Notes under the pieces: generated by a model
Told to the model about the DNA's origin: nothing
Seen by the model: only the letters and a program-made list of their open reading frames with translations
Database searches by the model: none
Position numbers and translations under genes: made by a program
Assembly (NCBI RefSeq): GCF_000008565.1
Contig: NC_001263.1
Location: 705,776 to 737,775, forward strand
DNA from: Deinococcus radiodurans R1 = ATCC 13939 = DSM 20539
GTDB lineage: Bacteria > Deinococcota > Deinococci > Deinococcales > Deinococcaceae
DNA length: 32,000 bases
Direction: 5' to 3'
In this document: piece by piece, positions 1-32,000 of the stretch
Layout of the letters: each line of letters starts with the position of its first letter
How positions within the stretch are numbered: position 1 is the stretch's first letter

Positions 1-123
1 TCGCCGCTCAGCGAACAGTATTTCTTCGGCACCCGGCCCTTTTCCAAGACCAATGAGGCGCTGGAAAAAGCCGGGCGCGGGCCGGTGGAGTGGCAGTTGC
101 CGGCCACGGTGACGGAGGAATGA
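1..123 (+). CDS. ung: Uracil-DNA glycosylase family 1, C-terminal fragment (5' end outside the window)
   Basis: Frame +1 is open from the window edge to TGA at 121-123. The translation [40 protein letters not shown] aligns by eye with the C-terminus of E. coli Ung (..[34 protein letters not shown]..), including the SPLS of the HPSPLS loop. Only 40 codons are visible. Confidence 0.6.
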
Positions 124-139
124 AGGTGAGGCACAACTG

Positions 140-1180
140 ATGCCGAGCCGCACCGAACTCCTCGCCGAGGAATACCTGCGCCGCGAGGGCCACGACCCGC
201 AGAAGTTCCGCTATGTCCACCCCGACGGCACGCCCTACACCGACGCGGACGGCCTCGCCCGCATTGCCCGGCTGGCGGTGCCCCCGGCGTATCAGGACGT
301 GTACGTCTCGCCCGACGCCGAGAACGAGTTGCAGGCCTTCGGGCGCGACGCGGCGGGGCGCTTGCAGTACCGCTATCACCCCGATTTCGTGCAGGCGGGG
401 GCGCTGAAAAAATGGCAACGGCTGACCCGCTTTGCCGGGGCGTTGCCCACGCTCAAAGTCGCCACCACCGCCGACCTGCGGGCGAGTGGCCTGCCGCCGC
501 GCAAAGTGATGGCGCTGATGACGCGGCTGCTGCACGTGGCCCGCTTCCGGGTGGGGAGCGACATCTACGCCCGGCAGCACAAAACCTACGGCCTGAGCAC
601 CCTGCGCCAGCGGCATGTGGTGGTGGACGGCAACACCGTGACCTTCCGCTTCAAGGGCAAGCACGGCGTGTCGCAGCATAAGGCGACGAGTGACCGCACG
701 CTCGCCGCCAACATGCAAAAGCTGCTCGACCTGCCCGGCCCCTGGCTGTTTCAGACGGTGGACGCGGGTGGGGGAGAGCGCCGCCGCATCCACTCGACTG
801 AACTCAACGCCTACCTGCGCGAAGTCATTGGCCCCTTTACCGCCAAGGATTTCCGCACCTGGGGCGGCACGCTGCTCGCCGCCGAGTATCTGGCGCAGCA
901 GGGCACAGAGAGCAGCGAGCGGCAGGCGAAAAAAGTGCTGGTGGACTGCGTGAAGTTCGTGGCCGACGACCTCGGCAACACGCCCGCCGTGACGCGGGGC
1001 AGTTATATCTGCCCGGTCATCTTCGACCGTTACCTCGACGGCAAGGTGCTCGACGACTACGAGCCGCGCACCGAGCGGCAGGAGGCCGAGCTCGAGGGCC
1101 TGACCCGTTCCGAGGGGGCCCTGAAACGCATGTTGGAAAGCGAGCGCACCCTGCGGCAGCGGGGCCGGGCGCTAAAATGA
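140..1180 (+). CDS. topIB: Type IB DNA topoisomerase (poxvirus-like bacterial TopIB)
   Basis: 346-aa ORF with an ATG start 16 nt after the ung stop. R137, K174, R239, N280 and Y289 (TRGSY289ICP) fall at the positions I recall for the characterised 346-aa D. radiodurans TopIB. Confidence 0.93.
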
Positions 1181-1184
1181 CAGC

Positions 1185-1949
1185 ATGAAAAAAGCTTTCC
1201 TGACCCTACCCCTTCTCGCCTGCGGGCTGGCGCTGACTGCCTGCGCGCCCACGACCCAGGCGTCCACTCGCACCGAAGCGGCTCCAGCGACGGCCCAGGC
1301 CAATAAGCCGCTGATATCCGCCACCGGACAGCCGATTCACATGGCGCTGACCCCCACCTTTGCCGACCAGCCCGGCGACGTGTTCAAGGGGCTGGAGCAG
1401 GTGGGCGACCCCGGCGTGTGGGTGCTGCGTGACCGCACCCGCGCCGACGTGGACGGCCTCAAGGTGGAAGGCCGGGCGCTGCGTGAACCGATCAACGTGG
1501 TGCTCATCGACCTGTTCGCCAAGACGCCGCAGGACGCGCTGCTGCGAGCGACTGCCGCGCTCGACGCTGCGGGCCTCAAGCCGAGCGACCGTTACCCCCA
1601 CGGCTATCAGGCGTACCTGAACGGCACCTTCCAGCCCCAGGTGCCCGCCGGGCAGGCCTTCGCCAAGGGCGTCGGCAGCGCCCGCGAGGAGCGGCTGCGG
1701 CTCTTCGGCCCCTGGAAAACGGGTGACGGCTACGTGTTTCTCGCCGGTATCGCCGCACAGAACGTGACCGGGCAGGGCCGCACCTTCAGCGACTTCATGG
1801 TGACCCGCGAAGCGACTGCCGATGCTCTGAACAACCGCACGCCCTTCCGGAAAAAAGGCTACGTGGACCTGCTGAGCAAGGTGGACACCGCCCGCGAAAC
1901 CACTGCCGACCACGACGGCTGCGCGGTGGTGCTCGTCGCCCGCGAATAA
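1185..1949 (+). CDS. Lipoprotein of unknown function (possibly an LssY-C-like domain)
   Basis: 254-aa ORF starting 4 nt after the topIB stop. N-terminal signal peptide with lipoboxes (LLAC13 / LTAC20). GC3-rich codon usage. The family assignment is only a weak impression (EPINVVLID.., LRLFGPW.. blocks). Confidence 0.75.
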   Translation: MKKAFLTLPLLACGLALTACAPTTQASTRTEAAPATAQANKPLISATGQPIHMALTPTFADQPGDVFKGLEQVGDPGVWVLRDRTRADVDGLKVEGRALREPINVVLIDLFAKTPQDALLRATAALDAAGLKPSDRYPHGYQAYLNGTFQPQVPAGQAFAKGVGSAREERLRLFGPWKTGDGYVFLAGIAAQNVTGQGRTFSDFMVTREATADALNNRTPFRKKGYVDLLSKVDTARETTADHDGCAVVLVARE

Positions 1950-1970
1950 AAACCGGTTTTGACTCTTATT

Positions 1971-2000
1971 CCCACTACCTGCAGGTGGTGGGATTTTTGT
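1971..2000 (+). terminator. Rho-independent terminator after the lipoprotein gene
   Basis: cccactacct-gc-aggtggtggg hairpin (10-bp stem with one G.U pair), followed by atttttgt, 22 nt after the stop codon. Confidence 0.7.
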
Positions 2001-2096
2001 TGTGCAGCTTGTTTCTAAAATTCTGTACATCAGACTTGCGAGAGCCACACCGTAGAAAAGATCGAGCTATAAATCTGCAAAGTGTCGTCACAAAAT

Positions 2097-2125
2097 TTGC
2101 ATTTGTCCAGATTTATCTGTACATC
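2097..2125 (+). promoter_or_regulatory. Candidate sigma-70-type promoter for glnK-amtB
   Basis: TTGCAT (2097-2102), a 17-nt spacer, then TACATC (2120-2125), in the only AT-rich stretch upstream of glnK. The -10 element overlaps the second copy of the TCTGTACATC repeat. Confidence 0.25.
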
Positions 2126-2198
2126 CTGCACTGATTTCCCTATGCTGACCTTCGGAGCGGCTGCCGGAGTGCGCCGCGCGAGGCAAAGGGAGGACAGG

Positions 2199-2582
2199 AT
2201 GAAACTGATTACGGCAGTGGTCCGGCCCGAACGGGTGCAGCAGGTCAAGGAAGCGCTGTTTCAGGCGGGCATCAGCGGGCTGACGCTCAGCCGGGTCAGC
2301 GGGCACGGCGGCGAACAGGAACTCGTCGAGCACTACCGGGGCAACCGGGTGATGATCGAGTTCCGCGACAAGGTCGAATTTCGCATGGCGGTCAGCGAGC
2401 CGTTCGTGCAGCCCGCCATCGACGCCATCTGCCGGGGTGCCCGCACCGGCGAGGTGGGCGACGGCAAAATTTTCGTGCAACCGCTGGAACGGGTGATTCG
2501 CATCCGCACCGGCGAGGAAGACAGCTTGGCCCTGACGCCCGTGACTGAAACCCGGCTCGCGCCCCTCGGAGGTCACTCGTGA
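2199..2582 (+). CDS. glnK: Nitrogen regulatory protein P-II (GlnK type, adjacent to amtB)
   Basis: MKLITAVVRPERVQQVKEALFQAGISGLT.., YRG in the T-loop and GDGKIFVQPLERVIRIRTGEED match canonical PII. The ATG at 2199 is preceded by aaagggagga. The ORF-track start at 2082 is an upstream over-extension. The stop overlaps the amtB GTG (GTGA). Confidence 0.93.
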   Translation: MKLITAVVRPERVQQVKEALFQAGISGLTLSRVSGHGGEQELVEHYRGNRVMIEFRDKVEFRMAVSEPFVQPAIDAICRGARTGEVGDGKIFVQPLERVIRIRTGEEDSLALTPVTETRLAPLGGHS

Positions 2583-3898
2583 AACGCGCCCCCTACACTG
2601 CCGCTGCTACTACTGCCGCCCTGCTGCTCTTGCCCCTGCTCTCGACGGCCTTCGCTGCCGACGCCAAGCCGCACCTCGACACCGGCGACACCGCCTGGAT
2701 GCTGATGTCGGCGGCGCTGGTGTTCCTGATGACGCCCGGCCTCGCCTTCTTTTACGGCGGCCTGACCCGCGCCCAGAGCGTGCTGAACACCATGATGATG
2801 AGCATGGTCAGCATCGGCCTGGTCGGGGTGCTGTGGATGCTCGCCGGGTACTCGCTCGCCTTCGGGGATGGCGGCGCGTGGCTGGGGGACTTCGCGCACC
2901 TCGGTCTGAATGGGTTGGCGGGGCAGCTCACCGGCACCATTCCCACTTACGTCTTCGCCTCGTTTCAGGCCATGTTCGCCATCATCGCCGTCGCGCTGAT
3001 TTCGGGCGCGGTGGTCGAGCGGATGCGCTTCGGCGCCTTTATCCTCTTCGCCGCGCTGTGGACTCTGATCATCTACTCGCCGCTCGCCCACTGGGTCTGG
3101 GGCGCCAACGGCTGGCTGTTCAAGGATGGCGCGCTCGATTTTGCGGGCGGCACCGTCATTCACATCTCCGCCGGGGTGTCCGCGCTGGTGGCGGCCTGGC
3201 TGCTGGGGCCGCGCCTGGGCTACCCGCGCAACGCCCACGTGCCGCACAACGTCCCGCTGGTGTTGCTCGGCGCCGGGCTGCTGTGGTTCGGCTGGATGGG
3301 CTTTAACGCGGGCTCGGCGCTGGGGGCCAATCAGACGGCGGCCCTTGCCTTCATCACCACCCTGATTGCGCCCGCCGCCGCCATGCTGACCTGGCTGGGC
3401 TGGGAAAGCCTGAGCAGCAAGCCGACCGCCGTGGGCGCCGCCACCGGGCTGGTCGTGGGGCTGGTCGCCATCACCCCAGCGTGCGCCTTCGTGTCGCCCT
3501 GGGCCGCCGTGCTGCTGGGCATCCTGGGTGCCACCGCGAGCTACTGGACCGTGCAGGCCAAGCACCGCCTGATGGCCGACGACGCGCTGGACGTGTTCGC
3601 CTGCCACGGGGTCGCGGGCATCGTGGGGGCGCTGCTCACCGGTCTGCTCGCCTGGACCACCGGCAGCGGCAAGCCGATTGGCGCGCAGTTCATGACTCAG
3701 CTCATCAGCGTGGTCGCCTCGCTGCTCTACGCGGGGGTCGGCAGCTTCATCCTGCTCAAGCTGGTGTCGCTGGTTATTCCACTGCGGGTGCCGGCAGGGC
3801 AGGAAATCGCAGGCATCGACCTCAGCGCCCACCAGGAGCAGGGCTACAGCGAAAACGAACTCGGCATCGGGGCGCCAGTGTTCCTGGGCGGTGACTGA
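2579..3898 (+). CDS. amtB: Ammonium transporter (Amt family)
   Basis: 439 aa. Signal-like N-terminus followed by DTGDTAWMLMSAALVFLMTPGLAFFYGG, FAGGTVIHISAG and WFGWMGFNAGS, which are typical Amt/AmtB signatures. About 11 hydrophobic segments. Confidence 0.95.
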   Translation: MKRAPYTAAATTAALLLLPLLSTAFAADAKPHLDTGDTAWMLMSAALVFLMTPGLAFFYGGLTRAQSVLNTMMMSMVSIGLVGVLWMLAGYSLAFGDGGAWLGDFAHLGLNGLAGQLTGTIPTYVFASFQAMFAIIAVALISGAVVERMRFGAFILFAALWTLIIYSPLAHWVWGANGWLFKDGALDFAGGTVIHISAGVSALVAAWLLGPRLGYPRNAHVPHNVPLVLLGAGLLWFGWMGFNAGSALGANQTAALAFITTLIAPAAAMLTWLGWESLSSKPTAVGAATGLVVGLVAITPACAFVSPWAAVLLGILGATASYWTVQAKHRLMADDALDVFACHGVAGIVGALLTGLLAWTTGSGKPIGAQFMTQLISVVASLLYAGVGSFILLKLVSLVIPLRVPAGQEIAGIDLSAHQEQGYSENELGIGAPVFLGGD

Positions 3899-3925
3899 AG
3901 CATCTGACAACAGACAAAAAAGTGG

Positions 3926-3960
3926 GGGAGGCGGCGCACCGTTGAGGGGCCGCCTCCCTT
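3926..3960 (+). terminator. Probable terminator after amtB
   Basis: Perfect 10-bp GC-rich stem gggaggcggc (3926-3935) / gccgcctccc (3949-3958), about 28 nt after the stop. The trailing T-tract is weak (ttaccgttt). Confidence 0.5.
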
Positions 3961-4246
3961 ACCGTTTGCTCCAGTCATCCACTTCTCTAAGGAATTTCTA
4001 AGGCTTGATGAGGACGCCTATGTTGGGCGCGATGGAGCAGTACCCGCCGCGTGACGGGCAGGCGGCTTGGCCGGGACTCCTGCCCCCCGGAGAGCGGATT
4101 AAGCGTGTGTTAGGATACTCAGGAGTCTGACGCAATCATCACAAGGTCGGGCCATCAAGATTCACCGCTCTGCCCGCGCAACCTCATCCCCGGATGAGGC
4201 TTTCGTCTGGAGGGCGGTTGAAGAGTGAAGGGAAAGGAGGAGGGAG

Positions 4247-4564
4247 TTGGACGTTTCAAGTCGAGTCTTGAGTGAACTGGCGAGCCGCGAAGCCGCCCTC
4301 GATCAGCAGATCGAGCAGGCCCGCGAGGAAGCCCGGCGCGAAGTCGAGGCCGCCGAGCAAGAAGCCCGCCGGATCGTCTCGGAAGCCGAGACGCGCGCGC
4401 AGCAGCTGCAAGCGGAGCACGACCAGGCGCTGGACACCGAAACCAGCCGCATTCGTGAAGAAGCCCGCGCCCAGGCTCAGGCCCAGGCGCAAGACACCCA
4501 GGCGCGTGCCGCCGGGCGCGTGCAGCAGGCCGCCGAGCAGATTCTGAGGGCGGTGCTGCCGTGA
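4247..4564 (+). CDS. A/V-type ATPase peripheral-stalk subunit (G-like, first gene of the operon)
   Basis: 105-aa Glu/Ala/Arg/Gln-rich coiled-coil protein. TTG start preceded by ggaaaggaggaggg. The stop overlaps the next gene's GTG (GTGA). Position and size match subunit G in the Thermus atpGILECFABD operon. Confidence 0.75.
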
Positions 4565-6633
4565 TTAGTCCCATGCAGCAGGTCGTGATCGCCGTGCGCA
4601 AGCGCGAGAGTGACAACGTGATCACGGCCCTGCAAGACGCCGGCGTGCTGCACCTGCGCCCCATCGCGGAAGGCCCGCTGAGCACCGGCAACCTCGCCGG
4701 GCAAGACGCTCAGGAGCGCCGCGAGGACGAGCGTCTGCTCGCGCGTGCCGAGAGCACCATCGCCGAGCTCGGTGCCTACCGCCCCGCCCCCGCCCCCCTG
4801 CCCGCGCAGAGCGAGTGGGAAACCGTGGTGGAAGGCGCGGCGCAGCCGGTGTCACACCTCGCCAAGCGTCGCCAGGAGTTGCAGTCCGACCTCGAAGTCG
4901 ACCGCACCTACGGCGACGCTGTGCGGGCGCTCGCCCGGATGGTCGGGACACTGGACCGCAGCCGCCGCGTGGCGCTGGTGCCGTTCCTGATCGGCGCGAC
5001 CGAGAACCTGGGCGAACTCGACGGCGCTCTGCGCGAGAGCCTGGGCGACCGCTACACCGTCGCCTCGGAAGTGGTGGGGGCCAACCGGGTCGGCGTGATC
5101 GCCACCCTGAGCGCCGACCGTGACGCCGCCCGCGCCGCGCTCAGCAAAGCCCGTCTGGGCGAGCTGCGCTTGCCGGGCCGCTTCGACACCATGCCGCTGG
5201 GCGCCGCCGCCGACGAACTCGGGCGCGTGCGCCAGGGCGGCGACGACATGCAGCGCGCCCTGAACGCCGAGCGCGACCGGCTGGCGCAGCAGCATGGCCC
5301 GGCGCTGTACGCCGTGCGCGACGCGCTGAAAGACCGCGTGGCGGTGCACGACGTGCGCGCCGTGTCGGCCCGGGGCAAGTACAGCCTGGCGATGCAGGGC
5401 TACGTGCCCGCCGACCGGATTCCCGCGCTGCAAAGTACCCTGTCGCGCTTTGGCGACGCGGTGAGCTACGAGGTCTTCCCGGTCGACGAGCACCACGACC
5501 AGGATGTGCCGGTCGAGCTGAAAAACAGCGGCTACGTCACCCCTTTCCAGAACACCGTGATGGGCCTGATGAGCCTGCCCAAGTACGGTTCCTTCGACCC
5601 GACCTGGGTGGTTGCCCTGTTCGTTCCCCTGTTTTTCGGGATCATCATGGCGGACATCGGCTACGGCCTGCTGTTCCTTGCCTTCGGCATGTGGCTGCTG
5701 GGCAAGGCCCGGCGCAACGAGGGCTGGGACCTGAGCCTTTTCGGGGCCTACCTGCCGCCCGCCACCCTGCGTGACCTGGGCTTCGTGACCAACGTCATGG
5801 CCGGCTGGACCATCCTCTGGGGCTTCCTGACCGGCGAATTTTTCGGCACCCTGTTTGAGCACCTGGGCGTGTTCTACATGAACAACGACCTGCTCAACCG
5901 CCTGTGGGGCTGGACCGGCGTCCACTGGGGCGCCCACGCCGCCGAGGGCGGGCACAGCACCGGTCTGCTTCCCATCGTCTTTCCCCGTCTCGACACCGAG
6001 AACTTCGGCAACATCGCGCTGGTGTTCGCGCTGTGCTTCGGCATCCTGCAAGTGCTGTGGGGCTGGGGCATCCGCGTGCAGCAGGGCCTCAAGCACAACG
6101 ACCAGGCCCACGTCTGGGAAGGGCTCGCCATGTTCGGTGGCGTCGGCGCCCTGATTCTGCTGGGCTTCATCTCCAAGGCCGGCGCCGACTTCGGTGCGCT
6201 GTCCAACTTCGGTGACTGGCGCGTCCTGCTGATGATCCTGGGCTTCGTCCTGTTCATCGTGGGCTACCTGCGCGTCGCCAAGCAGTTCCCGCTGCTGCCG
6301 GTCGAACTCGTCTCGCAGGGCGGCTCGGTCGTGAGCTACGCCCGTATCTTCGCGGTCGGGCTGGTGTCGGCCATCCTCGCCAAGCTGTGCACCGACCTCG
6401 GCTGGTCGCTGTCGCAGCAAATCGGGTTCCTGGGCATCATCCTGGGCATCGTGATCGGCGCGCTGCTGCACTTCTTCGTGCTGGCGCTGACCCTGATCGG
6501 CCACATCCTGCAACCTATCCGTCTCCACATGGTCGAGTTCCTGAACCCCACCGGCTTCAACAACGAGACCAGCCCCCGTTACGCCCCCCTTCGCCGCCTC
6601 AGCCCCGCCTCCGATGCCGGGCAGGTCAAATAA
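4561..6633 (+). CDS. atpI: A/V-type ATPase subunit I (membrane a-subunit homologue)
   Basis: 690 aa, with a soluble N-terminal half and a polytopic C-terminal half ([10 protein letters not shown].. arginine-containing helix). Lies in the operon context. Confidence 0.9.
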
Positions 6634-6651
6634 TCTTCAGGAGAAACTGCC

Positions 6652-6957
6652 ATGACCAAGACCACCAAGATCGCCCTCGCCGCCCTCGTGCTCGCCCTCG
6701 CCACCACCGGCTTCGCGCAGGAAACCGTGACCACCGCCGGCAACGCCACCAACAACGCTGGCCTCGCCGCCATCGGTAAGGGCCTGGCCCTGGGCCTCGG
6801 CGCTCTGGGCACCGGCGTAGCGCAGGCCCGCATCGGCTCGAGCCTGGTCGGCGCCGCCGCCGAAGACCCCAGCAAGCTCGGTCAGCTGCTGCTCGTCTTC
6901 CTGCTCCCCGAAACCCTCGTGATCTTCGGCTTCCTGGCCCTCTTCCTGATCCGCTAA
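6652..6957 (+). CDS. atpK: A/V-type ATPase proteolipid subunit K (c/L ring)
   Basis: 101 aa. GLGALGTGVAQARIG and LLPETLVIFG (carboxylate Glu) are nearly identical in pattern to the Thermus L subunit, including the signal-like N-terminus. Confidence 0.92.
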   Translation: MTKTTKIALAALVLALATTGFAQETVTTAGNATNNAGLAAIGKGLALGLGALGTGVAQARIGSSLVGAAAEDPSKLGQLLLVFLLPETLVIFGFLALFLIR

Positions 6958-6959
6958 TC

Positions 6960-7517
6960 ATGGCCCTCGACAAGCTCCTCGAAAACGAAGCGCAGAGCGA
7001 GATCGAGCGCATTCGCGCCGAAGCTCGGGGACGCGCTGAGAAGATCGTGGCCGACGCCCGTGAACGCGCCCAGACGCTGCTCGACAGCCGTCAGCGCCTG
7101 CTGGAAAACCAGCGTCAGGCGGGGCTGGTGCGCGCCCGCTCGGCAGCCGACCTCGAACTCAACGCCGCGCGCCTGACCGCCAGCGAAAGCGGCGTCACGC
7201 AGGTCTACCAGATGGTCGAAGACTACCTGGGCAACGTGACCAGCGCCCCCGAGTACGGCAACATCCTGTCGCGCCTGATTCAAGAAGGCCTGCAAGCCGT
7301 GCCCGACGCCGAGGCCATCGAAGTCAACCCCGCCGAGATGAACGTCGCCCGCCACCTGGTGAGCGGCGTGGAGGTGCGCGAGAATCCCTCTATCAAGGGC
7401 GGCGTGCGTGTCGTGGCGCGTGGCGGCAAGAGCGGCGTGACCAACACCCTCAGTGGGCGACTCGAGCGGGTCAAGGCCGACATGGCCCCGCAGATCAGCC
7501 GCCTGCTCGCGGAATAA
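6960..7517 (+). CDS. atpE: A/V-type ATPase subunit E
   Basis: 185 aa. Charged N-terminal helix (EAQSEIERIRAEARGRAEKIVADARERAQ) and a globular C-terminus. Starts 3 nt after the atpK stop. Confidence 0.88.
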   Translation: MALDKLLENEAQSEIERIRAEARGRAEKIVADARERAQTLLDSRQRLLENQRQAGLVRARSAADLELNAARLTASESGVTQVYQMVEDYLGNVTSAPEYGNILSRLIQEGLQAVPDAEAIEVNPAEMNVARHLVSGVEVRENPSIKGGVRVVARGGKSGVTNTLSGRLERVKADMAPQISRLLAE

Positions 7518-7533
7518 GGTCGGAAAGGACTGT

Positions 7534-8507
<974 letters not shown>

Positions 8508-8511
<4 letters not shown>

Positions 8512-8855
8512 CGAAGGGCGAAAGCACCATGCAGCGCATCGCCGTCCTGAGCGACGCCGAAACCGCGACCGGCTACCGCCTGGCGGGCGCCACCGTGATC
8601 GAGGCGAGCCCGGAAGACGCGCTGCGGACGCTGGAGCAGGCCATCACGGACGGAGGCTACGGCCTGATCGCCGTGGACACCGGCCTGATTCCTGACCCGG
8701 CGACCGCTACGGCGCGGATCATGCGCGGGCGCGACCTGCCGATCCTGCTGCCGATTCCCAGCCTGCGTGACGCGTTTTCCAGCGACACCGTGGACGCCAA
8801 GGCGTACATGGGCAAGCTGGTGCGCGACACTATCGGGTTCGATATCAAACTGTGA
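8508..8855 (+). CDS. atpF: A/V-type ATPase subunit F
   Basis: 115 aa. IAVLSDAETATGYRLAG..GLIAVD pattern. ATGA overlap with the atpC stop. The internal ATG at 8529 (MQRIAV..) is an alternative start. Confidence 0.85.
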
Positions 8856-8861
8856 AGCAGT

Positions 8862-8931
8862 GTCTAAGGGTCTGAGCGTCTAGGGTCTATGCTGTTCTTT
8901 CTTAGACCTTTAGACCCTCTTCCCTTAGAAC
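8862..8931. repeat. Compound palindromic repeat inside the atpF-atpA intercistronic gap
   Basis: gtctaagggtct / gtctagggtcta on the left arm face tagaccttt / tagaccct / cccttagaa on the right arm. tctaaggg (8863-8870) pairs with cccttaga (8922-8929), and agggtcta (8882-8889) pairs with tagaccct (8911-8918). Confidence 0.6.
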
Positions 8932-8950
8932 TTTTCCGAAGGAGCATCAA

Positions 8951-12111
<3,161 letters not shown>

Positions 12112-12201
12112 AGGGCTGAGGGTTGAGAGCGCATGGCAAAAGACTTTGACCATGACCTCCCGACCCTCTACCATCACCACCAACGAGGGAGGTGAACACA
12201 A

Positions 12202-12876
12202 ATGGCAGGACAAATCAGCCCCACCCGCTCCGCGCTGCTCGCCAGCAAGGCCAGCCTCAAGACCGCCAACGGCGGCGCCGACCTGCTCAAGCGCAAGCGT
12301 GACGCCCTGATCGGCGAATTCTTTGCACTCGTCAAGGACGCGCTCGCCGCCCGTGAGCAGCTCTCGAGCGTGAGCAAAGGCGCGTATACCAGCCTCTTCG
12401 GCGCCAAAGCCTGGGACAGCCCCGAGGCCGTCGAGAGCCTGAGCCTCGCCGGGACCGGCGACTACGCCGTGGACATGCAGATCGAGAGCATCTACGGCGT
12501 GAAGGTGCCCAAGATCAACATCCCCGAGCGCGCCGCCCAGGCGGACTTCAGCCCGATCAACGTCGGCGCCCGCACCATTCAGGCGTCGAACGACTTCGGC
12601 GGGGTGCTCGAAGCCATCGTGAAGGTGGCGGCCACCGAAACCAAGCTGCGCCGCATCGGCGAGGAGATCAAAAAGACCTCGCGCCGCGTGAACGCACTTG
12701 AACAGGTGGTTATCCCCGGCATTCACGACGACATCCGCTTCATTCGCAGCGTGCTCGACCAGCGCGAACGCGAAGCCGGCTACACCCAGAAGAAGATCAA
12801 GGCCAAGATCGAGGGCAAGAACAAAGAAGCCCGCGAAGCCGCCGCCGCGACCAGCCACGGCAGCGCCGCCGACTGA
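12202..12876 (+). CDS. atpD: A/V-type ATPase central-stalk subunit D
   Basis: 224 aa. ISPTRSALLASKASLKTANGGADLLKRKRDALI is the typical N-terminus and RRVNALEQVVIP the C-terminal motif. SD gagggagg upstream. Confidence 0.93.
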   Translation: MAGQISPTRSALLASKASLKTANGGADLLKRKRDALIGEFFALVKDALAAREQLSSVSKGAYTSLFGAKAWDSPEAVESLSLAGTGDYAVDMQIESIYGVKVPKINIPERAAQADFSPINVGARTIQASNDFGGVLEAIVKVAATETKLRRIGEEIKKTSRRVNALEQVVIPGIHDDIRFIRSVLDQREREAGYTQKKIKAKIEGKNKEAREAAAATSHGSAAD

Positions 12877-12893
12877 AGTCGGTCAGCCAGAAG

Positions 12894-12921
12894 CCGCCCT
12901 CCATGTGGGGGCGGTTTTTTT
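12894..12921 (+). terminator. Rho-independent terminator of the ATPase operon
   Basis: ccgccc..gggcgg GC hairpin followed by a run of seven T, starting 18 nt after the atpD stop. Confidence 0.8.
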
Positions 12922-12952
12922 GTAGCAACGGACAGGTCATTAAACTGCCTCC

Positions 12953-13411
12953 ATGAACGCGCACCTCATCCCACTCGCTGAGAACGCGGGGGTTCCCAAC
13001 AATCCCCAGCTGCCGGCCCGCCGTTATCCCTCGGCGCTGAAGGGTCAGAGCGCCGCGCAGGTGCGGGACCACCTCAAGGCCCGCGACTGGTTCGGGAGCT
13101 GGACCGGGCAGATTTACAATTTCCATCACTACCATAGCCACGCCCACGAGGTCATCGTGGTGCTGCGGGGTCAGGCCGGGGTCATTCTGGGCGGCGCGGG
13201 CGGCCCCGAGCTGTCGGTGGGGGAGGGTGACGTGCTGCTGATTCCCGCTGGCGTGGGCCACTGCTCGCTACACCACAGCGCCGATTTTCAGATCATGGGG
13301 GCCTATGCGGCGGGGCGAAGCTGGGACATCTGCCGACCGGAGGACACCGACCTCGCCTGGGCCAGAGCGCGCATTGCCGAGGTGCCCGACTGGGTGCAGG
13401 AGCCGGTCTGA
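12953..13411 (+). CDS. Cupin-domain protein (YjlB-like)
   Basis: 152 aa. HHYHSHAHEVIVVLRGQAG...GDVLLIPAGVGH is a two-motif cupin signature. Confidence 0.75.
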   Translation: MNAHLIPLAENAGVPNNPQLPARRYPSALKGQSAAQVRDHLKARDWFGSWTGQIYNFHHYHSHAHEVIVVLRGQAGVILGGAGGPELSVGEGDVLLIPAGVGHCSLHHSADFQIMGAYAAGRSWDICRPEDTDLAWARARIAEVPDWVQEPV

Positions 13412-13431
13412 TAGCGGCCCAAACCCCGAAT

Positions 13432-14028
13432 TTGTTCGCTCGGTTCTTGGCCCAGCTCGACTTTGTGCTGACCTGTGACCGCCTGAAAACCGCCCTGCGG
13501 ACCACCCGGCTGCACGACGGTAGCCGTCTGGAAAACAGCGCAGAGCATTCCTGGCACCTCGCGCTGCTGGCGCTGACGCTGGCCGAATACGCGCCTACCG
13601 GAACCGACGTGGGCCGCGTCGTCCGCCTGCTGCTGATGCATGACCTGGTCGAAATCGGGGCGGGGGACCTGTCCTTCGACGCGCCCGCTGAGGCACAGGC
13701 TGCCCAGCAGGAGGCGGAGGCGCGGGCGGCTGCCGAGCTGTTCGGCTTGTTGCCCACTGACCAGGCCGCCGAATTTCTAGGCCTGTGGCAGGAGTTCGAG
13801 GCCCGCCAGACCACCGAAGTCCGTTTTGCCCGCGCCCTTGACGCCTTGCAGCCCATGCTGTTGACGTGGGGACCCGGTGCCCAGGGGTGCGCCGCCAGCC
13901 ACCCCGAACTCACGCACTTGCGGGTGCTGGGGCTCAAGGAAAAGCACCTGCGCGAGTTTCCCGAACTGTGGGCGGCAGCGCAGGGGGTAATGGCGCAGGC
14001 GCAGGCGAGAGGGGTGCTACAGCCGTAA
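13432..14028 (+). CDS. HD-domain hydrolase (YfbR-like 5'-nucleotidase family)
   Basis: 198 aa. LENSAEHSWHLALLA and LLLMHDLVEIGAGD (the H...HD...D metal ligands). The TTG start is uncertain. Confidence 0.75.
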   Translation: MFARFLAQLDFVLTCDRLKTALRTTRLHDGSRLENSAEHSWHLALLALTLAEYAPTGTDVGRVVRLLLMHDLVEIGAGDLSFDAPAEAQAAQQEAEARAAAELFGLLPTDQAAEFLGLWQEFEARQTTEVRFARALDALQPMLLTWGPGAQGCAASHPELTHLRVLGLKEKHLREFPELWAAAQGVMAQAQARGVLQP

Positions 14029-14029
14029 G

Positions 14030-14956
14030 TCAGGGCTGATTCAAAATCAACTTGTCGAGGCTCCGTTCGCCCACATAGGGAATGAGCCCCGCCGCCCGCG
14101 CCCGCTCCGCCGCGCTTTTCATCAGGGCGGGCTGGTTGGCGTACTCGATGGTGAAGACCGGTTTGCCCGCCTGCTGCCACAGCCGGTAACTGGCGAGTAG
14201 CTCGCGCTGCCGCGCGGCTTCGGTGGGCCGGTTGGCGGCATAGACGTAGGTTTCCTCGTTGCCGCTGGCGTCTACGCACGCCGCGTAGCCGGGGTCGCGG
14301 ATGAGTTCGGCAGCGTTCTGGGGAATGATGACGAACTGGGGATTTTGCGCGCGGGCGTGCGCGGCGATTTTGCACACCCACGCCACCATCTCGGCGCGGG
14401 CGCCAGGCCGGTTGTCATGGCGCTGGTAGGCGTCAATGAGGTCCATGTACACGCCGTCGAAGCCCTGCGCGATCACCCGGTCGAGCTGCGCCAGGGCAAT
14501 GGCTTGCCACGCGGGGTCCCAGTACGCCACGTCGAAGTTGCCGGGCCAGTCGGGGTCTTCGTTCAGCAGCCAGGCCGGCGCACCGACTTTCCAGCCCTTC
14601 TGCCAGTAGGAGCGGTAACTCTCGGCGGCGCCCATGCTGAGATAAGCGATGAGCCAGCGGCCCTGTGCGGCGGCCCGGACCTCGGCGGCGGGCCAGGGGG
14701 TGCCGTCGTCGTCGAAGGGGTCCACCACCACCAGCTCGAAGGGCGAGGTGTGAACTGCGTTCAGCCGCGTCTGCCCGTAGCCGGTGAGCTGCACCCCCCA
14801 GTGCTGAACGGCACTCAGCGCAGGTTTTTTGGAGGGCGGAGTCATGGGGACGGTGACTGGCGGAGGAGTCTGAGCGGGACCGGCGCCGCTGGCCTGGGGC
14901 TCGGACGGGCCAGCGCAGGCGGAGAGGAGCAGCAAAGAGCAGAGCAAGGGTTTCAT
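14030..14956 (-). CDS. Secreted lipoprotein, GH114 / TM1410-family TIM-barrel hydrolase (endo-alpha-1,4-polygalactosaminidase-like)
   Basis: 308 aa. Lipobox LLSAC. The blocks WGVQLTGYG, ELVVVDPFDDDG, WLIAYLSMGAAESYRSYW, DWPGNFDVAYWDPAWQ and GFDGVYMDLIDAY match my memory of the Glyco_hydro_114 / TM1410 consensus. SD ggaggaa. ATGA overlap with the upstream gene. Confidence 0.78.
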   Translation of the reverse strand: MKPLLCSLLLLSACAGPSEPQASGAGPAQTPPPVTVPMTPPSKKPALSAVQHWGVQLTGYGQTRLNAVHTSPFELVVVDPFDDDGTPWPAAEVRAAAQGRWLIAYLSMGAAESYRSYWQKGWKVGAPAWLLNEDPDWPGNFDVAYWDPAWQAIALAQLDRVIAQGFDGVYMDLIDAYQRHDNRPGARAEMVAWVCKIAAHARAQNPQFVIIPQNAAELIRDPGYAACVDASGNEETYVYAANRPTEAARQRELLASYRLWQQAGKPVFTIEYANQPALMKSAAERARAAGLIPYVGERSLDKLILNQP

Positions 14957-15711
14957 AGTTCCTCCAGGGCGGGCCAGCCGCCGGGCCGTGAGAGGGCGCG
15001 GTCACTGACGAAAGTAGGCAGGTTCAGCGCCGCTGCACGTGCCCTCGCGGCTGCCGCCAGTTCGGGCCGGTCGGCGTAGTCGAGCGCGTGTACGGCGAGT
15101 CCGCTGCGGCGCACCTCAGTCAGCCAGGCAGCGGTGTAGGCCAGCCCCGCCACGTCGTGCAGCGCGTAGGGCGTGTGGTGGGTGCTGAAGGCCTCAAACA
15201 ACACGCCGCTGTCGGGGGCGCTGCGCAGCAATTCCGGCAGCGCCGGCCACAGCGTAAAGCCCCGGTTGGCCCACAGCGCCGCCTGGGGAAACACCGCGCG
15301 CAGGTGCCGCAGCAGGGCGAGGGTCGCCGCCGGGTCCGCACTTTCCAGCGTGTCGAGGAGCAGGCCGTCGGTGTGTTCGAGCGCCTGCTCCGCCCGCGTC
15401 AGCAGGGTCGAGTGCCACAGCGGGTGCGCGGCGTCCACCACCACGCTCGGCCACGCGGCGTTGGGTTGCTGGTGGTAGGCGGCGCTGCCGGGGCGGCATT
15501 CCCAGTCTCCCAGCGGGTGGTCCTCGCCCACGCTGAGGTAAGCGAGAACGTGGGTGCTGCCGCCCCGCAGCGCCGCGAGTTGCTCAGGCGTATAAAGCGG
15601 CGCTTGCACGACCACCCGTGGAAAGGCCGCCAGCGTTGCCAGAGCCGGTGCGGTGGCTGGGCCGTAGTACACGGCGAGCTGCGGAGCGGGGGGCTCAGTG
15701 GGCGCTGACAT
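14953..15711 (-). CDS. Divergent GH114/PelA-hydrolase-like TIM-barrel protein with no obvious signal peptide
   Basis: 252 aa. LAVYYG, PRVVVQAP, HVLAYLSVGEDH and GLLLDTLES resemble the strand-end motifs of the neighbouring GH114-like protein. The start overlaps the upstream stop by 17 nt. No SD is seen. Confidence 0.6.
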   Translation of the reverse strand: MSAPTEPPAPQLAVYYGPATAPALATLAAFPRVVVQAPLYTPEQLAALRGGSTHVLAYLSVGEDHPLGDWECRPGSAAYHQQPNAAWPSVVVDAAHPLWHSTLLTRAEQALEHTDGLLLDTLESADPAATLALLRHLRAVFPQAALWANRGFTLWPALPELLRSAPDSGVLFEAFSTHHTPYALHDVAGLAYTAAWLTEVRRSGLAVHALDYADRPELAAAARARAAALNLPTFVSDRALSRPGGWPALEEL

Positions 15712-17851
15712 TCACAATGAGGGTGCCGCTCACGTCGCCGCTTTGCAGCCGCAGGGCGCCGTAGGGCTCGCCCGCCACGCCGCCAGTCAGCAGGTAGGGG
15801 AGCGGAGCCGCACTGGTGAGGGTCACCGTGCCCGCCGTGCGGTCATAGACGCCGCTCAGGTCGCCCCGGTCCTGAGCATGAATGGTGCGGGTGCGGCGTT
15901 CGAGGTAGGTGCCGAGGTCGTCCCAGCTCAGCGTGGTGAGTGGCAGGGTCGAGAAGGTGGAGTAGCGCCGCAGCAGCGCCCGCACCCAGTCGCTCGCCAC
16001 GCTTTTGCCGGGGGCGTACTCGCGCAGATTGGCCTGGTGCATGTAGTGGGGAAAGGCACCGCCGTCAAGCAGATGGTTCAGGGCAAAGCCGCTTTCCTGG
16101 TCGAGCAGCTCGGCGTAGCTCAGGTTGTGGTCCCAGTAAGGCGCCGTGCCCTGGGGGCCGTAGACACTGTTGTAGTACCCCGTCACCTCGTCGGGCGTGG
16201 TCGAGAAATAGGCGACGCCGTTGGGCCAGCGCGGCACCAGAAAGACATTTGGGTTGAGCGGGTGCGGCACGCCGCAGGTCGGGCAACCGGGGTCCCACTG
16301 GCTGTGCACGCTGTGGTCGGAGGCGATAAAGCGCACATTAGTCTTGTTCATCGCCGTCAGCAGGTTGACGTTGCTGCGCTCCAGGCCGAGGTCCTGCTTG
16401 GGCTGCTGGTACAGGCCGTTGTTGTGCGCGCCGTCGTCGGTCGGGTCCATGTAGCCCAGGCCCGATTGTTCGCCGGTCACCAGGGCCGCGCGGCTGAGCT
16501 TGAGGCCGAGTTGTGCCCCGACCCACAGGTTGTCCTGAAGTTGCGCGGTCGCCGTTGCCTCGTCCATCACGTCCATGCGGAGGTGGTCGTGGGTGTGGTT
16601 CACCCAGTCGAAGGTGTCGCCCAGACACTTGCTCGCACTGCTCAGCGCATCGGGGCTGAGCGCCAGCGACTCGCGGGTACACAGCAAGGGCGCGTTCGGC
16701 GTGGCGCCCAGCCCGTTGTAGGCCAGCGCGTAGCGGAAGGTGCGCGCCGCCGGAAACTCGGTTTCGATGGCCTGTTGCTGCTCCCGCAACGAGAGCGCGT
16801 CGCTGCCGCTGATGCGGAAAGGGTCTGAATAGAAACCGCCCGTCGCCGCGTCGTAGTGCGTGCCGGGCAAAAACCAGTCGTCGATGTCGATTTGCAGGAA
16901 CCGGCGGTGCTCGCCGAGGTGCACGCCGCGGGTCAGCCATTCCAGCAGACCGGAGCCGAGGAGCTGGGTGTGCGGCAGCGTGGGCGCCTGCATGGTGGTC
17001 AGCAGCAGCCGCTCGCGACCGTCGCTGGTGGTCGAGGTGGCGGCAAGCACCCGGCCCTGGGGGTCGGTGAGCAGCGGCGTGGTGCTCGCCACTCCGGGCA
17101 CCGGCACCACGGCGGCGGGGTAGGTGTAGGCGTAGAGCACCTGCATGGCCTGCGCGGTCAGGTCGAGCAGCGTGCGCTGGCCTTCCGGGGTCGCCTGCGC
17201 GGTGGTGAGCGTCGTAGCCGCGCCGTCCACCGCCCGCAGGCCGTAGTCCTCGGGCACCGCGCCCGGCCAGCCGAACAGCGCGAGTTGCCGGACCCGGTAG
17301 GCCCGCTCGTACTCGAACAGCGTTTGCCATTCGGTGCTGTCGAGCGCGCTGGGCAGCGGCCCCGGCTCACTGCTGGGCATCAGCAGGGCGCTGCTGGTGA
17401 GAATGACGCCTTGGTAGCGGCCCACACCGTCGCCGCGCACCAGCGTGTCCATCGTCAGTGGCTGGGCGCTCGCGTCGAGCACGTCGTAGGGAATGGCCGA
17501 CTCCTGCACCATGCTCAGGGCGCTGCTCAGGCCGAAGTCGCCCGCCCCGCTGCCGATGACGAGCACCCGCAGCGCCACCCGGTTCGTCTGGGCATTCGCG
17601 GGGAGGGCCTGCGCGTGCAAACTGGGCCCGCGCGGCACGTAGCCTTCATGGAGGCGGCGAGCGGCGTCCTGGGCCTCGGGCGAGGGCGCTTGCGGGGTAT
17701 TCAGGGGAGCTGCCGGGGCCGCGTGGTCAGGGGCCGTGGCTAGCGTCGTTTCCGGCAGAGCGGCGCCCGGCGTCACCGGCTCGCTTTGCCCGCAGGCGGC
17801 GAGCAGCAGGGTCACCGACACCAGGGCCGGCAAAGTGGGGAGACGTTTCAT
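15695..17851 (-). CDS. Large lipoprotein, putative polysaccharide deacetylase (Agd3/CE18-like), paralogue 2
   Basis: 718 aa. Lipobox LLAAC20. CE4-type motifs IDIDDWF (D322-D325), NHTHDH (H419..H423 as H-T-x-x-H) and LVPRWPNG. SD ggagga. Collinear with the 730-aa paralogue upstream. Confidence 0.7.
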   Translation of the reverse strand: MKRLPTLPALVSVTLLLAACGQSEPVTPGAALPETTLATAPDHAAPAAPLNTPQAPSPEAQDAARRLHEGYVPRGPSLHAQALPANAQTNRVALRVLVIGSGAGDFGLSSALSMVQESAIPYDVLDASAQPLTMDTLVRGDGVGRYQGVILTSSALLMPSSEPGPLPSALDSTEWQTLFEYERAYRVRQLALFGWPGAVPEDYGLRAVDGAATTLTTAQATPEGQRTLLDLTAQAMQVLYAYTYPAAVVPVPGVASTTPLLTDPQGRVLAATSTTSDGRERLLLTTMQAPTLPHTQLLGSGLLEWLTRGVHLGEHRRFLQIDIDDWFLPGTHYDAATGGFYSDPFRISGSDALSLREQQQAIETEFPAARTFRYALAYNGLGATPNAPLLCTRESLALSPDALSSASKCLGDTFDWVNHTHDHLRMDVMDEATATAQLQDNLWVGAQLGLKLSRAALVTGEQSGLGYMDPTDDGAHNNGLYQQPKQDLGLERSNVNLLTAMNKTNVRFIASDHSVHSQWDPGCPTCGVPHPLNPNVFLVPRWPNGVAYFSTTPDEVTGYYNSVYGPQGTAPYWDHNLSYAELLDQESGFALNHLLDGGAFPHYMHQANLREYAPGKSVASDWVRALLRRYSTFSTLPLTTLSWDDLGTYLERRTRTIHAQDRGDLSGVYDRTAGTVTLTSAAPLPYLLTGGVAGEPYGALRLQSGDVSGTLIVNVSAH

Positions 17852-17945
17852 GAGGGAGTCCTCCGGCCAGACAGCATTCCCAGCCTGTCACCGGCCATAT
17901 GTGCAGCGGCTTTCTTTCTGACGCTGCTTTGAGCGCCCTTGGCTG

Positions 17946-17979
17946 TATGACTCAAGACAAAATATGACTCACGACAAAA
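17946..17979. repeat. 17-nt tandem direct repeat (x2) upstream of paralogue 2
   Basis: tatgactcaagacaaaa (17946-17962) and tatgactcacgacaaaa (17963-17979) differ at one position. Each copy contains the palindromic heptamer TGACTCA. Confidence 0.8.
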
Positions 17980-18013
17980 CCCGCTCCTGGCAGAGAAGCC
18001 AGAAAAGCGGGTT
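17972..18013 (-). terminator. Intrinsic terminator between the two deacetylase paralogues
   Basis: Minus strand: AACCCGC-tttt-CTGGC ttctct GCCAG-ga-GCGGGTT, followed by TTGTCGT. It begins about 25 nt after the 730-aa gene's stop. Confidence 0.6.
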
Positions 18014-18037
18014 GCCGGGCGGCTCAGGCCACTGGCC

Positions 18038-20230
18038 TCAGCGCGGGGTGACGGCGAGGGTGGCCGCACCACTGACGGTGCCTTGCTGGCTGCGGGCCGT
18101 GCCATACAGTTCGCCGCTCGCACTGCCGGTCAGCGTGTAGGGCACAGACGCGGTGCTTTGCAGGGTCACGCTGCCGGCGGCGCGGTCATAGACGCCGCTC
18201 AGGTCGCCGGACGCTTTGGCCTTTTCCTCGCGGGTGCGGCGCTCGAGGTAGGCGCCGAGGTCGTCCCAGCGCAGGGTGTTGAGCGGCAAGGTGCTGTACT
18301 GGGCGTATTTGGTCAGCAGCGCCTGAACCCAGTCGGTCGCCAGGCTCTTGCCCCAGCCGTACTCGCGCAGGTTGGGCTGGTGCATATAGTGCGGGAACGC
18401 GGCGCCGTCGAGCACCTGACTCAGCGCCATGTCGCTCTCGTTGTTCAGGAACTCATTGTAGCTCAGGTTGTGATCCCAGTACGGAAAGCGTCCCTGCGGC
18501 CCGTAGACGCTGTTGTAGTACCCCGTCGCCTCGGCGGGCGTGGTGACGTGGTAGGCGACGCCGTTGGGCCAGCGTGGCACCAGGAAAATGCCGGGGTTGA
18601 GCGGGTGCAACACGCCGCAGGTGGGGCAGCTGTCGTCGCGCTGGCTGGCGACGCTGTGGTCGGACGCCAGGTAACGAATCCCGTTTTGCACGGCGGCGCC
18701 GAGCAGGTTTGGGTTGCTGCGTTCTAGACCCAGGTCCTGCTTGGGGTGTTGGTAAACGCCGTCGTTGTGAGTGCCGTCGTCAGTCGGGTCCATGAAGCCC
18801 AGACCCGAGTGTTCGCCGGTCACCAGCGACTGGCGGCTGATGGTCAGGCCCAGACGCGTCCCGATGGCGAAGTTGTCGGCGAGCTGGGCGTCGGCGGTGG
18901 CAAAGTCCGTCACGTCCATGCGCTGGTGGTCACGGGTGTGGTTCACCCAGTCGAAGGTGTTGCCCAGGCACTTGCTCGCGCTGCTCAGCGAATCCTTGGC
19001 GACGCCCGTGAACAGCGTGGTGCACAACGTCGCCACGTCGGTTCGCGCCCCGCCGCCGTTGAAAGCCATCGCGTAGCGGAAGTTGCGCGCTAGCGGGTAG
19101 TCGCTGCGAATGCGGCTCTGCTGGTCGCGCACCGCGAGCGCGTCGTTGCCGCTGATGCGGAAGGCTTTGTCGTACAGCCCCCCGGTGCTGGCGTTGTAGT
19201 GGTCGCCGGCCAGGAACCAGTCGTCGATGTCCACCTGCAGGAACCGGCGGTGCTCACCGAGGTGCACGCCGCGCGTCAGCCAGTTCACCAGCCCGTAGCT
19301 GAGCAGTTGCGTGTGCAGCAGCGCGGGGTTTTGCGCCGTGGTGAGCAGCAGCCGCTCGCGTCCGTCGGCACTCGTCGAGGTGGCGGCGAGCACGCGGCCC
19401 TGAGCGTCGGTCATCAGCGGGGTGGTGGTCACGCCGGGCACGCTGGCGACGGTGGCCGGGTAGGAGTAGGCGTAACGCACCGGGATGTTGGCGGTGGTCA
19501 GGTCGCTCAGGACACTGCGGCCCGCAGCGGTGGGGGTCATGCTGGTGGTCGAGGTTTCGGCCCCCGCCACCGCCCGCAGGCCGTAGTCCTCGGGCACGGC
19601 GCCGGGATAGCCGTAGAGCGCGAGCTGGCGCACGCCGTAGGCCTTCTCGTACTCGAACAGGGTCTGCCACTCGCTGCTGTCGAGCGCACTCGGCATCAGG
19701 CCGCTGCTGTCGGGTGGCAGGAGCAGGGCGTTGCTGGTCAAGATGACGCCCTGGTAGCGGCCCACGCCGTCGGGGCCGATCAGGGCGTCGGGCGTCAGCG
19801 GCTGGCTGCTGGCGTCGAGCACGTCGAAGGGCACGCCCGATTCGCCGAGCATGTTGCGGGCTTCGGCCAGGCCGTAATCGCCCGCGCCGCTCGACAGAAT
19901 CAGAACCTTGAGCGCGACCTTGTTCGTCTGCACCCCAGCGGGCAGCGCCTGCGCCGAGAGCGAGCGGCCCTGCGGCACGTACGCCGCTCCCAGGCGGGCA
20001 CGGGCGGCGGACGTGTCATTGTTCTGGGCGCGCAGCAGCGGCGACTGCCGGGGGTCGGGCAGGGTGCCCGTCTCGGTCGCCGCACGCGGGGCGGTCACTT
20101 CGTCCACCACGGTGGGGGGAACACTGGCGTTCGTCGCGTCGGGGGTCGTCCGGTCCTGACCACAGCCGGTCAGAGTAAGGGTGAGCGTCAGGGCACAGAG
20201 GGCGGCGGCAGAGGCGCGGAGGTGTTTCAT
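18038..20230 (-). CDS. Large lipoprotein, putative polysaccharide deacetylase (Agd3/CE18-like), paralogue 1
   Basis: 730 aa. Lipobox LTGC23. VDIDDWF (D334-D337), NHTRDH (H431..H435) and LVPRWPNG. SD gggag. Long blocks are shared with the 718-aa paralogue. Confidence 0.7.
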   Translation of the reverse strand: MKHLRASAAALCALTLTLTLTGCGQDRTTPDATNASVPPTVVDEVTAPRAATETGTLPDPRQSPLLRAQNNDTSAARARLGAAYVPQGRSLSAQALPAGVQTNKVALKVLILSSGAGDYGLAEARNMLGESGVPFDVLDASSQPLTPDALIGPDGVGRYQGVILTSNALLLPPDSSGLMPSALDSSEWQTLFEYEKAYGVRQLALYGYPGAVPEDYGLRAVAGAETSTTSMTPTAAGRSVLSDLTTANIPVRYAYSYPATVASVPGVTTTPLMTDAQGRVLAATSTSADGRERLLLTTAQNPALLHTQLLSYGLVNWLTRGVHLGEHRRFLQVDIDDWFLAGDHYNASTGGLYDKAFRISGNDALAVRDQQSRIRSDYPLARNFRYAMAFNGGGARTDVATLCTTLFTGVAKDSLSSASKCLGNTFDWVNHTRDHQRMDVTDFATADAQLADNFAIGTRLGLTISRQSLVTGEHSGLGFMDPTDDGTHNDGVYQHPKQDLGLERSNPNLLGAAVQNGIRYLASDHSVASQRDDSCPTCGVLHPLNPGIFLVPRWPNGVAYHVTTPAEATGYYNSVYGPQGRFPYWDHNLSYNEFLNNESDMALSQVLDGAAFPHYMHQPNLREYGWGKSLATDWVQALLTKYAQYSTLPLNTLRWDDLGAYLERRTREEKAKASGDLSGVYDRAAGSVTLQSTASVPYTLTGSASGELYGTARSQQGTVSGAATLAVTPR

Positions 20231-20346
20231 CAGGTCTCCCGATTGGACTTCACCCGCCGGCGCTGCGTGCGCGGGCCGCTGGGCGAAAAACTTGAGTGTC
20301 GACTGAGTGTTTTCTTGTCCACGGACTGGACAACGGTGTGAAAAAC

Positions 20347-21261
20347 TTAACTCCCACCAGAATACAACTCGGTCAACGCTGCCGCCAGGTCTTCGCCGGG
20401 GGTGTACCCACTCGCCTTAAGGGCCGTTAAATCTGCCCGCTGGTACGGCACGTCGCCGCTGCGGGGGCTGCCGGGGGCGTCTTCGAGCAGGTCGCCGCCG
20501 TAGCCGGCAATCCGCGCCAGTTCGGTCACGAGGTCGCGCACCGGGCGGGCCACGCCGCTGCCGAGGTTGAGCACGCCCCGCGCCTCCTCGCCCGGCTGTC
20601 CGTGGAGAAAGTGGAGCACCGCCCGCCCCACGTCCCGCGCCGCGATGAAGTCCCGGAAAGCGCCCAGCGGTCCGAAGCGCACGCTGGGGAGGCCCTGCTC
20701 GGCTGCTGCCCGCAGCTCCCGCGCCGCCCGGCCCGGCAGCGAGCCGGGGTTCATGCCTGCGCCCACCGGGTTGGTCAGCCGCAGCGCCAGCGCGTCGGCG
20801 CGGCCCGTCCGCACGGCTTCCTCCAGCAGCACCGTCCCTGCCAGCTTGCTCGCCCCGTAAGGCGAAAGCGGCTGCGCAGGGCCGTCCTCGCGGCTCGCCT
20901 CGCCCTCTGGGGTGCGCCCGTACTCGGCGGCGGAGGCGAGGTGGATGAGACGCAAGTCCGCCGCCTGCACCGCTTCGAGCACCCCGGCGAGCAACAGCAC
21001 GTTGGCGCGGGTGAGGTCGCTCAGGCTGCCAGCGGTGCGTCCGGCGGCGTTGATGACCGCGCTTGCGCCGTCAAGCTGGGCGGCCCAGTCTGCGGGCGTC
21101 AGCGCGGTGAGGTCGCCCGTCGTGGTCCGCACGTCCACCCCGGCGTCCCGCAGCTCACGGGCAATCACGCCGCCCAGAAACCCGCCCGCGCCGAGCAGGA
21201 GGACGCGGCCCGGCTGGGGTGGGGTTACGGAATTGGGGGTCACAGTTGCGGGGCCTATCAC
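20347..21261 (-). CDS. NAD-dependent sugar epimerase/dehydratase (extended SDR)
   Basis: 304 aa. Rossmann GAGGFLGG and catalytic PYGASK (YxxxK). GTG start in a GTGA overlap with the upstream nucleotidyltransferase stop. Confidence 0.8.
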   Translation of the reverse strand: MIGPATVTPNSVTPPQPGRVLLLGAGGFLGGVIARELRDAGVDVRTTTGDLTALTPADWAAQLDGASAVINAAGRTAGSLSDLTRANVLLLAGVLEAVQAADLRLIHLASAAEYGRTPEGEASREDGPAQPLSPYGASKLAGTVLLEEAVRTGRADALALRLTNPVGAGMNPGSLPGRAARELRAAAEQGLPSVRFGPLGAFRDFIAARDVGRAVLHFLHGQPGEEARGVLNLGSGVARPVRDLVTELARIAGYGGDLLEDAPGSPRSGDVPYQRADLTALKASGYTPGEDLAAALTELYSGGS

Positions 21262-22001
21262 AGTTGGGGAGGACGGGGCGGAATGCCGCCGGGCAGCAGG
21301 ACTTTTTGCATTTCATTCCACTGCTCGTTGGCGGTGTCGTAATCCTCGGGGCGCCCGATGTCGAGCCAGTAGCCGCCGAAGAGGTCGCTGCGTGGGCGCT
21401 CGCCCGCCGCGAGCAGGTCGAGCATCAGCGTGTCGAAGCCGAGCACCTGCCCCGGCTGGTAGCGGCCCAGGGTGCTTTTCGTCATGCCGTACACGCCCAT
21501 GCTGACCTGAAAGGGCACGGCGGGCTTTTCGCGGAAGGCGACGATGTGTTCGCCCGAGTCGTCCACGTCGAGCACGCCGAATTCGCTGCGAATCTCGCGG
21601 TGGTAGGTCGAAACCGTCAGCGGGTCGCCGCTCGCCATATGGCCGCGCAAAAAAGCGCCGTAATTGAGGTCGGTGAGCACGTCGCCGTTCATGATCAGGA
21701 AGTGCTCGGGCAGCCAGGGCAGCACGTTGAGCACCGGGCCGATGGTGCCGAGCGGCGTTTCTTCCTCGGTGTAGTCGATGTCGAGCCCGTACTGCCGCCC
21801 GTTGCCGACAAAGGCGCGGATGAGGTGGCTGAGGTGCCCCACCGCCAGCGTGACGCGGGTAAACCCGAACGACTTGAGCTGGTGAAGCACAATTTCCAGA
21901 ATCGAGAGTTCGCCGCCGATGGGCACGAGGGGCTTGGGAACGCGGGTGGTGTAGGGACGCAGGCGGGTGCCTTGGCCTCCGGCGAGGATGACGGCGTGCA
22001 T
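21258..22001 (-). CDS. Sugar-1-phosphate nucleotidyltransferase (NTP_transferase family)
   Basis: MHAVILAGGQGTRLRPYTTRVPKPLVPIGG is the canonical signature. The ATG at 22001 is preceded by gaaggagg. The ORF-track start at 22106 is an over-extension into the upstream gene. Confidence 0.88.
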   Translation of the reverse strand: MHAVILAGGQGTRLRPYTTRVPKPLVPIGGELSILEIVLHQLKSFGFTRVTLAVGHLSHLIRAFVGNGRQYGLDIDYTEEETPLGTIGPVLNVLPWLPEHFLIMNGDVLTDLNYGAFLRGHMASGDPLTVSTYHREIRSEFGVLDVDDSGEHIVAFREKPAVPFQVSMGVYGMTKSTLGRYQPGQVLGFDTLMLDLLAAGERPRSDLFGGYWLDIGRPEDYDTANEQWNEMQKVLLPGGIPPRPPQL

Positions 22002-22048
22002 GGGGCCTCCTTCAAAACGTAGGAATGTGACGAGCGGGGGGAGGGGGC

Positions 22049-23083
22049 TCAGATGGTGTACTGGTCCACCCGGTAACGGGCGAGGTTGCCAGCGTCGGTG
22101 AACCACTCGGCGGTGCGCTTCAGCCCCTCTTCGAGCGTCACCTGCGGCTGCCAGCCGGTCAGCGTCTGCAACTCGCGGTGGTCGGCGAGCAGGCGCATGA
22201 CTTCGCTGCCCTCGGGGCGCAGGCGCTCGTCTTCCTGCTTGACCTCTACGTCCTTGCCCATGACCTGCGCGATGAGTTTCACGGTGTCGCCCACACTGAT
22301 TTCGCGGCCCGAGCCGGCGTTGAGGGTGCGCCCGAGGACTTCCGGCCCCGCCTCGCCCACCGCACGAAAGGCGCGGGCGGTGTCGGCCACGTAGTTGAAG
22401 TCGCGGGTGGGGCGCAGGTCACCGAGCTTGATTTCGGTGCGCCCGGCGGCGAGCTGTGAGATGATCGTCGGAATGACCGCGCGGGCCGACTGGCGCGGGC
22501 CGTAGGTGTTGAAAGGCCGCAGCGTGACCACCGGCAGCCCGAAGCTGAGGAAATAGCTCTCGGCGAGCTTGTCGGCGCCGATTTTGGTGGCCGAGTAGGG
22601 CGACTGCCCTTGCAGCGGGTGCGACTCGTGGATGGGCACGCTGCGGGCGGTGCCGTAGACCTCGGAGGTCGAGGTGTGAATCACGCGCCCGGTGCCGAGG
22701 TCACGGGCGGCTTCGAGCACGTTCAGGGTGCCGGTGATGTTCGTCTCCACATACGAGCGCGGCGCGACGTAGGAGTAGGGAATGGCGATCAGCGCGGCGA
22801 GGTGGTACACGGTCTGCACGTCCCGCATCAGCGCCCGCACGCTGCCCGCGTCGCGCACGTCGCCGAGCTGCACTTCGACGTGTTCCATCACTTCGCCCGG
22901 CACGGTGTCGAGCCAGCCGTAGCTGCCCTGCGAGTTGTAGATCGCCATCGCCCGCACGCGGTAGCCCGCCCGCACGAGGTCTTCGGTGAGGTGCGAGCCG
23001 ATAAAGCCGTCGGCGCCGGTCACGGCCACCAGGGGGCGGGAGGTGCTGGAAGTGCTGGAGGCAGAAAGGTCAGTCTGGTTCAT
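22049..23083 (-). CDS. NDP-sugar dehydratase/epimerase (extended SDR)
   Basis: 344 aa. VTGADGFIGSHL, STSEVYG and YSATK. ATGA overlap with the upstream membrane-protein stop. Confidence 0.85.
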   Translation of the reverse strand: MNQTDLSASSTSSTSRPLVAVTGADGFIGSHLTEDLVRAGYRVRAMAIYNSQGSYGWLDTVPGEVMEHVEVQLGDVRDAGSVRALMRDVQTVYHLAALIAIPYSYVAPRSYVETNITGTLNVLEAARDLGTGRVIHTSTSEVYGTARSVPIHESHPLQGQSPYSATKIGADKLAESYFLSFGLPVVTLRPFNTYGPRQSARAVIPTIISQLAAGRTEIKLGDLRPTRDFNYVADTARAFRAVGEAGPEVLGRTLNAGSGREISVGDTVKLIAQVMGKDVEVKQEDERLRPEGSEVMRLLADHRELQTLTGWQPQVTLEEGLKRTAEWFTDAGNLARYRVDQYTI

Positions 23084-24564
23084 CGGTAACTCCGGAGGTC
23101 ATAGAGGGTGAACAGGGTAAGCGGCAGCAGGGCGAAGGCGGCGAAGAGCGAAAGCGCGGGCGGCGAGACACCCAGGGTCAGCAGCAGGCAAAAGCCCAGC
23201 CAGAAGGCGAGCAGCCAGCGCTCGCGCCGCTGGTTGGCAAGCCAGGTGCTCAGCAGCAGCGCGGCGCCGAAGGCCGACACCGTGACCAGGGCGGCGCGGC
23301 TCAGGTCGCTGAAGGGCAGGTCGCCAAGGGTGCCGGGGCCCGCCGCGCCAGCAGGAGCTGGGGTGCCGATGCCCAGCCAGCCGGCGGCCAACCAGCGCAC
23401 GGCGCTGAGCAGCGCGAGCAGGCTGAGCAGCCCCAGCCCGTAGACCAGCGCCGTGCCCAGCACCCGCGCCGCGCCCCGGCGCACCAGCAGGGTGAAACTG
23501 CCCTGCTGCCGGGCCACGTATTGCAGGCCCTGCTGCGCGTTCCACACCCCGGCTTCGAGCAGCCCGGCGCTGAGCACCAGCGGCAGCATGGTCCAGCCGC
23601 CCAGCCGCAGGCTCAGCCCCGCAAAGGCGGCGGCCAGCGCCCAGCCGTAAGCCGCCAGCCCCAGGCCGGGGCGCAGGGTGACAAACCGGGCGGGCAGTTC
23701 GCCGCCGTCGCGGGTGGCCCGCAGCGCGAGCAGCACCGGAAAGACGGCCAGGGCCGCGAGCGCCGCCACTGCCAGTCCCGTGCTCGGCAGCACATACAGC
23801 ATCCCGCCGAGCAGCAGCGCGGGCGCAAAGGCCCCGGCCACCTGCCCGCGTTCGCCCAGCGCCAGCATCACCCCGGCGGCGGCTCCGGCGAGGGCCACCG
23901 CGCCGCCCATCGCCGTGCCCCACAGCAGCGAGGTGGTCCACAGCCCGCTGCCGGGCCACAGCAGGGCGCTCAGGGCGCCGCCCAGCAGGCCGCAGGCGCC
24001 GCCCACCCACAGCGTCAGCCGCAGCGCCCGCCCCGGCGTCCCGAGCGGTTCGGCGTAGCGCACGCTGGCGATCAGTAGCGAGTAGCCCCAGCCGAAAGCC
24101 GCCGCGAACACGAAAGCCCGTCCGGTGACCGGGGGCGTGGCCTGTGCGATCAGCAGGCCGCACAGCCCCGGCAGCAGGTAGAGCGGCCCGCGCTGCGCGA
24201 GCTCCCAGGGAAAGCGGGGCCGCGCCTCACGCCGGGGCCGTTCCAGGGCGCGCCCGGTGCCGCGCTGCGCGTAGAGCCACTCGGCGGCGGCAAACAGCCC
24301 CCCGGCGCCGTAGCGGTCGCGCAGGCTCTCGTCGTTCAGGCCGTCGGCTTCGAGGTAGGCGGCGATTTCCAGCGCGTCCACCGCCCGCTCGCGGTCCGGG
24401 CGCAGCGTCAGGTCCACCTCGCGCAGCTTGTCAGGCAGCGGCAATTCGGCCAGGGCATCGGGGCGCGGCTCTCCTGCCGGGTCCGGCGCGCGTCCAGTGA
24501 GCACGTCGAAACCGGTCAGCGTGCCAGTGGGCGAGCCGGAGGACGTGGGAGGGCCTTTCACCAC
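23080..24564 (-). CDS. Polytopic inner-membrane protein with a soluble N-terminal domain of about 125 aa (occupies the PelG position)
   Basis: 494 aa. After a charged N-terminal domain there are about 10-11 Ala/Leu/Gly-rich hydrophobic segments. The GTG start lies 11 nt after the glycosyltransferase stop. No family motif was recognised by eye. Confidence 0.6.
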   Translation of the reverse strand: MVKGPPTSSGSPTGTLTGFDVLTGRAPDPAGEPRPDALAELPLPDKLREVDLTLRPDRERAVDALEIAAYLEADGLNDESLRDRYGAGGLFAAAEWLYAQRGTGRALERPRREARPRFPWELAQRGPLYLLPGLCGLLIAQATPPVTGRAFVFAAAFGWGYSLLIASVRYAEPLGTPGRALRLTLWVGGACGLLGGALSALLWPGSGLWTTSLLWGTAMGGAVALAGAAAGVMLALGERGQVAGAFAPALLLGGMLYVLPSTGLAVAALAALAVFPVLLALRATRDGGELPARFVTLRPGLGLAAYGWALAAAFAGLSLRLGGWTMLPLVLSAGLLEAGVWNAQQGLQYVARQQGSFTLLVRRGAARVLGTALVYGLGLLSLLALLSAVRWLAAGWLGIGTPAPAGAAGPGTLGDLPFSDLSRAALVTVSAFGAALLLSTWLANQRRERWLLAFWLGFCLLLTLGVSPPALSLFAAFALLPLTLFTLYDLRSYR

Positions 24565-24574
24565 AGCTCCCCCC

Positions 24575-26113
24575 TCACCACAGCTCGCCCGGTCCCTGTG
24601 AAGGCGAAAGTCGGGCGGCGCGGGCCACCGGGTAAGCGCGGCGGTAGGCGTCGAGGCAGCCGTCGAGGGTAAACAGGTCCATGACGCGGGCGCGGGCCGC
24701 CTGCCCGAGTTGCTGGCGCAGCGCCGGGTCGTCGAGCAGTTTGGTGAGCGCGTTCGCCACCCCGAGCGCGTCGCGGGGCCGCACGATGAGTCCGGCGTCG
24801 CCCACCGCCTCCGGCACGCCGCCCACCCGCGTGGCGACGGGGGGCCGGCCCATTGCCATCGCCTCGATCACCGTGTAGGGAAAGCCCTCGCTCACGCTGG
24901 TCAGCGCCACCACCTGCCCGGCGCGGTAGGCGTCGGTGATGTCGTCCACCCGGCCCTCGAACTTCACGTGCTCGTCGAGGTTCAGCCCCGCTGCCACCTG
25001 CCGGCAGTGCTGCTCGTAGCCCTCGTTGCCGACGGGCGTGCCGCCGAACAGCCGCAGGCGGGCGTCGGGGCGGCGGCGGCGCACGAGGTCGAAGGCGCGA
25101 ATCAGGGTTTCGAGGTCCTTCAGGGGATCCACCCGGCCCACCCAGCTCACCACCGGCCCTTCCGGTTCCGATTCGGCGGGCGGAAAGATATTGGGGTCAA
25201 TGCCGTTGTAGACGCACTGAATGCGGTCTGGGTCGGCGCCCAGCCGTTCTTCCCAGCGGCGGTTGTAGTGCGAGCCGGGCAGCACCAGCGCCGCGTTTTG
25301 GTAGGCCACCGAGCACAGCAGGCGGTAAAAGCGCAGCAGCATGGTCTTGTACCCCGGCGCGTGCCGCCCCCGCCGGAACTCGATGTAGCGCTCGCGCAGG
25401 TAGATGCCGTGCTCTGTCAGGACGAAGGGCGTGCCGCGCTGCCACAGCCCATGTAGCGCCAGCATCGCCGCGAAGCCGTTGCTCACCGCGTGCCCCACGT
25501 CGGCCTCGGGGGGCACGGCGGTCAGGGGCCGCAGGGCGTGTTCGAGCCAGATCTGCACGTCGAGCGCCTCGGCCACCGTCGGGCGCGGTAAGCGGGGGCT
25601 GAGGCGGTCACGCTGGGCAGCGAGGGTCTGCGCCTCGCGGTCCCAGAGGTTGAGGGTGAGCTGCGCGGCCCGCGCACTGTCGAGCGCCGGGGTCAGGCTG
25701 CCGCGCTGGCCGAGGTCACTCAGGCGCCGCAGCGCCACGCTGAAGGTGGGCACGTCGAGCCGGCACAGCCCGGTGAGCAGCGTCTCGTAGGCGGTCAGCA
25801 CCTCACCCGCAAAGGCCCGGCGGTGGGCCTGCTGCCACAGCCGCCCGCCCGCGCCGCCGGGAGGTGGCCCCCACAGCGGCACCTGCTCGACCTGCACGTT
25901 GCCGGGCACCTCCAGCGCCATGCGGGTAAACGGCAGCCCGGCAATCGCCTGCACCGCGAACTGGTGGTCGCTCAGCCCGCGCACCAGTTGGTCCACCCAC
26001 ACGCTCACGCCGCCGTGCGCCTGCGGGTAGGTGCCCTCGGTGTACAGCGCGATGCGGGTCGCCGCGCGGGCGGGGAGCGCCGGGGATGAATTGGAAGTCA
26101 GGGGCAGAGTCAT
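24575..26113 (-). CDS. PelF-like glycosyltransferase (DUF3492 N-domain + GT4)
   Basis: 512 aa from the ATG at 26113. IALYTEGTYPQAHGGVSVWVDQLVRGLSDHQF matches the PelF/DUF3492 N-terminal signature as I recall it. The C-terminal GT4 part has VSWVGRVDPLKD, LTSVSEGFPYTVIEAMAMGRPPVAT (EX7E). The 111 codons upstream in the track ORF are Arg/Pro/Ser-rich junk. Confidence 0.85.
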   Translation of the reverse strand: MTLPLTSNSSPALPARAATRIALYTEGTYPQAHGGVSVWVDQLVRGLSDHQFAVQAIAGLPFTRMALEVPGNVQVEQVPLWGPPPGGAGGRLWQQAHRRAFAGEVLTAYETLLTGLCRLDVPTFSVALRRLSDLGQRGSLTPALDSARAAQLTLNLWDREAQTLAAQRDRLSPRLPRPTVAEALDVQIWLEHALRPLTAVPPEADVGHAVSNGFAAMLALHGLWQRGTPFVLTEHGIYLRERYIEFRRGRHAPGYKTMLLRFYRLLCSVAYQNAALVLPGSHYNRRWEERLGADPDRIQCVYNGIDPNIFPPAESEPEGPVVSWVGRVDPLKDLETLIRAFDLVRRRRPDARLRLFGGTPVGNEGYEQHCRQVAAGLNLDEHVKFEGRVDDITDAYRAGQVVALTSVSEGFPYTVIEAMAMGRPPVATRVGGVPEAVGDAGLIVRPRDALGVANALTKLLDDPALRQQLGQAARARVMDLFTLDGCLDAYRRAYPVARAARLSPSQGPGELW

Positions 26114-26278
26114 GGTCAGGTCCAGCGGGGGAGGAAAGGAGAGGCGGGGCGAGGACCGGTAGCGGTTGGAGAGCAGCGCAGCGCCGTGGGGACACCTCGG
26201 CGGACGGCCTCCGGAAAGGAGACGACACCAGGTTGGACCCAGGTTAGAAGAGCGCGTCGCGGGCAGGCGCCGAACGCC

Positions 26279-26300
26279 AATGTTAAAAACTTTACATCTT
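26279..26300 (-). promoter_or_regulatory. AT-rich island with an imperfect palindrome; candidate promoter/operator of the polysaccharide operon
   Basis: aatgttaaaaactttacatctt is the only AT-rich patch in several kb. ATGT(T)AAA / TTTACAT arms. About 170-185 nt upstream of the GT start. Confidence 0.25.
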
Positions 26301-26366
26301 GAGGGGGGTCGGGTGGCCTGTTTCTCTGGACGCTTGCGCGGCGGCGGGTGTCGTTGGGCCTGTCGC

Positions 26367-27167
26367 TCAGGGCTCGGAGTCTGCCTCGTACTTGTCGTCG
26401 AGGTACTGGCCGTGAGCCCGCAGCGCCCGCTGGCCGGCCTGGGCACGCTCGCGGGTCACGGCGGCCATGCGCGTTTCGATGCGGGCGAGTTGGCCGAGCA
26501 GTTCCTCGTCCTGCCGCGCGCCGCTCGGCAGTGCCTGATAAGCGGCGAGCAGGTCGGGCAGGTCCTCGCGCGCCGCTTGCTGGGCGTCGAAAGCGGCGCG
26601 GGAGAGGGTCGTTTCTCCGGCAGTCGCCCTTAGCGCGTCACGGGTGGCGATGACGGTGGCGTGCAGCGCGGGTCGGGTCGCCGGTGGCAAAGCCCGCTCG
26701 TGCTCGCGCAGCAGCGTGAGCAGGGCGCCTTCCTCGGGCGACGTGGTAACGGCAGGAACACTCAGCGGAGCGCGCAGCAGTCCCGCCGCTCGCCAGCCGG
26801 TCCACAGCAGGCCGAGCAGCCCCAGCAGCAGCGCCGCGCCGAGCAGCCACCCCGCCGGCGCGCTGCCGTTCGCCACGCCGATGCCGAGCACGACCAGCAG
26901 CGGCAGCAGCACCAGGGCGCCCAGGCCCGCCAGCGCGAGCAGCACCGCCAACCCGACCCCGCGCCGCGCCACCTGCTGTCCCTGCTCTTTGCGCCGTTGC
27001 CAGCGGGCCGCGCTCGACTCCGCTCTGGTCCACTCCGCTTTGGCCCAGGGGTCGCGGGGGTCCTCGGCGGTCTGGGGCCGCAACAATTCCCGCAGCGCCG
27101 GCGCTCCTATGGAAGAAAGCGCGGCGTTGCGAGAGTCGGTGGGCGGTGCGGGCGGTCGTGAAGCCAT
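26367..27167 (-). CDS. Hypothetical membrane protein (two TM segments + C-terminal helical domain; XpaC-like topology?)
   Basis: 266 aa. Two adjacent hydrophobic helices (GLAVLLALAGLGALVLLPLLVVLGIG, WLLGAALLLGLLGLLWTGW), then an Ala/Arg/Leu-rich helical region. The start is 3 nt after the mug stop. Confidence 0.6.
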   Translation of the reverse strand: MASRPPAPPTDSRNAALSSIGAPALRELLRPQTAEDPRDPWAKAEWTRAESSAARWQRRKEQGQQVARRGVGLAVLLALAGLGALVLLPLLVVLGIGVANGSAPAGWLLGAALLLGLLGLLWTGWRAAGLLRAPLSVPAVTTSPEEGALLTLLREHERALPPATRPALHATVIATRDALRATAGETTLSRAAFDAQQAAREDLPDLLAAYQALPSGARQDEELLGQLARIETRMAAVTRERAQAGQRALRAHGQYLDDKYEADSEP

Positions 27168-27170
27168 CGC

Positions 27171-27770
27171 CTACAGTACGGGGGTTTCCGGGGATGGGTT
27201 CCCGGCCTCGGCGGCCCCGCGCAGTTCGCGCACCCGGTCACCGAGCGCCTGCCAGGGCTCCAGCCGGAAGTGGTTGTGGCCCAGCGGACTCGTCGAGGGC
27301 AGCACCCACAGCTCGGTTTCCGCCGGCCAGTCGAGCGGCTGCGGCTGCGGGCCGTAGGGCAGCTTGCCGGTGGGCACGCCGAGCGTCTCGGAGGCGCCGC
27401 GCTTGCTGGTAAACGCCACGATGCGCGGGCGGTAATGCTCCACTTTGCGGCGCAGTTCGTCGGGGCGCCACGCCTCGCCGGGGAGTGCGGCGTCCACCCC
27501 GCTGTGGCGCTTGGCGACATCGGTCAGGCCGAGGCCGTACTGCGGCAGCGTCGCGTACTCCTGCGGTACGAGTTGCCGGGGCGTGAGGCCCACCGCATGC
27601 AGCGTGCGCCAGAACTTGTTTTCTGGGTTGGCGTAGTACGCCCGCGCCCGCGCACTGATGCCGCTCGGGGCGGTGCCGACGAGCACCAGCGTCAGCCCCG
27701 GTTGCAGCACGTCGGGCACGAGGTATTCACCGCTGCCAGTCAGGTCGGGCACGTCATGCGGCGCAGTCAT
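27171..27770 (-). CDS. mug: Mismatch-specific uracil-DNA glycosylase (UDG family 2, MUG)
   Basis: 199 aa. LTLVLVGTAPSGISARARAYYANPENKFW parallels the E. coli Mug block GINPGLSS..FAHPANRFW. LGLTD.. and VLPSTSPL are also present. Confidence 0.85.
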   Translation of the reverse strand: MTAPHDVPDLTGSGEYLVPDVLQPGLTLVLVGTAPSGISARARAYYANPENKFWRTLHAVGLTPRQLVPQEYATLPQYGLGLTDVAKRHSGVDAALPGEAWRPDELRRKVEHYRPRIVAFTSKRGASETLGVPTGKLPYGPQPQPLDWPAETELWVLPSTSPLGHNHFRLEPWQALGDRVRELRGAAEAGNPSPETPVL

Positions 27771-27776
27771 TGTCCC

Positions 27777-28373
27777 TCAATCATCGTCATAGCGCTGCTC
27801 TTGAAAAGGGTCGCCGCGCATGTGGTAGCCGTTTTTCTCCCAGAAGCCGGGCGCGTCGGCGGCCATGAACTCCAGTTCGGTGAGCCACTTGGCCGACTTC
27901 CAGAAATACAGGTGCGGCACGACCAGCCGCAGCGGGCCACCGTGCTCGGCGGCGAGCGGCTGCCCGTCGAAGGTGTGCGCCAGCAGGTTCTCGGGCCGGG
28001 CGAAGTCTTCAAGGGACAGGTTGGTCGTGTAACCGCCCACACTGCGCTGCATGACGTGGGTGGCGCGCGGGTCCACGTCGAGCACCGCCAGCAGGTCGGT
28101 CACCCGCACGCCGGTCCAGGTCGTGTCGAGCTTGCTCCAGTGGGTCACGCAGTGGATGTCGTAGGTCAAGGTGGTCTGCGGCAGCGCCAGCAGGTCGGCC
28201 CAGCCGAAGGTGCGCGCCCCCGCCAGCCCGCTGATGCGGAGCTGCACGTCCTGCGGCGCGTAGTGCTGCGCCGGGCCGTAGGTCAGCACCGGAAAACGGG
28301 TGGTCAGCGTTTGACCGGGTGGAATGCGCCCGCCCATGTCGTCCGCCGGTTTCTTGAAAAACTTGCCGAGCAT
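27777..28373 (-). CDS. Molybdopterin-dependent oxidoreductase (sulfite-oxidase-fold, short form)
   Basis: 198 aa. HCVTHWSKLDTTWTGVRV, GYTTNLSLEDF, GGPLRLVVPHLYFWKSAKWL and GFWEKNGYH match the SUOX/YedY-family Moco domain. Confidence 0.8.
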   Translation of the reverse strand: MLGKFFKKPADDMGGRIPPGQTLTTRFPVLTYGPAQHYAPQDVQLRISGLAGARTFGWADLLALPQTTLTYDIHCVTHWSKLDTTWTGVRVTDLLAVLDVDPRATHVMQRSVGGYTTNLSLEDFARPENLLAHTFDGQPLAAEHGGPLRLVVPHLYFWKSAKWLTELEFMAADAPGFWEKNGYHMRGDPFQEQRYDDD

Positions 28374-28471
28374 CCCTCCACTAAACCGCCCACAAGCGGC
28401 GGCGGGATGAAGCGGGGGCAGGGGAGAGGGTTAATCCGGCGGCCCTGCCCCACACTGCCTGGGTAAAGCTC

Positions 28472-28512
28472 ATACGGGTCTGAACTCTCCTTCGCGCCGT
28501 CCAGACCCGTAT
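28472..28512. repeat. Perfect 11-bp inverted repeat (hairpin) in the pepA / Mo-oxidoreductase intergenic region
   Basis: atacgggtctg (28472-28482) and cagacccgtat (28502-28512), separated by 19 nt. Confidence 0.7.
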
Positions 28513-28534
28513 TTTCTCTGACTCACTCCGTTTG

Positions 28535-28566
28535 GAAAAAGAGCTCGCATAAGCAAACTCTTTTTC
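28535..28566 (-). terminator. Probable (bidirectional-type) terminator after pepA
   Basis: Minus strand: GAAAAAGAG tttgcttatgcgag CTCTTTTTC, a 9-bp stem starting 9 nt after the pepA stop, with a T-rich 3' arm. Confidence 0.55.
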
Positions 28567-28575
28567 AGAGTGGGA

Positions 28576-29930
28576 TCAGCCCTGCGCCAGCACGTACTCC
28601 ACCAGCGTGCCCACGCCCCAGCCGGTCGCCACGCTGTCTTTTTCGGCGTTGCCGGCGATGTCGAGGTGTGCCCAGGGCCGGGTGACGAACTCCTGCAAAA
28701 AGAGCGCGGCCTTGATGCTCGCTCCGGCGGGCTGCATGTCGCTGTTTTTCAGGTCGGCCAGGGTGTTTTTCTGGTAGCCGCGCAGGTAAGGGCGGTGCAG
28801 CGGCAGCTCCCAGACCATTTCCCCGGCGCTTTCGGCGGCCTGCTCCAGCCCGGCGGCGAGGGCGCGGTCATTGCAAAACAGCGCGGCCATGTCGTTGCCG
28901 AGCGCCGAGACCTTCACGCCGGTCAGCGTGGCGAGGTCGATCACCTCGGTCGCGCCCTCGTCGCAGGCCACCGTCAGCGCGTCGCCCAGCACGAGGCGGC
29001 CCTCGGCGTCGGTGTTGGTGACTTCCACCGTCTTGCCGTTGGCGGCGCGGTAGATGTCGCCGGGGCGCATGGCGCGGGGGCCGACCATGTTCTCGGCGGC
29101 GGCGACGTAGGCGCGGACCTCCACGCCCTCCGGCACCTGCTCCCGCAGCTCGGCGAGGGCCGCCATTGCCCCCAGCACCGCCGCCGCGCCGCCCATGTCG
29201 TTTTTCATGCCGTACATGCCCGCCGAGGTCTTGAGCGAGTAGCCGCCGGTGTCGAAAGTGATGCCCTTGCCGACGAGCGCGATGACCCGGCGTTTTTCGC
29301 CCCGCGCCGGGAGGGTGAGCCGAATCAGGCGCGGCCCCAGGTCGCTGCCCGCCGCCACCGCCAGCAACAGGCCCATGCCGCGCGCCTGGATGTCCGACTC
29401 GTCCCAGATTTCGACTTGCAGGTGCTCGCTCGCCAGCCCCCGCGCCTCGCGTGCCAGGGTGGCGGGGTTGAGCACGTTGGCAGGCGCACTCGTCAGCTCG
29501 CGGGCGAAGGTCACGCCGCGCAACAGGCCCTCGGTGCGCTGCTGCTCCTCGGCGCTCAGGCCGCTGACGTGCAGTTGCATCTCTCCGGTTGACTCGGTCT
29601 CCTCGTCCTGCGCCGCCTGCCCCTTGTAACGGCGGTCCTGCCAGCCAGCCACGGCGGCGGCGCTCGCCAGCGCGGCGGGAAACTCGCAGGCCTCCACGCG
29701 CAGCACTTCGCGCTCAGTTTGCGGGCCAGCTCTGCCAGCGCCCGGCCTACTTCGCGGGCGTCGGCGGCATTGGTGGGGGCAAGGGCCAGCGCTTCGTCGC
29801 TTTCCTCGCCGCGCGTGCTCAGGCGAACTTCGCCGGGCTTGAGGCCACGTCCCAGACGGCCCGCCGCGTCCGTGCTGGCGGCGAAATGCAGGGTGAGGTC
29901 GGGCGACTGCGGCTGGGTTGTGAGTTGCAT
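28576..29930 (-). pseudogene. pepA: M17 leucyl aminopeptidase with an apparent single-base frameshift (or sequencing error) between the N-terminal and catalytic domains
   Basis: The catalytic half has VGKGITFDTGGYSLK, MKNDMGGAA and NTDAEGRLVLGD. A plausible N-terminal domain ([19 protein letters not shown]...[13 protein letters not shown]) is read from the ATG at 29930 in a different frame. The frames meet at ctcagttt (29713-29720). Confidence 0.7.
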
Positions 29931-30050
29931 GGGCCGAGTAAAGCACGGAGACCGCAGGCTGAGAACGGGGAACATAATGAAACGAGCCGGAACCGGGACA
30001 CACTGCGGCCCCCATCTCAGGCACTACAATCCGCCCCCGTGGAACGCATC

Positions 30051-30401
30051 ATGTTCAGGGCCAAGATTCACCGCGCGACCGTAACCCAGGCAGATCTGGA
30101 TTACGTGGGCAGCGTGACCATCGATCAGGATTTGCTCGACGCTGCCGATATCCTGGTCAACGAAAAGGTGGACATCTGGAACATCACCAACGGCAACCGC
30201 CTGCACACTTATGCCCTGAGCGGCCCGCGCGGCAGCGGCGTGATCGGCATCAACGGCGCGGCGGCCCACCTGATGCGCCCCGGCGACATGGTGATCATCG
30301 CGGCGTTCGGCAACTTCTCCGAGGAAGAGGCACGGACGCTGGAACCGAAGGTGGTTTTGGTGGACGCTAAGAACCGTCTGCTGGAGCTGCAACCCGTCTA
30401 A
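30051..30401 (+). CDS. panD: Aspartate 1-decarboxylase
   Basis: 116 aa. [34 protein letters not shown], with the Gly24-Ser25 self-processing site, is near-collinear with E. coli PanD. The upstream part of the 270-aa track ORF is antisense to pepA. Confidence 0.95.
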
Positions 30402-30542
30402 GCGTTCGGAATCGCTCTGGCGGCCTGCCTCAGTTTTGCTGCCGATACTGACAAATCATCGGTAAAAATGCCGCCGCAGTGGGGGCGTCAAGCGTAGTCA
30501 CCGCTGCTTAGGTCTCCGCCTTCGGATGCTAGACTCTCAGTC

Positions 30543-31901
30543 GTGTTTTCGCCTCGCCCCTTGCTGTTTTTACTGCTGCTGTTGGCCCTCGTGGCTGTCG
30601 GATACGCGGTAGCGCACGACCAGCAGGGGCTGATGAGCGGGGCGGCGCTGCTGATTGCCGTGGTGTCGCTCAGTTTCCGGGGAATCTGGCGCTGGGCGGC
30701 GCTTCTGGTGTATCCGCTGGCGTTCCTGGCGTCGCTGGCGCTTCCCGGCAAAGAGCCCCCCACCGTCGAGATGCTGGTGGGGGGGCTGCTCACTATCGTG
30801 GCGCTGGCGTGGCTGCTGCTGCGTGACCAGAGTCAGCAGCAGGAGCTGGAATGGCGGCGCAAGGTCGTGGACGCCCTGCGCACCGGCTCCGAGCGCCTCA
30901 ACGAGGCCCGCAACGACGAGGCCATCATTCGCGCCGGGCTGAATATTCTGGTGAAGTTGCAGGTGGCGCCCAACCTCGCGTTCGTGGCCTACCGTCAGGG
31001 CACGCCGTATGTGATGGCCGCGCAGGGAGCGTTCAACACGTTCCTGAACAAGCCGGTCTACCCCAGCGACAATGACAGCCGCTCGGTGCAGGCCGATCAC
31101 TGGGTCGCCGAGGAAGTGCTCGCCCTGCTCAGCCGCGCCGAGCGCCAGAGTTACCTCGTGGCCGAGGTGTATGGCCGTGATTCTACTCATCTGGGCCTGC
31201 TAATCCTGGCCCGGCCCACGCCGCAGCCTTTTTCCGCCGAGGAGCGCGGTGTGGTGCAGTCGTTTGCCCGGCTGCTCGGCGCGCAGCTTGGCCAGGAGCG
31301 CGCCAACCGCAACCTGCGCGAAGCCAACGACCTCACCCTGCGTTCGCTGGGCGCGGCCCTGGAACGCCGCGACGACGAAACCGGCGGGCACACCGCACGG
31401 GTGGTCGGCCTCGCCACCCGGCTGGCCCAGCGCCTCGGCTGGGACGAGGAGCAGGTGCGGGCACTGCGCTGGGGCGCTTACCTCCACGACCTCGGCAAAA
31501 TCGCTATTCCCGACCGGATTCTGCACAAGAATGGGGCGCTCGACGACCAGGAAAAACAGGTCATCCGTTCGCACACCACGGTCGGCTACGAGATGCTGCA
31601 AGACCTCCACTTTCTGCCCGCCGAGACGCTCGACCTGGTGCGTTACCACCACGAGCGCTGGGACGGCACCGGCTACCCTTCGGGCCTGCGCGGCGACAAT
31701 ATTCCCGACGCGGCGCGCATTTTCAGCATCGTGGACGTGTACGACGCCCTAACCAGCGAGCGGCCCTACAAGTCCGCCTGGAGCCCCGAGCGCGCCTTGC
31801 AGGAGATTCGCGCCGGGGCCGGAGCCCATTTCGACCCGCAGTATGTGGAGGCGTTCCTCTACCTGATGGCCGAGCAGGACGACGCCCGGCTGGTGCACTG
31901 A
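30543..31901 (+). CDS. Membrane-anchored GAF / HD-GYP domain protein (c-di-GMP phosphodiesterase family)
   Basis: 452 aa. Three or four N-terminal hydrophobic segments and a central GAF-like region. The HD-GYP domain has GGHTARV, YLHDLGKIAIPD and HHERWDGTGYPSGL. GTG start. Confidence 0.85.
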   Translation: MFSPRPLLFLLLLLALVAVGYAVAHDQQGLMSGAALLIAVVSLSFRGIWRWAALLVYPLAFLASLALPGKEPPTVEMLVGGLLTIVALAWLLLRDQSQQQELEWRRKVVDALRTGSERLNEARNDEAIIRAGLNILVKLQVAPNLAFVAYRQGTPYVMAAQGAFNTFLNKPVYPSDNDSRSVQADHWVAEEVLALLSRAERQSYLVAEVYGRDSTHLGLLILARPTPQPFSAEERGVVQSFARLLGAQLGQERANRNLREANDLTLRSLGAALERRDDETGGHTARVVGLATRLAQRLGWDEEQVRALRWGAYLHDLGKIAIPDRILHKNGALDDQEKQVIRSHTTVGYEMLQDLHFLPAETLDLVRYHHERWDGTGYPSGLRGDNIPDAARIFSIVDVYDALTSERPYKSAWSPERALQEIRAGAGAHFDPQYVEAFLYLMAEQDDARLVH

Positions 31902-32000
31902 GGCGTCAGGTTTTGGCCGGCGCTTCGCCCTCCATCTGCCCCAACAGCGCGTTCAGGCCGATGTCCAGCCCACCCTGCGGTCCGCTCGCGCCGAACATCC

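Follow-up and report, generated by a model that had tools for sequence, protein, structure and literature searches.

A PelF-family glycosyltransferase locus with Agd3-like deacetylases and a LegB-family dehydratase homolog in Deinococcus radiodurans R1, a candidate member of a bacterial Pel/GAG-like class

Nine genes, all on the minus strand, fill positions 14030-26113 of the 32,000-nt stretch of Deinococcus radiodurans R1 DNA analyzed here (the window), as an earlier note on this DNA had described. With products named according to the assignments argued below, the features of the locus are:

14030-14956, minus strand: predicted GH191 (MJ1477/TM1410 family) lipoprotein, 308 aa
14953-15711, minus strand: homolog of the PelA hydrolase domain (GH166-type), 252 aa
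15695-17851, minus strand: Agd3-like lipoprotein 'a', 718 aa
17978-18013, minus strand: GC-rich hairpin followed by UUUUG (fold energy, terminator scan)
18038-20230, minus strand: Agd3-like lipoprotein 'b', 730 aa
20347-21261, minus strand: second SDR, 304 aa
21258-22001, minus strand: sugar-1-phosphate nucleotidyltransferase, 247 aa counted from ATG
22049-23083, minus strand: predicted LegB-family SDR, 344 aa
23080-24564, minus strand: polytopic membrane protein, 494 aa
24575-26113, minus strand: PelF-family GT4 glycosyltransferase, 512 aa counted from ATG

Neighboring genes overlap by 4 nt at three junctions (14953/14956, 21258/21261 and 23080/23083) and by 17 nt at a fourth (15695/15711), and are otherwise separated by gaps of 186 nt (17852-18037), 116 nt (20231-20346), 47 nt (22002-22048) and 10 nt (24565-24574); these values agree with those given earlier, save for the last gap, which had been put at 11 nt. 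Seven of the nine products match curated families above cutoff (Pfam, NCBIfam), the other two being the 252-aa protein, which resembles the PelA hydrolase domain in the PDB, and the membrane protein, which has 44 homologs. The hairpin at 17978-18013 (-23.3 kcal/mol, z=-5.0 vs shuffles) lies in the 186-nt gap that separates the deacetylase genes; it was flagged by the terminator scan in a region where the total count of such sites is not above chance, and is possibly an internal terminator, an attenuator or an RNA-stability element. At loci L002 and L003, a different GC-rich hairpin occupies the equivalent position.

The 512-aa product matches Pfam DUF3492 at its N-terminal end (E=5.4e-46) together with Glycos_transf_1 and Glyco_trans_1_4, and scores 175.5 bits against the NCBIfam PelF model NF038011 (cutoff 100), in agreement with its earlier designation as a PelF-like DUF3492/GT4 transferase. 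Its identity is 28-31% with annotated PelF proteins of proteobacteria and 48-54% with glycosyltransferases of actinobacterial-type clusters, and its orthologs are named pelF by PGAP. Because neither a signal peptide nor a transmembrane (TM) segment was found in the protein, we presume it to be a cytoplasmic polymerase. Invariably located after the PelF-like gene in the loci compared is that of the 494-aa membrane protein, which has about 12 TM helices, carries an N-terminal helical domain (roughly residues 40-110) that is cytoplasmic and conserved, and is 97% identical to a protein from Deinococcus sp. PESE-13. No Pfam or NCBIfam model matched it; none of the 51 members of its family matched Pfam PelG and hhalign against two PelG sequences returned a probability of 0.2%, on which grounds its identification as PelG was rejected by sequence. 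When its AF2 model (pLDDT 84.2) was compared to the PDB using Foldseek, the top matches were almost only MATE, MurJ and WzxE, all of the MOP superfamily (TM 0.4-0.5, E of at least 2e-3), suggesting a MOP-transporter-like fold. The most conserved positions (E72, G75, D78 and F91) all fall within the N-terminal domain. The pelF-pelG-like synteny proposed in the earlier note is thus retained as to position and fold class but not as to sequence family, and the protein is presumed to be the translocation partner of the glycosyltransferase.

Lipoproteins 'a' and 'b' are paralogs (64% identity) with domains and motifs in common. Against Pfam CBM87_Agd3 and Agd3_CE, 'b' scores 46.7 and 43.4 bits (gathering score 27.6) and 'a' 43.1 and 38.0 bits; 'b' furthermore matches the Agd3 structure (PDB 6NWZ, E=1.9e-13) and comprises a CBM87 domain, a CE18 de-N-acetylase domain and a beta-rich C-terminal domain. 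The expected D-D (DIDDWF) and H-T-x-x-H (NHTRDH / NHTHDH) motifs are present in both proteins, and the catalytic-motif residues, which in 'b' are D336/D337 (CM1), H431/H435 (CM2), R553 (CM3) and M616/H617 (CM4, YMHQPNLR), are all invariant in a four-sequence alignment. With CBM87 and CE18 matches above the Pfam gathering scores, the 6NWZ match and lipoboxes (LLAAC in 'a', LTLTGC in 'b'), the two ~720-aa products are Agd3/CE18-like lipoproteins, as first read. The 308-aa lipoprotein (lipobox LLSAC) scores 472.6 bits against NCBIfam TIGR01370 (cutoff 181) and 120.8 bits against Pfam GH114, and in the alignment it retains the catalytic positions of YMD and PQNxxE. Its PDB matches were 9EP5 (Env-GH191, E=9e-43), TM1410 (E=2e-35) and Ega3 (2.5e-7), and the distance between the first and last of these led us to reject GH114 proper in favor of a predicted endo-alpha-1,4-galactosaminidase-type hydrolase of GH191, the family whose definition, and the activity of whose member Env-GH191 on Pel, are reported in PMC12054363. 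The 252-aa protein, although below cutoff for Pfam GH114 (16.5 bits), matches the PelA hydrolase domain (PDB 5TCB, E=1.2e-12), and the equivalents of PelA D160, N199, R200 and E218 are invariant among 14 orthologs; by sequence, it is a PelA-hydrolase-domain (GH166-type) homolog with intact catalytic residues. None of the 14 orthologs has a hydrophobic leader ahead of the xVYYG motif, and the stop-bounded reading frame opens at most 32 codons before this motif at this locus and seven others, whereas B. cereus PelAH carries a signal sequence. Of the two TIM-barrel hydrolases earlier placed in the GH114/TM1410 superfamily, both therefore stay in the alpha-1,4-galactosaminidase superfamily, one as GH191 and one as GH166-type; likewise, the locus does lack recognizable PelB, PelC, PelD and PelE, but a piece of PelA is present.

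Among the putative sugar-nucleotide enzymes, the 344-aa SDR scores 483.1 bits against the NCBIfam LegB model TIGR04180, 8 bits above the cutoff of 475 and far above its scores against the dTDP-glucose dehydratase (172.6 bits) and GalE (136.7 bits) models, the latter difference leading to the rejection of a GalE/Uge3-type epimerase. It shares 60% identity over its full length with LegB from Rhizobium sp. WL3, whose gene adjoins LegC, NeuC and NeuB in a legionaminic-acid cluster, and 50.6% with C. jejuni legB; in an alignment, its STSEVYG motif falls opposite the STDEVYG motif of DesIV and the SSSSAVYG motif of an epimerase. We predict a LegB-family NDP-GlcNAc 4,6-dehydratase; LegB enzymes accept GDP-GlcNAc only (PMC5378307), and the nucleotide of its substrate is probably GDP. 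The 247-aa protein is a nucleotidyltransferase, as proposed (Pfam NTP_transferase, E=1e-33); it reached no NCBIfam equivalog (best, a mannose-1-P guanylyltransferase model at 130.8 bits, cutoff 440), its nearest PDB entries are UGPase, GMPPB, HddC and MurU, and it is 33% identical to a PtmE-like nucleotidyltransferase from a legionaminic-acid cluster. The 304-aa SDR (Pfam Epimerase, E=1.3e-29) finds its best PDB match in PelX, a Pel-associated UDP-GlcNAc C4-epimerase (6WJB, E=1e-18, 71 bits), followed by GDP-4-keto-6-deoxymannose reductases and GDP-fucose synthase; it is devoid of the dehydratase acid/base pair (SAAEYG) and may be either a 4-ketoreductase or a C4-epimerase. Both proteins are thus SDRs, as the earlier note had it, but mapping them onto Uge3 is doubtful with the 344-aa protein a LegB-type homolog, and, on the same ground, its description of the polymer as "GalNAc-rich" is not established; the sugar may be a 6-deoxy-HexNAc.

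Gene order proved strongly co-conserved. The succession PelF-TM-LegB-like-NTase-SDR-Agd3(1-3)-GH166-like-GH191 recurs at no fewer than 13 other Deinococcus loci, with unrelated flanks, both on chromosomes and on plasmids including megaplasmids, the number of Agd3 copies varying from one to three. The D. grandis cluster is missing the 304-aa SDR gene and keeps the LegB-like and nucleotidyltransferase genes. Outside Deinococcus, the PelF-TM-LegB-like-NTase core lies beside an Agd3 homolog on a Streptomyces plasmid and a 74%-GC metagenome contig, the Streptomyces relative also encoding GH135 and GH114. The LegB-like gene is the most conserved of the cluster (85-91% within Deinococcus, 64-76% outside).

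The earlier note did not recall such an architecture being described, and cautioned that pel-like loci had been catalogued computationally. The caution was right: Bamford et al. 2020 (Nat Commun 11:2450, PMC7229062) described bacterial Agd3 operons with genes for a cytoplasmic glycosyltransferase, a multi-TM protein and GH114 enzymes, and entries of their Supplementary Data 2 show three Deinococcus species with the same order of glycosyltransferase, multi-TM protein, SDR, nucleotidyltransferase, SDR, Agd3 copies and GH copies. According to these entries, the layout has been known in Deinococcus since 2020, from bioinformatics only as is ours, and the present locus is a further member, differing from them in its two Agd3 copies; relative to their main text and supplement entries, the LegB-type dehydratase, the leaderless GH166-type hydrolase, the GH191 assignment and the non-PelG, MOP-like partner are additions. 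Literature searches found no experiments on this system or on any bacterial member of the Agd3-type class. As in P. aeruginosa Pel (pelABCDEFG) and B. cereus pelDEADAFG, the gene of a PelF-family glycosyltransferase precedes that of a polytopic membrane protein, an enzyme of the PelA-hydrolase type is encoded, and a metal-dependent de-N-acetylase of Agd3-like three-domain layout should render the polymer cationic. In contrast to these systems, its membrane protein is outside the PelG family, PelB to PelE are missing, its deacetylases are CE18 rather than CE21 (PelA) or CE26 (PelADA), its PelA-type hydrolase is a separate leaderless protein, and its linked SDR is LegB-type rather than GalE/PelX-type. 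The Aspergillus fumigatus GAG cluster (uge3, gtb3, agd3, ega3, sph3) likewise has a CE18 + CBM87 deacetylase with CM1-CM4, alpha-1,4-galactosaminidase-superfamily hydrolases and a sugar-nucleotide enzyme, but the Deinococcus glycosyltransferase is PelF-family and separate from the TM protein, its hydrolases are GH191 and GH166-type instead of GH114 and GH135, and a dehydratase pathway replaces the Uge3 epimerase. Finally, the LegB/PtmE steps of legionaminic acid synthesis (C. jejuni, T. forsythia) are mirrored in the 344-aa SDR, 50-60% identical to LegB, and its adjacent nucleotidyltransferase; yet a simple SDR stands in place of LegC aminotransferase, NeuB/NeuC-type genes and CMP-transferase, so that the pathway would end at a 6-deoxy-HexNAc.

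On balance, we regard the locus as biosynthetic, organized as a single operon or as two neighboring transcription units, and as belonging to a bacterial "Agd3-type" Pel/GAG-like class. Donor supply would fall to the nucleotidyltransferase, the LegB-family 4,6-dehydratase and the second SDR, whose genes lie between those of the synthase and the processing enzymes. The most economical route would lead from NDP-GlcNAc via NDP-4-keto-6-deoxy-GlcNAc to NDP-QuiNAc or NDP-FucNAc, with GDP as the probable nucleotide; in its favor we count the identity to LegB from a bona fide Leg cluster and the GDP-GlcNAc specificity of LegB enzymes. On this route, a 6-deoxy-HexNAc, in place of GalNAc or alongside it, is a probable constituent of the polymer. 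The PelX match of the second SDR, weak as it is, argues against it and would be compatible with a UDP-GalNAc route; the narrow margin of the LegB score, the absence of the second SDR from the D. grandis cluster and the Thermus and Meiothermus clusters devoid of sugar-nucleotide genes weigh on the same side. A less probable but serious alternative is an alpha-1,4-GalNAc polymer of the ordinary Pel/GAG type, deacetylated in part, for which the 304-aa SDR would act as a PelX/Uge3-like epimerase supplying UDP-GalNAc, and the LegB-like protein and nucleotidyltransferase would either make a sugar that is minor or sits in side chains, or raise the supply of precursor. PelX is the best solved relative of that SDR, and the characterized relatives of the processing enzymes (Agd3, the PelA hydrolase domain and Env-GH191) all act on alpha-1,4-GalNAc/GalN; moreover, some Agd3-type clusters, as entered for Thermus and Meiothermus in the table of Bamford et al. 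(PMC7229062) and for S. lavendulae, are without sugar-nucleotide genes, so that general metabolism can furnish the donor for the backbone. However, reductases score nearly as well as PelX, D. grandis dispenses with precisely this SDR, and the tie of the LegB-like and nucleotidyltransferase genes, the two best conserved of the cluster, to PelF-TM from Deinococcus to Streptomyces would be odd for an accessory decoration.

The cluster holds neither an outer-membrane export component (PelB/PelC-like) nor a c-di-GMP receptor (PelD-like). Deinococcus cells have an outer membrane and an S-layer, and polymer release is therefore left unexplained by the model. That no outer-membrane export gene, PelB/PelC-type or other, occurs in the nine genes or their flanks, and that the extracytoplasmic enzymes are all lipid-anchored, would suit a glycopolymer kept in the cell envelope between the cytoplasmic membrane and the outer layers, wall-associated or S-layer-anchoring, instead of a released exopolysaccharide; we hold this to be improbable, given that the homologous Pel (including its Gram-positive version) and GAG systems yield matrix polymers and that the sequence bears no sign of a wall-ligation enzyme. 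Least probable is a catabolic or antagonistic locus in which the deacetylases and hydrolases would be directed at foreign Pel or at GAG from fungi, next to unrelated glycosyltransferase and sugar-nucleotide genes: GH191 and GH166 enzymes can disrupt the biofilms of other organisms and a strong hairpin sets the last three genes apart, but the synthase and processing halves are syntenic at 13 or more Deinococcus loci and in Streptomyces, and the block is without a transporter or sugar-catabolic gene.

Returning to the biosynthetic reading, family memberships, catalytic motifs, lipoboxes and synteny are observed directly, and from them we infer the topology, the order of action, the sugar and any part in biofilm formation. 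In the cytoplasm, the PelF-family GT4 would use a nucleotide donor to polymerize a sugar of the N-acetyl-hexosamine type, and the 12-TM MOP-fold protein in PelG's place would move the chain across the cytoplasmic membrane. The lipid-anchored GH191 enzyme and the leaderless GH166-type hydrolase may cut or trim the polymer, an extracytoplasmic role that the lack of any export signal in the latter does not fit. Outside the membrane, the two lipid-anchored CE18/CBM87 deacetylases would remove part of the N-acetyl groups, and this partial de-N-acetylation would render the polymer cationic and adhesive. The operon thus likely makes and trims a cationic amino-sugar surface polymer akin to bacterial Pel and fungal GAG.

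Nine consecutive genes occupy the minus strand between positions 14030 and 26113, as read from the ORF table and the translations. The junctions described in the earlier note were all recovered (overlaps of 4 nt at three junctions and of 17 nt at one, and gaps of 47, 116 and 186 nt), save that the gap between the glycosyltransferase (GT) and membrane-protein genes measures 10 nt (24565-24574) and not 11 nt. In a check of GC by codon position, the third position was GC-rich, as is usual for coding sequence, in seven of the nine genes; the coding status of the other two, encoding the membrane protein and the nucleotidyltransferase (NTase), is backed by homologues and a Pfam match.

Genes of the cluster and of its abutting flank
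8906-12876, plus strand: V-type ATPase A, B and D genes, then cupin and HD_3 phosphohydrolase genes; housekeeping context abutting the cluster
14030-14956, minus strand: GH191 lipoprotein, 308 aa; TIGR01370, 472.6 bits against a cutoff of 181
14953-15711, minus strand: GH166-type protein, 252 aa; PDB 5TCB (PelA hydrolase domain), E=1.2e-12
15695-17851, minus strand: Agd3-like lipoprotein a; PF25116 and PF25115 gathering scores passed
18038-20230, minus strand: Agd3-like lipoprotein b; PF25116 and PF25115 gathering scores passed
23080-24564, minus strand: membrane protein with ~12 transmembrane helices; AlphaFold model, pLDDT 84
24575-26113, minus strand: PelF-like GT with DUF3492 and GT4 domains; Pfam PF11997, E=5.4e-46; NCBIfam NF038011

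The window looks like chromosomal DNA of Deinococcus. One flank of the cluster encodes V-type ATPase A, B and D subunits along with a cupin and an HD protein; encoded on the other are a uracil-DNA glycosylase family protein, a molybdopterin oxidoreductase, an M17 peptidase and a protein of GAF/HD-GYP type. The cluster membrane protein has a counterpart of 97% identity in Deinococcus sp. PESE-13. This chromosomal site among housekeeping neighbours differs from the megaplasmid sites of the cluster in D. aquaticus, D. grandis, D. ficus and D. yunweiensis. A 266-aa membrane protein without a family match is encoded at 26367-27167 (minus strand), upstream of the GT gene. It was rejected as a tenth cluster member and probably lies outside the module, since its conservation (53%) is confined to the two closest relatives, L002 and L003.

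The two ~720-aa lipoproteins had been read as Agd3/CE18-like, and this reading was borne out. Both paralogues pass the Pfam models CBM87_Agd3 and Agd3_CE, which are built from Agd3, and both match the sequence of the Agd3 crystal structure. In the alignment, D336/D337 correspond to Agd3 D377/D378 (CM1), H431/H435 to H510/H514 (CM2), R553 to R613 (CM3), and M616/H617 to M666/H668 (CM4), the Met and His of the last motif being adjacent through a one-residue deletion. The defining features of CE18 and CBM87 were all found, namely the CM1 DD, the CM2 HxxxH, the CM3 Arg, CM4 and an N-terminal CBM87. Residues D377/D378, H510/H514, R613 and M666/H668 are essential in Agd3 (Bamford et al., PMC7229062). 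Agd3-like a and b are thus predicted CE18 de-N-acetylases in which every residue known to be essential in Agd3 is present.

Identification of the GT as PelF-like was also supported, the protein combining a GT4 domain with an N-terminal DUF3492 (PF11997, E=5.4e-46) as in the PelF of Pel systems and scoring 175.5 bits on NF038011 against a cutoff of 100. Its membrane partner had been likened to PelG on the strength of a pelF-pelG-like synteny, of which the position and the fold class stood up and the family membership did not. The protein has no family match in Pfam or NCBIfam; a profile search of 1.8 billion representatives returned ~160 relatives. A Pfam scan at E<=1 of the window protein and 50 distant relatives detected no PelG (PF16933), a model on which genuine PelG proteins score 168-426 bits, and comparison with PelG by hhalign yielded a probability of 0.2%, the sensitivity of this comparison being limited by a PelG alignment of two rows only. 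PelG homology was rejected at the sequence level on these grounds. The structural model resembles almost exclusively MATE, MurJ and WzxE of the MOP superfamily, weakly (TM 0.4-0.5), such that only a MOP-like fold class is shared with PelG, and conservation peaks in a small cytoplasmic helical domain (residues ~40-110). Unlike Pel systems, where PelG is encoded next to pelF, the cluster thus carries a positional analogue of PelG that is no detectable member of the PelG family and is probably its functional analogue.

Both hydrolases had been assigned to the GH114/TM1410 superfamily. For the 308-aa lipoprotein, TM1410 membership held, the protein being a strong member of the MJ1477/TM1410 family, and GH114 proper did not: its closest solved relatives are the pair of structures on which the new family GH191 rests (9EP5, E=9e-43; second structure, 2e-35), the GH114 enzyme Ega3 being far more distant (2.5e-7). 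The protein has the conserved catalytic Asp/Glu pair of GH191, as the family is defined in PMC12054363, its YMD and PQNxxE positions aligning with 9EP5. The fungal GAG system, with its Ega3-type GH114 and Sph3-type GH135 enzymes, differs in this respect from the cluster, whose 308-aa protein is closer to GH191 and among whose nine proteins no Spherulin-4/GH135 match was detected.

The 252-aa protein does not reach the Pfam GH114 cutoff and matches the hydrolase domain of PelA. Equivalents of PelA D160, N199, R200 and E218 are invariant in 14 Deinococcus orthologues aligned with PelA. The claim that the locus lacks a recognisable PelA is therefore true only of the deacetylase half. Whereas the PelA of Pel systems is a bifunctional periplasmic enzyme (GH166 plus CE21), its counterparts here are a separate leaderless homologue of the hydrolase domain and the predicted CE18 proteins, on which the deacetylase role would fall. 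A frameshift or fusion joining the Agd3-like a and GH166-type reading frames, which would mimic PelA, was dismissed, the two being 10-60 nt apart in other loci.

None of the 14 orthologues of the GH166-type protein has a signal peptide, unlike B. cereus PelAH. An upstream start or signal peptide was rejected as well: in the window and in several other loci, the conserved N-terminal xVYYG motif has an in-frame stop shortly before it, and any open frame extending farther upstream encodes no hydrophobic leader and runs into the preceding Agd3 gene, which is read in a different frame. On a Streptomyces californicus plasmid (locus L026), a leaderless GH135-type protein precedes a lipoprotein hydrolase and so fills the slot of the GH166-type protein in Deinococcus. 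The absence of a leader in 14 orthologues and in the equivalent Streptomyces position suggests a conserved cytoplasmic role for this hydrolase, or its non-classical export. The Streptomyces protein in question, a spherulin-4 (GH135-type) protein, is encoded at L026 12663-13325; its GH114 neighbour has a lipobox, and the two mirror the leaderless and lipoprotein hydrolase pair of Deinococcus.

The sugar-nucleotide genes are those that bear on the identity of the sugar. The 344-aa short-chain protein (SDR) passes the NCBI LegB model TIGR04180 (483.1 bits; cutoff 475), with the next best models, dTDP-glucose dehydratase (172.6 bits) and GalE (136.7 bits), scoring far lower. Its STSEVYG aligns with the STDEVYG of the dehydratase DesIV and the SSSSAVYG of an epimerase, and the Glu that follows the catalytic Thr in dehydratases is retained. 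The protein shares 50.6% identity with C. jejuni LegB and, over its whole length, 60% with LegB of Rhizobium sp. WL3. The Rhizobium gene adjoins LegC, NeuC, NeuB and a CMP-transferase; the window cluster, unlike the usual LegB cassette, is without LegC and NeuB. The LegB enzymes characterised so far turn GDP-GlcNAc, not UDP-GlcNAc, into GDP-2-acetamido-2,6-dideoxy-xylo-hexos-4-ulose (PMC5378307). The NTase is generic, its top matches being guanylyl- and uridylyl-transferases, and is 33% identical to a PtmE-like enzyme of the Rhizobium cluster. Finally, the 304-aa SDR has no dehydratase acid/base pair. Of the two proteins previously described as SDR epimerase/dehydratases, then, the 344-aa one is a LegB-type dehydratase by family, with a dehydratase-type TSE motif, and the 304-aa one may be an epimerase, and with it a candidate for a Uge3-type UDP-Glc/GlcNAc 4-epimerase, or a reductase.

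Among the solved relatives of the 304-aa SDR, PelX, the Pel-linked UDP-GlcNAc C4-epimerase, ranks first (1e-18), ahead of GDP-4-keto-6-deoxymannose reductases and GDP-fucose synthase. Read in the simplest way, the trio would carry out activation, 4,6-dehydration and 4-reduction to an NDP-6-deoxy-HexNAc; alternatively, the 304-aa protein may epimerise UDP-GlcNAc to UDP-GalNAc, a route in keeping with its top match. Taking the 6-deoxy-HexNAc interpretation further, we tentatively propose, as a possibility on the doubtful side, that the conserved five-gene core of PelF-like GT, non-PelG MOP-like protein, LegB-type dehydratase, NTase and SDR makes a GDP-activated 6-deoxy-HexNAc (QuiNAc or FucNAc), that the product is a partially de-N-acetylated poly-6-deoxy-hexosamine, and that the leaderless GH166/GH135-type protein acts on the cytoplasmic side of the synthase. 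If true, this polymer would be a chemically new cationic matrix polymer, apart from Pel and GAG. Through the LegB-type link, the most interesting residue of this analysis, it becomes a testable question whether the sugar is GalNAc or 6-deoxy-HexNAc.

One genome per species was scanned with Agd3-derived patterns, and the nine window proteins were then used in tblastn searches. The scan yielded 18 Deinococcus loci, and tblastn showed the order PelF, membrane protein, LegB-like, NTase, SDR, one to three copies of Agd3, GH166-type and GH191. This order was complete, or short of the terminal GH191 match only, in about 12 loci; one locus was rearranged and one was a divergent second copy. Three more examples with unrelated flanks were found on the megaplasmids of D. 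aquaticus, D. grandis and D. ficus. Since Deinococcus loci and megaplasmids carry the block amid unrelated flanks, it is, judged by this distribution, a mobile and patchily distributed module. Megablast of the locus against plasmids returned a DNA-level match in D. aquaticus only. The LegB-like gene is the best conserved member (85-91% within Deinococcus) and, outside the genus, reaches 64-76% in contigs where PelF is at ~50% and the membrane protein at ~30-40%. The Streptomyces californicus plasmid encodes Agd3-like, PelF, membrane, LegB-like, NTase and SDR proteins, followed by spherulin-4 (GH135-type) and a GH114 lipoprotein, and thus has the GH135 enzyme that the window cluster lacks; a 74%-GC metagenome contig carries Agd3-like, DUF3492-GT, membrane-protein, SDR and NTase genes. 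A second, divergent copy of the cluster is carried by D. marmoris (L008, contig-4000011), with identities of 47% for PelF, 66% for the LegB-like and 40% for the GH166-type protein. One extra Agd3-like gene each is present in D. arenicola and D. oregonensis (L009 and L018), with other cluster genes undetected in the fetched surrounding stretches.

Three non-coding elements lie around the deacetylase genes.

Non-coding elements of the cluster
20315-20333, minus strand: perfect inverted repeat TTGTCCA-N5-TGGACAA, in the 116-nt gap ahead of the first deacetylase gene; possible operator
17978-18013, minus strand: strong hairpin with a trailing U run, in the 186 nt between the two deacetylase genes; -23.3 kcal/mol, z=-5.0
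17946-17971, minus strand: direct repeat TGAGTCATA, two copies 8 nt apart, between the hairpin and the second deacetylase gene, close to the former

Because of the strong hairpin and U run, the last three genes may form a separate or attenuated transcription unit; a different GC-rich hairpin occupies the equivalent spot in two relatives. The inverted repeat is no stabler as an RNA hairpin than shuffled sequence (z=-0.56) and could be an operator; the direct repeat could be a promoter or operator element. A sigma-70 promoter scan returned no sites, terminator-like sites did not exceed the count expected by chance, and Rfam detected no RNA family in the window. A GAF and HD-GYP protein with HD and GYP motifs is encoded at 30498-31898 (plus strand), 4.4 kb from the GT gene, and HD-GYP proteins are likewise encoded no farther than ~3 kb from the cluster on the D. 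aquaticus (L001 2876-4021) and D. yunweiensis (L007 ~16250-16822) plasmids and in D. rufus (L010 ~16074-16646). These neighbours may reflect a c-di-GMP link or a coincidence, the latter because the three loci may share one flank. In D. grandis (L027 2399-3106), D. ficus (L028 5033-5722) and a 74%-GC metagenome contig (L024 752-1411), the PelF-like or Agd3-like gene is directly preceded by the gene of an OmpR-type (winged-helix) response regulator, which the window does not contain.

Like the bacterial Agd3-type operons described by Bamford et al. (PMC7229062), the cluster combines a three-domain Agd3 homologue bearing CM1-CM4 with a cytoplasmic GT, a multi-spanning protein and GH114-superfamily hydrolases. 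Common to all of their operons are a cytoplasmic GT and a membrane protein with multiple spans, GH114 genes are often multi-copy, and Deinococcus-Thermus is named; Supplementary Data 2 includes entries for D. marmoris, D. grandis and D. planocerae that share the gene order of the cluster, which we matched to those of D. marmoris and D. planocerae. The NCBI pipeline names the orthologues pelF, LegB, "endo alpha-1,4 polygalactosaminidase" and "MJ1477/TM1410 family". Given this catalogue and these names, the architecture, which the earlier note put forward as not known to have been described, is already known, and the window adds another member to it. Searches of the literature on Deinococcus with PelF or GAG, and on LegB with PelF, turned up only Bamford et al. 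and no experimental work on a Deinococcus or other bacterial member. The stated lack of PelB, PelC, PelD and PelE held, no domains of the PelD c-di-GMP receptor, PelE or the PelB/PelC outer-membrane export components being detected in the nine cluster and ten flanking proteins; the cluster has neither an outer-membrane export gene nor a PelD-like regulator. In sum, the observation made in the earlier note was confirmed, its interpretation partly supported and its claim of novelty not supported; the cluster is a member of a catalogued class known from sequence.

The family memberships, the intact catalytic motifs, three lipoboxes, and a GT and a GH166-type protein both without leader are seen in the sequence. 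The PelF-like GT would polymerise the chain on the cytoplasmic face from a donor supplied by the three-gene sugar-nucleotide module, and the MOP-like protein would export it; the lipid-anchored CE18 enzymes would then partly de-N-acetylate the chain, and the GH191 enzyme would trim the polymer. The questions sharpened here are whether the sugar is a 6-deoxy-HexNAc, what a leaderless hydrolase does in a synthase-dependent pathway, and what stands in for PelG, PelD and outer-membrane export. In many microbes, adhesion and tolerance are driven by cationic polymers of partly deacetylated amino sugars (Pel, GAG, PNAG). If such a system works in Deinococcus, it could matter for aggregation, biofilm formation and desiccation tolerance, and it would support the proposal that the fungal GAG cluster originated in bacteria.

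Follow-up and report, generated by a model that had tools for sequence, protein, structure and literature searches.

The biofilm enzyme Agd3 of Aspergillus fumigatus is the founding member of the CE18 and CBM87 families (PDB 6NWZ; PMC7229062). The protein is secreted and N-glycosylated, and catalytic roles have been described for its residues D377, D378, H510, H514, R613 and H668 (PMC7229062). In the fungal galactosaminogalactan (GAG) cluster (uge3, gtb3, agd3, ega3, sph3), agd3 is accompanied by genes for a GH114 enzyme, a glycosyltransferase/membrane synthase, the GH135 protein Sph3 and a single UDP-Glc/GlcNAc 4-epimerase, Uge3. The Pel polymer, an alpha-1,4-GalNAc chain, is made by the GT4 enzyme PelF and exported with PelG; the Pel deacetylases are Pseudomonas PelA (CE21, with an N-terminal hydrolase domain) and Bacillus cereus PelA_DA.

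Bamford et al. also described the co-occurrence of Agd3 with GH114, noted that some bacterial agd3 genes lie outside operons, and catalogued in Supplementary Data 2 agd3 operons of Deinococcus in which as many as three Agd3 genes stand in tandem (Bamford et al. 2020; PMC7229062). [quoted passage not shown] The survey does not include D. radiodurans or its close relatives (Deinococcus sp. PESE-13 and the strains of loci L001 and L002). Our literature search found no measurement of activity, metal content, substrate or transcripts for any bacterial CE18 protein.

Two tandem Agd3-family proteins in D. radiodurans

We analysed a window of 32,000 nucleotides from D. radiodurans R1 (contig NC_001263.1, positions 705,776 to 737,775), which contains two adjacent open reading frames:

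18038..20230, minus strand: Agd3-A (A), a predicted lipoprotein of 730 aa, with Cys23, a disordered linker to residue ~72, CBM87 at ~100-300, CE18 at ~331-675 and a C-terminal beta-sandwich at ~676-730
15695..17851, minus strand: Agd3-B (B), a predicted lipoprotein of 718 aa, paralogue of A with the same three-domain layout

A preliminary description of this DNA had reported two collinear paralogues of about 720 residues, each with its own lipobox and with paired cysteines. Its coordinates are exact, and BLASTP aligns the proteins with 455 identities over 707 positions (64%), 11 gaps and an E-value of 0, a similarity far above chance that runs from the lipobox cysteine to the C-terminus without indels in the globular part. 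The genes lie 186 bp apart and bear no sign of recent gene conversion between them, the longest identical nucleotide run being 31 nt. Both signal peptides end in the lipobox pattern [LVI][ASTVI][GAS]C, with MKHLR...LTLTG-C23 in A (lipobox L-T-G-C23) and MKR...LLAA-C20 in B (lipobox L-A-A-C20), as do those of 89 of 98 full-length homologues. These lipoboxes, along with residues 1-72 being disordered in an AF2 model of A, predict that both proteins are lipoproteins. The paired cysteines correspond to four conserved positions (A403/421/535/538 and B391/409/523/526).

By sequence comparison, A and B are full-length homologues of Aspergillus Agd3, with both its CBM87 and its CE18 domain. Each exceeds the Pfam gathering score of 27.6 bits for PF25116 (CBM87_Agd3; 46.7 bits for A, 43.1 for B) and for PF25115 (Agd3_CE; 43.4 and 38.0 bits), the latter matches spanning only profile positions ~193-361 of 366 (referred to here as the C-terminal third); no NCBIfam model matches either protein. 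A single-sequence search of the PDB retrieves Agd3 (6NWZ) with an E-value of 1.9e-13, and a 36-sequence profile retrieves it with an E-value of 3.2e-62, aligning across the whole CE domain and covering chain residues 25-314 and 376-679 of 684, in all three domains. The AF2 model of A (pLDDT 88.1, pTM 0.86) likewise has 6NWZ as its best Foldseek match in the PDB (E 3.3e-37, TM 0.70/0.77), with NDST1 and PelA next; CE4 enzymes score no better than E-values around 5e-3. The Agd3-like, CE4-related deacetylase identity proposed in the preliminary description is thus recovered by Pfam, profile and structural searches. Judged by the 6NWZ match and the spacing between motifs CM1 and CM2, the model of A is consistent with the distorted (beta/alpha)7 CE fold of Agd3, in which an insertion after beta2 stretches this spacing past that of CE4: it is 94 residues here and 132 in Agd3, CE4 enzymes having under half the Agd3 value (PMC7229062).

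The second-best structural match is NDST1, the heparan sulfate N-deacetylase/N-sulfotransferase (PDB 8CCY, 9F6Z; E 1e-18, TM ~0.5), which a sequence profile also picks up over CM1-CM2 (E 2.8e-7). NDST1 too N-deacetylates a polysaccharide, but it resides in the eukaryotic Golgi, carries a fused sulfotransferase and has GlcNAc of heparosan as its substrate. That it resembles Agd3 was known from the literature.

The mixed alpha/beta domain at residues 101-300 of the A model precedes the CE domain. This N-terminal alpha/beta/alpha domain of ~200 residues is CBM87, the module solved and mutated in Agd3; “uncharacterised”, as the region had been called, therefore does not apply. The earlier impression of an amidotransferase-like pattern was nonetheless right, because Foldseek, besides covering this domain in 6NWZ, matches class-I glutamine amidotransferase domains. 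The column of Agd3 W292 keeps an aromatic residue (Y255 in A, Y242 in B). The W344 column, aligned with a posterior of only ~0.6, holds A303 in A, T291 in B and Tyr in 77% of the other Deinococcus copies; tentatively, the W344-equivalent aromatic is absent from A and B.

The conserved motif blocks quoted in the preliminary description were all located in both copies: DIDD (A334-337, B322-325), H-T-x-D-H (A431-435, B419-423), PRWP (A552-555, B540-543) and HYMHQ (A614-618, B602-606). They carry the same residues as Agd3 in all of CM1-CM4. The CM1 Asp-Asp pair (D336-D337 in A, D324-D325 in B) aligns with IDDMFL of Agd3 (D377/D378), the CM2 HxxxH pair (H431/H435, H419/H423) with HTFTH (H510/H514), and the CM4 His (H617, H605, in HYMHQ) with YMFHQ (H668), each being invariant in a residue-conservation alignment of 36 homologues that reach down to 28% identity. 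The CM3 Arg (R553, R541, in PRWP) aligns with PRWA at R613, numbered as chain index plus 122, and is conserved at 90% or above. Among 40 copies from 29 loci, nearly all keep the catalytic set, as do A and B.

By homology to Agd3, D336/D324 would serve as the base and D337-H431-H435 / D325-H419-H423 as the metal site, with R553/R541 coordinating the base, as R613 of CM3 does in Agd3, and H617/H605 acting as the catalytic acid. Given that the structural match to 6NWZ is full-length, we infer that the Asp-His-His residues cluster round a divalent metal. The metal site of one Asp and two His proposed earlier holds in this outline but not in its choice of D336/D324, the predicted base; the likely ligand is D337/D325. 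Similarly, the R-x-P motif noted before is present and aligns with R613 of Agd3 CM3, but not at the sequence position of CE4 MT3, and the HYMHQ block had been quoted without the catalytic-acid role predicted for its second His. With intact catalytic sets, both copies are apparently active polysaccharide deacetylases, in keeping with the earlier view that both look catalytically competent.

A and B differ from A. fumigatus Agd3 in several respects, although they share its alpha/beta/alpha CBM87, distorted CE domain and C-terminal beta-sandwich. Identity is ~18%; the Deinococcus copies form a tandem pair and would be lipid-anchored through a disordered linker of ~50-80 residues; and the bacterial clade additionally conserves a CPxC pair and two more Cys.

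The surrounding operon and its relation to Pel and GAG loci

Seven further genes on the same strand flank the pair:

24575..26446, minus strand: PelF-like GT4 glycosyltransferase with DUF3492 (Pfam DUF3492, E 8.6e-46, and Glycos_transf_1; NCBIfam PelF NF038011, 174.1 bits, cut-off 100)
23080..24564, minus strand: multi-pass membrane protein with a weak MOP (MATE/Wzx/MurJ)-like fold
22049..23083, minus strand: LegB-type NAD-dependent NDP-sugar 4,6-dehydratase (TIGR04180, 483.1 bits, cut-off 475)
21258..22106, minus strand: sugar-1-phosphate nucleotidyltransferase (Pfam NTP_transferase, E 1.6e-33)
20347..21261, minus strand: SDR epimerase/reductase, the third nucleotide-sugar enzyme (Pfam Epimerase, E 1.3e-29)
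14953..15711, minus strand: PelA glycoside-hydrolase-domain homologue, 252 aa (PDB 5TCB PelA, E 1.2e-12, residues 15-235)
14030..14956, minus strand: GH114/TM1410-family lipoprotein, 308 aa, lipobox LSAC (Pfam GH114, E 7e-35)

Two of these starts are probably annotated too far upstream: the orthologue of the GT4 at locus L029 is called at 517 aa, so its true start is probably near 26128, and the nucleotidyltransferase orthologue there is called at 247 aa, so that start is probably internal. The membrane protein has no Pfam or NCBIfam match, PelG models included, and homologues were found in Deinococcus only. Its AF2 model (pLDDT 83.8) matches MATE/Wzx/MurJ proteins weakly in Foldseek (E ~1e-3, TM 0.43-0.48), and it is presumed to be the polymer exporter by analogy with PelG. 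The LegB-type dehydratase is 85-98% identical across Deinococcus loci and suggests a sugar possibly other than plain GalNAc. The SDR gene lies directly upstream of Agd3-A, a position conserved in Deinococcus loci. On the other side, the PelA-hydrolase-like gene begins within the last 17 nt of Agd3-B and follows the Agd3 copies at most Deinococcus loci; its product matches GH114 in Pfam weakly and has no signal peptide recognisable by sequence and hydropathy. The GH114 gene overlaps it in turn by 4 nt and encodes a protein with matches to TIGR01370 (472.6 bits, cut-off 181), PDB 9EP5 (E 9e-43) and Ega3 (6OJB, E 2e-7), which is the counterpart of Ega3 here.

The order of these genes is conserved across Deinococcus loci and agrees with the three published operons named above. 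Together they constitute a conserved Deinococcus exopolysaccharide operon, consisting of a PelF-like GT, a MOP-like protein, three nucleotide-sugar enzymes, one to three Agd3 copies, a PelA-hydrolase-like protein and a GH114 protein. Like the Pel system, this locus has a PelF-class GT and a PelA hydrolase-domain homologue, PelA is a structural match of the A model, and by analogy the deacetylases would share the task of partially de-N-acetylating a polymer. They belong, however, to CE18/CBM87 rather than to CE21 or the PelA_DA family, and hydrolase and deacetylase are separate proteins. Pfam and NCBIfam models for PelB, PelC, PelD and PelE match none of the operon ORFs. Because its deacetylases are CE18 proteins, only the hydrolase domain of PelA is represented and no PelB/C/D/E was detected, the locus is not a canonical Pel operon.

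With the GAG cluster, this locus shares Agd3 (two copies here), an extracytoplasmic protein whose gene neighbours one for GH114 within a polysaccharide cluster, and the GT/membrane synthase function, which is split into separate GT and membrane protein genes in Deinococcus. No GH135 (Sph3) match was found at the locus, which has the PelA-hydrolase-like protein instead, and in place of the single epimerase Uge3 it encodes the nucleotidyltransferase, the LegB-type 4,6-dehydratase and the SDR. Compared with the operons of the Bamford survey, GTA corresponds to the nucleotidyltransferase, and the first “GH114” is better described as a PelA hydrolase-domain homologue. The arrangement, tandem Agd3 genes included, is therefore already catalogued for operons of Deinococcus and other bacteria, which makes the find correct but ordinary. 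Overall, A and B very probably represent membrane-anchored Agd3-family paralogues in a synthase-type exopolysaccharide locus of Deinococcus, kin to the Pel and GAG systems.

Divergence of the two copies and the hairpin between them

Agd3 copy number among Deinococcus loci is one, two or three. In a bootstrapped neighbour-joining tree, A and its orthologues form one clade (support 1.0), B and its orthologues a second (0.995), and A and B group jointly (0.995). The two orthologue clades are distinct and maintained across several species. The A/B duplication is thus specific to one Deinococcus sublineage, a new observation here, and separate from the duplications behind the tandem copies of the Bamford survey. 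Comparison with the orthologues of Deinococcus sp. PESE-13 yields dN/dS values of 0.22 (A) and 0.14 (B), inside the 0.06-0.32 span of the other operon genes; purifying selection acts on each copy. At 22 clade-fixed differences, the outgroup state is found in A at 14 and in B at 3, and in B residues that the rest of the genus keeps without exception have changed (E225A, N301A, H474Q, A513M and K641R). N301A lies at the CBM/CE junction, and H474 of A, which is Q462 in B, adjoins the invariant S475-G476 loop. On these sequence comparisons B is the derived copy and A is close to the ancestral sequence, also a new observation.

One further feature separates the two genes:

17975..18016, minus strand: GC-rich hairpin followed by UUUUGU, 22 nt past the stop codon of A

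The predicted RNA fold has an energy of -26.3 kcal/mol (z -6.1; none of 200 shuffles was equally stable). A terminator-like scan of the region gave 6 matches, equal to the shuffled expectation of 6.1, and this hairpin is a single one of these consensus matches. Loci L001 and L002 have non-homologous hairpins with a U-run at the same place between the paralogues. No promoter-like site was found in the region scanned, and a strong Shine-Dalgarno sequence, GGAGGA, lies upstream of B. The hairpin, a further new observation, probably acts between A and B as an intrinsic terminator or attenuator. Since B lies behind it and overlaps the first hydrolase gene, expression of A and B probably differs.

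These data bear on the strongest alternative, that A and B are functionally redundant, the duplication raising enzyme dosage only and the differences being neutral drift. Identical domain architecture and catalytic residues, the absence of indels in the globular part and the free variation in copy number, which is expected for a dosage-type amplification, all speak for this idea. Yet two well-supported clades have been kept in several species at low dN/dS, the divergence is asymmetric, with genus-invariant residues altered in B, and a hairpin stands between the genes; we regard redundancy as a possible but doubtful explanation.

Proposed function

As members of an exopolysaccharide locus, A and B would act on the product of the PelF-like GT4. 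The three nucleotide-sugar enzymes encoded alongside would supply an NDP-N-acetylhexosamine, from which the GT4 would build a polymer, and the MOP-like membrane protein would export this polymer. Outside the cytoplasmic membrane, both lipoproteins would strip N-acetyl groups by the CE4/CE18 metal-dependent mechanism, using the base, metal ligands, base-positioning Arg and acid assigned above, and loss of these groups would give the polymer positive charge and adhesiveness. Trimming would fall to the two enzymes encoded downstream, the PelA-hydrolase-like protein and GH114. Copy A ends the biosynthetic gene block, and B follows the hairpin. What the sequences show is the homology, the architecture, the keeping of all catalytic residues, purifying selection on A and B and the conserved operon setting, from which the chemistry, the substrate and any division of labour are inferred.

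The target could instead be another envelope glycan (peptidoglycan, S-layer or a cell-wall-associated polysaccharide): the fold is related to CE4, which includes peptidoglycan deacetylases, and agd3 genes outside operons are known (PMC7229062). We consider this very unlikely, as the Agd3 genes keep a tight and consistent place throughout Deinococcus, between the genes for GT, exporter and sugar-nucleotide enzymes and those for two homologues of alpha-1,4-(N-acetyl)galactosaminidase-type hydrolases, in agreement with the published Agd3-GH114 association (PMC7229062). Least probable of all is that one of the two has lost catalysis and serves as a carbohydrate-binding pseudo-enzyme, an idea prompted by NCBI's “Agd3-related” naming, under which homologues are labelled “carbohydrate-binding protein” or “carbohydrate deacetylase”, by the weaker Agd3_CE match of B (38 bits, and “faint” in the PESE-13 orthologue) and by B's derived substitutions near the active-site loop, but opposed by base, metal triad, Arg and acid being intact in A, B and both orthologue clades, by B having the lower dN/dS of the pair, and by the naming split tracking which profile passes rather than residue loss.

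Returning to two apparently active deacetylases in one exopolysaccharide locus, A and B may differ in substrate positioning. They could also produce different deacetylation patterns, as suggested earlier, an idea for which the present support is indirect. Given the altered invariant residues of B, the hairpin and the overlap with the hydrolase gene, B could be part of a module for remodelling or dispersal with its own regulation, leaving A as the biosynthetic deacetylase. In addition, the LegB-type dehydratase, nucleotidyltransferase and SDR may supply a 6-deoxy-N-acetylhexosamine; if so, the polymer would be unlike Pel and GAG, and the range of CE18 substrates would accordingly differ too. 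A new role for B, or a polymer containing a 6-deoxy sugar, is an unlikely reading. At locus L016 the biosynthesis block is inverted, and B, the PelA-hydrolase-like gene and the GH114 gene remain a unit.

The tandem pair and its family

Two collinear minus-strand genes encode the paired proteins, here called A (Agd3-A) and B (Agd3-B) after Agd3, the Aspergillus deacetylase that founded families CE18 (deacetylase domain) and CBM87 (N-terminal module):

18038-20230, minus strand: Agd3-A, 730-aa ORF, the upstream copy
15695-17851, minus strand: Agd3-B, 718-aa ORF

Both ORFs lie exactly where the preliminary description placed them, and all motifs quoted there are found in both proteins. Pairwise protein alignment shows that A and B are 64% identical across 707 residues (E = 0), with the two large domains most alike (67-68%), the beta2 insertion and C-terminal domain less so (55-56%), and the signal and linker least (45%). 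Each copy carries its own lipobox (LTG-C23 in A, LAA-C20 in B) after a basic n-region and a hydrophobic stretch, as had been proposed, and a lipobox is found in 89 of 98 full-length homologues. The closest protein matches come from Deinococcus sp. PESE-13 (95%) and D. wulumuqiensis (75%).

In profile searches against the Agd3 families, both proteins match CBM87_Agd3 (PF25116) and Agd3_CE (PF25115) above the Pfam gathering scores. No NCBIfam family model matches either copy, the only signal being a spurious sub-threshold match to the LptM signal peptide. By sequence, the sole significant match of A in the PDB is Aspergillus fumigatus Agd3 (6NWZ; E 1.9e-13), and a profile of 36 homologues, with identities down to 28%, aligns to 6NWZ with E 3.2e-62 over chain residues 25-314 and 376-679 of 684, covering all three Agd3 domains. 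We modeled A with AlphaFold2 from the same alignment (mean pLDDT 88.1, pTM 0.86); residues 1-72 are disordered in the model, forming the lipoprotein tether. Foldseek comparison of the model with the PDB again returns 6NWZ as the top match (E 3.3e-37; TM 0.70/0.77; 718 columns), followed by human NDST1 (E about 1e-18) and then PelA. Overall, A and B are CE18/CBM87 members, and their initial interpretation as Agd3-like lipoproteins is essentially right.

The N-terminal region had been called flavodoxin- or amidotransferase-like and uncharacterised. The amidotransferase likeness holds, with Foldseek also matching this domain of A to class-I glutamine-amidotransferase folds. On the basis of the profile, model and Foldseek matches to Agd3, however, the region is the CBM87 module, which in Agd3 has been solved and mutated (Bamford et al. 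2020; PMC7229062).

Catalytic residues

The catalytic motifs of Agd3 (CM1, Asp-Asp; CM2, HxxxH; CM3, Arg; CM4, His) were mapped onto A and B in the 36-homologue profile alignment, with Agd3 residues numbered as the 6NWZ chain index plus 122 (verified on H510/H514 and D377/D378).

Table. Catalytic residues of Agd3 and their equivalents in A and B
Role; Agd3; A; B
Base; D377; D336; D324
Metal; D378; D337; D325
Metal; H510; H431; H419
Metal; H514; H435; H423
CM3, holds base; R613; R553; R541
Acid; H668; H617; H605

Five of the six (D336, D337, H431, H435 and H617) do not vary across the 36 sequences, and the sixth, R553, is conserved to at least 90%; the full set, together with four cysteines, occurs in both copies in the window and in all but a few of the 40 copies from 29 related loci. 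CM1 and CM2 are 94 residues apart in both A and B, compared with 132 in Agd3, a spacing well above that of CE4. Since the six aligned residues are conserved in both copies, the metal-motif list in the preliminary description was right in substance, but the Asp that it labeled a metal ligand aligns to the Agd3 base D377, the Arg that it read as a CE4 motif 3 aligns to CM3 R613, and the acid His aligned to H668 was overlooked. With all six residues intact, both copies look catalytically competent, as first suggested. A pseudoenzyme reading, prompted by NCBI/UniRef names that give homologues either as “Agd3-related carbohydrate deacetylase” or as “Agd3-related carbohydrate-binding protein”, was dropped because every catalytic residue is intact.

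The four cysteines are C403, C421, C535 and C538 in A (the last two in a CPTC motif) and C391, C409, C523 and C526 in B. Virtually every copy from Deinococcus, Trueperaceae and Asanoa keeps these residues, the CPxC pair included, whereas Agd3 has a gap where the bacterial copies carry the CPxC region; the conserved cysteines may form a disulfide or a second metal site specific to the bacterial clade.

The bacterial CE18 profile also detects the N-deacetylase domain of human NDST1 from sequence alone (E 2.8e-7, across CM1-CM2), and the A model matches NDST1 over about 580-600 columns, N-terminal domain included. A likeness between Agd3 and NDST1 has been published previously (PMC10864358).

Duplication, selection and expression of the pair

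Most of the 29 related loci carry one Agd3 copy. Seven besides the window carry two adjacent copies, an eighth two-copy locus (L016, from Deinococcus sp. bin12) has them non-adjacent, and D. marmoris has three. In neighbor-joining trees the A clade, comprising the orthologues of the window, PESE-13 and two further Deinococcus loci (L001 and L002), has bootstrap support of 1.0, and both the B clade and the sister grouping of A with B have 0.995; an extra B-like sequence from bin12 (L016_2) falls within the joint grouping. Because the two clades are sisters, the duplication is confined to one sublineage, and on these trees the extra copies of the D. marmoris group do not belong to it.

At 22 positions the two clades are fixed for different residues; at 14 of them A retains the residue seen in the other Deinococcus homologues, against 3 for B, which marks B as the derived copy. 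The residues replaced in B include several that do not vary elsewhere in the genus (E225A, A299M, N301A, H474Q, A513M and K641R), and H474Q adjoins the universally invariant S475-G476. Comparison of the paralogues (dN 0.30, dS 0.73, GC3 0.89) gives a dS that is effectively saturated and composition-biased, so we instead compared each gene with its ortholog in the syntenic PESE-13 locus, the reference for an unsaturated dN/dS. The resulting dN/dS of A (0.22) and that of B (0.14) both fall inside the interval of 0.06-0.32 spanned by the rest of the genes in the operon. Judged by these ratios neither copy is decaying and both are under purifying selection, in agreement with the initial view that neither shows decay, and B, though derived, is now strongly constrained. 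Gene conversion between A and B left no trace, the longest identical run being 31 nt and third-position identity 0.33-0.77.

Mutating W344, a CBM87 aromatic of Agd3, increased the EC50 58-fold and moved the position that is deacetylated first. The column aligned to W344 falls at A residues 301-303 (about 19322-19330, minus strand) and B residues 289-291 (about 16979-16987, minus strand), and holds Tyr in 77% of other Deinococcus copies, Ala in the A clade and Thr in the B clade; the equivalence is tentative, as the alignment posterior in that column is only about 0.6.

Two features bear on how the copies are expressed:

17975-18016, minus strand: stable hairpin followed by UUUUGU, 22 nt 3' of the A stop codon (dG -26.3 kcal/mol, z -6.1)
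14953-15711, minus strand: 252-aa homologue of the PelA glycoside-hydrolase domain (5TCB, E 1.2e-12)

Terminator-like matches in the operon were as numerous as the shuffled expectation, whereas the position of the hairpin after A is conserved, with non-homologous hairpins and U-runs at the same spot in L001 (about 12238-12270) and L002 (about 12258-12285); this hairpin alone was therefore retained, as a probable terminator or attenuator splitting the locus into two expression units. A sigma-70 promoter scan of the operon found no sites. B is preceded by a strong Shine-Dalgarno sequence and overlaps the 252-aa gene by 17 nt, which in turn overlaps the GH114 gene by 4 nt. In bin12 (NZ_JAGLBG010000026.1, 391-11181 plus downstream) an inverted block of Epi, NTP-transferase, LegB, TM and GT genes sits between a non-A-clade Agd3 copy and the B-like copy, and the latter is followed by a PelA-hydrolase-like gene and GH114, leaving the unit of B and the hydrolases intact despite the rearrangement. 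Together, the hairpin, the Shine-Dalgarno sequence, the gene overlaps and the bin12 arrangement suggest that the biosynthesis unit may end with A and that B may be co-expressed with the hydrolases.

The surrounding locus

On the minus strand the genes run GT4, membrane protein, 4,6-dehydratase, nucleotidyltransferase, SDR, A, B, 252-aa protein and GH114, an order kept across Deinococcus loci. The main neighboring features are:

26367-27167, minus strand: 266-aa ORF without a family match, just upstream of the PelF-like GT
23080-24564, minus strand: multi-pass membrane protein, 494 aa, without a Pfam or NCBIfam family
20347-23083, minus strand: conserved nucleotide-sugar trio (LegB-type dehydratase, nucleotidyltransferase, SDR), between the putative exporter and the deacetylases
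13432-14028: HD-domain YfbR-like gene, between the V-type ATPase operon and the locus
12953-13411: cupin gene, likewise between the two
4561-12876, plus strand: V-type ATPase operon (subunits I, E, C, A, B, D), about 1 kb from the polysaccharide locus

The GT4 is of the PelF class with DUF3492 (NCBIfam PelF, 174 bits against a cut-off of 100), and the dehydratase is LegB-type (TIGR04180, 483 bits against 475), with a sugar-1-phosphate nucleotidyltransferase and a second SDR between it and A. The locus thus pairs a Pel-type glycosyltransferase and hydrolase (PelF-type, PelA-type) with a deacetylase of the type acting in fungal galactosaminogalactan (GAG) synthesis, and PelA itself is now CE21, with B. 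cereus PelA_DA a separate family; we therefore regard it as a Pel/GAG mosaic. Where the fungal GAG cluster has a single 4-epimerase, the Deinococcus locus has the trio, whose enzymes seem suited to making an NDP-6-deoxy-(N-acetyl)hexosamine; the polymer might accordingly be unlike both Pel and GAG, and the substrate is possibly not plain GalNAc.

The membrane protein, of an unnamed family, has no homologue outside Deinococcus in a search of 5.8 billion proteins. Towards its N-terminus a soluble, helical stretch (about residues 40-110) is conserved, and its AlphaFold2 model (pLDDT 83.8) is weakly MOP-like (MATE, Wzx, MurJ; E about 1e-3, TM 0.43-0.48), which fits, without proving, its presumed role as a PelG-like polymer exporter. 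The 252-aa gene, GH114-like but not a clear GH114, was reassigned to the PelA-hydrolase family on its match to 5TCB. Its LLLDTLES and VLFEAF motifs suggest that acidic residues of the PelA D160/E218 type, as we presume them to be from a slightly shifted alignment, are kept. The ORF has no recognizable signal peptide and a longer upstream ORF is impossible, which is odd for an enzyme expected outside the cytoplasm. The GH114 gene product is a GH114/TM1410-family lipoprotein. Pfam searches at E up to 10 gave nothing informative for the membrane protein, the 266-aa ORF or the 252-aa ORF.

CE18 and CBM87 were defined from Agd3 by Bamford et al. (2020; PMC7229062), whose survey found homologues of it in 45 bacterial species, Deinococcus-Thermus among them, and pointed out that these occur alongside GH114, a cytoplasmic GT and a multi-pass membrane protein. 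Supplementary Data 2 of that paper records one Agd3 each in D. planocerae and D. grandis and “Agd3, Agd3” in several Actinobacteria and Proteobacteria, and the architecture in the window is exactly that of the operons there. The family, operon type and tandem arrangement are thus already published and in Pfam/NCBI annotation, and would not surprise a specialist. The additions here are modest: the pair arose within one lineage and has diverged asymmetrically, both copies are under purifying selection and are probably transcribed separately, the 252-aa gene is reassigned, and the LegB-type sugar-nucleotide trio is described.

Our literature search on Deinococcus Agd3/Pel-like loci found Bamford et al. 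2020 alone, and returned no experiments on this locus or on any CE18 protein from bacteria; fungal Agd3 is the sole characterized CE18/CBM87 member, and the bacterial homologues cataloged in 2020 have gone unstudied since. A well-behaved Deinococcus pair with intact catalytic residues would be a convenient system for asking whether bacterial CE18 enzymes de-N-acetylate Pel/GAG-like polymers, how the CBM87 cleft controls the deacetylation pattern, and why tandem duplication of agd3-type genes recurs. The find also puts a Pel/GAG hybrid locus on record in a genus that resists radiation and desiccation, for which adhesive, cationic polysaccharides could be important in biofilms and in tolerating desiccation.

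The 266-aa ORF, which has a pair of adjoining hydrophobic helices and a helical tail rich in Ala and Arg, is conserved in the closest relatives alone (L001, L002 and the PESE-13 locus, L029); it may serve the locus as a membrane component, accessory or regulatory, or have no connection with it. The window has a GC content of about 67% and is a Deinococcus chromosome segment; Rfam and tRNA scans found nothing in it. V-type ATPase operons are typical of Deinococcus-Thermus, and the one flanking the locus is an ordinary housekeeping context, with identical synteny in PESE-13.
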